The notes beneath the pieces were generated by a model. That model did no database searches and was not told where the DNA came from. It saw nothing but the letters and a program-made list of their open reading frames with translations. Shown one piece after another: positions 1 to 64,000 of a stretch of 64,000 nucleotides of DNA. Location of the stretch: assembly GCA_947623945.1 (NCBI GenBank), contig CANQHU010000001.1, positions 102,585 to 166,584 of the forward strand, given 5' to 3'. Each line of letters opens with the position of its first letter. Within the stretch, counting starts at the first letter, position 1. A program made the translations under genes and the position numbers. The DNA comes from an uncultured Clostridia bacterium (GTDB taxonomy: Bacteria > Bacillota > Clostridia > TANB77 > CAG-508).

Positions 1-1
1 T

Positions 2-1075
2 TTGGCCCGAAATTATGTCAACGCCGAAGATAAGGACGCTGCGGTCGTGTGGCAGCAGGTAGCCGACGCTTTGGAAAATATCAAGGAACGGAGTAAAACA
101 ACGAAATATGGTACGGTGTTAAGCGCAGACGAACGCAAAACCTTTGCCAATTTGCTGGCAACGGCGCTCACCTTACAGGAAACCTATCATATTACTTCCG
201 GGCAGATTGCCAAACAAAATGAAGACCTACAGCTTTACTTGGACTTAGAGGCCATTTTATCTAATGCGTATGAACATCCAAATACACAGGAGTTGATAGA
301 TATTACGAATCGGTTATATACCGTAAACCTGCAATACGGGGCGCCGGTTGACGATTTGTATTTTAAACGATTGCGGAATGTAGCAAAGGATTATAAAGCC
401 CTGTCCCAGTTTTTGAAAAAGGAATTTCCCAAGCTGGGAACCTATCAGGACGGCGTATTGACGATTGGAGAAGAGGTTGATGAAGAGACCACCAAGGAAG
501 TGCTTGCTGCGATTGACAAGGGAAACTTAAAAGCCTTTCCCTTTCTTACACAATTGCAGACTTGGTTGACTGGCAGCGACTGGGAAAAAGCGTTGCATCA
601 CAATGAGATTGTCAAGGAGTTTCAACAGTGGAAAGAGGCAGAACACAATCTGTTAGCCGTGCAAAAATCCCAATATATCAAAGCAGATACCATTCTCACT
701 TTAAAAGACGCCACCGACGCCGGATTTACCATTGACGCTCCGGAAAAGGAGGGCTATCAAATCAAGCCGGAGAGCCCAGTTGCCATGCTGATTTACGAAA
801 ATGTTGTGGTGGGGCCTGAGCAGTATATCCGTTATGGCGCGGAAGTTACGGCCGTGATTGAAGAGCCGGAATACGAAGAACTGCCGACCGAAGAAGTATT
901 GGAGGGAGAGGAAACAACCGGTACGACGGAATTGGAAGATGCCGTTTTGCCACCAGTTGTTGACCCGACCACACAAGAGGAATGGGAACCCAATGAAGAG
1001 GAAGAAGAGGAAACCATTCCCGAAGAGGAAGAAGAAATCATAGACGGTGAGGAAGATATCCCACCAGAAGAATAA
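2..1075 (+). CDS. hypothetical protein, 5' partial at window edge, with poly-Glu acidic C-terminal tail
   Basis: Open frame runs from the window start. It ends EEEEEETIPEEEEEIIDGEEDIPPEE. No recognisable catalytic motif. Confidence 0.6.
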   Translation: MARNYVNAEDKDAAVVWQQVADALENIKERSKTTKYGTVLSADERKTFANLLATALTLQETYHITSGQIAKQNEDLQLYLDLEAILSNAYEHPNTQELIDITNRLYTVNLQYGAPVDDLYFKRLRNVAKDYKALSQFLKKEFPKLGTYQDGVLTIGEEVDEETTKEVLAAIDKGNLKAFPFLTQLQTWLTGSDWEKALHHNEIVKEFQQWKEAEHNLLAVQKSQYIKADTILTLKDATDAGFTIDAPEKEGYQIKPESPVAMLIYENVVVGPEQYIRYGAEVTAVIEEPEYEELPTEEVLEGEETTGTTELEDAVLPPVVDPTTQEEWEPNEEEEEETIPEEEEEIIDGEEDIPPEE

Positions 1076-1088
1076 AGGAGGAATAGAT

Positions 1089-3290
1089 ATGAATATTGTC
1101 AAACGAAATGGAAAAGAAGTGCCTTACAATGGTGAACGCATTTTAAATGCCGTGCGAAAGGCCAACGCCGAAGTATCGGAAAGCGAAGCATTGTTAGAGT
1201 CCCAGATTCAGGTCATTGAAGAAAAGGTTTGGATTGCCTTATCCAAATTGAATCGGGCTGCCAATGTGGAAGAGATACAGGATATGGTGATTAAAGAGAT
1301 TATGCGGCAGCAGGCATATCGTCTGGCGCAGGTTTACACGGAATATCGGTTTCGGCAGGCGCTCCGTCGGCAAAAGAATACAACTGATGATTCGATTCTG
1401 TCCATCATTGAATGTGAGAATGAGGACATTCATCAGGAAAACAGTAACAAGAATTCCGTCATTGAATCCACACAGCGGGATTATATTGCTGGAGAGACCT
1501 CAAAGGATTTGACTTGGCGGGTATTACTGCCACCGGATATTGTGGAGGCGCATCGAGAGGGTATTATCCATTTCCATGATTCCGATTACTTTTTACAGAC
1601 CATTCATAATTGTTCCCTTATCAATCTGGAAGATATGCTTCAAAACGGAACAGTCATTTCCGGTGTGATGATTACGCCGCCAAAGAGTTTTGCAACAGCC
1701 TGCAATGTGGCAACACAGATTATTGCACAGGTAGCCAGCAACCAGTATGGCGGCCAGACCTTCCATTTGGGACATCTGGTACCCTATGTGGATGCGTCCC
1801 GGAAAAAGATAAAGAAGAGTGTCAAGCAGGAGGCAGAGACTGCCGGTATCACCTATACCAAAGAACAGATAAATCAGATTGTGAATTCCCGGTTGACCAA
1901 AGAGATAACGGCAGGCATTCAGACCATTCAGTATCAATTAGTCACCTTAATGACGACCAACGGACAGACGCCGTTTGTCTCTATGTATATCAATTTAGAG
2001 GATTGCAAGCCCGGAAAAGAGCGGGACGATATGGCTTTGTTGATTGAAGAGGTATTAAATCAGCGGATTAAGGGACTGCAAAATCCAGACGGTGTTTGGA
2101 TTACCCCAGCCTTTCCAAAAATTTTATATGTGTTGGACGAAGAGAATGTGAAACCGGATTCGCCGTATTTTTATTTGACGGAACTGGCTGCCCGTTGTAC
2201 GGCAAAGCGAATGGTGCCGGATTATATCAGCGCCAAAATCATGCGAAAGGTCAAAGAGGGTGATGTTTACGGTTGTATGGGCTGTCGCAGCTTTTTGACG
2301 CCCGACCGATTTTCGGAAACCAAGGGCAATCTATCCAATGCCGGAAACTATCAGCCCGGTAAACACATCTACTGGGGCCGGTTTAATCAGGGCGTGGTCA
2401 CCTTAAATCTAGTGGACATTGCTTGTTCTTCCAAGAAAGATAAGAATAAGTTTTGGGAGATTTTGGACGAGCGGTTAGAACTTTGCCATCGGGCACTTCG
2501 CTGTCGTCATGAACGGCTGCTTGGAACTAAATCCGATGTGGCGCCGATTTTATGGCAGTACGGAGCTTTGGCCAGATTACAACCCGGAGCACCAATTGAC
2601 CGTTTGTTGTATGACGGATACAGCACTATTTCTTTAGGTTATGCCGGACTATATGAAATGTGTTACTATATGACTGGAAAATCCCATACCGACGATGAGG
2701 GTAAACGATTCGCCCTTCAGGTCATGCAGAAGATGAACGACGCGTGTTCAAAATGGAAAGACGAAGAAAACATTGACTATTCCATCTACGGAACCCCGTT
2801 GGAATCTACGACCTATCGGTTTGCAAAGTGTTTGCAAAAACGCTTTGGTTCCATTCCCGGCGTGACCGACCATAATTATATTACCAATAGCTACCATGTG
2901 TGTGTTAGAGAGGAGATTGACGCGTTCACAAAGTTAAAATTTGAGTCTGAGTTTCAGGCATTGTCTCCGGGCGGAGCCATTTCCTATGTGGAAGTCCCGA
3001 ATATGCAGCAAAACATTCCGGCTGTCATTGCTTTAATCCAGTATATTTATGATAACATCATGTATGCCGAATTAAATACCAAGAGTGATTACTGCCAAGT
3101 ATGCGGCTATGATGGCGAAATCCTTATTAAAGAGGATGAAAATCAGAAGTTAATCTGGGAGTGCCCGCAATGCGGAAATAGAGACCAGACGAAGATGAAT
3201 GTGGCCCGTCGGACTTGCGGATATATTGGAACCCAGTTTTGGAATCAGGGCCGCACGCAGGAAATCAGAGACCGGGTATTACACCTGTAA
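1089..3290 (+). CDS. nrdD: anaerobic ribonucleoside-triphosphate reductase (class III, glycyl radical)
   Basis: ATP-cone-like N-terminus (IVKRNGKEVPYNGERILNAV). C-terminal Zn ribbon (CQVCGYDGE...CPQCGN) and glycyl-radical motif RRTCGYIG. AAAGGAGG RBS lies 8 nt upstream of the ATG at 1089; the longer ORF from 1047 lacks an RBS. Confidence 0.9.
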   Translation: MNIVKRNGKEVPYNGERILNAVRKANAEVSESEALLESQIQVIEEKVWIALSKLNRAANVEEIQDMVIKEIMRQQAYRLAQVYTEYRFRQALRRQKNTTDDSILSIIECENEDIHQENSNKNSVIESTQRDYIAGETSKDLTWRVLLPPDIVEAHREGIIHFHDSDYFLQTIHNCSLINLEDMLQNGTVISGVMITPPKSFATACNVATQIIAQVASNQYGGQTFHLGHLVPYVDASRKKIKKSVKQEAETAGITYTKEQINQIVNSRLTKEITAGIQTIQYQLVTLMTTNGQTPFVSMYINLEDCKPGKERDDMALLIEEVLNQRIKGLQNPDGVWITPAFPKILYVLDEENVKPDSPYFYLTELAARCTAKRMVPDYISAKIMRKVKEGDVYGCMGCRSFLTPDRFSETKGNLSNAGNYQPGKHIYWGRFNQGVVTLNLVDIACSSKKDKNKFWEILDERLELCHRALRCRHERLLGTKSDVAPILWQYGALARLQPGAPIDRLLYDGYSTISLGYAGLYEMCYYMTGKSHTDDEGKRFALQVMQKMNDACSKWKDEENIDYSIYGTPLESTTYRFAKCLQKRFGSIPGVTDHNYITNSYHVCVREEIDAFTKLKFESEFQALSPGGAISYVEVPNMQQNIPAVIALIQYIYDNIMYAELNTKSDYCQVCGYDGEILIKEDENQKLIWECPQCGNRDQTKMNVARRTCGYIGTQFWNQGRTQEIRDRVLHL

Positions 3291-3368
3291 GACGGTCTTT
3301 ACAAGGGTGGTTTTCTTTGGTAAAATAAAGAAGAATGAGGCAAAAGGCTAAATGAAGGAGCGCGAGAT

Positions 3369-3881
3369 ATGAAATTTTTGGTAAAATTTTTTAGTATATT
3401 TGTAACGACAATTACGATTTTTGTCTTTTTATTAATTGGTGCGTTTACAATTCCCAGATTATTTCACATTAATCCTTATGTCGTGCGTTCTGCCTCTATG
3501 GAACCGGCGCTGCCTACCGGCAGTTTAGTTTATGTCAATGCCAATGATACAGAGGTTACGGTGGGTGACATCATTACCTTCGGACTTTCCACCGGAAAGG
3601 AATCTGGAGTGTATGTCACGCACCGTGTTTACCAGATAGATACAGCTCGAAATATGATACAGACCAAGGGAGATAAAAATGAGGAACCCGACGGTTTTAT
3701 CGACGCTTCCGCCGTAGCCGGAACCGTGGTGTTCCACATTCCCGGAGTTGGCTTTGCCTTAGAGGGTTTACAGGAACGGGGCGGCTTTGTTATTATTGCC
3801 GTTTCCGTTTGTTTATTAAATGGACTGGTTGTACTGGTTCATTGTCTGGATAGAATGAATACACCAGCGTCAGCACAATAG
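3369..3881 (+). CDS. sipW: SipW/ER-type signal peptidase I (S26B)
   Basis: N-terminal TM segment. Ser box SASMEP, His box VTHRV, TKGDKNEEPD box and a C-terminal TM segment. Sits immediately upstream of proteins with SipW-class signal peptides. Confidence 0.8.
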   Translation: MKFLVKFFSIFVTTITIFVFLLIGAFTIPRLFHINPYVVRSASMEPALPTGSLVYVNANDTEVTVGDIITFGLSTGKESGVYVTHRVYQIDTARNMIQTKGDKNEEPDGFIDASAVAGTVVFHIPGVGFALEGLQERGGFVIIAVSVCLLNGLVVLVHCLDRMNTPASAQ

Positions 3882-4036
3882 CCACTGGCTATTTGATATA
3901 AAAAAGGGCATATCCCTGATGAGGAGGAAAGGAGGACAAAAACCATTTTCCAAAACCGAAAAGACCAAAGTAACGAAAATATAAGAAAATATAAGAAAGG
4001 AGAGTGCCTACCGGTGCTGATAGGCATAAAATTAAG

Positions 4037-5098
4037 ATGAAGAAAAAAATGAAAATCACGAAACGAACTGCAATGTCCTTGGGTATTTGCGGATTAATTG
4101 CTATCATGGGCATTACAGGGACTATCGCATATTTGACCGACAAGGCGGGTGCGACAAATAAGTTTACTTTTGGTGAAGTGAAAGTGGAGCTCCTCGAGCC
4201 GGATTGGGATACGACCGATACCGACGGCGACGGAATTCCGGATATGAGTGAGTTTGTGGTACCGAATCAGCCAGTACCCAAATCTGTAGAAGGACACAAT
4301 GTCGGTATTAACGACGCAGTGGTATTCATTAAGTTGACCGTTCCGGTGCATAAAGTTACCAGAGTAGCTGACAACGGAACCGCAGAGCGAAAGGAAAACA
4401 ATTATCTGGATGCCAAGATGCAGGAGTTGTTCTACTTCCAGCAGAAAGAAGACACCATCAATTGTGAGAATAATCATTTTGCAGATACTTGGATTAATCT
4501 GCCGGAAGAGGAAATGGGATATGAGGGTGCAGGCGGTTCGACGCCGTACTTGGATTTGACGAATACCAAGGTGTACACCGATTCCATTCGTACTTATGTC
4601 TTTGGTTTTCATCGTCGGATACCAAAAGATGAATATACCACCAAGTTATTCGAGAAGGTACAGATTAAGAACATCATTGAAAATGAAGTAGACCCTGCCG
4701 ATGTACAGGATATTAAAGTCGAATTATATTCGATTCAGGCAGATTGTATCGTGGACGAAAATGGCGAGATTGATACTAGCGGAGAATTAGACCATGATAC
4801 CTTAAAAGAGATTTATGATATTTATATGACGCAGAATCCACGGTATAAGAATGAGACGGAAGATGATGATATGATTTCTACCGAGCCGGAAGAGGCGATT
4901 AACACAAAGACCAAGGTAGAAAAGATAACCAAAAAGCCGGCTTCCAACACAAAGATAGAAATCACAGAGTCTTCTGAGACAGAAAGCACAACAGAGAACA
5001 ACGACCTTGGTCCAGCTATTATAAAGGATGAAAATGGATATTATCATTCGTTTGACCAAAATGGGAAAGAAACAATATGGAAAGCAGATGAAGACTAA
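4037..5098 (+). CDS. TasA/camelysin (peptidase M73)-family secreted protein with SipW-class signal peptide
   Basis: N-terminus KKKMKITKRTAMSLGICGLIAIMGITGTIAYLTDKAGATNKFTFGEVKV matches the AYLTD..N.F.G signature of TasA/CalY. Contains a DTDGDGIPD calcium-binding-like repeat. Start is ambiguous (GTG 4004, ATG 4037 or ATG 4049). Confidence 0.7.
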   Translation: MKKKMKITKRTAMSLGICGLIAIMGITGTIAYLTDKAGATNKFTFGEVKVELLEPDWDTTDTDGDGIPDMSEFVVPNQPVPKSVEGHNVGINDAVVFIKLTVPVHKVTRVADNGTAERKENNYLDAKMQELFYFQQKEDTINCENNHFADTWINLPEEEMGYEGAGGSTPYLDLTNTKVYTDSIRTYVFGFHRRIPKDEYTTKLFEKVQIKNIIENEVDPADVQDIKVELYSIQADCIVDENGEIDTSGELDHDTLKEIYDIYMTQNPRYKNETEDDDMISTEPEEAINTKTKVEKITKKPASNTKIEITESSETESTTENNDLGPAIIKDENGYYHSFDQNGKETIWKADED

Positions 5099-5120
5099 TC
5101 AGTGAGAAAGGAGTTAGACT

Positions 5121-6320
5121 ATGAAAAAACAGAGACTAAAATGTGGAATTCTCACTTGTCTGACTGTCCTGCTTTGTTTCCCAACCACTGTAATGGCGAA
5201 AAAGTCTGCCATGGTAACAAACAACGGTTCCATTGGAGCAGTTGATATTCAATTAAATTATACGGTGGAAGGTAATGCTGCCGCCGTGCTGCCAAGTCAG
5301 AATATTGGCTTGCATACTTCTGTTACAAATGTGGCAGAGCCGTCTTGGATACGAATGAAAGTACAGTATCCGATATATGATGGAGAGATTTTGGAGCGAT
5401 TGACCGAGGAACATATGACGCCATTAGACGATAGTCTGCTTACGATTGCAGACGGAGCGTGGAAGAAGATTGGTCCGTATTACTATTTGACCACACCGGT
5501 CGAAAGTGGAGCTGTCATTCCTTTTACGGAGGCCATTCGGATTCCAGCAGATTGGGATAATCGGGTGATTAAAACGCAGTTTGGCGTTTGTATTTCCGCA
5601 GAAGCCATTCAGGAAAAGAATTTTACACCGGATTTTGAGTCAGAAGACCCTTGGTTCGGCGCCGTAATTGAGGCATACGATTCCACGGATTATATTCATA
5701 AAGAGGCTGGAAACGAACGGTTTTCAGTGACCTATGAAGGTGGTTCGGAGGGAATGATTGCCACGGGAAAAGACTTTTTCTCTAATTGGGAAACCTTAAT
5801 GCCGGGCGATACCGTGACCGGGGAGGCCCTGATTCAGAACAATATGGATATTCCGGTCAACATCTATTTTCGCATTCAGTCGGAAGATGATAAGACCAAC
5901 AAGATATTGGACAAACTGCATTTGGTAGTCAAGAATGGAAAAAAGGTTATCTTTGACGGACCGCTTAGTAAGAATTTAGACGAAATCTTATTAAAGCAGT
6001 ATCAGCCAAAGAAATCGTCTAAATTGACTTATACTTTAACGGTTCCGGCGTCACTTACTAATGCATTTGCAGAAAATAAGTTTAAAAGTGTTTGGACTTT
6101 CCGGGCAGAGGAAGTGATAACTCCGGAAAAAGAAGCAAATCCAAAAACTCCGGCCAATCCGAAAACACCGTCGAAGTCCAATCCAAAGACGCCGACGGAA
6201 ATTATTAAAACCGGCAACGAAATGACACTATATCACTTCATTGTCATTGGCATTTGTCTGGTACTTGCCATTGGAACCGGTATTGGCTATGTCAAAACGA
6301 AAAGGGGGCGGAAGATATGA
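5121..6320 (+). CDS. secreted surface protein with NPKTP repeats and C-terminal sorting-signal-like anchor
   Basis: Sec signal peptide (..TVMA-KK). NPKTP x3 linker, then IIKTG followed by a hydrophobic stretch and a KTKRGRKI tail. GAAAGGAG RBS. Confidence 0.7.
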   Translation: MKKQRLKCGILTCLTVLLCFPTTVMAKKSAMVTNNGSIGAVDIQLNYTVEGNAAAVLPSQNIGLHTSVTNVAEPSWIRMKVQYPIYDGEILERLTEEHMTPLDDSLLTIADGAWKKIGPYYYLTTPVESGAVIPFTEAIRIPADWDNRVIKTQFGVCISAEAIQEKNFTPDFESEDPWFGAVIEAYDSTDYIHKEAGNERFSVTYEGGSEGMIATGKDFFSNWETLMPGDTVTGEALIQNNMDIPVNIYFRIQSEDDKTNKILDKLHLVVKNGKKVIFDGPLSKNLDEILLKQYQPKKSSKLTYTLTVPASLTNAFAENKFKSVWTFRAEEVITPEKEANPKTPANPKTPSKSNPKTPTEIIKTGNEMTLYHFIVIGICLVLAIGTGIGYVKTKRGRKI

Positions 6321-6973
6321 AATTAAATCCAGTGACAGAAGTTCCCAAGAAACGGAAATTTCGCATGGTTTATAGTCTCCCGCTGCTCCTTGCCGCTTTG
6401 ATAATCAGCGTCACGGGGACTTTGGCATACTTAACTTATAAGACGCCAATGGAGCATAACAAATTTACCTTTGGTAATGTAGATGTCAAGATAATTGAGG
6501 AATATAATCCCCCACGGTCCATGGACCCCGGAAACAACGACTATGACAAAAAGGTATCCATTCAAAATACCGGAACTATAGATTGTTTTGTCCGTGTCGA
6601 TGTCATGTGGTCCTCCGTGGATGTACAAAAGATTTCGTACTTATCAACCGACAACCGGGCGTCGTGGATTCCGGCCACCAGCTTTACCACAAATACTCCA
6701 AATAAGTGGGTGTATCAGGCAACAGGAGAGTTGACCGGCTATTATTATTACACGGAGCCTTTGGCACCCGGAGAAACATCGGAGCCATTGTTTACCGATG
6801 TGCGAACCGTTTTTTCCGCAAAAACATCAGATGTAACTAACATTGTGAATCAGACCGAGCGGGATTATGATATTTATATTCATACAGAGGCGATTCAGCA
6901 AATGGCATTAGACGGTTCCGGAAAACATAAAGACTATCAGGTTGCTTGGAAAGATTTCCTTGCAAAGAAATAA
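6317..6973 (+). CDS. TasA/camelysin-family protein with SipW-class signal peptide
   Basis: ATGA overlap with the upstream stop. N-terminus ..LLAALIISVTGTLAYLTYKTPMEHNKFTFGNVDVKI carries the same signature as the 4037 gene. Confidence 0.7.
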   Translation: MKLNPVTEVPKKRKFRMVYSLPLLLAALIISVTGTLAYLTYKTPMEHNKFTFGNVDVKIIEEYNPPRSMDPGNNDYDKKVSIQNTGTIDCFVRVDVMWSSVDVQKISYLSTDNRASWIPATSFTTNTPNKWVYQATGELTGYYYYTEPLAPGETSEPLFTDVRTVFSAKTSDVTNIVNQTERDYDIYIHTEAIQQMALDGSGKHKDYQVAWKDFLAKK

Positions 6974-6990
6974 CATGGAGGTGAAACATC

Positions 6991-9900
6991 GTGAGAACAC
7001 ATAGAAAAGTGGCTGCTTTCTTGTTAGCGGCAGTTATGTTGGTGTCTTCGATGTCCGTACAGGCCGCCCCGCCCATTGTGGGGCAGCCTTCCGTGACAGC
7101 AAAAGAGACACCGAATGTGGTCGGAAAAACCACAACCTCTGAGGTAAAAGAAACCCCAAATGTGGTTGGTAAAACAACAGAGACAAAAGAGACGCCGAAT
7201 GTAGTCGGAAAGGCGACAACAGAGGCAAAAGAGACGCCGAATGTGGTCACAACAGAGGCATCGACTGCCGTGACGACGGAAACAACGACGGAAATAACAA
7301 CAGAAGCTGCAATAGAAGAGACAGAGGGACGAGAGCCGGAAGAGGAAGAAGTTACAAAGACATTATTAATGGAAGCGCCCGAAAGAGACAAAATTCCAAA
7401 AAACGCTAATATTATAGATAATATTGACGATATGTATTTAATATCATTTGACACACAAAAAGAAGCTATTAAAGCGTATGAAGAATATGGCAGTGGCAAA
7501 GGTAGTTATAAGGCTTCTATTAACACATCTTTTCGGGTGGCAACAGAAATATCGAAAACAAAGGATACACCGAATGACATCTTAGACGAAAATGTTTTTT
7601 CTAATATAGATACAGAACCAAAATCGTCGATTGTTCGTATAGGAAATACGGAAACAATTGCTTTAATTGATAGTGGCGTTCCTCAAAATCAATCGAATGT
7701 GGAAATGACTTCTGTCTTATCCAATGATGAGGGAGTGGATGGAAATGGACATGGAACGGTAATGTTAGAGACTATTCGCAACATCAATCCCAATGTAAAA
7801 GTATTATCTATCAAAGCCATAGATGATACCGGATTTGGAGACGCTGCTTCTGTTTATGCAGCAATTGAATATGCCATTGAGCGAAAAGTGTCTATTATCA
7901 ATTTATCTTTGAGTGGAGACGCAACAGAAGGAAATTTGGCTATCGAATCAGCAATTCAAGACGCTGTTAATGCGGGAATCCGTGTTATTGGAGCCGCAGG
8001 CAATAATGGAAATGATGCAAAGTATTATGTTCCCGGCAGCATCCGAAATGTAATTGTGTTGGGTGCGTGTGACAGTCTGGGAAATCGCATTTTCACATCT
8101 AATTATGGACCTTCTGTTGATTATTTTGGAGAGGCATCTTCTACATCTGAGGCAACGGCCAAGTTTTCTGCAACATTGGCATTGAATGATGGAGATATTG
8201 GAAAAACAGAATTAAAATTTTTTAAAAATGAAGAGAATTTTACCAACAATGCGGCTCCTATGGTAGAAGGTACTGATGGATTGGAACCCGCCGGAACGGT
8301 CATAGACTCTGCCACGGAAGCGTTTAAAGGTCCCGGAAATGTACGAAAGATGGACGGTGACAGTTCATCTAATGGTAAACCCATCTATGTATTTCATGAT
8401 TGGATGGCTAAAAGCTATTTTGATTTTGTAGATGCAAACAAGAGCCATCCTATCATTTTGATTCAGGGTGATTATAATGAAGAAGAGGATGCTGCACCCA
8501 TATATCGCTCGGACAAGAACGGAGATTGGAGTGATAAGGCTGATGAGTGTATGGACGGGTCGAAGACTGTTCAAAAACAGACATTAAAAGGCGGTCCAAG
8601 TGATGATTATAAATTACTGCGTTGTACAGGTAGCGTTGATAATGATGCGGTGCAAATCGTATATAATCAGGGTGATGCGCCAGAACATACCAGCGGTGTT
8701 GGGTTTTCATCAATGGGAACAGTATTTTATATCCAGCGTCCAGAGGTAAATAAAAATGATACAGATACATCAATTGATTTGAATGAATATTTTGTATTGC
8801 CTTGGGTTGCCGCAAATACAGCGACTGGAGAACGAACACATTTAATTATAAATATAACCCATTATGAATGGCACGCGGCCCATGTGACGGGCGATAAAGG
8901 GGAACAAAAGTCAGTCGAAACTGTAACAAACGCTGGAAAAGGAATTACAAAATTGCCTTTATTTGCAGTTACACTAAACGGTGAGTTTCATTTCTATGGA
9001 GGTGTCAATCGTGCTGAATATTGTGAAAGTCATAGTAATTACGGTGATGTAAATGCTTATGTAAAGATTACTTATAACCTGATAATCCCGGATGTACCAG
9101 AAGACTCGGCTGTTATGTATGCGTTTCGTGATATTGACCAAGAGATGGAAAGTCTTACCATAACTAATCCAATGTCTGATTTGAGTGTGGGTTCAAAAGC
9201 ATTCGACCATGGAAGTACAGTTGAAGGAAAATCCTATAAATCTTCAAACCATGGGTCTTTAGTCATTACGAAAGACGGAACCGGAGCGAATGCAACATTT
9301 AAAATAGACAATGGAAAAACGACAGGGGATGATGAATCTAGTTCTAATGATGATGAATCGGAAACAGGAACAGGTTTTTCCCTATTTGTAGATGCTCCAA
9401 AAACAAAGATTACATGGACTGGACATAATTGTGGAACACAAATGGGTGAGCAAACAAAGCCAATTGTTGAAAAGGTTCAAACACTGTATCAAAGACCAGA
9501 TGGAGCATATGGAAAGGATTATAACATAACTTATGCTAATGACCAGTATTATAAAAACGATAACGTAAATATGAGAGCAAAAGTAAAGGCATGGTATCTG
9601 TGTCCATGTTCAAAATTTAATGGTTATACAGAACGGTACCAACCTTGCACATATGATGACTATGATGGTGATGACTATGATGTCATAGATGACTATCTTA
9701 CTGCTGAGGACCTGCGTGATAATGACTTTCTTTTGAGTGCACAATCACCATATAAGATATATCGTACAGATTTAGACACAGGAAATCTAAACAGTACTTA
9801 TTATACGAATCAATACACCAATCCGACACTATCTCCTCCTGCTAAGACTTTACCTACAATTTCAGCACCATGGGATGTAAATGCGCATCCAACGAATCAA

Positions 9901-11580
9901 AGTAGTGGTGCAAAAGCAAATCGTGCATGGTATGATAATTTAACAGGTAGTGAAAATCCAAAACATTATACAGATGGTGAAGTTGGAAAGGACAGATGCT
10001 TTTTATATACTGTATATGTGCCTCGAATGGACTATACTTATACTTTTAATGAAAATTTGCCTGCATCGGCTGCTACCCGAGGGCAACACGCGACAAATAT
10101 GCCGGATAATATTACGAGATTAGCGGAAAATACCGTCGGGTCACCAAATCGAACACCAAAATTGCACGGATATGTATTTTTAGGCTGGAGTTATTCCCCA
10201 AGTGGCCCTGTCAATTTTAACTCCGCGGAAATAATGTACTCTAACAAGACCATATATGCTATCTGGCGCCCAATGGAATACTATGTGATTTATGACGCCA
10301 ATGGTGGAACGAATTTTGACCATTATAACGGAGAGTATACACAAAATGTAACAAGTGGAACGACCGGTGGTTCTCCACACGCGTGCTCCGCAGGCGGAAC
10401 CGGACGAGAGCAGAAATTTCAGTACGATACACCGGGCACTATCGCCGCTTGTGGCTATCAGCGGGCAGGATTTAATTTCATTTGTTGGAATACGACACCG
10501 GCCGGTAATGATGACCACCAGAATACGCTTAACTATACGACTTTTAAGAGAAGTGATTTTGTTGTTCCCGCAGGGGAGCAAGTGTATTATGGGCCGCCAA
10601 GTTATAGTAACTTACCAGACCGATTGGGGTTGGAACCGGTTGACCAGATGCATATTACTGTTTATGCACAATGGAATAAAGTACCGGGAACAGAAACATT
10701 AACCGTGGTTTCAGAGGAAACTGGAAACCCAGTTCCAAATGTGACGGTCACCTTACACTATGGACAGGCAGGAACACAGAATTCTCATACGATTGGAGAC
10801 GATTCTTCATATAATGTGGCGAATTGGTCGCCAAATAGCTCAGGTGGCGTCTATCATGGTTGGGATAACCCGACGAATGCCGGAAATTATACCCTTACGA
10901 CCAATGCGGCCGGGCAGATTACCGTGGGCGATTTACTCTGGTATGATTATCAGTGGCAGAATGTTTCGGTGCCTGAGGGTTATCTGGACTTTGGTTGGGA
11001 CCCATACAATCGAAGTACACTAGAGGCAACACTTGGAAAAACAGCCGGAAAGGTCAATTTGACCGACAGCTATGATACCATTAATCCGACAGCTCGAAAT
11101 GGACGAACTTTCTTTATTCATGGAACGCATTTGTCGGAATTGAATACCAGAGTGCTTTATATGAAGCACGTCAAGCTCACCTTAAACAGCACGATACGGG
11201 ATATTTACAATGACCCCGGAAAGGGATTGATTAAGGGAGAAAACCCACCCGCCTTTATGTACCATATTTCCGGTACGGATGTGGCTGGTGTAGCACATGA
11301 ATACAATGTTATGGTGCAGACAAACAAAGACTTGACGCCTATCAGCGGACAGAATTTGGTACCGGATATGTTTGCCGGAACCTATCAGATTACGCAGATA
11401 CCGGTATCCCGTTATGAGCCATTGACGGCGATTAATAACAGCAACACCGTACCAAATGGGATTAATGCAACAGCGAATATCATTGTACCAGACAGTGCCG
11501 AGGCCACATTCCCATACCAGATTAAACAATACGGTGGATTTGGAGCAGTTACTTCTGCAACCAATCATCAAGACCACTAA
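6991..11580 (+). CDS. giant secreted multidomain protein: subtilisin-like S8 peptidase domain plus Listeria-Bacteroides-type repeats plus SpaA/Cna-B-like domain (putative adhesin/protease)
   Basis: GTG start after a GGAGGTGA RBS, with a signal peptide (..SVQA-AP). S8 triad-like boxes IALIDSGV, GNGHGTVM, IINLSLSG and ASSTSEATA. GY.F.GW repeats (HGYVFLGWSYSP; AGFNFICWNTTPAG). Prealbumin-like TLTVVSEETGNPVPNVTVTL...YTLTTNAAGQITVGDL. Confidence 0.8.
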   Translation: MRTHRKVAAFLLAAVMLVSSMSVQAAPPIVGQPSVTAKETPNVVGKTTTSEVKETPNVVGKTTETKETPNVVGKATTEAKETPNVVTTEASTAVTTETTTEITTEAAIEETEGREPEEEEVTKTLLMEAPERDKIPKNANIIDNIDDMYLISFDTQKEAIKAYEEYGSGKGSYKASINTSFRVATEISKTKDTPNDILDENVFSNIDTEPKSSIVRIGNTETIALIDSGVPQNQSNVEMTSVLSNDEGVDGNGHGTVMLETIRNINPNVKVLSIKAIDDTGFGDAASVYAAIEYAIERKVSIINLSLSGDATEGNLAIESAIQDAVNAGIRVIGAAGNNGNDAKYYVPGSIRNVIVLGACDSLGNRIFTSNYGPSVDYFGEASSTSEATAKFSATLALNDGDIGKTELKFFKNEENFTNNAAPMVEGTDGLEPAGTVIDSATEAFKGPGNVRKMDGDSSSNGKPIYVFHDWMAKSYFDFVDANKSHPIILIQGDYNEEEDAAPIYRSDKNGDWSDKADECMDGSKTVQKQTLKGGPSDDYKLLRCTGSVDNDAVQIVYNQGDAPEHTSGVGFSSMGTVFYIQRPEVNKNDTDTSIDLNEYFVLPWVAANTATGERTHLIINITHYEWHAAHVTGDKGEQKSVETVTNAGKGITKLPLFAVTLNGEFHFYGGVNRAEYCESHSNYGDVNAYVKITYNLIIPDVPEDSAVMYAFRDIDQEMESLTITNPMSDLSVGSKAFDHGSTVEGKSYKSSNHGSLVITKDGTGANATFKIDNGKTTGDDESSSNDDESETGTGFSLFVDAPKTKITWTGHNCGTQMGEQTKPIVEKVQTLYQRPDGAYGKDYNITYANDQYYKNDNVNMRAKVKAWYLCPCSKFNGYTERYQPCTYDDYDGDDYDVIDDYLTAEDLRDNDFLLSAQSPYKIYRTDLDTGNLNSTYYTNQYTNPTLSPPAKTLPTISAPWDVNAHPTNQSSGAKANRAWYDNLTGSENPKHYTDGEVGKDRCFLYTVYVPRMDYTYTFNENLPASAATRGQHATNMPDNITRLAENTVGSPNRTPKLHGYVFLGWSYSPSGPVNFNSAEIMYSNKTIYAIWRPMEYYVIYDANGGTNFDHYNGEYTQNVTSGTTGGSPHACSAGGTGREQKFQYDTPGTIAACGYQRAGFNFICWNTTPAGNDDHQNTLNYTTFKRSDFVVPAGEQVYYGPPSYSNLPDRLGLEPVDQMHITVYAQWNKVPGTETLTVVSEETGNPVPNVTVTLHYGQAGTQNSHTIGDDSSYNVANWSPNSSGGVYHGWDNPTNAGNYTLTTNAAGQITVGDLLWYDYQWQNVSVPEGYLDFGWDPYNRSTLEATLGKTAGKVNLTDSYDTINPTARNGRTFFIHGTHLSELNTRVLYMKHVKLTLNSTIRDIYNDPGKGLIKGENPPAFMYHISGTDVAGVAHEYNVMVQTNKDLTPISGQNLVPDMFAGTYQITQIPVSRYEPLTAINNSNTVPNGINATANIIVPDSAEATFPYQIKQYGGFGAVTSATNHQDH
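7102..7248 (+). repeat. in-frame tandem coding repeat (KETPNVV[G/V]K.TT x4)
   Basis: Four imperfect copies of AAAGAGAC[A/G]CCGAATGT[G/A]GT.. sit directly after the signal peptide of the giant protein. Confidence 0.85.
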
Positions 11581-11620
11581 GAGGAGTGATGGATATGGGC
11601 GGAGATTAATCTCACATAAA

Positions 11621-11652
11621 GGGGCGCATCGTAAGATGTGTCCCTTTTTTTT
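11621..11652 (+). terminator. intrinsic terminator after the giant surface protein gene
   Basis: 10-bp stem GGGGCGCATC/GATGTGTCCC (with G-U pairs), GTAA loop, followed by T8. Confidence 0.75.
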
Positions 11653-11656
11653 CTTC

Positions 11657-11753
11657 TAAGAAAAATTCGTTTTTTTTTGCCCTTGCCCTACGGCAAGGGC
11701 AATTCTTCGGGGACTAAGTCCCCGAACCCCTTTATATCTACGAATTTTTCTTA
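11657..11753 (+). promoter_or_regulatory. structured intergenic element, copy A (outer 14-bp stem enclosing two hairpins plus a CCCC box)
   Basis: TAAGAAAAATTCGT (11657-70) pairs perfectly with ACGAATTTTTCTTA (11740-53). Inner hairpin 1 is TTGCCCTTGCC-CTAC-GGCAAGGGCAA. Inner hairpin 2 is TTCGGGGAC-TAA-GTCCCCGAA followed by CCCCTTTA. The same architecture occurs at 24693 and 49571. Confidence 0.7.
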
Positions 11754-11831
11754 TCATTTTTTTTATTTTTTTATTCAGGTAAAAGTAATGAATTTTCAGG
11801 GAGTTTATTTTTTTTGGGGAAAGGAGACGCT

Positions 11832-12701
11832 ATGACGACAATTGACACGCTGATTGCCATCAAGAAGCAATCGAATACCGATGATATTATTCGATTTTTA
11901 GATGAGCTAATCACTTATGAGAAACTATCCAAACTTCCGGCTTTTCAGGATTTGGAGCATTCAGAAGCGGCGAAAAAGAAACTGCCGCTCTTATCTGCCG
12001 TATATCAAAATGAATTCTATGCGCTGGCGATTGCAGAAATGGCAGAATCCATTTTGGCCTATTTGGAAGAAGACATTCCACCGGTGTTACACGACCGGTT
12101 ACAGGCATTGACGCCAAAACAGGTTCATAAGTTAAATATTATGATGAAAGGCGTTTTGGAGGTCAGTTATCACCCGTTAGAGGAATATGTGCCGGACATC
12201 ATGGCCGAGGATGTCATTGCGGTGTTTGAAAGTGAGCGCCCCAATGAGGAGACGGAGGAAAATGCCTTGCTCATTTTGGTCAAGCCGGAACAGTCAAGGA
12301 TTTATTCCATTTATCAGGGACATTACAATCCCGGAGCAAAAGAGCGGAAATCACCGGCCTTTGATAAAATCAAACCTTATGTGCATACGGAATCGGACGG
12401 CTCAACATTGACTATTTCTCATTATTCCTTACTGGGAAACAATGGCTATGTGTTTGCAATTTACACGAAAGCAGGCACGGACTATCAGGTATTGATGCCA
12501 TATCACGATACGATATGGTTGTTGAATTCCGGGATTTGTGAGCAGGTCGTGAAATTGGATTTAACCCAGTGTAATGAGTTAGCACTGGCCAAGACGAAGG
12601 TTGCTGAGTTTGCGGCGACAATCGCAAAATTTATCAGAGAGGGGAGGGAGGCGGATGCGGCACTTGAAGAAAGTTCCGGACGCAGCAATTCGGGAGATTG
12701 A
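11832..12701 (+). CDS. hypothetical protein, first gene of the E2/SNF2/HIRAN/E1/JAB cassette
   Basis: GAAAGGAGA RBS lies 7 nt before the ATG at 11832. No motif recognised. Its 3' end overlaps the next gene by 47 nt. Confidence 0.65.
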   Translation: MTTIDTLIAIKKQSNTDDIIRFLDELITYEKLSKLPAFQDLEHSEAAKKKLPLLSAVYQNEFYALAIAEMAESILAYLEEDIPPVLHDRLQALTPKQVHKLNIMMKGVLEVSYHPLEEYVPDIMAEDVIAVFESERPNEETEENALLILVKPEQSRIYSIYQGHYNPGAKERKSPAFDKIKPYVHTESDGSTLTISHYSLLGNNGYVFAIYTKAGTDYQVLMPYHDTIWLLNSGICEQVVKLDLTQCNELALAKTKVAEFAATIAKFIREGREADAALEESSGRSNSGD

Positions 12702-13314
12702 AACGGCACACGCCAGAGCGATACGGGCGGTTATGGAAAATTATCATGCCCTTTGTAATCTGCCGGTACGGCCGGCGAAAATGTCACTGTATCGAAACGG
12801 CGACGCCACTTTGGAGACAACAGTGGTTCCGGCAACCAGTGTATTTTTATCGCCAAACAATCCCTTTTTGGGAGACGGAATATTGAATCGGGACGCTCTC
12901 ACCTATTTTGTAAAAGGGACGGACATTGCATTCCCCCTTGGTCATGTGTATCGTGGCAGTGGGAATTTGTGTCTGGGCAGCATCTTTGTTCCGTCACAGG
13001 TATCCATTTATAATCCGGCACAGCCGTTGGAAACCTTATTTCTACACAACGATAGAAACTTAAGTCACGGAAATGCCGAATTAACGGTCAACAAAGACCA
13101 ATGGATGAATATCAAAGAGCTTTTATACGACAGGGGCTATACCTTGTCTCCTGAAGTGGAGAATGAATTTCAGCCAAACGAATCTTTATTGCGGCGTGAT
13201 ACTATCTGGAAGCTGGGAGCAGAGCTGTTACAGCAGTATCCATTTATGGAAGTGATGCGCACAATGACACTGATTTACGATATTATCTTTAATAAAAACG
13301 GAGGGAAAAAATGA
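12655..13314 (+). CDS. prokaryotic E2/UBC-like protein (putative)
   Basis: GGAGGGAGG RBS before the ATG at 12655. The motif FPLGHVYRGSGNLCLGSIF resembles the UBC active-site HPN..G.ICL box with a candidate catalytic Cys. Size and context match E2-like members of ThiF/JAB cassettes. Confidence 0.5.
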   Translation: MRHLKKVPDAAIREIETAHARAIRAVMENYHALCNLPVRPAKMSLYRNGDATLETTVVPATSVFLSPNNPFLGDGILNRDALTYFVKGTDIAFPLGHVYRGSGNLCLGSIFVPSQVSIYNPAQPLETLFLHNDRNLSHGNAELTVNKDQWMNIKELLYDRGYTLSPEVENEFQPNESLLRRDTIWKLGAELLQQYPFMEVMRTMTLIYDIIFNKNGGKK

Positions 13315-14492
13315 AAAAGTATGTATCTCTGCTGGAGACAGCGGCCAATATTAGAAAAATACTGGGAAAGGTATCTTACCGAAAAGTATTACAATCACCG
13401 GTATTAGAGCCACCACATAGACCAGCGATTGCTCATCCTTATTATTATAATAGTGGGGAAATAATGAATGACGAAGATTTGGACCCTCGCCCCTATCTGT
13501 TGAGCGAGAGTGAAACTGACCCGTCTGTCCGAAAGCTGATGTTGCGAAAGCCCCCCTATTTGGCACATCGTTATCCTTACTTTTGTGTGGAAGAGGACGG
13601 AATGCAGGTATCCCAGTTGTCTATCAGCAATTTGGTGTTTGATGTACCTCATATTGCAGAATTAGAGTGGTTAAAGAAGACAAATCCATATCAATTCCCG
13701 GAAAACGAGCGGTTATGGGAATATTTGGAATTGAGTTCGTATGTGTTGTTATTTACCTATCGGATGTTCCTAACTCTATTTGACGCCACTGGTATCACGG
13801 AGTTGGATAACCCAGTGACGATTCAGGACACCGTTGTGGCAAACACGCCTTTGGATTTTCTCACAGAAACGCATTGGTGGAAAGTCCATGAATGGGATAC
13901 GGAAGAAAATCCGGATATTATCTGGAGTGAAATGAAGAAACAATATCAGGAACATTTTACCTTTCATGCAACTTATCCGGTTTTGTATAAAAATATGGTC
14001 AATTCATGGGTGTTCGCCCCTGCATCATCTGCTGATATCTGGGCACTGATTAATCGTTCGATTGATGAAAATAATGGTGCAACACAGGCAGACCGAAATC
14101 CATTGGCACAGGCAAACATCTGGTTGGCGATTTTCGGGCAGTTGGAAATCGAAGACACACAATGTAAGAACTTGTCATGGACAGATTATCAGAGTTATAA
14201 GTTAGCTTTTCCACGCTATATCACTGCACAGTTACGCGCTGTATTAAGGGATATTGAACCGAATAGTAATTTTGCTTATGGTTATTTCAATCATACCGGC
14301 TATCAGTTCCGGCAAGGTGGAGAAGACAATATTGTAATGGGTGTGATGCGTCGGTGGTATGATGATAAGTTAAAAGACTATGCGAAACAAAACCCGGTAG
14401 ATTTGGAGGTCAATGATTTAACCAATATTCATGATGAGTTGCCAAATGTCCGTGTTGTATTAAATGCATCAAAATTATCATGGACAAGTTAG
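13311..14492 (+). CDS. hypothetical protein (cassette member)
   Basis: ATGA overlap with the upstream gene. 393 aa with no recognised motif. Confidence 0.6.
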   Translation: MKKYVSLLETAANIRKILGKVSYRKVLQSPVLEPPHRPAIAHPYYYNSGEIMNDEDLDPRPYLLSESETDPSVRKLMLRKPPYLAHRYPYFCVEEDGMQVSQLSISNLVFDVPHIAELEWLKKTNPYQFPENERLWEYLELSSYVLLFTYRMFLTLFDATGITELDNPVTIQDTVVANTPLDFLTETHWWKVHEWDTEENPDIIWSEMKKQYQEHFTFHATYPVLYKNMVNSWVFAPASSADIWALINRSIDENNGATQADRNPLAQANIWLAIFGQLEIEDTQCKNLSWTDYQSYKLAFPRYITAQLRAVLRDIEPNSNFAYGYFNHTGYQFRQGGEDNIVMGVMRRWYDDKLKDYAKQNPVDLEVNDLTNIHDELPNVRVVLNASKLSWTS

Positions 14493-14503
14493 GGAGGTAG
14501 AAT

Positions 14504-15463
14504 ATGAACGCAGTGAGAATTTTAGAGTTAGATGTCAGGCGTCCGACTTGGACGAAAGTAGCCGATGATTTGGGTGGTTTTATCGACGAGATGATACGGG
14601 AAATCCGTTCGATTCCCTTTTATAAAACCAATGACGGTTATCGGTATGCAGGGCATTTATTAAAAGACCCGGTGACCGGGAAAAACTGTTATACCTTTCT
14701 CTTTGGCGAGGAAGCCATTGAGGAAGAGGACGGTGAGCTTTCTGTTGCTATTCGAGATATTTATTTGTCTGCGATTGACAAATTAAATGCACTTGTCATT
14801 TCGGAAGAGGATTTTGAGACTTGGACAACCTTTCATAAGGAAAGTCCGAGCATTGTTTCTTATCATCGAATATTGGAATCCATTGGAGAAGATATCTTGT
14901 TAAGTTATCTGTTTGGACTGCCGACCAAATGGCAGCCGGAAGAGACGCCGATTTCTAATCCACAGGAAATTTGGGACAAGCAATATCCCAATGATGTGAC
15001 CGATATGATGATAAAAGAATGGGACGATTCTCAGCGGAAAAATCAGCCAATGAATAGTCGAATGGTAATGCGGCAGTCCATTCGGAGAAACAGCGAATTG
15101 ACTCAGGAGCTATTGTTTTTGGACAAATCGGCAACCTGTACACTCAAGAAAACCGTCGTACAGCGTTCCGGAGATGTCGTATTGAATCATAACAATCCGT
15201 TTGCAGATGTGTCTATCAAAGAACAGCACTTTGTTTATGGCTCGGTTATGGGTCAATTTGAAGCGTTGGGACTTACCACAAGCCATACGGTGACCAAGCA
15301 GGCAAAAGATTTGCAAAGGTCATATTTTGTGTTACAGCCGGGCTTCAAGATTAAGAAAGAGAAACTCGATAATATGAAGCAGACACAGGATGTATTATTT
15401 GATGATACGATTTCAACAGAAATTGTACAGCAGGACAATAATATCTATGTGTATATCGACTAA
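14504..15463 (+). CDS. hypothetical protein (cassette member)
   Basis: AGGGAGG RBS. 319 aa with no recognised motif. Confidence 0.6.
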   Translation: MNAVRILELDVRRPTWTKVADDLGGFIDEMIREIRSIPFYKTNDGYRYAGHLLKDPVTGKNCYTFLFGEEAIEEEDGELSVAIRDIYLSAIDKLNALVISEEDFETWTTFHKESPSIVSYHRILESIGEDILLSYLFGLPTKWQPEETPISNPQEIWDKQYPNDVTDMMIKEWDDSQRKNQPMNSRMVMRQSIRRNSELTQELLFLDKSATCTLKKTVVQRSGDVVLNHNNPFADVSIKEQHFVYGSVMGQFEALGLTTSHTVTKQAKDLQRSYFVLQPGFKIKKEKLDNMKQTQDVLFDDTISTEIVQQDNNIYVYID

Positions 15464-15477
15464 TGGAGGGAAAACCC

Positions 15478-18465
15478 ATGAATTTGTATGTGAGCGATGT
15501 TGCCGTGGACGGAATGTCACATTATTTTGTTCGTCACGGTGGCTTATTGGTTGTAAAGCGAGACGGTGAGGCGCCATTTATATTAATGCACCATACCGAG
15601 CTTGGCAAAGCCGAGGGAAATAACATCTATGATACGAACGGCAATTCAGATACCAATATTTCCATTTATGGAGATTTGGTGGAGGGCCGTACCTTTGCGG
15701 ATTTACAAGAAAATGACACCTTATTATATCTGCGGGATGTACCGAGCAGTTATTATCGGATGTCCGAAGTAATAGGTGCGTTTCATATGCAGTTTTATCA
15801 GAATAACAGCGGCTTATTATTGCCGTTTGAGGCGAAATCAAATGCCCTTGCCATTGCAGCAGGGTTTGAGACCAGCCCCTGCATTTTCATTTGTGACAAC
15901 AAGCAAAAAGAACTGGTGCATCAGGTAGCGCAAATCTTGAGAAAGGCAAATGCTATCTATGACAAAGATAACAGCTATCGCACGATTATGTTGAAACAAG
16001 GTGATAGTGTGAAGTCTATGTCGTTATTGTCCTTGCTGGCCATACAAGACGAGTCCTTACACAGCACATTGACCGCTTTGTTGTTGAGCTTTTCTGCCTA
16101 TGTCAACAGCCATAATACGCTGGAAAGACTGTTGGAGCTTTGTCAGTTTGACGAGCCTTTCTCCTTACTCACGCAAGAGGAACAGGTAGAGGCGTTTATT
16201 CAGTTTTCTAAGCTAGTGGCGGACCAGAAAGAAGAAATGGTGCCGGATAGTTTGTTATCTGCCATTTCCAGCTCAAAAGAATATGAGCAGGTCAAAGTCA
16301 AAATGGAAGAAAATGGTCTGGGGTTATCTCAAACGCAGCAGTTTAATGTATTGCAGCAGGTTGGATTCTTCAGTGACCGGCGGGACCAGAACATTCTGTA
16401 TAATTTATCCGATATGGGTGCCGGAAAGACCTTGATGACCGTGGAGGCTATTTATCTGTTGGATTTAAAACAGATAAGCAACTGGAAACAGAATTTGGAG
16501 AGTACGGTGCCGGAGGATGTGACGGTAACAGGCATTACATTGCCGGATAAGCATATCATTGCGCCGACTTTATCGGTAAAGTCTTCTTGGATTGATACCT
16601 TTAAGTTATTCTATGAGGTAACTCCGACGGACAATGAATTCCGGTATGAATTATCCATAACCTTTGACGGTGTGACAGCAACTTCTACCATCTATGTGTC
16701 ACCCTTTACCGTGAAGAATGGAAATATCTTTGCCGGAGGTGAGACCTTACCGGGTGCATTTTCAGGCACTTATCTCATTATTGATGAGATACATCAGTTG
16801 GTAAAGAAGAAGATTGCAAAGACAAAATTCTTCCCATCAAATACCAATCCGAGTGACTGGTATAAGATTTTTGTTTTATCCGGTACGATGTCCAATATGC
16901 AGACGAGGGAGTGGCTTAATTTCATTCGTTTTATGGGCTTACCGCTTTCCAGCTATATGACTAATTCCGGAGCTTTAACCAATACGGAATGTGCGAAACG
17001 GGCAGAGGAACGAGCCAGTGCATTAGAGACTTCCATTCGGGACGCTGCGAACAACATTCAGACAGAGGCACATCGGTATCTGGACGCAGACAATGTATGC
17101 GAGGATAATTATTATGATACCCCATCTATGAAGCAGACAGCGCCGGAAGAGTATTTCTTTTCGCTTTACGGCAATCAGATATTGAAGCCAAAAGCGCATT
17201 TGTTGTCCGACACGGGTATTTCCGTGGAAGAACTGTTTTCTCCGGACCATCGGTCATTTCTCTTGGAAAGTGCCCCGAATGAGAGCGACAACATCAATTT
17301 CGAGCTGTTCTACAATCTGGTTGGATGTCGTGCTGTCACAGCACAGTCTATGCAGGTAGCCGAAGAGTTGTTTGGTGAGCAGAAGACGCAGCACACATCG
17401 GATATTATCAAGACGATATCCCCATTATCCAAAGAAGATATTGAACTGTTAAAAATTCTGCATCACATTGCAGAGGATTATAATCAGTATAAGTCTCTAC
17501 ACATTGCAACCGCTATCAACAATGCCATTTTGAACTTAAACGACGGATTGCAGAAGAAAAACATCTATGAACTGGTGTCAGAATTTGCAGACCGGAATGT
17601 GAGATTTTTGGAATATCTGGCGTCCTTGGACATTGACCTGTTGGAGCAGTTACCAAAGTCTGGATTGATTCAGATGCCAGAATTGCAGGATACCGATAAG
17701 TTCAAGATATTGAAAGATATCTTGGAACGGGAGAAAGACGAAACCCATCTGATTGTGGTCAACGATTATACTGCGTTAAAGACCTTGTCAGAGGCATTGG
17801 ATATTTCCTACATCACAAAAGAGCAGTTAGCCAACGAGCTGAATTACCAAGAGGTATTGGACGCTCTCTTTGAAAAACAGTCAATTGTGATTGTGACCCA
17901 GTCCATGATTAAATCATCTTTGGATTTGGTACAGGCCAATCGTCTGGTGCAGTACCAGTTGAATACGGAAATCAGCGACATCATTCAGACGCAGAACCGT
18001 ATCAACCGTATCGGACAGACCAGAGAGACCAGAGGTTATTACATTGCGTCCGACCAGTTACAGGAAAACTTGATTGAGTTGTTCTTGGAAAGTTATCGGA
18101 ATATCCGGGTAGCTCACAAGGGTATTGTAGAGCTGTTTACTGATATTACCAGTCAGATTAATGTGGTCAACGACTACTTAAATCAGGCATTTGCCAATAT
18201 GGAAACCGATTCGGAGGAGGAAGAGGAAGAAGAGCCATGGCTCTTACAGCCAAATCCACTGCCGGAGGGTTTGGACCACAAGGGTGTGTCAAACGCCGTG
18301 TTGTATCCGCAGGACGGTCAGGTACTGGTATTGGTACCGTTGCCGGATGGAAAAGCCTTTCCTCTTGGCACATTAAATCCCAATATGGATTGGGTACGGG
18401 AAGTGACAGCGCCACAAAAGATTTTGTGGAATATGGAAACCAATAAACTGGAGCAGGCAGGTTGA
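15478..18465 (+). CDS. SNF2-family (SF2) ATPase/helicase
   Basis: Motif I DMGAGKTL, motif II LIIDEIHQL, motif III VLSGTMSN, motif VI QTQNRINRIGQTRE. GGAGG lies 8 nt before the ATG at 15478; an alternative ATG at 15463 overlaps the upstream stop. Confidence 0.85.
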   Translation: MNLYVSDVAVDGMSHYFVRHGGLLVVKRDGEAPFILMHHTELGKAEGNNIYDTNGNSDTNISIYGDLVEGRTFADLQENDTLLYLRDVPSSYYRMSEVIGAFHMQFYQNNSGLLLPFEAKSNALAIAAGFETSPCIFICDNKQKELVHQVAQILRKANAIYDKDNSYRTIMLKQGDSVKSMSLLSLLAIQDESLHSTLTALLLSFSAYVNSHNTLERLLELCQFDEPFSLLTQEEQVEAFIQFSKLVADQKEEMVPDSLLSAISSSKEYEQVKVKMEENGLGLSQTQQFNVLQQVGFFSDRRDQNILYNLSDMGAGKTLMTVEAIYLLDLKQISNWKQNLESTVPEDVTVTGITLPDKHIIAPTLSVKSSWIDTFKLFYEVTPTDNEFRYELSITFDGVTATSTIYVSPFTVKNGNIFAGGETLPGAFSGTYLIIDEIHQLVKKKIAKTKFFPSNTNPSDWYKIFVLSGTMSNMQTREWLNFIRFMGLPLSSYMTNSGALTNTECAKRAEERASALETSIRDAANNIQTEAHRYLDADNVCEDNYYDTPSMKQTAPEEYFFSLYGNQILKPKAHLLSDTGISVEELFSPDHRSFLLESAPNESDNINFELFYNLVGCRAVTAQSMQVAEELFGEQKTQHTSDIIKTISPLSKEDIELLKILHHIAEDYNQYKSLHIATAINNAILNLNDGLQKKNIYELVSEFADRNVRFLEYLASLDIDLLEQLPKSGLIQMPELQDTDKFKILKDILEREKDETHLIVVNDYTALKTLSEALDISYITKEQLANELNYQEVLDALFEKQSIVIVTQSMIKSSLDLVQANRLVQYQLNTEISDIIQTQNRINRIGQTRETRGYYIASDQLQENLIELFLESYRNIRVAHKGIVELFTDITSQINVVNDYLNQAFANMETDSEEEEEEEPWLLQPNPLPEGLDHKGVSNAVLYPQDGQVLVLVPLPDGKAFPLGTLNPNMDWVREVTAPQKILWNMETNKLEQAG

Positions 18466-18509
18466 GTAATTCAACCTGTCCGTTCTTTCTCAGAAGGGAG
18501 AAAAAGAAT

Positions 18510-26521: not shown

Positions 26522-27223
26522 ATGGACACACCATTTAACTTAAGTTTTGACGAATTGGTAAAGCAAGTGGAGGGAAAAGCCACAGGTGAACAGGCAACCC
26601 CGCCGGAAACACCGGCTCCCGCTGCCCCTGCCGCACAGGAGACACCAGCTCCTGCTACACCGGCATCCAACGGACTGTCATTTGACGCTCTGGTCAAACA
26701 GGCACAGGACGCAGCCGCAGGAAAGGGAGTACCGGAGACGCCAACGGAACCGACCGCAGAACCGGCAAAACCGGCAGGCGTGTTATCCTTTGATGAAATG
26801 GTAGCAAAGGCAAAGGCTGCCGCTGGCGGAGAGACACCGGCTCCTGAGGCTCCGGCTTCGGAAGAGGAGGAAGTTCCATTCATGGACGAACCGGTAACAG
26901 AAGAGCCTGCCAAAGAAGAGCCTGTCAAAGAAGAGCCAGTGAAAGAAGAGCCTGTCAAAGAAGAGAAGAAGACAAAGACAAAGAAGACGGCAAAAGCGAA
27001 AGAGCCAAAAGAGCCGGTTCCGATTCCGGAGGATAAAACAGAAGAGTATCGGGTTCCGTTGAATGAGGGCGCTCCTGCTTCTGTTTCTATGGAAGCTCTG
27101 TTTACACCGGAGGAAGTAAAAGCCTTCCGAACCGAAATCAGAACCTTTGTGCGGTCTGAGTTTAAAGCGGCAATGGTCGATGTCGTAAAAGAAATGATAA
27201 AGGATTTTACAGCCAATGTATAA
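26522..27223 (+). CDS. Pro/Ala/Glu-rich disordered protein with three LSFD[EA][LM]V motifs and EEPVK repeats
   Basis: LSFDELVKQ, LSFDALVKQ and LSFDEMVAK are separated by PA-rich linkers. Contains (K)EEPVKEEPVKEEPVKEE. ATG at 26522 has an AGAGAGG RBS. Confidence 0.6.
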   Translation: MDTPFNLSFDELVKQVEGKATGEQATPPETPAPAAPAAQETPAPATPASNGLSFDALVKQAQDAAAGKGVPETPTEPTAEPAKPAGVLSFDEMVAKAKAAAGGETPAPEAPASEEEEVPFMDEPVTEEPAKEEPVKEEPVKEEPVKEEKKTKTKKTAKAKEPKEPVPIPEDKTEEYRVPLNEGAPASVSMEALFTPEEVKAFRTEIRTFVRSEFKAAMVDVVKEMIKDFTANV

Positions 27224-29279
27224 TCCCGGCCAACAGGCGTTAATCGACGCTCCGATTACCGAAAAGGCAATCGGAGTGGCTGGCGCCGGTACCGGCAAGA
27301 CGACGACCATTCTTGCACGAACCGAGCGTATTTTAAAGGAATGTCAGACAGGGAATGTCCTGTTAATTACCTTTACGAGAGCCGCAGCCAATGATTTACG
27401 GACTCGATTGACACAGAAATTAACGGAAGCCTTACCGGTTGCTGCCATTGGAGATAATCCACAGGCAACGGCGGCTGATTTGCGGCGTGTGAATGTCGGA
27501 ACCTTTCACAGCGTCATTGCCAATTTCATTCGTCGGCACGCAACGGAAATTGGATTGGATTCTAACTTCTCTATCATAGATGAGAATTCAACCGGAATTA
27601 TGTTTCGGAATTTGGTAGAATCGAATGAGACCTATAAGGAGGAGCTGCTTCGCTGGGCGGCAGATGAGAGCGATACGAAACTGGCGAAGAAGCATTATAA
27701 TCTGTTGGCAGACACCGTGTCGGTCTTAATCAATATCTCTCGTCCGGGAGAATTGATGACCGGAGATTTTTCTAAAGAAACGCTATATGAGTTGGAAAAA
27801 TCAGCCAAACAGATAACTTCGCAAAATAGTCAGACCGTAGCCAATTATTGTTACAAGCTGTTCAAAGAGTCCATGATAGACGGAAAACGCACCAATACCG
27901 TGACCTATGACCAGATATTGTTCATTGGATACTTAATGATGCAAAACGACATCTTAAAGGACGAGCGAAGTAATTACATTCACACCATTGTGGATGAATA
28001 TCAGGATACCAACCGGTTACAGGATGATTTCATTCGCTATTTTGCCGGAGACAATTTAACCATTGTGGGAGATATTGACCAGTCCATTTATGGATTCCGA
28101 GGCGGCCGTCCAACTTTGATAACGGAACACGCCAAAGAGGGAACGGTGTATAACTTAAATGAGAATTACCGTTCTTATCAGTCGATTCTGGATTCGGCAA
28201 ATCAGATTATCAAAGGAAATGAAACCGGACAGGAGATTCGGGCAGACTTACAGGCAACCCGAGGTGACACCGACGGACAGACCATGACCTTAACGGTATC
28301 AGATAGGGATATTCTGGAAAGTCGACAGGTGGTTGACTTTATCAAAGAATACCACGATAATAGAGGTGTACCATATAATGAAATGGCCATCTTAATTCGC
28401 AGCCGTATGGTACTGCCGATGATAGCGAAGGAGCTGGCAAGTCAGTCTATTCCGGTCAATAATACGACCAAGTATGCGGATTTTATGAAATCCGATGAAA
28501 TGGTGGATACTTTGAATTATTTAAAGGTATTTGTCAACCCGAAAGACATCTATGCATTTTTGGGTATCTTAGACCGCCCAAAGAAAGGCATTGGTCCGGC
28601 AGCGATTACAAAGCTACAGGACTATGCGCAAAAGCATAACATGGGTTTGATAGAATACATTTTATCCGAAGAGACAAAAGAGTTGACGCCATCCTTGCGA
28701 AATAAAATTTCGCATTTCGCAAATGTTTACAATGCGGTTGGAAAATATTCCAGACACACCAACATATCCCTGTTAAATCTGGTGAAAGAGCTTCATGATA
28801 AGTTTGGATATCGGGAGTGGCTGGACACTTTGAAAGATGCAGACCGGCATCGAGCGAATCTGGTGACACTGGATAATATGATAGAGCAGTTTGACAAGGA
28901 GTATCGAAAGGAAAATCCGAATGGAACGCTGTTTGATTTGGCAAGCGCCTTTGTCTTTGATATGACCAGTGTGGCAGTTCAGAATGAGACCAAAGACGGC
29001 GTTTGCATTACCACCATTCACAATGCGAAAGGATTGGAGTGGCAGCATATCTTCCTGTTAGGACTGGAAGAAGAAATGTTCCCCGGCACGAAAATGCTGG
29101 ATAAGGAGGATATGGAAAGTGAACGGCGTTTGCTCTATGTGGCATTAACCCGAGCGAAAGATTCCGTGCATTTATATGCAGCCAGACATCGGGTGACTTA
29201 TCAGGATTGTGAGTTACACCCCAGCCGGTTCATCGGCGAACTGGGCATTACCGCCCCCACCTATTACATCAAAGAGTAA
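27216..29279 (+). CDS. UvrD/PcrA/Rep-family SF1 DNA helicase
   Basis: Walker A GAGTGKTT, motif II VDEYQDTN, TTIHNAKGLEW and LLYVALTRAKDS. Confidence 0.88.
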   Translation: MYNPGQQALIDAPITEKAIGVAGAGTGKTTTILARTERILKECQTGNVLLITFTRAAANDLRTRLTQKLTEALPVAAIGDNPQATAADLRRVNVGTFHSVIANFIRRHATEIGLDSNFSIIDENSTGIMFRNLVESNETYKEELLRWAADESDTKLAKKHYNLLADTVSVLINISRPGELMTGDFSKETLYELEKSAKQITSQNSQTVANYCYKLFKESMIDGKRTNTVTYDQILFIGYLMMQNDILKDERSNYIHTIVDEYQDTNRLQDDFIRYFAGDNLTIVGDIDQSIYGFRGGRPTLITEHAKEGTVYNLNENYRSYQSILDSANQIIKGNETGQEIRADLQATRGDTDGQTMTLTVSDRDILESRQVVDFIKEYHDNRGVPYNEMAILIRSRMVLPMIAKELASQSIPVNNTTKYADFMKSDEMVDTLNYLKVFVNPKDIYAFLGILDRPKKGIGPAAITKLQDYAQKHNMGLIEYILSEETKELTPSLRNKISHFANVYNAVGKYSRHTNISLLNLVKELHDKFGYREWLDTLKDADRHRANLVTLDNMIEQFDKEYRKENPNGTLFDLASAFVFDMTSVAVQNETKDGVCITTIHNAKGLEWQHIFLLGLEEEMFPGTKMLDKEDMESERRLLYVALTRAKDSVHLYAARHRVTYQDCELHPSRFIGELGITAPTYYIKE

Positions 29280-29292
29280 AGGAAGTGATATC

Positions 29293-32028
29293 GTGCATCG
29301 TTTTTGGGATATAGAGTGTTATGACAATTTATTTTGTGTCGGATTCCTAGACGAGAACGAACATCTGGATATGTTCTATTTATGCGATAAAGGGGACGAA
29401 GTGGAGGCTGCCTGCCGAGACAGTGGGTATGATTATACCTGTTATGATTTGGCAGAAAACGGTCATTTACTGGAAGTATTCATGGAAAATCCAATTCCCA
29501 GCAACGGGGAGGCAACGGTGTTGTCAACCTTCCTTGGCGTAGACAATGAAAAGGTCGAGCCAAAGAAAGACTGGTATTTTTCCTACAATGGAGCCAACTA
29601 TGATATCCCGATGATTGATTATGTCATTCATTCGGGCATGACCGCCGGAAAAGTGCGGTTATCGACGGAAACCTTACGACGGCACAGCAATGCGCTGATT
29701 ACACAGAAGCGAACATTTGCTGGACTGTCGAAATATTTACGATATGGAAATCATGTGGATGTTGCCCTGCTTAATGAGACAAAAATTGAGCGGGGCCGTC
29801 CAACAGTCGGTTTAAAGACCTTGGCCGGTATTTTGGGCGGTTCCATCATTGAATCCGAATCCAATAATACCGGGCATTCGGAAAGTATTTATTCGGATAT
29901 CCTGTACAATATCAATGATGTGGCGGAGTTAAAGCATCGCGTGTTTAAGGGTTTTTTGCACACGAAGTTTAAGACTAAAAAGAACTTACTGGAACGGTAT
30001 CCGCATTTGCTGGATAACGGTGTGACGGTCAATTCGACCAGCGCCAAGTTTGTGGAGTATATCATTGCTCCGGAAAATCCAATTGAAGACTTACCAGTGG
30101 TCAATTATGCTTATCCTGCAAAGCACATTGCCGAGCGGTATGGGATGAAACAAGTGAACATTCTGGAAAATACCAAAGACTGGTATTTGAAGAATGTCTA
30201 TCTGCCGATTTCCAAAGTCAACCCGAAAGCGGCAAAAGCACATTTGGCGAAGTTTATGTCCATTTGTGGCTATTATGGCTATTATGAGGGAAAGAACTGG
30301 AATGAGTCAACAAGACACATTTTCAAGTATCAAACCCCCGGTCACAGTACCAAGGAGCGTCGGATTGCAGATAGAACCTACGGCGTTATTTTGCCATTTA
30401 TCCGAAAAGACGGCGTAGAATCACCTTCGTATGTTCGATTTTCCGTCGGCGGCATTCACGGGGCGGAAATCAATGCAGCACAGCTTGCACAGGATAGAGA
30501 AACTATCAGACGGTTAAAGGAACAGTATGGATATATCTCCAAAATTCCAAAAGGCACGGTGTCCAACGGGTTATTACAGCTTATCATCAAGCAGTCGAGA
30601 ACCCCTTATGAGGATTATCCCGTGCGTTGTTCCCATGAAATACCGTATTTCTTTGAACACACAAAAGAGGTTGATGAAATTATTGACCCGGAAGAATTTT
30701 CTCCCTATATGGTGCAGAAAATGAAACACGAAGACGGTCTTGGGGATTATCAGGAAATGGTCATTGAGCGGTACAAGTACACCAGTACCGGCAAGTCTAC
30801 CCACCAAGACTTTATTTCCTATTACCCAATGTTAATGATAATGTTGGGAACCTTTTACGACGGAAAAGGCAAAGACCCATATGCAGAAGTCAAAGACCTT
30901 CGGGTAACCATTAAGGCAAAGCTAAAGGAGCTGCCATTTGGCAGTACAGAATATAACAATGTCAACGACGAGCAGGAGGGATACAAGCTGATATTAAACT
31001 CAGCATCCGGCATCTTGGACGGCAGTCACGATACCAATTTGCGAGCCAACAATAAGGCGATGACCATGCGGATTATCGGACAGCTTTTTACCTTCCGTAT
31101 CGGCATGGCGCTGGCGTTGGAGGGAGCGGTGATTCCGTCTTCCAATACCGACGGTATCTATGCGTGTGGTATTGACCTTGAGAAAAACCGTGTGATTGTA
31201 GACACAGTGCTGAAAGACTTCCACATTGAGATTGAACCGGAAGAACTGTTTTTGGTGTCCAAGGACAGTAATAACCGTATGGAGATAGTAGACGGGAAAG
31301 TGGTTTCTGCCAAAGGCGGAACGATTTCCAGTTGGAAAGGGGCGCAAGTAGATACTTCCCTTGCCCATCCGGCTTTGGTTGATAAGATTTTGACCTTATA
31401 TCTGCCTCGCGCCGATTTGATGAAGCCGGTCAACAAAACGCTCATTCGGGACTGTTTGGAAGAATATCTACAGACGGAAAATCATCGAAAATTTGTGTAT
31501 ATGGCCAGTTGGATATTGCGTTCCACATCCGGTAGTATTTTTGTTGACAGTGCGCATCAGGTACACAAAGGCACCATTCGGGCTTGGCTTTCGGATAATG
31601 GAGTATCTTTAACCAGATACAACACCCGGGCAACCCGGTGTGGTACTACTACAGATGAGTATGCGGCACAGTTGTTCCCGGCCAGTGTGTTGGGAAAGCC
31701 GGAAGTAGTAGAATATTTGTCCAGCTTAAATGCATTGGAAAATACCTTTCCAAAAGCCGTGACCGTGGAACAGTATCAGGCGTTCAAATCGTCAAAACTG
31801 GCGGCAGGGCAGACTTGGAAAGATGTCAATGTATCGGTTCCGGTCATTACGGATACCAAAATTACAAATCTTTCTGATACGGCACGGCTGTTTATTGATA
31901 ACCGTTGTATTGATGAGATGAAAGATGTAGAAATTGAACAGATTTATGAGCATATCTGTATCCAAGAGTATGTGGATTTGATTGCTACTTTTGCGGATAC
32001 TTGGCACAATCCATTGGTGCCGTCATAG
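29293..32028 (+). CDS. family-B DNA polymerase
   Basis: Exo I FWDIECYD, Exo II YNGANYDIPMI, Exo III YNINDVAEL. Pol motif A DFISYYPML, motif B KLILNSASG, motif C SNTDGIY. GTG at 29293 lies 7 nt after AAAGGAAG. Confidence 0.8.
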   Translation: MHRFWDIECYDNLFCVGFLDENEHLDMFYLCDKGDEVEAACRDSGYDYTCYDLAENGHLLEVFMENPIPSNGEATVLSTFLGVDNEKVEPKKDWYFSYNGANYDIPMIDYVIHSGMTAGKVRLSTETLRRHSNALITQKRTFAGLSKYLRYGNHVDVALLNETKIERGRPTVGLKTLAGILGGSIIESESNNTGHSESIYSDILYNINDVAELKHRVFKGFLHTKFKTKKNLLERYPHLLDNGVTVNSTSAKFVEYIIAPENPIEDLPVVNYAYPAKHIAERYGMKQVNILENTKDWYLKNVYLPISKVNPKAAKAHLAKFMSICGYYGYYEGKNWNESTRHIFKYQTPGHSTKERRIADRTYGVILPFIRKDGVESPSYVRFSVGGIHGAEINAAQLAQDRETIRRLKEQYGYISKIPKGTVSNGLLQLIIKQSRTPYEDYPVRCSHEIPYFFEHTKEVDEIIDPEEFSPYMVQKMKHEDGLGDYQEMVIERYKYTSTGKSTHQDFISYYPMLMIMLGTFYDGKGKDPYAEVKDLRVTIKAKLKELPFGSTEYNNVNDEQEGYKLILNSASGILDGSHDTNLRANNKAMTMRIIGQLFTFRIGMALALEGAVIPSSNTDGIYACGIDLEKNRVIVDTVLKDFHIEIEPEELFLVSKDSNNRMEIVDGKVVSAKGGTISSWKGAQVDTSLAHPALVDKILTLYLPRADLMKPVNKTLIRDCLEEYLQTENHRKFVYMASWILRSTSGSIFVDSAHQVHKGTIRAWLSDNGVSLTRYNTRATRCGTTTDEYAAQLFPASVLGKPEVVEYLSSLNALENTFPKAVTVEQYQAFKSSKLAAGQTWKDVNVSVPVITDTKITNLSDTARLFIDNRCIDEMKDVEIEQIYEHICIQEYVDLIATFADTWHNPLVPS

Positions 32029-32039
32029 GAGGAATGTAT

Positions 32040-32873
32040 ATGGGAAAAGCGCCAAAACGAGGACAAAACATTGTTATCAAAACCCAATTTAATATCAACG
32101 GTTCCAGAGGAGCCAATGTAGGCCATTTCATATCCGATTATGTTGCCAGAGGGGCCGCCACCGACCCCTCACTGGCATATCTTCCGCCTACCGACCGTCC
32201 GATAGAACCGGGAGACGGCGTGGCATTTACCTTAAATGCAACTGCCATTTCCAGACAGGAAACGCTTGACCTTGCAGACCGGGTGCAGAGCCTGTTTGAG
32301 CAGGGCAATCGAGCCATTGAACAAATGGTCATTTCCTTTTCCCCGGAATATTTAGTGGAAGAGGGCATTGTGCCGGACAATGTGCCGATTTTGCGTCGGG
32401 GCGATTACCGGTTTAATTATGATGATGTCCGGATTCGGCACGCAGTTTCGACCGGGGTTTCTGCTATGTTGGAAAACGACGGATACTACAATGGAAAAAT
32501 GGTAGCGGCGATTCAGTCGGATACCCTGCACCTTCATGTTCATGCCGTGGTGTATGAGGACGGCAACCAGTTTGTGCGAAAGCATGGAAAAGAAGAACGG
32601 GGAATGTTAAAGGAAAGCTCCTTAAACCGGCTTTCTCATCACATTGACCGATATTTGGAAACCACAAAGGATTTGAGTGTGATTCCCACACAGCGGTTAT
32701 TAACGCCAGAGTGGCTGCCAGAGCGTGGCTCTTCCCATACCATTATCTTGCCGCCATCTACGGATGTATATATTGACACTTATTTGAAATTATTGGAAGA
32801 ACGGGAACGGGAAGAGGCGTTGCGAAAGACGCAAGTCCAACCAGAAATAGAACAAGGAGGTTTGACACTATGA
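32040..32873 (+). CDS. relaxase/mobilisation-nuclease-like HUH protein (putative)
   Basis: SDTLHLHVHAVVYED resembles the MOB-P relaxase histidine-triad motif (H.D.D..H.H..). N-terminal ISDYVARG is a candidate Tyr box. AGGAGG lies 7 nt before the ATG at 32040. Confidence 0.45.
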   Translation: MGKAPKRGQNIVIKTQFNINGSRGANVGHFISDYVARGAATDPSLAYLPPTDRPIEPGDGVAFTLNATAISRQETLDLADRVQSLFEQGNRAIEQMVISFSPEYLVEEGIVPDNVPILRRGDYRFNYDDVRIRHAVSTGVSAMLENDGYYNGKMVAAIQSDTLHLHVHAVVYEDGNQFVRKHGKEERGMLKESSLNRLSHHIDRYLETTKDLSVIPTQRLLTPEWLPERGSSHTIILPPSTDVYIDTYLKLLEEREREEALRKTQVQPEIEQGGLTL

Positions 32874-33163
32874 TAATCAAACATTTGGATACTGATACAC
32901 AGACGATTACCGTGGAATTTCAGTATGGAGAAATCCAAAATATTTCTAATGGATTGTATCTGGCAAAGGAAAGTATTGCCAGAGATATAGACGGTGACCT
33001 TGCTGATTTGATACTTCCCGAACAGTTAGATGACATTCAGGGAAAGGCCGCGCTGTTATTTGACCTAATCAAGCACGGCATGATACAAAAAGAAACCGTG
33101 AATCGGTTACAAAAAGCATGGAATGGAAAGGAGAATTCGTGTGAAAGTTATCTCCAACAATAG
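32870..33163 (+). CDS. hypothetical protein
   Basis: ATGA overlap with the upstream gene. 97 aa. Confidence 0.55.
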   Translation: MIIKHLDTDTQTITVEFQYGEIQNISNGLYLAKESIARDIDGDLADLILPEQLDDIQGKAALLFDLIKHGMIQKETVNRLQKAWNGKENSCESYLQQ

Positions 33164-33326
33164 AAAGAAAGGGACGGTTCGTATCGAACTGAAAGAAATA
33201 GAAGTGCAAAGCCTGTTACATGGAACTATCCCGGCAGAAATGAAACAGAAATTAGCAAAAACAGAAAATCCCAAGCCTGTCGCTTTGGTCGAAGTGGCTG
33301 GGATTTTTTCTCAATTTCATAGTTGA
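33141..33326 (+). CDS. hypothetical small protein
   Basis: GTG 8 nt after GGAAAGGAGA; an alternative ATG lies at 33123. Confidence 0.35.
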   Translation: MKVISNNRKKGTVRIELKEIEVQSLLHGTIPAEMKQKLAKTENPKPVALVEVAGIFSQFHS

Positions 33327-33363
33327 CAATTTCTATCACCTATGATAGAATTTAACTATCATA
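33323..33363 (+). promoter_or_regulatory. sigma-70-type promoter with overlapping inverted repeat
   Basis: TTGACA (33323-28), 17-nt spacer, extended -10 TGaTAGAAT (33343-51). The perfect inverted repeat TATGATAG-N7-CTATCATA (33341-63) overlaps the -10. Confidence 0.7.
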
Positions 33364-33496
33364 AGTTTCCTGTCCCCGAGCCACAGGTTGAAATGCTCTG
33401 GTAAGGCATTTTGTAAAATAATGTGACCGAAGAATTGTCAGAAGAATTTAAAGAAAGGAAAAGCTGCTTACGAAACAGCAGTAGGAAGTATGTAGT

Positions 33497-34168
33497 ATGA
33501 ATAGTTTAGGAAAAGTTTTAAACGGTTTTGAATGGGATTATGAAGGGACTATCCAGATTATGAGAGGTACCGGCTATCAAGGAAAGGGTGTCAGCAGAAC
33601 ATTGTTCCTGTCACCGAAATTGGAGGACATTCCGGAGCAGTTATTTGCTCTTAAGGTATCGCAATCAACCAACCCAGCGAAAGCAGGGAAGTTGACATTC
33701 CGGTACTTCTCATTCCGGTTTGACAAGGATGCGAAGTTTGAGAACTTAGCTCCTTCAGAAGTAACAATGGAGACTCCATTGGCCGATGTAAAGAATCTTG
33801 TAGTCAGCAAAATGGGCAATATTCCGAACGCAGAGATTTCTATCAATGTGACACTGCACGGGAAGTTTACGAACATCACTTGTGCAGACGGCGTATTTTC
33901 TATTTATGATGAAGAGAAGTTTAAGAGTCCCGACCCGACAAAGTCTGGCAATGCTCCTTACTATGTGAAGTCCGATAGCATTATTCGGGTTCATTTAAAG
34001 GGTGCAGAGTCTCAGGGCAATGAGTATATTCAGACAACCTTGAGTACCACATCGGTATCAGACGACATTTTCGCAAAGTCTCAGGCAGGTAAGGTTTGGG
34101 GAGAAGACGACGGAGATAGCGCAGGCGCTGCTCCAGTCGACAGTACACCCGCAACACCTGTTTGGTAA
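33497..34168 (+). CDS. hypothetical protein, monocistronic, acidic C-terminal tail ending in W
   Basis: 223 aa between a consensus promoter and a strong terminator. Tail is ..WGEDDGDSAGAAPVDSTPATPVW. Confidence 0.65.
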   Translation: MNSLGKVLNGFEWDYEGTIQIMRGTGYQGKGVSRTLFLSPKLEDIPEQLFALKVSQSTNPAKAGKLTFRYFSFRFDKDAKFENLAPSEVTMETPLADVKNLVVSKMGNIPNAEISINVTLHGKFTNITCADGVFSIYDEEKFKSPDPTKSGNAPYYVKSDSIIRVHLKGAESQGNEYIQTTLSTTSVSDDIFAKSQAGKVWGEDDGDSAGAAPVDSTPATPVW

Positions 34169-34248
34169 TGTGAAAACCTCAATGTGACAGTTCGACCACG
34201 AGGCTAGGTTCGGGAGACTTTCGTATCAAATGTTGCATTTTACGATAA

Positions 34249-34282
34249 CCGTACAGTCTAATGGGCTGTACGGTTTTTTTTT
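34249..34282 (+). terminator. intrinsic terminator
   Basis: CCGTACAG-N9-CTGTACGG followed by T9. Confidence 0.8.
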
Positions 34283-34315
34283 GTACATAAAATAGAAAGG
34301 AGATTACTTGCGAGC

Positions 34316-35584
34316 GTGATAGAAGTATATTGTGATGAATCGGTCTGTATTCAAAGAGACGAAAACCAGAACGACCGATATTATATTCAGGCAAATGTGG
34401 AACAGCGTTATATCAAAAACTATGATTTAAAACGGCATTCGACACCCGTGGAAGACGCAAGATTACAAAAGACCTTATATCTGTTGTCTTTAGTTCATCG
34501 GTATATGCGTCCGGAGGAATTATATTTTCAGGAAAAAGCCAATATGGTGCGTCTTATGGCCGGATTATCCGATGACTATCTTATTCCCTCTGCCGACTCT
34601 GTTATCTGGCGGTCTATGGTACTTCGGAGAGTAGCCTTGGAATTACGGAAAACCTATGGAGACCGAGATGATAAGATAGCGCCTTTGTCCGACGCCATCG
34701 AACACATTGTTCGAGTATTTTCTTTGACGCCGTTGGATTTGGTAAAGACCGAGTCCCTTGTGGATACCGAGCAGGTGAAAGCCGCACTCACAAAATGGGA
34801 GCTATCCCGTTATGCCAAGCACATTGAGAAAGTGATTTCCTTTAAGAAACAGTCAGGGCGCCGGTATGAGAAACGGACAGGAATGTTGTCCATTATGGTA
34901 CCAGAATATCTGGTACAATCCGAAGCGTGGCAGGAAATGGTAAACAACGGAGAGGGATTTACCACGCATCCTGTATATGTATATTGCTATCGGGGCATAC
35001 AGAATGGACGCATGGTTTTTGACTTAAACCGAATGGTACAGGACATTGAACTATTGACGGTACAGATGACATCGAATCAATTTCGTCCAAAGAAGAATTA
35101 TCCCCATTCATCTCCTTCAACCAACGGATATCCTTTATTTAATTTTAACGATGCGTTGGAGGCTTTGGATACACATATGTCCCAGCTTATATGGCGTCGG
35201 AATATGGACGAGACGGTTTCGTTCGCCATTCACAATCGGTGTGAACCGTGGCGACTGTTGCCACATCGGGCTATGGCTGTCTATTTTCTGGTGAAAGTGT
35301 CAGACGCCCGGATTCAGAAGCTGCATAAGAAAAACTTAATCACTTTGACACTTTTTCAGGATATTTGTGATTTTGAAGAGCAGGCGGGCTACAATGCCTT
35401 GTGGATACGAAATACCGTAGAACGAATGCGGCCCTATGTGCCGTTAGCGATGACGGCGCTCATCAGTGAATGGAACCAAAAGTATGGGAACCACCGGGAG
35501 GAATTTCTCTTTGTGTATCCCAATTTTCGGACATCCTTTGACGAGGAGACCGGTATCATTCAACTGGTCAACTATGCAGATTAA
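34316..35584 (+). CDS. unknown-family protein, tandem paralog 1 (most divergent)
   Basis: GTG start after GAAAGGAG. Shares its N-terminal (..YCDE..), central and C-terminal (..IIQLVNYAD) layout with the 37182, 38757 and 40234 products. Confidence 0.6.
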   Translation: MIEVYCDESVCIQRDENQNDRYYIQANVEQRYIKNYDLKRHSTPVEDARLQKTLYLLSLVHRYMRPEELYFQEKANMVRLMAGLSDDYLIPSADSVIWRSMVLRRVALELRKTYGDRDDKIAPLSDAIEHIVRVFSLTPLDLVKTESLVDTEQVKAALTKWELSRYAKHIEKVISFKKQSGRRYEKRTGMLSIMVPEYLVQSEAWQEMVNNGEGFTTHPVYVYCYRGIQNGRMVFDLNRMVQDIELLTVQMTSNQFRPKKNYPHSSPSTNGYPLFNFNDALEALDTHMSQLIWRRNMDETVSFAIHNRCEPWRLLPHRAMAVYFLVKVSDARIQKLHKKNLITLTLFQDICDFEEQAGYNALWIRNTVERMRPYVPLAMTALISEWNQKYGNHREEFLFVYPNFRTSFDEETGIIQLVNYAD

Positions 35585-35596
35585 CAGGAGGGACTT

Positions 35597-36292
35597 ATGG
35601 AGACAGCCAATTTTTCATATAAGAAGACACGAGACGGGATTACCATTATGGAATATATCGGTTCATCGTCTGTCGTGTTTATCCCAAACGAATTGGACGG
35701 CATTCCGGTAACCCGCATCGGACGGTTTGCCTTTTATGAGTGTGCTTGTACAGAAATTACCGTACCGGAGGGTGTGACGGACATTGGCTGCGGAGCCTTT
35801 ATGAGCAGCCCATCTTTGACACGGGTTTCGTTGCCAAAGACTTTGCGCACCATACAGGAAGAAGCATTTCACTATTGTGCCGACTTGCAGGAAATAGAAA
35901 TTCCTGATGCTGTCAATCACATTGGGGATAAGGCGTTTCGCTGTTGTCATTCTCTGCGGAATGTCACTATGCCAAGTCAAATGCAGTTGTTGGGAAAAGA
36001 AGTCTTCGCGCAATGTGAAGAACTGGAAGAAATTAACCTTTCCCATGGGCTGTTGGAAGTACCCGACCAGACTTTTGCCTATGATGTATCCTTGCGGCGT
36101 GTACAGTTGCCAAGTACGCTTCGTCGCATTGGAGATAAGGCATTTCAGTCCTGTCAGGCATTGCGTCAGATTATCATTCCGACGGCCGTGGCCTTGATTG
36201 GCAGGCAGGCGTTTGAGGATTGTTTTCGATTGTGTGATGTCATCATTCCAAACGGTACATCTGTCATGGATGATGCATTTTCAAAAAGATAG
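35597..36292 (+). CDS. BspA-type leucine-rich repeat (LRR_5) protein
   Basis: Repeated IP.gVt.IG..AF..C..L..v.lP units (at least 7). No signal peptide. Confidence 0.8.
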   Translation: METANFSYKKTRDGITIMEYIGSSSVVFIPNELDGIPVTRIGRFAFYECACTEITVPEGVTDIGCGAFMSSPSLTRVSLPKTLRTIQEEAFHYCADLQEIEIPDAVNHIGDKAFRCCHSLRNVTMPSQMQLLGKEVFAQCEELEEINLSHGLLEVPDQTFAYDVSLRRVQLPSTLRRIGDKAFQSCQALRQIIIPTAVALIGRQAFEDCFRLCDVIIPNGTSVMDDAFSKR

Positions 36293-36302
36293 GAGGAATG
36301 AC

Positions 36303-37049
36303 ATGAACACAACAAAATTTGCCTATCAGGAAGTAGAACAAGGGATTGAAATCACCAAATATACAGGCAAGGACCACATTGTTCGGATTCCACAAAGAAT
36401 AGACGGAATACCTGTTGTGCGGATTGGTCACCATGCTTTTCAAGGGTGTTCTTGCACCAGTGTTATGATACCGGAGGGTGTAACCAGCATTGGGTACGGC
36501 GCTTTTATGGAAAGCGATGCCTTGGTACAGGTTTTCCTGCCAAGCACATTAAAGACTATCGGGGCATTGGCATTTGGCTTTTGTTCCGAATTGCGGAGCA
36601 TAGGAATTCCAAATAGTGTGACAAGTATTGGAAATAAGGCATTTACCTATTGTCGCGCGTTGGAAAAGGTCACTATGCCAAAGAAAATGGAATATATCGG
36701 ACAGGATATTTTTTCATCCTGTCAAACATTACGGACGATAACTTTACCGGACGGGATTACGGAAGTTCCGGATATGGCATTTGCAGATTGCGAACAGTTG
36801 CAGGTCGTGCGTCTGCCAGACACCATTTTGCGGATTGGGTGTTATGCCTTTCGGTTTTGTGAGTCCTTATATCAAATCATACTTCCCGCTGCTGTTATAA
36901 GCATTGGCAGTGGGGCATTTTACAACTGTATCAAATTAAATAGTGTGGTTATCCCAAAAGGAGCCACGGTAGCGGACAACGCATTTTCAAGAATAGGAGG
37001 AAACAAGAATGAGAGTAGCAACAAACATTCAGTGGGATATAGAGGATGA
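36303..37049 (+). CDS. BspA-type leucine-rich repeat (LRR_5) protein, paralog of 35597
   Basis: Same N-terminus (F.Y.e...GI.I..Y.G) and repeat units. AGGAGG RBS before the ATG at 36303. Confidence 0.8.
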   Translation: MNTTKFAYQEVEQGIEITKYTGKDHIVRIPQRIDGIPVVRIGHHAFQGCSCTSVMIPEGVTSIGYGAFMESDALVQVFLPSTLKTIGALAFGFCSELRSIGIPNSVTSIGNKAFTYCRALEKVTMPKKMEYIGQDIFSSCQTLRTITLPDGITEVPDMAFADCEQLQVVRLPDTILRIGCYAFRFCESLYQIILPAAVISIGSGAFYNCIKLNSVVIPKGATVADNAFSRIGGNKNESSNKHSVGYRG

Positions 37050-37182
37050 CGATGAAAGCATTGATTTACCGACAGAAATTGTATTGCCGGCTGATATCAG
37101 TGATGAGAATGCAGGCGATTATCTTTCTGATAAAGTCGGATTTTGTCACTTTGGTTTCTCGATTGAAAGGAGAGAAGAGTAA
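37009..37182 (+). CDS. small acidic protein (57 aa) absent from the supplied ORF track
   Basis: AGGAGG 8 nt upstream. Sequence is MRVATNIQWDIEDDDESIDLPTEIVLPADISDENAGDYLSDKVGFCHFGFSIERREE. Its TAATG overlaps the next gene's start. Confidence 0.6.
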   Translation: MRVATNIQWDIEDDDESIDLPTEIVLPADISDENAGDYLSDKVGFCHFGFSIERREE

Positions 37183-38735
37183 TGGACGAAATGCGATATC
37201 GGGATGACGACATTGTGATTACATGGAGAGAGTCCGGCAGAGTGTATATTGTTTGGCGTCGAGATGCGGAGACAGCGAACCCCGGCATTCGATTGATGGA
37301 AGTCGATGAGACAGAAAAGAAAGTCCTTACCTATCTGGCGAACGCATATCGGTATATCGGGCCATTTCATTATGTCCGGATTTCGGAAAAGCTGTTTCAG
37401 TCTTATTGTAAGGATACGCCCTTATCGACTTATCAACACAAAAAGACAACGCCATGGAAATCGGTATTACGAAAACGGGTGCGTCTGGAAATGGAACACT
37501 TCTATGGAGTAACCTTGCAAGATAATGTTGTCAATCTGCATTTGCCGGAATGTGTGAATTATGTCATAGAACACATGGGCTTTTCCATTACGGATTTGGA
37601 GAGGAAAAAGCCTTTGGTCAACAACGAAGAGGCCGCGAATGTTATCAAAGAGTGGGGCATTCGCCGATATGGAACGCGGATTATGGATAATCTTCATTTG
37701 CTTACCAATTCCAATGCGTCCTATCGAAAACGGGACGGGGCATATTTGATACCGGTTCCGGATTGGATGGAATACACGGATTGGAGGGGCATCTTAAAAG
37801 ACACTTCGGAAGATATCACAAAAGACCCGTTGTTTGCCACCTTTGACGGATTTGTCGGGACTGCCAACCATCGGAAAATGAAGTTTGATTTTTCCAAACT
37901 GTATCACAATCCAGAGTTACGAAATCTTGTTATGAAATGGAATGGATTTCGAGAACATGAATTTGATACCTATCCGATAAGAGTCTATGAGCCGCAGGCA
38001 CAGCAAGACGATGATATTTTTGGCAGCCGTACGGCTTTGGATAACCTCGGTGGCCGTTCTGCTACCATATGTACGATGTCACAGGAAGAGTTTTTCCATT
38101 TACTTCCGTTAAATCCATTGGGACTTTGGAATCGGTGTTATCCGCCAACGGAAGAGTTAATTTACAACCCGGATACCGGGTTATGGGCCCATCCGAACAA
38201 AGCAGCCGCCTTTCGGTTTGCACATGGGTATGTGTATCACTATAAAGGCATCAGCAGGATGGCAACAATATTAACCTTTTTGATTCGGGTTTGTCAGGAT
38301 AAATTTGAAATCACGCCGGAAGAAACTATCTTGCGGGTGAGTTTCTTTGAACGGTTTTATTCTGATTTTTTTGTGGAAAGTGAAGAAGCATTACGATTTG
38401 CACAAAAGACCGTGGATGCAATGGTAGCCAATGCGCCGAGAAGAGCCCAGCAAACGGTTATCAATTTAGAGAATAACCTCGAAGTGGCGGAATGGAATTT
38501 CTTTGAGTATCCAATGGAAACCAAATGGGAAAACGCCTTACATTTGGAACCAAGTCAACGAATTTCCTTAAAGCAGGCGATGAACCTTTTAAAACAGTAT
38601 GCCATAGAGGCGTTTTTATTGTTAGCAACACAACAAAACTTTGACTGGCAGCAAGAACGACTCATTCCGGTTCGGAATCAATTTGAGGTGTCGGTGGATT
38701 CTAATACCGGAGAATTTGTTATCCGAAATTTTTGA
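37182..38735 (+). CDS. unknown-family protein, tandem paralog 2
   Basis: 517 aa. Conserved blocks YRKRDGAYLIPVPDW, LNPLGLWNRC, FEITPEETILRVSFFERFYSDFF and C-terminus GEFVIRNF. Confidence 0.7.
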   Translation: MDEMRYRDDDIVITWRESGRVYIVWRRDAETANPGIRLMEVDETEKKVLTYLANAYRYIGPFHYVRISEKLFQSYCKDTPLSTYQHKKTTPWKSVLRKRVRLEMEHFYGVTLQDNVVNLHLPECVNYVIEHMGFSITDLERKKPLVNNEEAANVIKEWGIRRYGTRIMDNLHLLTNSNASYRKRDGAYLIPVPDWMEYTDWRGILKDTSEDITKDPLFATFDGFVGTANHRKMKFDFSKLYHNPELRNLVMKWNGFREHEFDTYPIRVYEPQAQQDDDIFGSRTALDNLGGRSATICTMSQEEFFHLLPLNPLGLWNRCYPPTEELIYNPDTGLWAHPNKAAAFRFAHGYVYHYKGISRMATILTFLIRVCQDKFEITPEETILRVSFFERFYSDFFVESEEALRFAQKTVDAMVANAPRRAQQTVINLENNLEVAEWNFFEYPMETKWENALHLEPSQRISLKQAMNLLKQYAIEAFLLLATQQNFDWQQERLIPVRNQFEVSVDSNTGEFVIRNF

Positions 38736-38756
38736 TGAAAGAAAGGAGGGGACGAT

Positions 38757-40217
38757 ATGGCTCGATTAGACATTCCTTGTTATTATGATGATGAGGTCGA
38801 AATCTTTTATCCACAGGGCCGTTTGAATGGTGTCCTTTGCATTGAAACGAGAGAAAATAAAGAACCCTTTTCACGGAATATTCAGATAAACAATTCACAG
38901 GAGGCCACAGTCTTCTCTTATCTGGCAAATATTCATCGGTATGGCAAGTATTATTACCTGCCATTACACCAGTTTTATTCTTTATGTGATGCATTACCAG
39001 TATCCCATTCGGCAAATTGGAAAGTGTGGAAATCCTTTTTGAAAACCCGGGTATGGCTGGAGTTGAACCATTTTTATCCGGAAGTATTCTGGCCTCGAAA
39101 ATGGGGAAAGGTAACACGCGATGTAGTAAAAGTAGTGATTGACGCACTGGGACTTACCGTAGCCAATTTGGAGCAACGAACGCCATTGGTACAGAATGCG
39201 GAGGCGGAACGGGCGTTGAAAGAGTGGGCCGTTTCCCGATACATCGGACGGATGTATGAAAACTTCCACTTGCGAAAACGGTCGAATACATCGTATCGAA
39301 AGAAAGACGGAATGTATTTGATTTCCGTTCCCAGCTATTTTACCGATATTGAGTGGCAAACTTTGGTGAAACATTCGGAAACGGATTTTACAAAAGCGTA
39401 TTTGTTTACTGCATTTGACGGGTTTGAAACGACCAGCGCCAGCCTAAAAATGCGAATTGACATGAAACGCTTGTATCCAAATAAAGAGATGCGAGACGAA
39501 ATTATGGAAACCAACGGGTATCAGGTCGATTCTTTTTGGGAGGAAGACGGCGTGTATCAGTTTTACTTTGAAAAGGACCAATTTTTTCGTATTTGTCCTA
39601 TTAATGCCCTTGGTCTTTGGAATCAGTGTCAAAATGCAGAACCTTATACGGAAGAGATAGGAACATCCGGTCATCCGTTATCCAATGCGGTAGCGGCATA
39701 TCGGTTTGATAATGGATATATTCGATTATATCAAAAGGTATCCAAACAAGCGGCAGCCGTATTATTTTTAATCGGCGTGAGTAAAGATGAATTTGAAATT
39801 ACGCCGGAACGAACGAGACTGCGCATCAGCTTTTTTGAACGGTTTCATTCTGATTTCTTTATTGCAGAGGAAGAACTGGTAAAACAGGCTGTAGCTTTCT
39901 TAGAGGGAATTCCGGACACAGAGGGCCCGAATACTCATCTTTGGCTAACAGAAAATAAGGAATTTACTTATTATCAAATGGCGCCAAGTGATGCCGATTG
40001 GGCGAAGCCACTATTACGGGATTTGCGCAAACAGATTTCACTGGGGCAGGCTATGGAACGGTTAGCCGACGGAGCTATCACGGCATTTCGTGTGGCCGCC
40101 GTATGGCAGTCACTTTCGATATATGAAGAGGGAAAGCCCTTTGTTCCGATACACAACCACTTCGAGGTCATTACCGACCCGGAAACAGGTTATTTTGTCA
40201 TTGATAATTTTGATTAG
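38757..40217 (+). CDS. unknown-family protein, tandem paralog 3
   Basis: 486 aa. Blocks DIPCYYDDEVEIFYPQG, YRKKDGMYLISVPSY, INALGLWNQC, FEITPERTRLRISFFERFHSDFF and C-terminus GYFVIDNFD. Confidence 0.7.
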   Translation: MARLDIPCYYDDEVEIFYPQGRLNGVLCIETRENKEPFSRNIQINNSQEATVFSYLANIHRYGKYYYLPLHQFYSLCDALPVSHSANWKVWKSFLKTRVWLELNHFYPEVFWPRKWGKVTRDVVKVVIDALGLTVANLEQRTPLVQNAEAERALKEWAVSRYIGRMYENFHLRKRSNTSYRKKDGMYLISVPSYFTDIEWQTLVKHSETDFTKAYLFTAFDGFETTSASLKMRIDMKRLYPNKEMRDEIMETNGYQVDSFWEEDGVYQFYFEKDQFFRICPINALGLWNQCQNAEPYTEEIGTSGHPLSNAVAAYRFDNGYIRLYQKVSKQAAAVLFLIGVSKDEFEITPERTRLRISFFERFHSDFFIAEEELVKQAVAFLEGIPDTEGPNTHLWLTENKEFTYYQMAPSDADWAKPLLRDLRKQISLGQAMERLADGAITAFRVAAVWQSLSIYEEGKPFVPIHNHFEVITDPETGYFVIDNFD

Positions 40218-40233
40218 AGAAAGGAGAACGACT

Positions 40234-41700
40234 ATGAGAGTAGAGGATATTCCCTGTTATTGTGATGATAGGATTGTAATGTATTATCCGCAAGGGAATG
40301 TAGAGGGCCCAATTTTGATAGAACCTCGAGATGAGAATATGGAACCGCCAACCACTTTGTTTGTTCGGGATGAAGATGAGTCCGTGGTCTTTTCTTATTT
40401 ATCAAGGGTATTTCGATATCTCCATCGTGGTGTCGAATGTATCACACCTCAGCAGCGGAAAGCACTTTGTAAGGATTTACCCCTATATCAATATGTGAAG
40501 AAAAAGTCTAGTCCGTGGCGTAATTATTTAAACTTAAGGGTACGAAATGAATTGTATCATTTCTATCATGAGCGGTATGAGGATAGTTTGGTGAAAATGC
40601 ATCAATTTTTGACTGCACAATTTGTGATAGACAAGTTGGGACTTCGCATCGTTGATTTGGTGGAGGACCAACCCTTGGTGGGGAATTTAAACGGTGCAGT
40701 GGCCCTTCGGGAATGGGGCGTTTGCAGATATGCGAAATGCATTAAAGAAGCACTGCATTTACGGAAGCGTTCGTACACTTCCTATCGGAAAACCGACGGA
40801 ATGTATCTGGTCAAAGTGCCGGATTATTTTACAGAAATGGATTGGCGGACTATTATTGCGGATACGCCATATGATTTTACCAAAGAATTACTCTTTTCCA
40901 CATTTGACGGATTTGAGGGGACCGGATTTTATCGAAAGATGCGATTTGATATCCGAAAGTTATATCAAAATCCAATGGTGCGGGACGGCATTATGGATAC
41001 CGGCGCTTATCAAATATCCGGCTATTGGACGGAACAGTTCTTGTGCATATCCCATTATACAAAAAATCAGCTATTTCGGCTGTTGCCTATCAATCTGTTG
41101 GGCTTGTGGAATCGCTGTCATTTAGGGTTTCAAGATATAGATAATCCGGCGTATCGGTTTGATTATGGATATGTACGAATTTGTGAGGGCGTTTCCGACT
41201 TTGCCATGACATTGCTGTTTCTCATCGAGGTTTGTAATGACCAGTTTGAAATTACCCCGGAACAGACAACGCTTCGAGTGACCTTCTTTGAACGGTTTTA
41301 TCGGGATTTACAGGTAAATGATGAAAATTTATGGCAGTATGCCATCAGTGAACTGGCCAAACTTCCGAATGAAAGTACAACAGAACGGTATCTGAATTTG
41401 GAGAACAATCAATTTCAGTCTCATCGGTCTTATCCTACAATTGCCAAAGATTGGGAGACTGCAATTAGTCAAAATCCAAAGAATACCCTGTCGATTGCAT
41501 CGGCTATGAATCAGCTTCAGGCAGAGGCCGCTTCTGCCTTTATTGTTAAGGCAGCGCACCAATCCTTTGGAATTGACGGAGAAAACCCCCGATATTGGGC
41601 TACGGAAGCTCCGATTACAGACTTTGTTCCGATACATGAAAATTTTTCCGTGAAAATAGACACTGCGACCGGACAATTTGTGATAGAAAATTTTGACTGA
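40234..41700 (+). CDS. unknown-family protein, tandem paralog 4
   Basis: ATG at 40234 follows GAAAGGAGA. Blocks DIPCYCDDRIVMYYPQG, YRKTDGMYLVKVPDY, INLLGLWNRC, FEITPEQTTLRVTFFERFYRD and C-terminus GQFVIENFD. Confidence 0.7.
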   Translation: MRVEDIPCYCDDRIVMYYPQGNVEGPILIEPRDENMEPPTTLFVRDEDESVVFSYLSRVFRYLHRGVECITPQQRKALCKDLPLYQYVKKKSSPWRNYLNLRVRNELYHFYHERYEDSLVKMHQFLTAQFVIDKLGLRIVDLVEDQPLVGNLNGAVALREWGVCRYAKCIKEALHLRKRSYTSYRKTDGMYLVKVPDYFTEMDWRTIIADTPYDFTKELLFSTFDGFEGTGFYRKMRFDIRKLYQNPMVRDGIMDTGAYQISGYWTEQFLCISHYTKNQLFRLLPINLLGLWNRCHLGFQDIDNPAYRFDYGYVRICEGVSDFAMTLLFLIEVCNDQFEITPEQTTLRVTFFERFYRDLQVNDENLWQYAISELAKLPNESTTERYLNLENNQFQSHRSYPTIAKDWETAISQNPKNTLSIASAMNQLQAEAASAFIVKAAHQSFGIDGENPRYWATEAPITDFVPIHENFSVKIDTATGQFVIENFD

Positions 41701-41716
41701 AAGGAGTATGATAAAG

Positions 41717-42142
41717 ATGTTACAAAAATTACAAATGCTGCATGATGTTATCAAATCCAATCCATATCGGGAGGACGCCTTTGCATATGATTCATTTAAA
41801 GAGGGCTACTTTCGCACCCTGCAAATGTTGTCCGACTGTTTTTTCGAGTGGTGTAAATCCCATCGGTTAAGTTCCAACCCGATTGGACGGATTTCTCCAA
41901 ATTTTTTCCATGATTTAAACCATTGTATCAGCGTATGCAGACACGCTCAATATGGAACGGCGCGGTACAATCATGCGGAGACAATGATAGAGATATCTCT
42001 GTCACTGATTCATACTTATTTGGACACCGGCAAAGTGGAAAAATATCCGACCAAGATTGGAGATGACATTGTTTGGAATATATGGCAGCAGGAAGAAAAC
42101 GCATATCGAAGGGAGCAGAACAATGGAGCCAAACAAAGTTAA
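41717..42142 (+). CDS. hypothetical protein
   Basis: ATG 10 nt after AAGGAG. 141 aa. Confidence 0.55.
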   Translation: MLQKLQMLHDVIKSNPYREDAFAYDSFKEGYFRTLQMLSDCFFEWCKSHRLSSNPIGRISPNFFHDLNHCISVCRHAQYGTARYNHAETMIEISLSLIHTYLDTGKVEKYPTKIGDDIVWNIWQQEENAYRREQNNGAKQS

Positions 42143-42464
42143 GAAAGAGCTATTGAATGTACTGGAAGATTATCTGGAAGAATATCGGGTGACTTTGCCC
42201 GGACAGGTAGGGACATTGGTGTTATCCAAAGACCGGTATGCCATCGTGGCTAACGCCATTCCCTTGTCCTTATCGGGACATGGTAAATTGTCCAAAGAGA
42301 ATGCGGAAGAGCTGGTGGACAATTGTCTGAAAGAGGTGGCTAAACAGTTAGCCGATATCTCTGATACTTTTCATCGGGAACGCATCACACAGATTTATTG
42401 GCGGAGCGAACTTATGCTTCGCACCCGTTTACACGATACCCTGAAACGACTGCATTTAGAGTAG
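42123..42464 (+). CDS. hypothetical protein
   Basis: ATG follows GAAGGGAG. 113 aa. Overlaps the upstream gene by 20 nt. Confidence 0.5.
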   Translation: MEPNKVKKELLNVLEDYLEEYRVTLPGQVGTLVLSKDRYAIVANAIPLSLSGHGKLSKENAEELVDNCLKEVAKQLADISDTFHRERITQIYWRSELMLRTRLHDTLKRLHLE

Positions 42465-42479
42465 AAAGGAGAAAATGTT

Positions 42480-43415
42480 ATGGCAATGAACAAAAACCCA
42501 GTACGGCAAAAAGCCCTACAGAAACTGTTGAAAGCCTCAACCTGCCCACCGCAGGATATGGCGGTGACCAACCATTGGCTTTCGGATAGGAAAAAGGAAA
42601 CCGGAACCGGCGTCAAGCTATGCTGGGACAAGCGAGGATACTTAATCGGGATGTGTCTTCGGGGCGTCGCATTACCCTCTGTCGTTTCATTGCGGGAATT
42701 TCCCGAATTGCGTTACCTGATATTAGAGGACAACGGCGGAATGGTAAAACTGGATATCACCAAGAATACCAATCTGGAAACACTGGTGATAAAAAGTCCT
42801 CTGTTGACCGAATTAGATGTCTCACAAAATCCGGCCTTATCCGAATTAGAGGTCTGTCACACACATCTCTTTTCGTTAAGCCTTTGTGACAACAGTGCGC
42901 TTACCACACTTGTGTTATACGATACCATGCTAAATGCATTGGATGTATCCGGGCAGCCCAACCTTACCCGGTTAATGACAGACATCTCACCGCTGATGAT
43001 GGTAGCCTTATCGCCATCGTTGAGGGAGGTTTCTCTTGCCGGAACCCTGATAGCCCGATTGATAGTGCCGGAGGGTTCTCATCTGGATTATTTGGATATT
43101 TCTGGAACAAAAACCTTGCAGGCGTTGCAGTTAGATAAAGCCGCAAATATTACCCGGTTACGATTACGACATACCGGCGTACAAAATCTTGCCTTACGGG
43201 GATTGCCCTTACAGGAATTGGATTGTTCCTATTCTCCGGTATCCTATTTGGATATCACGGATTGTAAGAAGTTAATGCTATTAGATGTTACGAATACCAA
43301 GCTGAAGAAACTGGCATTTTCCGGCGTGGAACAGTTGCGGATATTCTATGCGGAGGGAGCCCCGCTTTCCGGCTGCACCCTGCCAGATTCCGTGACCGTG
43401 GTGCGGCCATTATGA
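42480..43415 (+). CDS. leucine-rich repeat protein (internalin-like 20-22 aa LRRs)
   Basis: Repeats such as L.TLVIKSPLLTELDVSQNPALSELEVCHTHLFSLSLCDNSALTTLVLYDTMLNALDVSGQPNLTRL. No signal peptide. Confidence 0.75.
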   Translation: MAMNKNPVRQKALQKLLKASTCPPQDMAVTNHWLSDRKKETGTGVKLCWDKRGYLIGMCLRGVALPSVVSLREFPELRYLILEDNGGMVKLDITKNTNLETLVIKSPLLTELDVSQNPALSELEVCHTHLFSLSLCDNSALTTLVLYDTMLNALDVSGQPNLTRLMTDISPLMMVALSPSLREVSLAGTLIARLIVPEGSHLDYLDISGTKTLQALQLDKAANITRLRLRHTGVQNLALRGLPLQELDCSYSPVSYLDITDCKKLMLLDVTNTKLKKLAFSGVEQLRIFYAEGAPLSGCTLPDSVTVVRPL

Positions 43416-44596
43416 GGCGGTGGAGTGCGGAGGATACCGCATATTTAAAAGAGGCATTGCAGCAGGGAAAAACGATGCCGGATTTGGTAGACCATCTGGG
43501 ACGGACGGATTCAGCGATTCGGAAACGGATTTCGGATTTGGGTTTAGTTTTAAACCATGTAATTCCCGAATGGACGCCATGGGAGGAAGAACGCTTAAAA
43601 GCCTTAGTTGGTTTTGGGCTTTCCATCGGAGACCTTGCGAATACCTTTCGTCGGACCAAAACGGCTATCAATCAAAAATGCAGCACATTACAGGTAACGA
43701 TTTTGCGAAAGGGCCGACGGTGGACCGAAGAAGAGACGGCCTATTTCAAACAGCGGGTAAAAGCGGGAGACGACCTTGCCACCTTAATGCGTACTTTTCA
43801 ACGGACAGAAAATGCAGTGGTGATAAAGTGTCAGCGGCTGGGAATGCAGATTCAGCGGGAAAAGCGGCTCTGGCTTCCGGAAGAACGGGAAGCATTCCAA
43901 GAGGATTGGAAAGGCGGTATCATTTCCGTTCCGTATATGGCGACGAAATATCATCGTTCGCAGGGCGCTTTGCGACGCTATGCCGTGACCTTACATCTGG
44001 GGCCGCGTCCGTATAACGATGCCTTTTTATCGGTTCCGGATATTGTATTAGAATTACAGGTCGCAAAGGATACGGTATACGGCTGGCTGAAACGGGGACT
44101 TCCCTATCAGAAAGGCCATTCCGGAAAGGTATTATACTTAATTGACCAATATGATTTGTTATCCTTTTTGGAGACACATCAGAAAGAATTTAACGCCAGT
44201 AAGTTAAGTCCATGGCTGTTTGAAACGGAACCCGACTGGCTGATACAAAAACGGCAAAAAGACGCTCTCTTTTTCCCAGACCGAAACAAACGGGAATACA
44301 CCAATGAGGAGGATAAGCAGATTATGCTCTGGTTTCAAAAAGGAGAATCCGACGCGGAAATTGCCAAACGAATGCGAAGAACGGAGATAGCGATTGCAAA
44401 TCGGCTAGAGGAGCTATCGTTATCCCGCAAATTATACAATCCTTATGAAATTGAAATTTTACAGAAGAACAGCGCCACTTTGACCATCTATGAACTTGCC
44501 AAGCTGCTGCCGCTTCGGACGCCGCTTGGTATCAAGCGGAAGTTGTATGAATTGGGATTGCCCTGTAAACAGGGGAAAGGAGACCATCATGTTTGA
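43412..44596 (+). CDS. multi-repeat Myb/SANT-like DNA-binding protein with an internal excisionase/MerR-type HTH
   Basis: About 6 repeats of the form (R)RWT.EE.ayl...v..G.....l...f.RT..Ai..k...LG. Also LSVPDIVLELQVAKDTVYGWLKRGLPYQK, an HTH_17-like segment. Confidence 0.6.
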   Translation: MRRWSAEDTAYLKEALQQGKTMPDLVDHLGRTDSAIRKRISDLGLVLNHVIPEWTPWEEERLKALVGFGLSIGDLANTFRRTKTAINQKCSTLQVTILRKGRRWTEEETAYFKQRVKAGDDLATLMRTFQRTENAVVIKCQRLGMQIQREKRLWLPEEREAFQEDWKGGIISVPYMATKYHRSQGALRRYAVTLHLGPRPYNDAFLSVPDIVLELQVAKDTVYGWLKRGLPYQKGHSGKVLYLIDQYDLLSFLETHQKEFNASKLSPWLFETEPDWLIQKRQKDALFFPDRNKREYTNEEDKQIMLWFQKGESDAEIAKRMRRTEIAIANRLEELSLSRKLYNPYEIEILQKNSATLTIYELAKLLPLRTPLGIKRKLYELGLPCKQGKGDHHV

Positions 44597-44936
44597 TTGG
44601 ATATTGGCATATTTGATTGTCGGCGCCGTGGCCGGCACGGTGTTGGAATTACCGCTTATCTGCACGACTTTGACACTACATTTGACGCCAACCACAACGC
44701 CTGATTACATCTTTTTACAGCAGTACAGTCTGTATGAAATGTTGCATAAAAAGACAGCACTTCCTATGCTGATTTTCATGGAGTGCATTTTAACCTTGTT
44801 AGTGTTACCCGCGAATGGAGTGAATTTTGTGACCTTATTATTGATTCGATTGGGCTATTTTCTAAAGCAGAAATGGAACGCTCATAAACAGAAAGGAGAA
44901 AGGGACGAAAATTATGGAAGGAAAGAAAATCAATAA
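44589..44936 (+). CDS. small membrane protein
   Basis: MFDWILAYLIVGAVAGTVLELPLI.. plus two further hydrophobic segments. ATG follows GAAAGGAGA. Confidence 0.55.
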   Translation: MFDWILAYLIVGAVAGTVLELPLICTTLTLHLTPTTTPDYIFLQQYSLYEMLHKKTALPMLIFMECILTLLVLPANGVNFVTLLLIRLGYFLKQKWNAHKQKGERDENYGRKENQ

Positions 44937-45111
44937 AGTTACGGTTAGGTGGCAGGATGGTTATATGGAAGTTTTTGATGCCACTGAGGTTCGATTTGGG
45001 TCTGATTTGCTTTGGTTACGATTAGAAGACGGAAATAACAGGCATATACCGCTTAGAGGCGTGCGTTGGTTTGGAATGTCTATCGAAAGTCATCAAATAA
45101 ACGGATTTTAG
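44914..45111 (+). CDS. hypothetical small protein
   Basis: 65-aa ORF with a weak or distant RBS. Confidence 0.4.
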   Translation: MEGKKINKVTVRWQDGYMEVFDATEVRFGSDLLWLRLEDGNNRHIPLRGVRWFGMSIESHQINGF

Positions 45112-45145
45112 AGTGTGGAAAGTTATAGAGAGGAGACAGATAGAA

Positions 45146-45367
45146 ATGATTACACTGGCTGAAATAAATTCTACTTTTATAGATGACTGTTACAGAAGAT
45201 TTCACGAGGTATATCCGGAGTTTCACCCTAAATTTTTAGGCGGAAGTAAAGACAAATCCTTTGTTGTGGCAGAATGTACCTTCCCGGACGGAATCTATTA
45301 TTTTCGTCTTACTGACCATTCAGTTTCTCATGCTTACAACACCAAGGAACAGGCATTTGATGTGTAG
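45146..45367 (+). CDS. hypothetical small protein
   Basis: ATG follows AGAGGAGA. 73 aa. Confidence 0.5.
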   Translation: MITLAEINSTFIDDCYRRFHEVYPEFHPKFLGGSKDKSFVVAECTFPDGIYYFRLTDHSVSHAYNTKEQAFDV

Positions 45368-45384
45368 GAAAGGGGAGAATATCA

Positions 45385-46059
45385 ATGGAACGAGTGGTTG
45401 AAGTAAATGGAAAACAGTTGGAAAGCTATACTTCTGGGTTTGGTGTCGGAAGTGTGTTACACATTTCGGTGGACAAAGAGACTGGAGAAAAGACCTTGCG
45501 CGTCAATGGCATATTGGAAGAATCCATTGACAGGTATGCCTACCTTCGGGTGCGTGGTCATGTTGGATACATTGATGGTGTGAAAACCACTATGGTCTTT
45601 GGCACAATTGGACAGATTCAGTGTACGAACCTTTACTTGGACGGTTTGGCTGGAAGTCATTTTACTGTTAAACGGACGATTCCGGCAGAGTTTGACATCG
45701 TATATGGAAAGCCCTATGATTTTGCATATGCCTATCGAAACGGATTGCCACCGACTAGTCCTATCATTCATCGGTCGCCGAAAGCCTTAGAAATAGAGGG
45801 CGATTGGAGCGCCATTCTTTGTGACGGGGACATGGATATTTGTTATTTGGTCGTCGAAGGCAATGTCGACACGATTAAAGGTCAAAAGAATGAAGTGTAC
45901 TGTCAAGGTGATGTGCTTCGAGGCAAAGCACAAAAAGTCTTTTGGGAACCAAGGACGGAAATGCAGTTAGAACGAAAACGCACGAAACAGATTGATTATG
46001 CCAAGTTATATCGAAATTTCGTAGCGACTGGAAAAAAGGAGGATAGTTTTATTTTATGA
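45385..46059 (+). CDS. hypothetical protein
   Basis: 224 aa, with an RBS of AAAGGGGAG. Confidence 0.6.
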   Translation: MERVVEVNGKQLESYTSGFGVGSVLHISVDKETGEKTLRVNGILEESIDRYAYLRVRGHVGYIDGVKTTMVFGTIGQIQCTNLYLDGLAGSHFTVKRTIPAEFDIVYGKPYDFAYAYRNGLPPTSPIIHRSPKALEIEGDWSAILCDGDMDICYLVVEGNVDTIKGQKNEVYCQGDVLRGKAQKVFWEPRTEMQLERKRTKQIDYAKLYRNFVATGKKEDSFIL

Positions 46060-46634
46060 AAAAGATTTTGATTTTGGTTGATATGCAAAAGGGATTTTTA
46101 CCGACCGGGGAACCAAGGGTAAAAGATTTGATTGCCCGCACGAAACAGCTTATCGGTTTGGATGCCGGCATTTTTGATTGCGTCATTGCCACGCAGTATG
46201 TCGGCCCCAACAAGATGATACAGCGGGCATTTTCTTGGGATTTGTATCCGGGCGAAGAGGGCGCCGAGTTTTGTGACGAGTTGGAGATTCCAAAGCTGGC
46301 GGATTACCAAGTGCGAAAATGCAATTATTCTTGCGTGTCGCCGAGCTTTTTACAGCATTTATTTACCATAAATAATGGAAAAATGCCGGAGGCTGTCTTT
46401 GTGTGCGGCGTCGATACGGAAACTTGTGTCTTAAAAACCGCAGCCGATTTGTTTGAGTGTGGCATCCAGCCGATTGTGTTGATTGATTACTGCTGGTCCA
46501 CCGGTGGTATTGAGGCTCACTTATCCGGACAAACCTGCTTAAGTCAGCTTATCGGAGACCCCTTTATTTGGGAGGGGCCTCTTCATCAAAAGGGGCTCAA
46601 AAAGAAAGTGAAAGCCCTGCTCACCGAATCATAG
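46056..46634 (+). CDS. isochorismatase-family cysteine hydrolase (nicotinamidase/PncA-like)
   Basis: ILILVDMQKGF N-terminal box and VFVCGVDTETCVLKTAADL catalytic-Cys box. ATGA overlap with the upstream gene. Confidence 0.7.
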   Translation: MKKILILVDMQKGFLPTGEPRVKDLIARTKQLIGLDAGIFDCVIATQYVGPNKMIQRAFSWDLYPGEEGAEFCDELEIPKLADYQVRKCNYSCVSPSFLQHLFTINNGKMPEAVFVCGVDTETCVLKTAADLFECGIQPIVLIDYCWSTGGIEAHLSGQTCLSQLIGDPFIWEGPLHQKGLKKKVKALLTES

Positions 46635-46650
46635 GAAAGAATAGGAAAGA

Positions 46651-46682
46651 GTTCGATTACTTTTTGTAATCGAACGATTTTC
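46651..46682 (+). terminator. hairpin / weak intrinsic terminator
   Basis: GTTCGATTAC-TTTTT-GTAATCGAAC followed by GATTTTCC. Preceded by the tandem 10-mer ATAGGAAAGA x2. Confidence 0.5.
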
Positions 46683-46683
46683 C

Positions 46684-46712
46684 TTGCATTTTTTACCAGA
46701 CTTCGATATAAT
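46684..46712 (+). promoter_or_regulatory. sigma-70-type promoter
   Basis: TTGCAT, 17-nt spacer, consensus TATAAT. Lies 26 nt upstream of the XRE-family gene. Confidence 0.65.
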
Positions 46713-46737
46713 GGGTATGTGAGGAGTAAAAAAACAG

Positions 46738-46923
46738 ATGAGAACCATTAAACGATTACGAAAAGAATCCGGATTGTCCCGAAAGGCGTTTGCGGCAAAA
46801 ATCTATGCCACGCCGGAGGAATTAAAGGATTGGGAGCGGGGCCGTCGAAACACCCCGGAATGGTGCCTTTACATGGCAACGGAATATGTCAAAGGCGTCA
46901 AAGCGAAAAAGAAAACAAAGTGA
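46738..46923 (+). CDS. XRE/Cro-family helix-turn-helix protein
   Basis: IKRLRKESGLSRKAFAAKIYATPEELKDWERGRR is a typical HTH_3 pattern. 61 aa. Confidence 0.7.
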   Translation: MRTIKRLRKESGLSRKAFAAKIYATPEELKDWERGRRNTPEWCLYMATEYVKGVKAKKKTK

Positions 46924-46936
46924 GGAGTACATATAC

Positions 46937-48166
46937 ATGATAGAACAGACAACTTTACACGGACGGTTATATGTCTCCAAGATAGGAGAAACTTCGATTT
47001 CGTCCCGACCGATTGCACCAAAATTCGTGCAGTTTGGGCCGGTGCGGCACATTCATCTCTTTGTGTTGTCGGATACAGAGGCTTGGATAGAAGACATTCG
47101 GACGCATCACTGGTATCATTATCAGGGACGCCCACTTTGCTTACAGCCAGAAACGGAACCGCCAACACTTTCGATGCCGTCGATAACCTATTATTATGGA
47201 CAGGCCATATACGAGCAGACCAAGCATTTATATTTTGTCCGGAACCTTCCGATTGTGACGGGAACCGAAATACCGGATACGCAGACCTTAGAGCTGCCGA
47301 TTACGCTGCAAAAGTTTGATTATAATCAGACATTTACTTATCCGGAAGAGCTGCGGTTTATTTTGTCCGGATTTCCCGCCAGTTATGTCGACCGTTACAA
47401 ACGGCCGATTCGTCGACTGGAGGGGCGTACTTATCCAACGGCAATAGAGAAAGTGACAACGACAATGAAAGACCTGCCGCCCACCACTTATCCGATTGTG
47501 GTGAATTTACGAAATACGCCGTATGCCGTAGCAGATTTGGAACCGCACCATACGGAACAAGACCTTCAGTTTTATGAGGGATTACCGGGATATTATGAGG
47601 AGGAGACGCCAAGGGGCGGACGGCATAAGCTGTTGTCTTTGACCCATCCGACTTATAAGTTTCGATATTCTGAGGGCTTGGAAATCATCAATGAGTCGAT
47701 GGTGACCTTTTATGGCATCAATCCAAAGTGGATTTCCAATGCCCCCGAACCAATAGATTTACGAGGCTTGACACCGATAGGCGGAACCGAAAGCCATTCG
47801 TACACGAAGCAAGCCACCCTGCATCAGCCGAATGTGACCGATGCAGTCGAGCAGTTAGAACAAAAAGCAAAAGAAACTTTTTCCGGCGGAAAAGATTTGG
47901 CCGCCCGTTTGCTGCAAAGCGACCCCGACCGTTCTCACGGTGAGTTTGTAGCATTGCAAACGGTTTATCAAAAGGACATTGCTCCCTATGCGTCGCAATT
48001 TCCCGACAGCGACCTTCCGTGGATAGTAACCGCTTACGCAGACATTCCCTATCGGGAAAAACACGATACGCTAAGAGCCGGATTACCTTATCTGGTGTAT
48101 CTGGCAAATATTATTATCAATCGAAAACGCAAAAAGGAGGTAGGCGAGCAATGGCAGAGCCCTTGA
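46937..48166 (+). CDS. hypothetical protein, possible archaeo-eukaryotic primase (AEP)-like
   Basis: The order AVADLEP ... ETPRGGRHKLL ... GLEIINES resembles AEP motifs I-III (D.D/E, sG.G.H, acidic). The match is weak. ATG at 46937 follows GAGGAG. Confidence 0.35.
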   Translation: MIEQTTLHGRLYVSKIGETSISSRPIAPKFVQFGPVRHIHLFVLSDTEAWIEDIRTHHWYHYQGRPLCLQPETEPPTLSMPSITYYYGQAIYEQTKHLYFVRNLPIVTGTEIPDTQTLELPITLQKFDYNQTFTYPEELRFILSGFPASYVDRYKRPIRRLEGRTYPTAIEKVTTTMKDLPPTTYPIVVNLRNTPYAVADLEPHHTEQDLQFYEGLPGYYEEETPRGGRHKLLSLTHPTYKFRYSEGLEIINESMVTFYGINPKWISNAPEPIDLRGLTPIGGTESHSYTKQATLHQPNVTDAVEQLEQKAKETFSGGKDLAARLLQSDPDRSHGEFVALQTVYQKDIAPYASQFPDSDLPWIVTAYADIPYREKHDTLRAGLPYLVYLANIIINRKRKKEVGEQWQSP

Positions 48167-48579
48167 AAATGTGTCTGATACAGACACGGGAACTGGACAT
48201 ACGAGATGTCATGTTTGCCGTGCGAAGTCGACAATCGTCTTACACGGCATTAGATTTATTCCGAAAGGCAAATCTGGTATACTTTTTAAAACCGGAGTGG
48301 GAATGGCCCTTGGTACAGTTCTTGGTGCGTTCGCACCCAACCAATAGTAAAGATTTTGAACACTTTTTAGTATCCCCGCCCCCTATGGTCACGCCCAGTG
48401 ATATTGTACGAGAATTAAAGGAACGCAGTCGAATGATACCAACCTTGTTCGTTGTCCGATTTTTGGCTGGAGAACCCTTTGAAATCGAACAGGTACGGGA
48501 TTATTATCATTTGATATCCTTGGTGTTTGACGCCAAGGAAGATAACTTGGTAGACGGCGACGCCGGATGCCGGTTTTAA
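48151..48579 (+). CDS. hypothetical protein
   Basis: ATG at 48151 lies 10 nt after AAGGAGG. 142 aa. Confidence 0.55.
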   Translation: MAEPLKMCLIQTRELDIRDVMFAVRSRQSSYTALDLFRKANLVYFLKPEWEWPLVQFLVRSHPTNSKDFEHFLVSPPPMVTPSDIVRELKERSRMIPTLFVVRFLAGEPFEIEQVRDYYHLISLVFDAKEDNLVDGDAGCRF

Positions 48580-48595
48580 GGGGGTGTACAAATAA

Positions 48596-49108
48596 ATGGT
48601 GACCCCACATATTAAGAAAATGAGAAAGCTCCTCAGTGAAAGCGTACATACGCAACTGCAAAAGTATCTCACCGCCTTGGAACAAATAGATGAGAACGAC
48701 CCGGTTGCGTTAAAAGAGGAGGAAAAGGTACAGGAACGAATTCGTCGGGTGCTGGAACGCATCTTTACCTTCGAGCAGATATATGAATTTCACATGGAAC
48801 ATCTGCTGGAACTGGCCGATGTGATTCTGGGACTGTATCCGGAACGGGACCAATTGGAGGAATATACCTATTGTATTTTTCCTTACCTACAAAGTCGATT
48901 GAAAAGCTATGAGATGAAACGAAACGCCTATCTGGACAAGTTAAGCCGTGCCAAACGCACCATGGACACCGAAAGTGTGGAATATTTGGATTTAGCTTAT
49001 CGGACTTGGGTATATACTGACGGCTACGAATGTCAGCAGGCAAAGATGTATCGGCTGTTACAGCAGACTTTACAGGATTTGGTCGCTTATAAAAGGAGTA
49101 ATAAATGA
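48596..49108 (+). CDS. hypothetical protein
   Basis: 170 aa, helical. Confidence 0.55.
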   Translation: MVTPHIKKMRKLLSESVHTQLQKYLTALEQIDENDPVALKEEEKVQERIRRVLERIFTFEQIYEFHMEHLLELADVILGLYPERDQLEEYTYCIFPYLQSRLKSYEMKRNAYLDKLSRAKRTMDTESVEYLDLAYRTWVYTDGYECQQAKMYRLLQQTLQDLVAYKRSNK

Positions 49109-49575
49109 AAAAGGAGAAAGTATTTGGCGTTATCTGTATTCTTCTTGCCTTGGGACTTGCCCTATTTGGGCGTCCGTCCCAACGCATTTATGTCAACGCT
49201 TTGACCGAGGGTGTCGACGCCTTACGAAAACAGCAAGCATCCATGGACGAAGTGTTATCCGATGAAATTCAGATACGGCCAGACAAAACAGACAAGATTC
49301 AAGAGGGGAAGACCTATGAAGTGACAGTTTCTTATCAAATTGTCAGCCAAAAGGGAACCGATTTATTTACAACACGAAAAAAGACTGGTGCACCTGCCTA
49401 TATTGGGTGTTCTCCCTTGGTGACACATCAGACCTTTCAAGCAGAATCCTCACACATTGTAGTGGATTTGGCGCTGGCTTTGACGCCGGAGGAAATTGTG
49501 GATGAAGACGGCAAGCCGTTTTCACCGCAGACGCAAAAATTGCGTCCCATTGTTACGGTAGAACCCATTTCGTAA
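49105..49575 (+). CDS. membrane-anchored/secreted small protein
   Basis: ATGA overlap with the upstream gene. N-terminus KKEKVFGVICILLALGLALFG is a hydrophobic anchor. Confidence 0.55.
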   Translation: MKKEKVFGVICILLALGLALFGRPSQRIYVNALTEGVDALRKQQASMDEVLSDEIQIRPDKTDKIQEGKTYEVTVSYQIVSQKGTDLFTTRKKTGAPAYIGCSPLVTHQTFQAESSHIVVDLALALTPEEIVDEDGKPFSPQTQKLRPIVTVEPIS

Positions 49576-49668
49576 TTGTTCTTCGCCAAAGGATACCCTT
49601 TGGCGAATTCTTTGGGGAGACCCCAAACCCCTTTTCAATTACGAAATTTTTTCTTTCTTACGAAAGAA
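49571..49668 (+). promoter_or_regulatory. structured intergenic element, copy C
   Basis: Outer stem CGTAATTG (49571-78) / CAATTACG (49636-43). Hairpin 1 is TTCGCCAAAGG-ATAC-CCTTTGGCGAA. Hairpin 2 is TTTGGGG-AGA-CCCCAAA followed by CCCCTTTT. An extra hairpin TTCTTTC-TTAC-GAAAGAA follows. Confidence 0.7.
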
Positions 49669-49687
49669 TTTGAAAGGAGAGACTATC

Positions 49688-49963
49688 ATGTATGTAAACC
49701 CGATACCATATATTGACCAAGCAAAGAAATTTGAATTTCGATTTGCCATTTCCTTCGACGAGCTGTTGGATGTGGAAGAGGCGAAAGACATTGCAGCAGA
49801 ATATTTGTTGGGACTGTCAAAAGAACAGTTAAAGAAAGGCTTAGCCTGCAAAACTTTTCCGGTGTATCCGGAGAGCAAGTTCAGTGACGATGATTTGGAG
49901 ATTTGGGGTAATAAAAAAGAATATGACAAAAAGAAACAGGATGAAGAGGATGAGGAGGACTAG
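49688..49963 (+). CDS. hypothetical small acidic protein
   Basis: ATG at 49688 follows AAGGAGAG. 91 aa, with tail ..KKKQDEEDEED. Confidence 0.55.
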   Translation: MYVNPIPYIDQAKKFEFRFAISFDELLDVEEAKDIAAEYLLGLSKEQLKKGLACKTFPVYPESKFSDDDLEIWGNKKEYDKKKQDEEDEED

Positions 49964-49977
49964 GAAATGGAGGACAT

Positions 49978-51939
49978 ATGGAAGAGAAGAAAGAATTGAT
50001 GCGTCAACTGGCGGCAAAAATTCGAGAAGCTAATGACGCCTATTATAATCAAGACAAAGAGCTGCTATCCAACCATGAATGGGATGCGCTCTACGACCAG
50101 TTGCAGCAATTAGAGGCGGAAACGGGAATCGTATTACCGGATTCTCCAACACAGACCGTCGGTTCTCCGATATCGGACTCGCTGCTTACCAAGGTCCATC
50201 ACAAAGAACCGGTGTTATCACTGGATAAAACGAAACAGGTATCCGTGTTGGAAACCTTTTTGGGTGACCAAGAGGGCGTCTTATCATGGAAATTAGACGG
50301 ATTAACCGTCGTGCTTACCTATGAAAACGGACGGCTTGCCAAAGCCGTGACCAGAGGCAATGGACTGATTGGAGAGGATATTACTGACCATGCCCGCTAT
50401 ATCAAAGACATTCCGATGCGGATTCCGCTTTCGGACGAAGTCACCATCCGGGGAGAGGCGTTAATTTTCTATGAAGATTTTGAACAAATCAACGCATCGT
50501 TACCGGCTGGAGAAGAACCGTATAAGAATCCGAGGAATTTGTGCGCCGGTTCCTTGCGGCAGAAAAATTCGGAAGAGGTAGCCAAACGGCAGGTTCGGTT
50601 CCGCGCCTTTTCCATGGTGAGTATGCCCAACCGGTATTGGACGATTGAAACCGAATTTCTGGCGATGTCCAACTGGGGCTTTTCCGTGGTTCCGCACACA
50701 CTGGTGACAAAGAATACCTTGGCAGATACGATTAAAGAATATGAGCGTAACATTGCTGCCATGCCGTTCCCATCGGATGGATTGGTATTAAAATTAAATG
50801 ATGTAGCCTACGGATTGTCATTGGGAACGACGGCAAAGTATCCGAAGAATGCATTGGCGTTTAAATGGGCGGACGATTGCAAAAAGACCACGCTGGAATG
50901 GATAGAATGGTCTACCGGCCGTACCGGTTATGTGACGCCGGTTGCTGTCTTTTCGCCGGTCGAACTGGAGGGAACGACCGTGACCAGAGCCAGTGTGCAT
51001 AATGTAGAAATTTTAAAACAGTTGCATTTAGTACCGGGAGATACCATATCGGTTTACAAAGCGAATATGATTATTCCTCAGATTGCAAAAAATCATTCAC
51101 CGAAAAGTGAAAAGCCGGTGATTCCCACACACTGTCCGGTTTGTCATATGCGGTTAATGGAAAAGCAGAATAATCTCTGGTGTAAAAATACGGATTGTCC
51201 GGCACGGAAAGCCGGTGCGTTTGCGCACGCCGTTAAACGGGACGCCTTTGACATCGAAGGATTAGGTGACCAGACCATTTCTGATTTTATTCAGGCCGGT
51301 TTATTGAAAGAGCTTGGCGATTTGTTCCGTCTGGGACAGCACAAAGAAGAAATTTTGGCTCTGGACGGATATGGAGAAATCACTTATCAGAATTTAGTCA
51401 AAAGCATTGAAAAGGCGCGGCATATGACACTGGACCGCTTGTTATATGCCCTTGGGATTGAGACCATTGGACGAACAGCCAGCAAAGCCATTTGTGCTCA
51501 TTTCCAGTATGATGTTACCCGCACGGTGTATACGGTGACTGAACAAGAGCTGCTTCGGATTCCGGATGTCGGACCAATTATGGCAAAAGCCTATTGCAAC
51601 TGGTTTGCCAATTATGGCAATCAGGAAATCTGGGAGGATTTACAAAGCGAGGTACAGTTGGAAATGCCAAGCCGTCCGACCGTTTCTCAGAGCTTACGGG
51701 GAATTACCATCGTTGTCACCGGCGGATTAAATCATTTTGCTACCAGAGATGCGTTTAAGCTCTATATCGAAAGTCTGGGTGGGAAATTGACCGGTTCGGT
51801 ATCCAAGAAAACGAACTTTTTGATAACCAATGATGCTCTTTCCACAACAACAAAGAGTCAGAAAGCACGGGAACTCAACATTCCGGTACTTACGGAAGAC
51901 CAGTTCTTAGCACAATTTCAGTTGAAAGGGGAAATGTGA
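49978..51939 (+). CDS. ligA: NAD-dependent DNA ligase
   Basis: Adenylation motif SWKLDGLTV (K.DG). Cys4 zinc finger CPVC..CKNTDCPARK. HhH region and a C-terminal BRCT (ITIVVTGGL...GGKLTGSVSKKTNFLITND). Confidence 0.9.
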   Translation: MEEKKELMRQLAAKIREANDAYYNQDKELLSNHEWDALYDQLQQLEAETGIVLPDSPTQTVGSPISDSLLTKVHHKEPVLSLDKTKQVSVLETFLGDQEGVLSWKLDGLTVVLTYENGRLAKAVTRGNGLIGEDITDHARYIKDIPMRIPLSDEVTIRGEALIFYEDFEQINASLPAGEEPYKNPRNLCAGSLRQKNSEEVAKRQVRFRAFSMVSMPNRYWTIETEFLAMSNWGFSVVPHTLVTKNTLADTIKEYERNIAAMPFPSDGLVLKLNDVAYGLSLGTTAKYPKNALAFKWADDCKKTTLEWIEWSTGRTGYVTPVAVFSPVELEGTTVTRASVHNVEILKQLHLVPGDTISVYKANMIIPQIAKNHSPKSEKPVIPTHCPVCHMRLMEKQNNLWCKNTDCPARKAGAFAHAVKRDAFDIEGLGDQTISDFIQAGLLKELGDLFRLGQHKEEILALDGYGEITYQNLVKSIEKARHMTLDRLLYALGIETIGRTASKAICAHFQYDVTRTVYTVTEQELLRIPDVGPIMAKAYCNWFANYGNQEIWEDLQSEVQLEMPSRPTVSQSLRGITIVVTGGLNHFATRDAFKLYIESLGGKLTGSVSKKTNFLITNDALSTTTKSQKARELNIPVLTEDQFLAQFQLKGEM

Positions 51940-51940
51940 A

Positions 51941-52135
51941 ATGAATGATAACTTTTCGTGCCGTCATAATGCGGGCGGATATTGTAACTATTGGAAGCGG
52001 TCTTGTGTGACTGTAGCCCATTGTTGGAAAAACGACCTGCCATGCCCACTTTGCAAGGCAGCGTCCCCGCTACATCGAACCGAATGTGAAAATTGCATTC
52101 ATATGGAAAGAAAAAGGGAGGCATATGTAGAATGA
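51941..52135 (+). CDS. small Cys-rich (zinc-ribbon-like) protein
   Basis: 64 aa with 9 Cys, including the CPLC and CENC pairs. Starts 2 nt after the ligA stop. Confidence 0.4.
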   Translation: MNDNFSCRHNAGGYCNYWKRSCVTVAHCWKNDLPCPLCKAASPLHRTECENCIHMERKREAYVE

Positions 52136-52154
52136 TAAGAAAGGAGTGGCGCCC

Positions 52155-53279
52155 ATGGAGGTAGGAAAACGAACGAAAAAAGAATTTGAGGCATGGTTAG
52201 ATTATTTTCATCGCAATCAATATGGTGGAGACAGAGATATTATCTATTTGGAGGGCGACAAGATTCAGACCTTTGTCGTTGATGTCATTTCCAAGTTGTC
52301 ACCCACCGCTAAGAAACATATCTTACAGTTGGAAAAGTGCAAGCAAAAAGAAATACAGGATGTATTAACATCGTTATTGGAGCAGATAAAGGCTGTTTAT
52401 TTTCATAAACTGCCAACTTCGATTGCTTATGCATTTTGTCATTACTGCTGCCGAAAATGGTATCATGCAGGGTTGCTTGGCAACTATCCGGTTTCTTTGA
52501 CAGTATATGAAACCTATTTATTACAACAGTATAATCAATATCTTACCCGGATAAATGATATATTAGAACAAGATGCATCCGATGAAGAATCGTCTGACCC
52601 GGAATTTGAGGATTTGGTGAAAGAGACCACAGAACGGTTATTGTCTGCTGGTCTTTGGTCTTGTACAATTCAGACTGTTTCTTGTGTTGCAGACATTTCC
52701 TTTGATTGGTTGTATTGTATTGTGCAGGATTATGTTCTTCGTTCAGAAGTTTATCAGACCTTGTTAAACAAACACAATGAGGTTTTATACCAAGTGAAAG
52801 AAACTTTATTCTATCCACTTTGCGTATATCCGTTTTCTTTCTACAATCAAACCATAGCTCCGATAGAAGAAAAACTCAGGGCATTTTTAACTTCCGTCAA
52901 AGAGGGAGACCGTTCCAATGAATATTTGGAATATGATAAAGAATGTAATGATATGGAGAGTGAATTAAGGCTGTTACAGGCAGATGTACAATATTTATTG
53001 GCCACCCCGACGAAAGCAGAGACACAATCTTATAATATGGTCGAATGTCCAAATGTGACGCCGGAGGTGGTGGCTATTTTTGCAGACAGCGCAAATACTG
53101 ACCCGATTGTAGCACGGTGGAAAGCCTTGCATGAGCTGGAGACACAAACGCAGAGCCATATGCTTCGGAAAGAACGAAAGAAAGTCTTAAAAACCTGCAA
53201 TGTCATATTTAATCAATCTATGAAAGATTTGGATTATTGTATTGACACATTCCGAAAAGGAGGAAAAGAAGATGAGTGA
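52155..53279 (+). CDS. hypothetical protein (paralog pair member 1)
   Basis: ATG at 52155 lies 8 nt after AAGGAG. Shares blocks with the 53272 product (AYAFCHYCCRKWYHAGLLGNYP vs AYAFARFCLVLWGYQGLLSNHL). Confidence 0.6.
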   Translation: MEVGKRTKKEFEAWLDYFHRNQYGGDRDIIYLEGDKIQTFVVDVISKLSPTAKKHILQLEKCKQKEIQDVLTSLLEQIKAVYFHKLPTSIAYAFCHYCCRKWYHAGLLGNYPVSLTVYETYLLQQYNQYLTRINDILEQDASDEESSDPEFEDLVKETTERLLSAGLWSCTIQTVSCVADISFDWLYCIVQDYVLRSEVYQTLLNKHNEVLYQVKETLFYPLCVYPFSFYNQTIAPIEEKLRAFLTSVKEGDRSNEYLEYDKECNDMESELRLLQADVQYLLATPTKAETQSYNMVECPNVTPEVVAIFADSANTDPIVARWKALHELETQTQSHMLRKERKKVLKTCNVIFNQSMKDLDYCIDTFRKGGKEDE

Positions 53280-54357
53280 GAAAGTCATTTCCATCACAAA
53301 AGAGGAACGATATCGAGCTTTTCGGAAGCAGTTACAATTAACGGATTACGGGCCAAATACCGAAATTCCGATGTTAGAGCTGGAACAAATCAGCAGCTTG
53401 ACGGATATTATGCTAAACACCTTCGACTTCATGGAAGAACTCTGGGGGCCAAAAAGAAGAGAATTGCACACGGTTTTATCCTTTGCGATTGAACAGGCGG
53501 CCAGAGTCTATCAGGGAGAATTGCCAAAGCCGGAGGCCTATGCGTTTGCCCGGTTTTGTCTGGTACTTTGGGGCTATCAGGGCTTACTGTCCAATCATTT
53601 GTTTCAACCCAGTATTTATATGGAGGTTATCGTCGAGCGATACAATGCGTTTTTGGAACAGGTCTTTCATGTATCCGGTCCTGCATGGCTGCCGGATGAA
53701 CAGACGCCTGTCATTACCACGATATTAGACGCCTATCCGGATGTGATTCATATGATGTTATCCCAAGTTCCGGCGAATTCCGTTTCTTTGGCAAGGCGCT
53801 CCGGTGGATTTCGCTACATTGCGTTCCCGTTTTCGGATTATTATTACGAAACCCGGGAGGCTGCAAAGCTGAAGCAGTGTAGAGAGTCCATCTATCAGGG
53901 CGCCGCACAGGCCGTGAAAGGCTATTTTCCCATGCAGCCCCAAAACATCTTAAATTTGGTGCATATCATAGAAAATACCTTATCCCCATGGATAGCCCGC
54001 GCCTTAGATGAAAAACAGATTTTAGATGTCTATGCCACTTATCGGCGGGAATGTAAGACCTTTTTAGCGTTACTTACCCAGATAAAACTGGACATCAACT
54101 ATCTGTTGATACCGCTGGAGGATTGCAAAGAGGAGCAACTTCCGTTATCCGACCGGTTGGCCGCTTATATGGAAGAAGTCCTGCATCCGCAGACAATGCC
54201 AGAGCGGGAAGAAATGCTGCGGCGGTTAGAATCCTATCAGACCGATACGGATAGAACCGAATCCATTACAAAAGAACGAGCCCGGGTATGGGAAATTTCT
54301 TTGTCTGTATTGGACAATTTGATACACGATTTGATGACGGTCAATCATTCACTGTAA
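53272..54357 (+). CDS. hypothetical protein (paralog pair member 2)
   Basis: ATG at 53272 follows AAAGGAGGA and overlaps the upstream stop. Confidence 0.6.
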   Translation: MSEKVISITKEERYRAFRKQLQLTDYGPNTEIPMLELEQISSLTDIMLNTFDFMEELWGPKRRELHTVLSFAIEQAARVYQGELPKPEAYAFARFCLVLWGYQGLLSNHLFQPSIYMEVIVERYNAFLEQVFHVSGPAWLPDEQTPVITTILDAYPDVIHMMLSQVPANSVSLARRSGGFRYIAFPFSDYYYETREAAKLKQCRESIYQGAAQAVKGYFPMQPQNILNLVHIIENTLSPWIARALDEKQILDVYATYRRECKTFLALLTQIKLDINYLLIPLEDCKEEQLPLSDRLAAYMEEVLHPQTMPEREEMLRRLESYQTDTDRTESITKERARVWEISLSVLDNLIHDLMTVNHSL

Positions 54358-54413
54358 AAGAAAAAACCGGGGGCTGGCGTGACCCAGCCCCCATGGAAAG
54401 GAGAACAGAAAAG

Positions 54414-54965
54414 GTGAGCATATCAAATAATACACTCAACAATTTCATTTTACGAGGAAATCTCTACTTTGTCAACATCGTTGACGGTGGAGGAAGTAAG
54501 CAGGACGGTCTTCGTCCTTGTCTTATCGTAAGCAACAATGCCAATAACCGGCATTCCACGGTGTTAGAGGTAGTATATATCACTTCTAAGATGACCAAAG
54601 TGAAGCTGCCAACCCATGTGCCGATTTCCGGTCACGGATTGACCAAACCAAGTTTGGTATTGTGCGAACAGATTTCTACAGTAAACCGGTATCAGCTTTG
54701 CCGGTATCTTGGACATTTAACAGAAGAAGAAATGGAACCGATTGATGCCGCTTTGGGCGTGTCGATTGACTTACATAACATGGAAACTCGTTATCATGCG
54801 TTAAAGACCGAATTGGAGCAGTCGTATGTGCGAGACCTTGAAGTGTTATCTATTACACCAACGCCCAATGGGACGCTGGATATTGCGATGAAATTACCGC
54901 ATCAGGAAAAAATATATCATAAATTTGTGAAAGGAGACTTGCTAAAATGCCAACCATTGTTGTAG
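54414..54965 (+). CDS. MazF/PemK-family endoribonuclease toxin-like protein with an extra C-terminal region of about 70 aa
   Basis: RGNLYFVNI..G..QDGLRPCLIVSNNANN..VLEVVYITSK...LPTHVPIS..GLTKPSLVLCEQISTVNRYQL..YLGHLTEEEMEPIDAAL fits the PemK fold signature. GTG at 54414 lies 9 nt after AAGGAG; an alternative ATG is at 54393. Confidence 0.7.
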   Translation: MSISNNTLNNFILRGNLYFVNIVDGGGSKQDGLRPCLIVSNNANNRHSTVLEVVYITSKMTKVKLPTHVPISGHGLTKPSLVLCEQISTVNRYQLCRYLGHLTEEEMEPIDAALGVSIDLHNMETRYHALKTELEQSYVRDLEVLSITPTPNGTLDIAMKLPHQEKIYHKFVKGDLLKCQPLL

Positions 54966-57103
54966 GGAGATTACAGCCGGAAACGGTTCGCTTAAATGAG
55001 GGTGGCGAAACCCGTTGGATAAAGGGGGATATTATCTTGCATCCAAACTGCCGCCAAATTTTAAGCGAAATCCACCAGAAAAGACTCCCCTTTACGCATA
55101 CCACCGGAAAGGTACTACCGAAAGGCTTTGTTATCTTGACCGGGGAATTAACCTCTTACCGGATTCCAAAGACCGATATCGACTGGAAGACGCTGGAGGT
55201 CAAAGAGGTTATTACAGAACAATCCCCGACCTTTCAGGCCATTGGACTACCCTTCATTGAGGTCGTCCGAAAGATTGCCAAGGAAGACCCCGAAGTGTTG
55301 GAACAGCTCGGTTCGGCCAAGCTGTTGTTAAAACAAAAGATTGTAGAACTGGTCGGGAAACAGAACCAGTTTGCCGACCGGCTGATAGATATCTTTGGCG
55401 ATAATGCGTATCAAAAGCTCGTCGAAAATCCGTGGAAGATGATACATTTCATTCCCTATTTCACGATGAAACAGGCAGACGCCGTGGCGCAAAAGTTGGG
55501 GATTCCCTTAGACGATGAACGGCGGTTTCAGGAACATTTCCGGTATTTGTTAGAGCAAGCCTTTGAGAACCGCCGGGACACCTATATGTCCTATAATGAA
55601 TTCATGGCCATTTATTATATGAACTTTACCAATGATATGACTGCCGACGAATATAAAGATTTGGTCAATCAGCCAGACCCACCGGTGATTCGTACCCGTC
55701 TGGGCTATCATCCGGCCCATTTCTTCTATGCAGAAAAAGCCAGCTTCAAAGTGGTCAGACAAAGTCAGGATATTTCCGTTCCGGTTACCGAGGAAGAGGA
55801 ACAGCTCTTGCAGCGGGTGATTGCCAATGAAGAGATAACCTTGACGGAGGAGCAGTACACCGCAGCAAAGCTGGCATTCCATACGCCGATGCACATTATC
55901 AAGGGCGGTCCCGGAACCGGGAAAACCACCGTGTTAAACACCATCTTAAAGAAGTTAATGCTATTGACCGGCAGCGGTCCAGCCGATGAGTTTGCTCCCT
56001 TTTTGTTGGTGGCGCCGACAGGAAAAGCGGCCTATCGAATGTGGGAGCAGACCGGGATTTCTGCCCATACCGCACATTCCGCCTTTGGCATTTTGCCGGA
56101 TTATGGGTGTGTCGATGTACAGGAAACAGCGCATCGGTTGTCCCATATCCGCTATATTGTCATTGACGAGGCGTCTATGTTAGATACCATGCTGTTTGGC
56201 GATATGTGTCGGGTGATGCTGGCAATGGACCATCTTCCCTTTTTGTTGGTCGTTGGTGACGAAGACCAGCTCCAGCCGGTATCCCATGGACAGGTCTTTA
56301 AAGACTTAATTGCCTATTTTATCAAAAAGGCGCCGGAGCAGATAACAACCTTAAACCTGTTAAAGCGGCAGGCAGCAGACAGCCACATTCCGGAGCTGGC
56401 GTCTTACATTCGACAGGGACAGTTCCCGGACGCCGATTGGTTTGCAGATAAGCCGGATATTTCCTTTGTTCCGACAAATATGAACAATCTACAAGCCACA
56501 TTGACCGAACAGGTCTTAAAGCCAAAGCTCGATGAAATTGAAACCATACAGATTTTAACGCCCTATCGCAATGGCAGTACGCCGGATACCATCTATGCGT
56601 TAAATGAGTTATGTGAGCCTTTGTTTAATCCGGACACCGAAACTTCACCGGAAGTGCGTCTCAAAACGCCTCCCCGTATTTTCAAAGAGGGGGATAAGGT
56701 CATTAACCGGATTAATCGGAGTGAGACCGTCATTAACGGTTCGATTGGCATTATACAGGCGATTCATAATCAGTCCCGTGATGTGTTTGCATGGACGATT
56801 GAAGTCCTGTTTGAGAGTGGAACTTCGGTGACCTATGCGTTTGATGAGTGGAAGTATTTGGAACCGGCATATGCCATTACCATTCATGCCTCACAGGGTT
56901 CGGAATATGAGAGGGTTGTCACCTGTATTGTCCGGGGAACGACCGGCTTTTTAAATCGAAATCTGCTCTATGTAGCAGTGACCAGAGCGTCCAAACAGTT
57001 GGTATTAATGGGTGATATCTATGAGATGAAACGCATTGCCGCAACAGAAGAAATTCCGAGAAAGACGGCGCTTCGTCCATGGCTGTTAGAGCAAGCCCGA
57101 TAG
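54947..57103 (+). CDS. RecD/RecD2-like SF1 helicase
   Basis: GGPGTGKTT, IVIDEASMLD, VVGDEDQLQPV, ITIHASQGSEYERVV and LLYVAVTRASKQLVLMGD. Confidence 0.85.
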   Translation: MPTIVVGRLQPETVRLNEGGETRWIKGDIILHPNCRQILSEIHQKRLPFTHTTGKVLPKGFVILTGELTSYRIPKTDIDWKTLEVKEVITEQSPTFQAIGLPFIEVVRKIAKEDPEVLEQLGSAKLLLKQKIVELVGKQNQFADRLIDIFGDNAYQKLVENPWKMIHFIPYFTMKQADAVAQKLGIPLDDERRFQEHFRYLLEQAFENRRDTYMSYNEFMAIYYMNFTNDMTADEYKDLVNQPDPPVIRTRLGYHPAHFFYAEKASFKVVRQSQDISVPVTEEEEQLLQRVIANEEITLTEEQYTAAKLAFHTPMHIIKGGPGTGKTTVLNTILKKLMLLTGSGPADEFAPFLLVAPTGKAAYRMWEQTGISAHTAHSAFGILPDYGCVDVQETAHRLSHIRYIVIDEASMLDTMLFGDMCRVMLAMDHLPFLLVVGDEDQLQPVSHGQVFKDLIAYFIKKAPEQITTLNLLKRQAADSHIPELASYIRQGQFPDADWFADKPDISFVPTNMNNLQATLTEQVLKPKLDEIETIQILTPYRNGSTPDTIYALNELCEPLFNPDTETSPEVRLKTPPRIFKEGDKVINRINRSETVINGSIGIIQAIHNQSRDVFAWTIEVLFESGTSVTYAFDEWKYLEPAYAITIHASQGSEYERVVTCIVRGTTGFLNRNLLYVAVTRASKQLVLMGDIYEMKRIAATEEIPRKTALRPWLLEQAR

Positions 57104-57107
57104 CCCC

Positions 57108-57135
57108 TTGTCATTTTCTTACGATTTGCTATAAT
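57108..57135 (+). promoter_or_regulatory. sigma-70-type promoter with extended -10
   Basis: TTGTCA, 16-nt spacer, TGcTATAAT. Confidence 0.6.
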
Positions 57136-57164
57136 AAATGAGGAATATACAGGGGGAAGAAAGA

Positions 57165-57725
57165 ATGAGAGAACCAACTTTAATCGTGGTTGCAGGCCCG
57201 GCAGGCGCCGGAAAAACGACATTGGGAATGCAGATTGCCAAAGTCTTACACGCAACCTTCTTAGACAAAGATACGATTTCCGAGGCGTTTACCGACTATA
57301 TCTTAGGCGGAAACACCCGGGAATCGGAATTATATCGCAATGAAGTGTGTCCGTTGGAGTATGCCGTGTCCTTGCAGTTATGTGAGGAAAATCTGGCCGT
57401 CGGACAATCCGTTGTCTTAGTGCTTTCGATGATTGGACAAATTGCTGATTATGGAGCATGGAAAACCCTACAGGAAGAGGCGTCGGTTTCTTTTGCGGAT
57501 TACAAAGTGAAATTTATTTGGATTTTACCAAAGGAAGAAATAGAATATGCCCGCATCTTAGAACGGGGCGCAGAGCGGGACGAATACAAACTACAGCACT
57601 GGGACGAGTATTATGCTGCCATTTCTGCCTTGCAGCCGGATTCCCGGTATCAGGCATACCGGTACGATAACGCCCATCCAAAGGAACGAAACTTTAACTT
57701 GTTGTTAAAATGGATTACAAAATAG
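57165..57725 (+). CDS. P-loop kinase (AAA_33/gluconokinase-like fold)
   Basis: LIVVAGPAGAGKTTLG Walker A followed by FLDKD. About 186 aa. Confidence 0.6.
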   Translation: MREPTLIVVAGPAGAGKTTLGMQIAKVLHATFLDKDTISEAFTDYILGGNTRESELYRNEVCPLEYAVSLQLCEENLAVGQSVVLVLSMIGQIADYGAWKTLQEEASVSFADYKVKFIWILPKEEIEYARILERGAERDEYKLQHWDEYYAAISALQPDSRYQAYRYDNAHPKERNFNLLLKWITK

Positions 57726-57737
57726 GAGGAGACATCA

Positions 57738-58379
57738 ATGGCAAATGTAAAACGACTGCTGGCATTCCTTTGTCTGTTTGCTTTTATTGGCACCTTTATC
57801 GGCTGCATCGGACTGTTATGCCTGCAACTGGATACGAAAGGACATTTGACTTACAAACAGTTTGAACAAGCAGTAAAGGTCAAAGAGAAGAAAGCTGTCA
57901 TTGGGACAAACATTACTTTACATCAAAAAATCTATGGGACAGACAAAACAACCTATCGGTATAAGCTGAAAACAGACTGTCACTATTGGAAGTACGAAGA
58001 CCGCTATTTAAGTGAAACGCCGCTTCCAATGACCGAATCCTATGCCGCCGTGGAAACCAACGCCTATGCGCTTACCTTATCGTATCAAAATGTGACCTTG
58101 GCGACAGGACAGTTCTTTGAAGTTCCTATCTTGGAACTTACCGATAACGATATCACCTATGAAGAATTTAAAAACAATCTGCTGCATACCGCGTACAGTA
58201 AATATCGGAAAAACCGGGACAAGGGAATTTCCATTTCGCCAATGCAGTATGTGATTTTCATCCTGTTAGCAACCGGGTTGATTTGTATTTATGGCCGCAA
58301 TACGATTGTGCCGAGTATCAAAAAGCTGGGACACCATAAAAAGTATGACAAAGACGATGAAATGAAATCCAAAGTGTGA
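57738..58379 (+). CDS. membrane protein (N- and C-terminal TM segments)
   Basis: LLAFLCLFAFIGTFIGCIGLLCL and YVIFILLATGLICIYG. Confidence 0.6.
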   Translation: MANVKRLLAFLCLFAFIGTFIGCIGLLCLQLDTKGHLTYKQFEQAVKVKEKKAVIGTNITLHQKIYGTDKTTYRYKLKTDCHYWKYEDRYLSETPLPMTESYAAVETNAYALTLSYQNVTLATGQFFEVPILELTDNDITYEEFKNNLLHTAYSKYRKNRDKGISISPMQYVIFILLATGLICIYGRNTIVPSIKKLGHHKKYDKDDEMKSKV

Positions 58380-58419
58380 TATAATAGAGGAAATAAAATA
58401 GAAAAGAGAGGTATATGAT

Positions 58420-59031
58420 ATGAGAAAATTTGCAATTTTCAATACTAAGGAATTTGGCTTTTACAATGCGGATGGCAATATGAAGAACGATTTGTTAAAC
58501 AGCGCTATCTTTACCGAAGAGACAGCCAAAGAGCATAACATCGACCTTACCAGTAAGGATATTGCCATTGTTCAGATGACACAGGAAATGTGGGATAGTT
58601 TACCATCGTTTGATATGGTAGTAGATACCGCGCCCGATGTGCCTTTTGATGTAGAGCCATCGGAGGAATTGGGGGAGCAGGCAAGAAATTCCAACTTTGC
58701 TGCAATGCATTTCTTTGGTTTCTATTGTGACAAATTTAATCAACCGAAAATATTCGGATTTGACTCTACGAGAATGCAGGTCTATAATGCAAAAGAGATA
58801 GAAACCATTGCAGCCGATAAGAGTTATCTGTTTTCCGGTAATTATGCAAGTATGCTAAAGCAGTCGCCTACACAGGTATTAATTCCATTTACCGATGAGC
58901 AGGTAAAGCAGATAAGTGCCACACATCCGGAGTTGACCGGTTCGATATTGGAAAATGCAGAGCGAAAGTCAGCAGGACTTGATGATTCCGACCTTGAAGA
59001 TTTAGCAGAGACAGATAATTTGCAGCAGTAA
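58420..59031 (+). CDS. hypothetical protein
   Basis: 203 aa, with an RBS of AGAGAGG. Confidence 0.6.
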   Translation: MRKFAIFNTKEFGFYNADGNMKNDLLNSAIFTEETAKEHNIDLTSKDIAIVQMTQEMWDSLPSFDMVVDTAPDVPFDVEPSEELGEQARNSNFAAMHFFGFYCDKFNQPKIFGFDSTRMQVYNAKEIETIAADKSYLFSGNYASMLKQSPTQVLIPFTDEQVKQISATHPELTGSILENAERKSAGLDDSDLEDLAETDNLQQ

Positions 59032-59097
59032 TCGGCAAAAAAAATTTGGAGCCGTAAAAAATATCCAAGTTCGAGGGATATTGACTAAATAAAGGGG

Positions 59098-59134
59098 GCC
59101 TTCCTGTATGGAAATACGGGGAGGTTTCTTTTTT
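59098..59134 (+). terminator. intrinsic terminator
   Basis: CCTTCCTGTA-TGGAAA-TACGGGGAGG (two G-U pairs) followed by TTTCTTTTTTT. Confidence 0.7.
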
Positions 59135-59182
59135 TATTCAAGTACAGTGTGAATGTGCAGCGTGTCGAGAAAGGAGAAAACG

Positions 59183-59380
59183 ATGAGCAAAGAAGAGTTT
59201 GAACTGTATGTAGAAGAAAATTTTGCCAGTGAGCGGGGCGCGTTCCTACGGTTACTTACCAATACGCTGGATTTTGTGGAACAACGGTTTCCCGAAGAAG
59301 AGCGTCACGAGCGATTGTGGGAGCTTTTGGAGGGCACCATTGGTTTGACCAAAGAAGAAGTAGACCAAATTCGATTTTGA
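59183..59380 (+). CDS. hypothetical small protein
   Basis: ATG follows AAGGAG. 65 aa. Confidence 0.55.
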   Translation: MSKEEFELYVEENFASERGAFLRLLTNTLDFVEQRFPEEERHERLWELLEGTIGLTKEEVDQIRF

Positions 59381-59397
59381 GAAAGGAGACAAGAACC

Positions 59398-60288
59398 ATG
59401 AATCATTTTTATCGTTCTAAATCGGAGGGTATCATTGTATTGGACGGCACGGTTCGGGACAAGCGATTGGTTGATACGATTGTGCTTTGCCAGACCCGGT
59501 GGCGCCAGTTTTTACGCGAGGGAGAGGGCGTCGACCCGGCGTTACAAGGCATTTATTCCGATGTTGTCGACAGCATCTTAACCTATTATGTTCAATCTGT
59601 TCACGCCGTATTGCCGGAGCCTCCGGAGAGATACTGGGAAGTGGCCATTTCCTTGGTAGGCCCAATCATTCGAGATGGACTGGGCGCTATCTTACAGTTT
59701 GCCTTAACCGAGTATTCCTTAACAGGAAAGATAACCGCCCATTTATATATTTGGTATGATTTGACACGGAAAACGCTTTGCGCATCGCCAAATTCCTTTG
59801 AACAGCCGGCAACTGATTATCTCTTAAACGGACTTTGTTCCGTAGGAGACGGTGTTATCCGAAAGATAGATAACGAATATATGGAATTGGCCGAAGGATT
59901 ATTCCGCTCTCATCTGGAGGGAAACGACCTTGTCAACGGCGCTGCCTCTGAGGCATTGTGGGACAGAATAGAATCCAATACCGATTTGCTTCGCGCCATT
60001 CGGGACAGTCAGATGATTTGGGCGGAATGTCTTCAGGAAAAGACCAGTTCTTACGCTTATACGGAGGCCGAATTGCAGGAGATTCTCGCACCCTTTGTTG
60101 CACTGGTATCTCCCCGGGTACAGGAAAATGCCGAATGTACCGTTTCCATTCAAGCCATCGGTTCTGCGGTCGAAGAAGTGCCGTCTATCTTACAATTTTG
60201 TATCTGGGAGCCGTCTCGACGGGCCATGGTGTATCTGGCATACGATGAACAGGTCGATGTGATGTGTGGTTCCGGACAGCCATTTTAA
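59398..60288 (+). CDS. hypothetical protein
   Basis: ATG at 59398 follows GAAAGGAGA. 296 aa. Confidence 0.6.
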   Translation: MNHFYRSKSEGIIVLDGTVRDKRLVDTIVLCQTRWRQFLREGEGVDPALQGIYSDVVDSILTYYVQSVHAVLPEPPERYWEVAISLVGPIIRDGLGAILQFALTEYSLTGKITAHLYIWYDLTRKTLCASPNSFEQPATDYLLNGLCSVGDGVIRKIDNEYMELAEGLFRSHLEGNDLVNGAASEALWDRIESNTDLLRAIRDSQMIWAECLQEKTSSYAYTEAELQEILAPFVALVSPRVQENAECTVSIQAIGSAVEEVPSILQFCIWEPSRRAMVYLAYDEQVDVMCGSGQPF

Positions 60289-60293
60289 GCCAT

Positions 60294-60329
60294 AAAAAAG
60301 TCTTCGACGGTGTCGGAGACTTTTTTTTT
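60294..60329. terminator. bidirectional intrinsic terminator at the strand switch
   Basis: A6 - AGTCTTCGAC-GGT-GTCGGAGACT - T9, between convergent genes. Confidence 0.8.
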
Positions 60330-60330
60330 G

Positions 60331-61263
60331 TTATAAGCTCAAGGCTTCTGCCTGCTGTTTAGCTGGAGATAACGACGCTTTTAAGCGATTGGCTGCCTCT
60401 TGGAATTTGGCATTGTCCCGTTCCTGTTTTGCCGGGTCAATACTTCGGCGAACCTCGTATACGACAGTCTTATTGACACGCCAGTGTACAAAATCCTTGA
60501 CCGCCGCTTTGCGTTCGGGCGTTACATCCATGAACCGCAAATCGCCATAGCGAACGCCGGGTGGCAGACATTGTTTCTGCATATTTTCCCGCACGGTGGA
60601 GGATAGGTTCTTTAACACGGCTTCCACACCGTAGCCGGAGCCAATGGACATTCCATTGTCAATTTCATCTAATTTCGTTTCATACTGATTTCGATATTCC
60701 TTCTGAATCAGTTCGTACATATTGGGCGTCAATGGCATATAGCCAACCGGGTCCCGTAAAGGGGCTACGCCCTTGCTTTCGCAAAGTTCGTTAAATAACG
60801 CAATGCCTTCGTCTTTGGATACTTTGGACGGAACCTCTTTGCCAAGCCAATCCTTGACAAAATCGGTATCTACTATTGTTTCCCATTTCGTTGCGGTCAC
60901 ATGAAGCTGCAAATGGCCCTTGATGTCGTTACGAACGGATTTTTCAAAGTTCCGCTTCGCTTCCTGCCGCTCGGTCAAAAACGATTGATACTGTTCCTGC
61001 ATGGTTTCATCAAAGCAACAGGTGGTAGCATAGCGTTCGCCCATTTCTTCCACTAAGGGCAGGGAAAGTCCCGGCGCTTCGGTGACTTCCCCGTTTGGTT
61101 CATATTGAATCGTGCCACTGGAAAGGTCAAAGATACAATGAGCTGTCCCATCCGGGTCTATCAGCCGGCCATTCGTCCGGTTGGCTTCCCAGTGCCAATT
61201 CCCGGAAGAGAGAATGGGCACGGTTTCTGTTTTGTTGGTCACATCGGATAAAAACCAAGCCAT
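60331..61263 (-). CDS. hypothetical protein
   Basis: 310 aa. Lies downstream of, and 13 nt from, the RNA polymerase-like gene. Confidence 0.6.
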   Translation of the reverse strand: MAWFLSDVTNKTETVPILSSGNWHWEANRTNGRLIDPDGTAHCIFDLSSGTIQYEPNGEVTEAPGLSLPLVEEMGERYATTCCFDETMQEQYQSFLTERQEAKRNFEKSVRNDIKGHLQLHVTATKWETIVDTDFVKDWLGKEVPSKVSKDEGIALFNELCESKGVAPLRDPVGYMPLTPNMYELIQKEYRNQYETKLDEIDNGMSIGSGYGVEAVLKNLSSTVRENMQKQCLPPGVRYGDLRFMDVTPERKAAVKDFVHWRVNKTVVYEVRRSIDPAKQERDNAKFQEAANRLKASLSPAKQQAEALSL

Positions 61264-61276
61264 GATATCGACCTCC

Positions 61277-64000
61277 TTACAGTATGGGCTCGTCGTTGAC
61301 GGCTAATTTTTGCAGTTCCGCATCAAATACTTTGGCAGAGGCATAGGCTAATTTCATCGTGGTGGTTTCGGTATTATTGATAACGCCGTTTCCAAAGTCT
61401 CCGTTTTTATCTAACTGCGCCGCATACACTTTATCCACAAAGGTATCGACAACGCCTTCCGGAATTAAGCCTTCCGTAATCTCTTTTAAGATAACACGGG
61501 AATCGTGCGCGTTGTATTTCCCGTTTAATACCTGTTTCATGGTCTTAATCCCGCTGTCAATGATAGGCAGCTTTTCGGCGCTCTTTTTCATCTGCAAGCA
61601 GGATTGTGTCATAGAGTAGGACAAATCCATCGCGCTCCGCAGAATGTCATTGTGATTATCCTGTAAGTGGGAAATCAGTTTGTTTGTGGTCGCGCCTGCC
61701 AGACCGGTCCATTCGGACTTGGCAATTAAGGCTTTCGCCAACGCCTGATTTTCCTCTTTGGTATAGCCGCTATCCAGATAACGCTCCATATCGACTCGTT
61801 TTCCCTTGATACCGTCATCTGCCAGCTTGCAAAGGGAATTCTTTGCAGACTGTTCATCGGTAAAGGAAATCGGATAAGCGCCATAGCTCTTGGGAGAATC
61901 CAAAAGCTGTCTGGTTTTTGCTTCGACTAAGGCAACCAGCTCTTCACTGGACTTTCCATCGGCAAAGGTAATGTCGCTGATATCCATGCCATTTGCTTTG
62001 GCAATGCCGACAAAATCGGCAGAATCGGTATTTAATTTGACTTCGCCGTAATAATTGACACGCTCCGTCACATTGGACTTTTCAAAGAGTTCCTGCTTTT
62101 TCTCTTCCGAGAGATTGATATTTTTATAGGCATTTTCCCCTTCGGTATCGCCATCGTAGTCTCCGTCCTGCATATTAATCATTAACGGATTCGTATGCAA
62201 TACATTCGGAGCCGCGCCGCCGACATTGTTCATAGAAAGCACATTTCCACACTGAATCGCCGGGTCACGGTGAACGACCACTCTGGTGTCTTCCACATTG
62301 CTTCGGACATCATTTAATCCAATGCTCGGGTCCGGTACGATAACGGTGGTTCGGGCGCCAGTGGTAAAGGTCATGGTATCAATGTTCTTTAACAGGTTGT
62401 TTTTATCTGTTAAGTTTTTGTAGTCAATGCCGCTGAACTTATCATAGGCTGCTTGTATTTTATCCTCACTGCCACAGGCTAATTCCCGGAATATATCAAT
62501 GTATCGGTAAGGAATCGTGCCATCGGCATTGACACGAATCGGCAGGACATTATGCCCTTGGGAATCTTGTATCGGCCCGTCAAAGAACCGGCTGTTAAGC
62601 TGCATATCCCCAAGGTCGATGTTGATTTTGTTGTCCCGCATCTGGTTCATTAAGGATAACCGAATAGCCGATGGATTCATATATTCAAAGGTATCGACAG
62701 AAACGGTCACCGGAGCGTCCACAAATAGATTGACATTCCCCTCAGAGAGCAGCTTCTTGTCATCGTTAAAGCTGACACCTAGCCGTTCAAAGGTAGCCGC
62801 TACCTCATCAATGTGACGGTTTCGTACTTCCTCGGAGATAAAGCCTTCTTTGTAAAGGTCGCCGACCTTTGCTGTTAAAGCATAGCGGAACAGGGTAGAA
62901 TACCGTCTGCCATCTCCCTCAATGCCATAATCCTTACTCTTATGCTCGGCCGTTTGTGCCAGACGCATATAAGTAAGCTGGGTGCCGCCGTTTTCTACCG
63001 TGGTACCGTCGGGCAGGGTCACATCAAAAGTGTCGCCGTCCAAGCCCTCATAAACAATGCCCATATTCAAACGGGAGGCAATGGAAGACGGAGAGGCAAT
63101 CACATCAATATCCGGATTGTCTTTCATAAACTGAATGGCATTCTCTAAGTGCCGCTCTTTGACTTGCTCTTCTGTTAAATCGCCTAAGATAACGGAAACC
63201 GTACCCTTGTTGCCATGGAAGTCCTCCAGCTTATCGCCAACCTTAATGGTTCCATTCATGTTGTTGGTAAGTACCAGTGCATCTTCCATGTTCCACATAC
63301 CAAATTCACCGATAAATACATTCGGCTTCATCACATCTAAAGAGGTGAGCATCGCATTGAAGCTCATCTGGTTTCGGTTAAAGTTATCTCTATCGGCGTG
63401 GCAGGCGTCAATGATTTCACCTATCTCGGAAAACCTTGACTGTCCCGGCGTAATCGTGCCATCGGGATTGATAACGGCGTCTTTGGTTAGATAGAAAATC
63501 ATACCTAAATTTCGGCCATTGCTGGTGCCATACGGGTCAATCACTCCTGCCGCATCTTCGTCTAACATCGTCAAGGCAACGGCCCCCAGTTCATCAGCAG
63601 TGCCGCCAAATTCCGCTAACAGGGAATTGGACTCTTGATAGCGTTTGGATAAGACAACCTTATGCTTTAAGGTGTCTAAGATTTCTTGTCCGTATGGGTG
63701 ATTATCAAAATCCGGTAAATTTCTTGTCACATCCAAAATCGTCTTGAATTTGACATTGCCCTTTTTCGTCAAATCATACTGTAATCTTACGCCGTCAATC
63801 GCCCGTTCTACCGGGTCGATGACCCGTAAACGGTCAATCCGGGAACCGGAGCCCTCGGCAAAATAACCAATGTGGTAGGGAAGATAGGCTGTTTTCTGAT
63901 TATGGAAGACACCCTTTTCATCGACTTCGGGTAAGTTTGTAATCTTACGAGTATACCCATCTTCCTGTAGCTCTAACACGCCTTTTTCCCGGTCATACCG
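61277..64000 (-). CDS. single-polypeptide two-double-psi-beta-barrel RNA polymerase (YonO-like), N-terminus probably beyond the window
   Basis: Beta-subunit-like box KVGDKLEDFHGNKGTVSVI...DIDVIASPSSIASRLNMG. Beta-prime-like boxes VVVHRDPAIQCGNVL and the catalytic MQDGDYDGD (cf. NADFDGD). The frame stays open upstream of the GTG at 63979 as far as position 64000. Confidence 0.7.
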   Translation of the reverse strand, partial: RYDREKGVLELQEDGYTRKITNLPEVDEKGVFHNQKTAYLPYHIGYFAEGSGSRIDRLRVIDPVERAIDGVRLQYDLTKKGNVKFKTILDVTRNLPDFDNHPYGQEILDTLKHKVVLSKRYQESNSLLAEFGGTADELGAVALTMLDEDAAGVIDPYGTSNGRNLGMIFYLTKDAVINPDGTITPGQSRFSEIGEIIDACHADRDNFNRNQMSFNAMLTSLDVMKPNVFIGEFGMWNMEDALVLTNNMNGTIKVGDKLEDFHGNKGTVSVILGDLTEEQVKERHLENAIQFMKDNPDIDVIASPSSIASRLNMGIVYEGLDGDTFDVTLPDGTTVENGGTQLTYMRLAQTAEHKSKDYGIEGDGRRYSTLFRYALTAKVGDLYKEGFISEEVRNRHIDEVAATFERLGVSFNDDKKLLSEGNVNLFVDAPVTVSVDTFEYMNPSAIRLSLMNQMRDNKINIDLGDMQLNSRFFDGPIQDSQGHNVLPIRVNADGTIPYRYIDIFRELACGSEDKIQAAYDKFSGIDYKNLTDKNNLLKNIDTMTFTTGARTTVIVPDPSIGLNDVRSNVEDTRVVVHRDPAIQCGNVLSMNNVGGAAPNVLHTNPLMINMQDGDYDGDTEGENAYKNINLSEEKKQELFEKSNVTERVNYYGEVKLNTDSADFVGIAKANGMDISDITFADGKSSEELVALVEAKTRQLLDSPKSYGAYPISFTDEQSAKNSLCKLADDGIKGKRVDMERYLDSGYTKEENQALAKALIAKSEWTGLAGATTNKLISHLQDNHNDILRSAMDLSYSMTQSCLQMKKSAEKLPIIDSGIKTMKQVLNGKYNAHDSRVILKEITEGLIPEGVVDTFVDKVYAAQLDKNGDFGNGVINNTETTTMKLAYASAKVFDAELQKLAVNDEPIL

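Follow-up and report, generated by a model that had tools for sequence, protein, structure and literature searches.

A bsa-type operon of a circular gut plasmid that probably builds a wall-anchored TasA/BsaA-family fibre

Organization of the operon

Five co-directional genes, tightly spaced or overlapping, occupy positions 3369-11580 on the plus strand of the window, the whole 64-kb stretch of DNA that was analysed (Table 1). Their predicted products are a SipW-type signal peptidase (sipW), two subunits of the TasA/BsaA family (4037 and 6317, named here by the first nucleotide of the gene), a wall-anchor protein (5121) and a giant secreted protein, whose gene makes up 56% of the operon. The five genes are a single transcription unit running from a promoter-like site, located inside the 78-bp gap that separates nrdD from sipW, to a strong intrinsic terminator that starts 38 nt past the end of the giant gene. 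The neighbours of the operon are nrdD on one side and a ubiquitin-like/SNF2 cassette on the other.

Table 1. Genes and transcription signals of the operon (positions in the window)
Feature	Position	Strand	Product	Characteristics
Promoter-like site	3298..3326	+		TTTACA, 17-nt spacer, TAAAAT, with TG preceding the -10; consensus scan 10/12 positions, pattern match only
SipW/ER-type signal peptidase I (predicted)	3369..3881	+	170 aa	hydrophobic spans at N- and C-terminus; TIGR02228, PF10502
TasA/BsaA/camelysin-family subunit A (predicted)	4037..5098	+	353 aa	SipW-type signal AYLTD; TIGR04088; N41, E54, K82 conserved
Wall-anchor subunit (predicted)	5121..6320	+	399 aa	TasA-family N-terminal domain (hhalign); tripartite C-terminus
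TasA/BsaA-family subunit B (predicted)	6317..6973	+	218 aa	SipW-type signal AYLTY; TIGR04090; N48, E61, K78 conserved
Giant secreted protein (predicted)	6991..11580	+	1529 aa	PF00082 on N-terminal fragment; Flg_new and SpaA-like regions
Intrinsic terminator	11618..11647	+		13-bp stem then T-run; best match of the region in a terminator scan

A variant of the operon, about 95% identical, is present in an RNA library of another study. Thirty-nine of its 40 listed differences fall at third codon positions, which supports the five genes as truly coding and points to purifying selection, and a 4-nt insertion at 4029 favours ATG 4037 over GTG 4004 as the start codon of the 4037 gene. Contigs of this second study span both the sipW/4037 and the 6317/giant junctions; the RNA contigs leave gaps at 7515-10605, where, being contigs, they are unable to show absence.

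The signal peptidase

The sipW product scores well above the cut-offs of TIGR02228 (76.1 bits, cut-off 51.85) and Peptidase_S26 (PF10502; 33.1 bits, cut-off 22.9). Ser43 (SMEP), His85 (THR) and the residues of the GD.N...D box do not vary when the protein is aligned with six SipW homologues whose genes adjoin TasA-like genes. In B. subtilis SipW, according to published work, the Ser and His of these boxes are the catalytic residues, replacing the Ser-Lys dyad. Judged by these features, the protein is a SipW/ER-type enzyme with the predicted catalytic Ser and His in place, and the element-borne ER-type signal peptidase that the initial annotation had recognized by its Ser, His and GD.N boxes is upheld. 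It scores 61 bits against NF046067, the equivalog model of Bacillus SipW, below the cut-off of 190, which rules out an orthologue of the Bacillus enzyme and sets it apart from B. subtilis SipW, though the enzyme type is the same.

The TasA/BsaA-family subunits

The 4037 protein matches TIGR04088 (cognate_SipW) with 25.1 bits (cut-off 19) and contains the motif AYLTD...ATNKFTFG. The 6317 protein, whose start codon shares the sequence ATGA with the 5121 stop codon, matches TIGR04090 (BsaA family) with 62.8 bits (cut-off 60) and features AYLTY...HNKFTFG; a TIGR04090 search of 300 genomes gave 22 positives, none scoring high enough to be BsaA itself. The 4037 protein has no match to PF12389 at E<=0.01, and 21 of 30 of its relatives do match this family. 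Profile comparison by hhalign relates the 4037 and 6317 families with a probability of 99.1%. These searches bear out the two TasA/camelysin-like substrates with SipW-cognate signals described in the initial annotation.

The 4037 protein has roughly 45 close relatives (59-68% identical). Its relatives lack the 80-aa C-terminal extension, and the tail of the protein is unique on the contig. In sampled genomes, the 4037 family gave weak matches only, via its N-terminal part.

Both proteins with a SipW-type signal retain the donor-strand motif N-x-F-x-x-G-x-V-x-V together with conserved Glu and Lys positions. The candidate triad of the 4037 protein (N41/E54/K82) is either fully invariant or conserved to at least 90% across 30 aligned sequences (mean column identity 24%), and that of the 6317 protein (N48/E61/K78) is invariant in its family alignment. 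The spacing from Asn to Glu is 13 residues in both proteins and 21 in BsaA. B. subtilis TasA differs in having no Asn/Glu/Lys triad (PMC11580942), and TasA was not reached from the plasmid proteins in sequence searches of the PDB, either with single proteins or with profiles of three families.

The wall-anchor protein and the plasmid sortase

The 5121 protein consists of a Sec-type signal, a TasA-family domain (residues ~30-170), a second domain, an NPKTP-rich stalk and a sorting signal, in that order. Its signal is of the AxA Sec type, unlike the SipW type of the 4037 and 6317 proteins. The C-terminus is composed of IIKTG (nt 6201-6215), the hydrophobic span NEMTLYHFIVIGICLVLAIGTGIGYV and the basic tail KTKRGRKI, so that the anchored surface protein seen at this position earlier does carry a tripartite sortase-type signal. 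The family of this protein is large, with 1012 representative clusters at E<=1e-3, and V-x-T-G-D recurs in its C-termini, ahead of a TM span and a tail of basic residues. The canonical LPXTG model (TIGR01167) matches neither the 5121 protein nor its family in general (one member in 30), and a tblastn search of PLSDB with the 5121 protein gave no matches.

By hhalign, the 5121 family is related to the 6317 family with a probability of 99.0% and to the 4037 family with 97.5%. The N-terminal domain, overlooked in the first reading, represents a third paralogue of the TasA family. It keeps the donor-strand Asn and has neither the acceptor Glu nor the acceptor Lys. On profile evidence, three of the four non-peptidase proteins of the operon thus hold a predicted TasA/BsaA-family domain, and two of them have a SipW-type signal.

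A class B sortase (TIGR03064, 162.2 bits, cut-off 153.75) is encoded on the same plasmid at C1:85321-86103 (C1 being the plasmid contig), ~20 kb from the operon. The same [IV]KTG signal is found at the end of two further surface proteins of the plasmid, one of 1883 aa (EVKTG) and one of 1835 aa (IVKTG). C. difficile SrtB cleaves SPKTG and PPKTG in vitro and leaves NVQTG uncut; IIKTG is a candidate, not a proven, class B sortase motif. The module was initially regarded as self-contained, and it does unite its own SipW, substrates and anchor in one operon; it is not fully self-contained, because the probable sortase sits ~20 kb away.

The giant secreted protein

The N-terminal part of the 1529-aa protein comprises a Sec signal, KETPNVVGKTT repeats, an I9-like pro-region and a short S8 subtilase domain (nt ~7642-8190). 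Residues ~400-1000 have no family match; downstream of them lie two Flg_new repeats (nt ~10108-10674) and then a SpaA-like domain (nt ~10690-10995). A conserved C-terminal domain completes the protein, which has no sorting signal.

Residues 1-470 match Peptidase_S8 (PF00082) with 57.9 bits (cut-off 21.8), spanning just profile positions 4-197 of 288, and the full-length protein has no match to this profile at E<=0.01. The protein is also similar to subtilisin BPN' (E 7e-17). The putative catalytic Asp, His and Ser (D227, H254 and S386) and oxyanion Asn (N338) are retained in four relatives that share the architecture of the protein at 33-37% identity. The S386 motif, STSEA, is degenerate; it follows a deletion of ~16 residues and lies outside all profile and PDB alignments. 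GY.F.GW occurs once exactly (GYVFLGW, residue 1060) and once in a degenerate form (GFNFICW); Flg_new scores 24.8 bits, under its cut-off of 27, and SpaA is weak at 16.4 bits against 23.1, with PF09479 and PF17802 being carried by the relatives at 33-37% identity. The initial description of this product as a giant S8/GY.F.GW/SpaA protein stands for the subtilase domain, as a partial match, and is weaker for the other two, given the single exact GY.F.GW and the Flg_new and SpaA scores below cut-off.

Relatives of the giant protein are few: a comparison with 5.8 billion clusters yields five at E 1e-45 or better, and four of these have the S8 domain. In 399 sampled genomes of the class, matches were confined to the S8 core, none extending past residue ~395, plus one match to the Flg_new repeats. 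A scan of IMG/VR with the giant family returned generic Flg_new repeats only, at 40 viral loci, none of which (0/40) has a SipW or TasA gene. A role of the giant protein as a fibre subunit was rejected, since no TasA-like domain was detected in it and its hhalign probability against the TasA-like families is at most 0.3%.

Structure models and comparison with known systems

AF2 monomer models of the 4037 and 6317 proteins are both beta-sandwiches, with a pLDDT above 90 across residues 40-275 of the former. The TasA fibre of B. subtilis (8aur_A) is the first-ranked Foldseek match of the 6317 model (E 1.2e-3), with a TM of only 0.30. In VIA, the 6317 model aligns to 8aur over 137 residues (Z 5.9, rmsd 4.4) and the 4037 model aligns to TasA over 127 residues (Z 5.4, rmsd 3.4, rank 40); both matches are tied with those to generic Ig-like domains. 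Z values of 5.4-5.9 are level with those of integrin, pilin and CBM sandwiches. The models are compatible with a TasA fold without singling TasA out, and the TasA-fold modelling proposed initially does not discriminate at the monomer level.

The closest known counterpart is the bsa locus found in most C. perfringens strains, in which srtB adjoins sipW, bsaA, bsaB (LPXTG), bsaB and bsaC (Obana 2020, PMC7395162; Kivimaki 2025 preprint, PMC11580942). The two loci share sipW, a TasA-family subunit, a paralogue with a sorting signal, another paralogue and a large secreted protein, as well as a class B sortase encoded on the same replicon, an Asn conserved in the donor-strand motif and, as candidate acceptor residues, Glu and Lys that are likewise conserved. 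They differ in several respects. The last gene encodes a 70-kDa vWA protein (BsaC) in C. perfringens and the 1529-aa S8, Flg_new and SpaA protein here; the bsaR/bsaS regulator genes are absent from the plasmid operon; srtB is adjacent there and the plasmid sortase is ~20 kb off; and the sorting motif is LPXTG there and IIKTG here, where the location is a plasmid. In the tapA-sipW-tasA operon of B. subtilis, too, a dedicated SipW-type peptidase comes with substrates of the TasA family and with an accessory protein for anchoring. The plasmid operon has no TapA, and anchoring would proceed via the sortase signal of a TasA-domain protein. Sortase-assembled Gram-positive pili and plasmid surface adhesins such as PrgB, the aggregation substance of pCF10, resemble the present system in combining a wall-anchored surface structure and a sortase on a conjugative-type replicon, and in their Ig-like SpaA-type domains. 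The plasmid subunits differ from those of sortase-assembled pili in having neither a pilin motif nor LPXTG; the sorting signal is found on the base protein only, and the proposed joining is by strand insertion, not transpeptidation.

BsaA subunits are joined by donor-strand exchange and an N35-E56-K74 isopeptide lock (PMC7395162, PMC11580942). BsaB of C. perfringens, a paralogue lacking the N-E-K triad, forms dimers only (PMC11580942), so fibre formation is not universal in the family. The plasmid proteins might by the same token form no long fibres but a monomeric or dimeric surface or matrix coat, similar to BsaB or camelysin, with 5121 as a plain wall protein and the S8 protease as the main product of the operon. 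The generic fold matches would suit such a coat, as would the share of the operon taken up by the giant gene and the conserved, putatively catalytic tetrad of its product. We nevertheless consider it unlikely, because the 4037 and 6317 proteins both retain the donor-strand motif with the conserved Glu and Lys, and because a SipW gene accompanied by several paralogues, one of them anchored, is the layout linked to filament assembly (PMC11580942).

The replicon

The contig, from a rabbit-gut metagenome, closes into a circle of ~181.7 kb through an exact head/tail overlap of 77 bp. It encodes a MobL relaxase domain (52.1 bits) and a VirD4-type coupling protein (PF02534, with 33.6 and 27.1 bits in a 1286-aa ORF, cut-off 20.1). 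No match to the HK97 capsid or Terminase_6N profiles and no tRNA were found on the contig. The GC content is 39-48% throughout the window and 44% for the whole contig, as against 28% for the MAG with which it was binned, and the tetranucleotide correlation (r) is 0.70; the contig looks mis-binned.

That binning, and the want of close element relatives in phage, plasmid and IMG/VR collections (megablast of window positions 1-20000 gave no match among phages and plasmids, and neither the 4037 family nor two genes taken from the downstream cassette retrieved relatives from IMG/VR), would be expected if the cluster were host chromosomal DNA or an assembly chimera outside any mobile element. We regard this as very improbable in view of the exact self-overlap, the tRNA result and the divergent composition. 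Furthermore, one DNA contig of the source sample spans 3300-11426 with even depth, and genes of the replicon itself flank the operon on both sides. A circular replicon with a coupling protein, a relaxase, a sortase and [IV]KTG proteins, and with no capsid or terminase match, argues that the module is element-borne and not host flank, in agreement with the original proposal.

The transfer genes raise a further alternative, namely that the operon is the dedicated mating adhesin of the plasmid T4SS, functionally equivalent to enterococcal aggregation substance; it would be expressed alongside the transfer genes and bind recipient cells. The VirD4-type and MobL matches are in keeping with this, as are the plasmid's own sortase and its two giant [IV]KTG proteins, one of which is encoded within the putative T4SS region; in B. 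subtilis, matrix production increases ICEBs1 transfer (PMC6158512). Such a role appears rather improbable, since the operon lies at least ~35 kb from the putative T4SS cluster with its own promoter-like site and terminator, and modules of this kind are common both on apparent chromosomes and in very many gut genomes. This distance and the commonness of the module elsewhere make the operon look like acquired cargo and not a component of transfer.

Proposed fibre assembly and its meaning

We propose that the operon is of the bsa type and probably builds a wall-anchored TasA/BsaA fibre from its location on the circular plasmid; polymerisation is the step that we infer from family membership. In the first step, SipW would cut the 4037 and 6317 precursors after AYLT and release the N-terminal strand N-x-F-T-F-G-x-V-x-V. 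The freed strand would then enter the open beta-sandwich of the next subunit by donor-strand exchange, as in TasA and BsaA, to give a homo- or heteropolymeric fibre. By analogy with BsaA, N41/E54/K82 and N48/E61/K78 may lock the subunits through an Asn-Lys isopeptide bond. The 5121 protein, in which the Asn is kept and Glu and Lys are missing, probably gives its strand to the first subunit, and the class B sortase of the plasmid probably joins it to peptidoglycan by cleavage between T and G of IIKTG, thereby tethering the fibre. The giant S8/Flg_new/SpaA protein, presumably co-expressed and secreted and in the position of BsaC, may be an adhesin or a processing protease.

A more far-reaching version, in which a covalently locked, wall-anchored fibre, made with the plasmid's own SipW and its own class B sortase acting on a non-canonical [IV]KTG signal, serves as the cell-to-cell contact device of the unusual T4SS and the S8 protease trims or releases it, is speculative and we hold it to be improbable; if true, the plasmid would encode a mating fibre from a structural class that has no known part in conjugation. 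For the fibre operon as proposed, the likely gain of the plasmid is host aggregation or biofilm formation, favouring retention and transfer. Mating aggregation, exclusion and colonisation, suggested at the outset, are candidate roles.

TasA/BsaA-type fibres are familiar as biofilm determinants encoded on chromosomes. The presence of a complete fibre operon and a sortase on a conjugative-type plasmid implies that fibre-based aggregation could spread horizontally as a package, and such an operon could feed back on plasmid transfer and on colonisation of the gut host. It also provides a clear example for the proposed fibre tethering by a TasA paralogue with a sorting signal, so far speculative in C. 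perfringens, and since this paralogue has the donor Asn without the acceptor Glu and Lys, the direction of assembly is testable.

Systems of this kind are known and are common among gut Clostridia; what is unusual here is the plasmid carriage and the protease-bearing giant partner. The gene order subunit A, anchor, subunit B was found again on a metagenome contig at 35-48% identity, and modules composed of sipW, TasA-like genes and an anchor gene are present in four further loci, three of which are high-GC and Coriobacteriia-like.

The operon and its signal peptidase

Five co-directional genes occupy positions 3369-11580 of the window: sipW, three genes whose products are named here by gene start (4037, 5121 and 6317), and a gene encoding a giant protein of 1529 aa. 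Gene spacing is close throughout the unit, with the 5121 and 6317 genes overlapping (ATGA), and a promoter-like site and a terminator lie at its two ends (see the table). CGG is an ordinary arginine codon, used 18 times in the intact nrdD gene and 16 times in the five operon genes. In the source sample the operon lies on a single DNA contig of even depth. Thirteen short contigs with 90-100% match to the operon occur in an RNA-seq library of another study, including pieces that span the sipW/4037 and 6317/giant protein junctions; this occurrence is compatible with transcription of the operon and does not prove it. Third codon positions account for 39 of the 40 listed differences in the RNA-library variant, and its 4-nt insertion at 4029 would disrupt an ORF initiated at GTG 4004, indicating that ATG 4037 is the start.

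The peptidase (170 aa) scores 76.1 bits against TIGR02228 (archaeal/ER-type signal peptidase I, cut-off 51.85) and 61 bits against the Bacillus SipW equivalog, below the cut-off of 190, and is therefore a SipW-type enzyme rather than a Bacillus orthologue. The SMEP serine, the THR histidine and the GD.N...D box do not vary in an alignment with six SipW homologues, of which five are encoded next to TasA-like genes at other loci.

Features of the operon and of contig CANQHU010000001.1 (C1); coordinates are those of the window unless prefixed C1
Feature	Coordinates	Strand	Remarks
Promoter-like site	3298-3326		78-bp gap downstream of nrdD; best-scoring such site in the region
sipW	3369-3881		first gene of the operon
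4037 C-terminal extension	4844-5098		residues 270-353
Giant protein gene	6991-11580		1529 aa
KETPNVVGKTT-like repeats	7084-7260		residues about 32-90 of the giant protein
Terminator	11618-11647		13-bp stem and T-run, 38 nt past the last stop codon
NAD-dependent DNA ligase	49978-51939	+
RecD2-type helicase	54947-57103	+
900-aa ORF	61277-63979	-
Giant surface protein (1883 aa)	C1:57100-62751	+	tripartite [IV]KTG-type sorting signal; upstream of the window
Class B sortase	C1:85321-86103	+	TIGR03064 equivalog, 162.2 bits (153.75); about 20 kb upstream of the operon
Giant surface protein (1835 aa)	C1:86614-92121	-	adjoins the sortase gene; upstream of the window

Three TasA/BsaA-family paralogues

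The 6317 product matches TIGR04090 (BsaA family of SipW-dependent biofilm matrix proteins) with 62.8 bits (cut-off 60), and the 4037 product matches TIGR04088, the SipW-cognate signal, with 25.1 bits (cut-off 19). About 45 relatives of the 4037 product (59-68% identity) occur in metagenome assemblies, and 21 of 30 sampled members of its family match the TasA family of Pfam (Peptidase_M73/camelysin). Homology of the 4037 and 6317 families is shown by hhalign (99.1%). The family of the 5121 product comprises 1012 representative clusters at E<=1e-3, and over residues about 1-170 its profile aligns with both the 6317 family (99.0%) and the 4037 family (97.5%). In addition, the 5121 product has a Sec-type AxA signal followed by T-N-N-G-S-I-G-A-V-D-I-Q-L, a strand motif as in the other two, and these profile matches and the shared motif together indicate that the operon encodes three paralogues. 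The initial annotation had proposed TasA-type products at 4037 and 6317 and an anchored surface protein at 5121; the profiles and the tripartite C-terminus of 5121 bear out both assignments, but the TasA-family domain of 5121 had been missed, so that two paralogues become three.

AF2 models of the 6317 and 4037 products (mean pLDDT 74.9 and 78.8, with residues 40-275 of 4037 above 90) have a disordered signal and donor-strand region, the remainder being a beta-sandwich. For the 6317 model the TasA fibre 8aur ranks first in Foldseek (E 1.2e-3, probability 0.98, TM 0.30), and VIA-align gives Z 5.9 and rmsd 4.4 over 137 residues; the 4037 model aligns with 8aur at Z 5.4 and rmsd 3.4 over 127 residues and ranks it 40 in a wide search. 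Integrin calf domains, CBM3, cohesins and Gram-positive pilins score equal to 8aur for both models. The modelling proposed earlier as a check of the TasA fold returned sandwiches but no discrimination from generic ones, and because these tie with 8aur, the models are compatible with the TasA fold without proving it; the TasA-family assignment rests on the sequence profiles.

An 80-aa Thr/Glu-rich extension at the C-terminus distinguishes the 4037 product from every close relative; these stop at about 266-280 aa. The last part of the extension is a small module of three strands (pLDDT up to 91) resembling, by eye, a single cell-wall-binding repeat; no family match was found for the extension.

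Conserved residues and a possible isopeptide lock

In C. perfringens, BsaA monomers are locked after donor-strand exchange by an Asn35-Lys74 isopeptide bond, the formation of which is catalysed by Glu56, and TasA is without this Asn/Glu/Lys triad (Kivimaki et al., PMC11580942). The 30-member 4037 alignment (24% mean column identity) has only seven invariant columns, among them N41 (in N-K-F-T-F-G) and E54, and K82 is at least 90% conserved; the 6317 family has their counterparts N48, E61 and K78 without exception. We propose, as a hypothesis only, that these residues of 4037 and 6317 could form a BsaA-type isopeptide lock, although the Asn-to-Glu spacing is 13 residues in the plasmid proteins and 21 in C. 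perfringens BsaA. In profile alignments, 5121 keeps the Asn, with Tyr47 aligned to the Glu and Leu62/His63 to the Lys, the pattern that would be expected of a subunit donating, rather than accepting, the locked strand.

Probable wall anchoring and the plasmid sortase

At the C-terminus of the 5121 product, IIKTG precedes a hydrophobic span of 26 residues and a final KTKRGRKI; across its family the C-termini show V-x-T-G-D, then a TM span, then a basic tail. The same tripartite layout is found in two giant surface proteins encoded elsewhere on C1, of which the 1883-aa protein ends in EVKTG and the 1835-aa protein in IVKTG. Together with the class B sortase gene, these indicate that the plasmid has its own sortase and three putative substrates with a shared [IV]KTG signal. 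A clostridial class B sortase cuts SPKTG and PPKTG, and NVQTG is not cut in vitro (PMC4155245). It is plausible that the plasmid enzyme is specific for [IV]KTG.

The giant S8 protein

The giant protein consists of a Sec signal, five KETPNVVGKTT-like repeats, an I9-like pro-region (recognised by eye), an S8 domain, about 600 residues without family match, two Flg_new repeats, a SpaA-like domain and a conserved C-terminal domain. The Flg_new (Listeria-Bacteroides) repeats and the SpaA-like domain, both named in the initial annotation, score below threshold here (24.8 bits against 27 and 16.4 against 23.1) but are annotated in relatives. When the first 470 residues were scanned alone, PF00082 was matched with 57.9 bits, and the S8 domain aligns with subtilisin BPN' at E 7e-17. 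All S8 alignments end near residue 380-395, short of the serine, and about 16 subtilisin residues are absent before the STSEA motif. Among 5.8 billion clusters there are five relatives at E 1e-45 or better; all four with the S8 architecture (33-37% overall identity) keep D227, H254, N338 and the TSEA serine, a conservation which argues for a short but functional protease. Neither a sorting signal nor a TasA-like domain was detected in the giant protein, and nothing points to a physical tie between it and the predicted fibre.

The five repeats stand in tandem between the signal peptide and a Thr/Glu-rich linker. Source-sample DNA contigs break or diverge near 7305-7323, suggesting that the length of the repeat region varies.

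A circular, probably mis-binned plasmid

C1 is 181,781 bp long, the window spanning C1:102585-166584, and C1:1-77 is identical to C1:181705-181781. This exact 77-bp head/tail overlap, the usual signature of circular assembly, points to a replicon that closes into a circle of about 181.7 kb. A VirD4/TraG-type match is located in a 1286-aa ORF of C1 and a MobL relaxase domain within the window; nrdD, UvrD- and RecD2-type helicases and an NAD-dependent ligase are also present. No tRNA genes were found on C1, and the HK97-capsid and Terminase_6N families have no match there. The GC content is 44% on C1 and 28% in the rest of the MAG (115 other contigs), CGG/CCG occurs 37 times per kb against about 3.6, and the tetranucleotide correlation with the MAG is 0.70 for C1 against 0.99 for the other contigs. 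C1 is thus unlike the rest of the MAG in composition, and the plasmid was therefore probably mis-binned. The earlier view that the module is borne by an element, and is not host chromosomal DNA flanking one, is supported by the circularity of C1, its VirD4/TraG-type and MobL matches and this distinct composition.

The DNA-metabolism set (the ligase, the RecD2- and UvrD-type helicases and nrdD) is unusually rich for a plasmid. RNA polymerase Rpb2 domain 6 is weakly matched in the 900-aa ORF (25.1 bits, cut-off 23.4), the product of which may be a divergent beta-like subunit of RNA polymerase.

Related loci

In most C. perfringens strains srtB adjoins sipW, bsaA, bsaB (LPXTG), bsaB and bsaC; BsaA polymers are SDS-stable and depend on SipW, and the LPXTG paralogue is their proposed, not demonstrated, anchor (PMC7395162, PMC11580942). 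LPxTG, SpaA, sortase and signal-peptidase genes are frequent neighbours of TasA/BsaA genes, and operons frequently contain several paralogues (PMC11580942). The operon belongs to this known type of locus, the giant protein sitting where the large secreted BsaC sits in C. perfringens; its distinctive features are the circular conjugative-type plasmid, the plasmid's own sortase and the S8-bearing partner. For the operon products and the plasmid sortase, fibre formation, an isopeptide lock, sortase specificity, protease activity and a biological role are inferences.

Of 300 genomes sampled from the class, 22 match TIGR04090, often with two to four clustered copies. One metagenome contig (L014) carries 4037-like, 5121-like and 6317-like genes in this order (48%, 35% and 35% identity), followed by a further gene with a signal peptide, and sipW, TasA-like genes and a 5121-like gene occur together in three high-GC, Coriobacteriia-like loci (L001, L017 and L019). 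A further locus from human faeces (L031, MT835485.1:43184-68227), deposited as 'UNVERIFIED Bacteriophage sp.', has sipW and a pair of TasA-like genes, together with a gene for a 5121-like anchor that ends in PKTG. The adjoining ORFs are not phage-like by eye, and the phage label may be wrong or may apply to another part of the scaffold.

Follow-up and report, generated by a model that had tools for sequence, protein, structure and literature searches.

Conserved intergenic hairpins punctuate the polycistronic transcripts of some phages at the T7 RNase III and SP82 early-mRNA processing sites, each of them a single irregular hairpin, ~20 bp or longer, that contains internal loops and many G-U pairs. 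The way in which minimal two-barrel RNA polymerases, such as YonO and the crAss-type and jumbo-phage enzymes, locate a start site without a sigma factor is not known to have been worked out. The YonO protein of SPbeta is a single-chain two-barrel phage polymerase whose promoter is left undefined in the paper that maps its start (PMC5467207). The early promoters of the N4 virion RNA polymerase are hairpin promoters for which extrusion and the start site have been shown (PMC4496689). The locus described here carries a two-hairpin element that matches no described RNA family (Rfam) and is a phage-specific intergenic transcription signal. In everything examined, the element forms a new and strongly covarying signal family that is confined to phages encoding a single-chain polymerase. 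These carrier phages are uncultured and have genomes of ~180-235 kb.

The window, that is, the whole 64-kb stretch of DNA that was analysed, is part of a ~181.8-kb metagenomic phage contig (ENA ERZ27249377 NODE_8) and runs across both ends of this contig, as could be the case for a circular or permuted genome. The contig is 181,759 bp long, and coverage in ERZ27249377 is 74x. Genes lie on the + strand as far as 60.3 kb, and their products include NrdD, helicases of the SNF2, UvrD and RecD2 types, a DNA-polymerase-like protein, an NAD ligase and an MBL/Apyc1-like hydrolase. Judged by sequence similarity, no cultured phage or plasmid appears to resemble the window phage; a megablast search with 20 kb of the window against phage and plasmid records and a tblastn search with the DNA polymerase of the window against phages both returned no match. 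Scans of IMG/VR for close relatives with the genes downstream of copies A and B of the element were likewise negative.

The RNA polymerase of this phage, P0122, is encoded at the end of the window (Table 1). The beta-like blocks GxxxPxGTSNGxNxG and KVGDKxxxxHGNKG, together with the beta'-like motif DGDYDGD, identify it as a single-chain two-barrel RNA polymerase. The initial annotation called this enzyme YonO-like, which is right for the architecture (two double-psi barrels in one chain) but not for descent, since an hhalign comparison with SPbeta YonO gives a probability of 0.1 and an E-value of 0.58, that is, no detectable homology. A tblastn search of P0122 against 50,697 phage records also gave no match, and no T7-like polymerase was seen in the ~81 kb of the window genome that was inspected. 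The polymerase operon encodes, in order, a 221-aa protein, a 45-aa protein, the polymerase and a 310-aa protein, and its divergent control region contains sigmaA-like hexamers and two TCTATCA-N4-TGATAGA operators. The same operator lies over the best host-type promoter of the window, at 33323-33351, and this promoter shows that a second promoter class is present in the genome beside the element. P0122 is the candidate partner of the element.

Exactly three copies of the element are present in the window, all on the + strand, at 11657-11753 (copy A), 24693-24797 (copy B) and 49567-49647 (copy C). A relaxed regular expression, a descriptor scan and a default-filter covariance-model search over the full 64 kb found only these three copies, and the chance expectation for the core TTCTT-N-GGGG..CCCCRAACCCC in the window is 0.00. 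Each copy follows the same plan: a first hairpin (HP1), a pyrimidine linker, a second hairpin (HP2), the sequence ACCCC, an 11-nt stretch free of G and a G at position +12 (G+12). When folded with RNA parameters, copies A, B and C reach -48.6, -51.7 and -42.6 kcal/mol, with z-scores of -10.5, -8.6 and -8.9, and 0 of 200 shuffled sequences fold as well. The initial annotation had described a three-copy structured and covarying element from copy A, and both the sequence at 11657-11753 and the number of copies are as it reported, with z-scores of -8.6 to -10.5. Its statement that all copies share one layout applies to copy C, which has the three-way arrangement, and not to copy B, which has HP2 and the tail in common with them but carries an extra 17-bp hairpin and an outer stem that is weak at best. 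The outer stems of copies A and C are followed by a T-run. The first hairpin of copy B begins 7 nt past the stop codon at 24684-24686, and the ATG of the downstream MBL/Apyc1-like gene is at 24833; the outer stem of copy C overlaps the stop codon at 49573-49575, and the next ATG is at 49688. An Rfam scan of the window returned 0 matches at gathering level, and permissive E-values added only sub-threshold noise near copies A and C.

Table 1. Positions of the element copies, their parts and related features in the window
Feature	Position	Strand	Details
Canonical intrinsic-terminator-like hairpin (13 pairs) with T-run	11618..11655	+	Ends upstream unit (1529-aa gene) before copy A
Copy A, whole element	11657..11753	+	Covariance model 48.9 bits, E 1.6e-11
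Copy A, outer stem, TAAGAAAAATTCGT / ACGAATTTTTCTTA	11657-11670 / 11740-11753	+	Perfect, 14 bp
Copy A, HP1, TTGCCCTTGCC-CTAC-GGCAAGGGCAA	11677-11702	+	CTAC loop 11688-11691
Copy A, TTCTT	11703-11707	+	
Copy A, HP2, TTCGGGGAC-TAA-GTCCCCGAA	11706-11726	+	Followed by CCCC-TTTA
Copy A, CCCC	11727-11730	+	
Copy A, spacer without G	11731-11741	+	
Copy A, conserved CTACGA	11738-11743	+	G+12 at 11742
T8-A-T7 box 3' of copy A	11758..11773	+	
Copy B, first hairpin, TTTGCCGG-ACTTACGC-CCGGCAAA	24693..24716	+	Imperfect; TTAC in loop
Copy B, core	24720..24797	+	Covariance model 51.1 bits
Copy B, extra hairpin	24720-24757	+	17 bp, TATC loop
Copy B, TTCTT	24760-24764	+	
Copy B, HP2	24763-24780	+	
Copy B, ACCCC	24781-24785	+	Followed by spacer; G+12 at 24797
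Copy B, T8-A-T6 box	24799-24813	+	
SigmaA-like promoter	33323..33351	+	TTGACA-17-TAGAAT with TG; best host-type in window
Operator-like inverted repeat TCTATCACCTATGATAGA	33332-33349		Overlaps best sigmaA-like promoter
Copy C	49567..49647	+	Covariance model 50.8 bits
Copy C, outer stem	49567-49578 / 49636-49647	+	12 bp; differs from that of copy A
Copy C, HP1	49582-49607	+	11 bp, loop ATAC; stem sequence unlike that of copy A
Copy C, TTCTT	49608-49612	+	
Copy C, HP2	49611-49627	+	
Copy C, CCCC	49628-49631	+	
Copy C, TTACGA	49639-49644	+	G+12 at 49643
P0122 RNA polymerase gene, 3' part	61277..64000	-	900 of 1158 codons; runs off window end

A fourth copy (D) in the same genome follows a ParM-like gene ~3 kb outside the window, beyond its end, and reads GCACGGTC-CTAC-GACCGTGC CCTTTCTT TGGGGAC-TTGC-GTCCCCA AACCCC AAATCATTTACAG. 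Its orthologue in contig L164, whose polymerase is 71% identical, is TTCGCCCATGCC-CTAC-GGCATGGGCGAA followed by TTGGGGAT-AAA-ATCCCCAA and ACCCC, and that in L167 (polymerase 59% identical) is TTTTTTGCCGC-ATAC-GCGGCAAAAAA followed by ACGGGGA-TAT-TCCCCGT and ACCCC. The L167 site has no TTCTT, and AC..GT replaces TT..AA in its basal HP2 pairs. Contig L162 starts within HP2 and GAACCCC at the locus orthologous to copy A. A second group of phages (L002, L010, L011, L017, L018, L020, L025 and L026) was recovered from IMG/VR with an exact pattern that specified only TTCTT, HP2 and AAACCCC. A hairpin whose loop is CTAC, TTAC or ATAC stands directly before each match in this group, and compensatory variants of HP1 occur (e.g. 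CCGT-CTAC-ACGG versus CCAT-ATAC-ATGG). L010 has four sites in 5 kb, three of which flank two small genes. No protein similarity is visible between the second-group loci and the window, and a search of L010 against phage records gave no match.

The co-occurrence of element and polymerase extends across the clade. The 193-kb genome IMGVR_UViG_3300008363_000002 was found by DNA pattern and then shown by profile search to encode a 51%-identical polymerase, two more element-bearing contigs encode polymerases that are 48% and 45% identical, and the relatives with orthologous and paralogous copies have polymerases 45-72% identical to P0122. A covariance model built from HP2 and the tail alone, with HP1 left out, regained all known sites (E 1e-15 to 1e-5) and added six divergent ones (L173 no. 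2, L167 no. 2, L169, L171, L038 and L172-9816). At all six new sites the unmodelled HP1, with an NTAC or TAAC loop, stands immediately upstream; it is perfect in five and has a 4-bp stem at L038. The initial annotation looked to related genomes for further copies and covariation, and both were found there, through the covariance model and through 20 distinct HP1 stems. Outside the clade, the same model found no match in the YonO region of SPbeta. The matches from the pattern scan of genome contigs were for the most part G+C-rich REP-like repeats and oppositely oriented 5' leaders of Clostridia phages, which were judged unrelated and products of the bias of the pattern itself; one match (L112) resembles the family, with no protein link shown.

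The consensus begins with an HP1 of 7-12 bp with the loop NTAC or TAAC, followed by a mostly pyrimidine linker of 2-9 nt and an HP2 of 6-9 bp with a G-rich 5' arm, usually xxGGGG..CCCCx'x'. The tail consists of A(A)CCCN, 7 nt and then T-W-A-Y-G-R. Stem sequences are unrelated between copies. Because MAFFT misaligned the HP1 register across stems of different lengths, HP1 pairs were counted on contiguous loop-proximal 18-mers. The 20 distinct HP1 stems are Watson-Crick paired in 139/140 cells (99.3%) with 0 G-U pairs, and double changes occur at 7/7 pairs, with a covariation score of 1.35 versus 0.25 for shuffled rows and 30-43% pairing when the arms are slid; the HP1 rows were extracted as hairpins. 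Several sites are orthologues, so the counts given here for HP1, HP2 and the tails are not independent events. For HP2, 29 distinct rows are 95.6% paired, versus 85.3% when shuffled and at most 74% when slid, and double changes are found in 4/6 pairs: the G-C core is invariant, and the basal and apical pairs covary. The exceptions are L169 and L171, which lose GGGG. Only 1-2 G-U pairs occur among ~290 stem pairs, and the L011/L025 variant of site c has one G-T pair, a wobble that is tolerated on the + strand alone.

Downstream of HP2, the first G falls at +12 in 10/11 ungapped tails and at +13 in the other (background G 8%), these 11 tails being from sites found without reference to the tail. 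The +12 column holds 2.95 bits, and the best six-column block, TWAYGR, was equalled in 0/5000 shuffles. This G at a fixed distance after ACCCC is the most informative feature of the element and was overlooked in the initial annotation. The tetranucleotide xTAC occurs in the HP1 loop and again at +8..+11. The TTCTT core and the T8-A-T box to which the initial annotation drew attention are present in window copies but are features of a lineage: the T8-A-T7 box is common to copies A, B and D only and thus lineage-specific, outer stems occur in copies A and C only, and TTCTT is not family-wide. The switch that it proposed between GGGG and the second CCCC run finds no support in the family, in which ACCCT, ACCCG, ACCCA or AACCA can replace the second run with no compensating change in GGGG, and the loss of GGGG in L169 and L171 is not followed by the tail. 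A C+.G-C triplex was rejected together with this switch for want of covariation, and the covarying basal pairs of HP2 cannot serve as a linker in such an arrangement. Mimicry of a tRNA or CCA minihelix was also discarded, as there is no T-loop and ARAGORN found nothing.

The copies are co-oriented with the flanking genes at every site, and copies A-D each lie between a stop codon and the next gene. HP1 starts -3 to 11 nt from the upstream stop codon in 7/10 sites, with a spacer or a canonical terminator between them in the others, and the element adjoins the upstream stop codon more closely than the downstream start. Immediately upstream of the element there is a canonical terminator at copy A (11618-11647), the L167 D site and L173 no. 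2. The distance from G+12 to the start codon is 36-90 nt for the four copies of the window genome, 16-35 nt in the second group and 16-95 nt over all sites. SigmaA-like promoters are located some genes upstream, at 3298-3326 (copy A), at 21816-21844 (copy B), at 46684-46712 (copy C; TTGCAT-17-TATAAT) and, for copy D, at the operator-controlled promoter, which is at ~9100 in L161; the copies are 2-6 genes from promoter-like sites. No sigma70-like site was flagged between any copy and its gene, such sites being flagged elsewhere at 3298, 21816 and 33323. The element itself was also considered as a sigmaA promoter with TTGGGG as -35 and TNAAT as -10, which was rejected on a spacing that varies from 16 to 20 nt, and as an extended -10 around TG(+11/+12), which was rejected because several sites have C at Y11 and the hexamers match poorly.

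A homologue search with the first gene after copy A returned only the gene itself among the matches listed, which marks it as an ORFan, and the SNF2-helicase block that follows is conserved in relatives. The conjugation cassette named for this position in the initial annotation is not borne out, the genes there being the ORFan, the SNF2-type helicase block and unknowns. In relatives, the MBL gene comes directly after the divergent promoter region with no element, whereas in the window phage four extra genes (22132-24686) and copy B are inserted before it, so that copy B must allow the helicase and DNA-polymerase block to be expressed. At L172-9816 and at the L167 D site the element is followed by a sigmaA-like promoter, and at L172 4331-4140 another such promoter lies ahead of three tandem units, so the element is not the sole promoter at the L172 and L167-D sites. 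In L010-type phages no copy is found within 10 kb of the polymerase gene. The parts read were those outside the late (structural) region in every genome.

The element is a clade-specific transcription signal. The explanation tentatively preferred on the sequence evidence, a serious possibility, is that it may be an N4-like DNA-hairpin promoter for the phage's own sigma-less polymerase, with the start at G+12. This reading is suggested by the terminator-then-element order, which is the classic order of terminator and promoter, by the lack of host-type promoters, by a G-free ruler that ends in G and by a family that tracks the polymerase across the clade. The near absence of G-U pairs and the combination of variable hairpin tops with a fixed base geometry fit hairpins or a cruciform in DNA. 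Host RNA polymerase would read the sigmaA-type promoters, one of which, guarded by operators, would drive the polymerase operon. The phage polymerase, possibly with its conserved 310-aa and 221-aa operon partners, would then recognise two extruded DNA hairpins, HP1 through the NTAC/TAAC loop and HP2 through the GGGG/CCCC core, as well as the single-stranded ACCCC. The 11-nt G-free, A/T-rich spacer would act as ruler and melting region, and transcription would start at the conserved G 12 nt past ACCCC and turn on the downstream DNA-metabolism and anti-defence blocks. A sigma-less minimal polymerase plausibly needs pre-melted DNA. In this lineage, HP1 and the T-rich linker may also lower transcriptional read-through out of the upstream unit. 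A promoter or recognition element for the encoded polymerase was among the roles listed in the initial annotation, and co-occurrence across the clade fits that role, leaving aside the supposed homology of the polymerase to YonO.

Several observations count against the hairpin promoter, and some of them favour an RNA. Hairpin covariation on the transcribed strand is equally expected of an RNA element, and the G-T pair at site c is tolerated on the + strand only. The sigmaA-like promoters next to the element at L172 and L167-D, the absence of copies within 10 kb of the polymerase gene in L010-type phages and the fact that the sole hairpin-promoter precedent uses an unrelated T7-like polymerase also speak against it. 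The way the element hugs the upstream stop codon is terminator-like or 3'-end-like. Rather unlikely, though to be taken seriously, is RNA punctuation, in which both hairpins and the unpaired ACCCC-N7-TWAYGR tail would act within the polycistronic mRNA and a host or phage endoribonuclease would cut it near G+12, at a fixed distance 3' of HP2, so that the hairpins cap the 3' end of the upstream message and the downstream message gains a defined 5' end, as at the T7 RNase III and SP82 sites. The orientation of the element with the genes at all sites, the covariation of both hairpins, the strand-confined wobble, a conserved block at a fixed distance compatible with a cleavage site, the gene-by-gene placement after stop codons in L010 (four sites in 5 kb) and the position of the three L172 units in a leader downstream of a promoter-like site all agree with cleavage. 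RNA-selected helices, however, typically have more G-U pairs than the 1-2 in ~290 found here, classical RNase III substrates have longer stems than the 7-12 bp seen here, there is no Rfam match, and little read-through RNA is expected where copy A, the L167 D site and L173 no. 2 follow canonical terminators. An improbable reading is that of a terminator or insulator, stopping the host polymerase at HP1 with its T-rich linker or the phage polymerase at the hairpin and ACCCC. The HP1 of copy C and the 17-bp hairpin of copy B were flagged as terminator-like, with the tails TTCTTTGG and TTTTCTTG, a T-run follows the outer stem in copies A and C, and the element abuts stop codons and lies upstream of sigmaA-like promoters in L172 (9816) and L167-D, as in T4 PeSL cassettes (PMC4122927). 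A G+C-rich hairpin with a U-tract within 0-2 nt is found in copies B and C but not in the HP1 of copy A or in L167, L172, L169, L171 and L038, the last five of which have no T-rich tract after HP1. ACCCC stands between HP2 and any T-run, outer stems are present in copies A and C alone, and termination leaves the conserved G+12 unexplained. Copy B, moreover, precedes essential helicase and DNA polymerase genes with no other promoter here, where a pure terminator would be harmful.

A single-stranded DNA hairpin site, for strand-specific nicking by an HUH/Y1 enzyme, for lagging-strand priming or as a recombination hot spot that shuffles gene cassettes, is very unlikely. The perfect Watson-Crick palindromes of the stems, the recurrence of xTAC in the HP1 loop and at +8..+11, the IS200-like Y1_Tnp protein encoded in the genome, the ORFan after copy A and the position of copy B at the right edge of the four-gene insertion relative to relatives would fit such a site. 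Against it, 0 copies lie within 2 kb of the Y1_Tnp gene, no Y1_Tnp homologue occurs in the loci of relatives or in IMG/VR, the copies have no common stem sequence, unlike REP or IS ends, and a role in gene expression is indicated by the spacing from gene to gene and by an orientation that strictly follows transcription. REP/RAYT or IS200/IS605 ends as such were rejected because the stems differ from copy to copy and the Y1_Tnp gene, which lies more than 2 kb from any copy, was not found in the relatives. The least probable reading is a put/nut-type antitermination RNA, in which a two-hairpin transcript would modify its own polymerase to ignore downstream terminators. In its favour are two stem-loops in which loop and junction residues are conserved, sigmaA-like promoters a few genes ahead of the copies and the L172 tandem units just after a promoter-like site. 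Put and nut sites lie just after an early promoter and before terminators, which is not the placement seen here: copy A and two other sites follow a strong terminator rather than precede one, which also makes the put-like role raised in the initial annotation unlikely for copy A. Four copies in 5 kb in L010 and triple tandems are needless for a cis antiterminator, there is no Rfam similarity, and G-U pairs are lacking.

The hairpin promoter reading has a wider form, which is possible though doubtful: the element may define, for the first time, a promoter class of sigma-independent single-chain two-barrel (beta/beta'-like) phage polymerases, with extruded hairpins, a single-stranded ACCCC-N7 ruler and a start at G+12. 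It would then be a convergence on the N4 principle by an unrelated polymerase fold, and a clade of gut jumbo phages or phage-plasmids would use it as their master switch. The family supplies a sharply defined 60-nt candidate signal with a predicted start nucleotide, a candidate partner enzyme in P0122, which has conserved operon neighbours, and natural compensatory variants. Even if it is not a promoter, it is a new and well-supported structured regulatory motif that is useful for annotating transcription units in an abundant phage clade, and it also marks the boundaries of swapped gene cassettes.

In comparison with the T7 RNase III and SP82 sites, the element has two short perfect hairpins and a conserved single-stranded tail. 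HK022 put RNAs are likewise two adjacent stem-loops, phage-encoded and strand-specific, but they lie directly after early promoters and before terminators at two per genome, whereas the element has many copies, some of them post-terminator or tandem. In SPbeta, TCATTTATGA in the mapped YonO-start interval resembles the copy D tail TCATTTAYGA, a resemblance of 6-10 nt in A/T-rich DNA. The PeSL cassettes of T4-type phages are, like the element, small composite intergenic stem-loop cassettes that are repeated in a large phage genome beside variable or ORFan genes and at indel boundaries; they contain a host sigma70 early promoter and keep their primary sequence, which drives recombination (PMC2839356, PMC4122927). 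The element has no sigma70-type promoter in the cassette, and its stems are wholly different between copies. N4 promoters share with it a low number of copies per genome, a short hairpin with stem positions partly conserved and partly free but paired (here the HP2 core and the fully covarying HP1), a purine-free or A-rich ruler between hairpin and start, a conserved template C (RNA G) at +1 and a polymerase without a sigma factor. The N4 enzyme is T7-like, ~3500 aa and packaged in the virion, unlike the 1158-aa two-barrel chain expressed here from a host-type promoter, and the N4 site has one hairpin of 5-7 bp with a 3-nt loop rather than two hairpins with other sequence motifs. Extrusion and the start site, shown for N4, are predicted for the element (PMC4496689). 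At an N4-type promoter extrusion depends on supercoiling and the start lies a set distance beyond the hairpin, of which the element shows the conserved G at a set distance (+12). The element would work most like the N4 promoters and behaves in the genome like the T4 PeSL cassettes, and it is a member of neither.

The full product of the RNA polymerase gene (P0122) is 1158 aa in length, and the 310-aa gene located downstream of it is conserved and accompanies the polymerase in all relatives with 28-43% identity. Operator-like inverted repeats of the form TCTATCA-N4-TGATAGA occur at three places in the phage genome (see table). The two copies beyond the window separate the RNA polymerase operon from an RHH/ParM-like operon, within their divergent control region. 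Expression of the polymerase is probably under the control of a single repressor, which, taken together with ParM, hints at a phage-plasmid lifestyle.

Features of the phage genome by position (L161 and L176 are loci of the same genome outside the window)
Feature	Position	Strand	Remarks
RNA polymerase ORF	window 61277-64000	-	interrupted by window end
310-aa gene	window 60331-61263		
Repeat TCTATCA-N4-TGATAGA	window 33332-33349		overlaps strongest sigmaA-like promoter in window
Repeat TCTATCA-N4-TGATAGA, two copies	L161:9035-9052 and 9079-9096		about 0.7-0.9 kb past window end
Metallo-beta-lactamase-fold gene	window 24833-25633		directly 3' of element copy B
Four genes of unknown function	window 22132-24686		insertion between divergent promoter region and element copy B
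Strong hairpin AGCCGGCCAGAGAAATCTGGTCGGCT	window 21410-21435		A-run on one side, T-run on the other
IS200-like Y1_Tnp (HUH) gene	L176:2371-3117	+	embedded in + strand operon, about 4 kb left of window start

The metallo-beta-lactamase-fold gene belongs to a large phage family and is likely an anti-defence nuclease for cyclic nucleotides, because members of this family have precomputed matches to PF23023 (Anti-Pycsar Apyc1). The four inserted genes on the other side of copy B are missing from every syntenic relative examined. The hairpin AGCCGGCCAGAGAAATCTGGTCGGCT marks the junction of the + strand helicase block with two small - strand genes, and looks like a bidirectional terminator. No element copies flank the Y1_Tnp gene, which was not found in the relatives.

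Among the element-bearing relatives, one locus (L172 4331-4140, - strand) carries three element units in tandem, spaced 70-74 nt apart and each followed by an A9-10 run, and another (L173 3464-4794, - strand) carries an element copy with five tandem paralogous 83-aa ORFs directly downstream. Tandem hairpins of the form GGGGTYYGGGG-loop-CCCC..AAGAAAGGAG were also observed in seven G+C-rich phage contigs (L003, L004, L016, L021, L022, L031 and L150), where a conserved gene has them as its 5' leader. These hairpins share the core of the element but are oriented the other way round with respect to the gene, and appear to represent a separate, undescribed leader motif.

In SPbeta (AF020713), which encodes the single-chain polymerase YonO, the 240-nt interval between the primers used for YonO start-site mapping (PMC5467207) contains TCATTTATGAGGG (5447-5435, - strand). 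A second copy, TTCATTTATGAAGG, is located 160 nt upstream (about 5603-5590, - strand), and a hairpin lies 17 nt before each. Both resemble the TCATTTAYGA tail of element copy D and of the relative L162. TCATTTATGAGGG and TTCATTTATGAAGG may constitute the YonO promoter core, or their likeness to the element tail may reflect chance in A/T-rich DNA.
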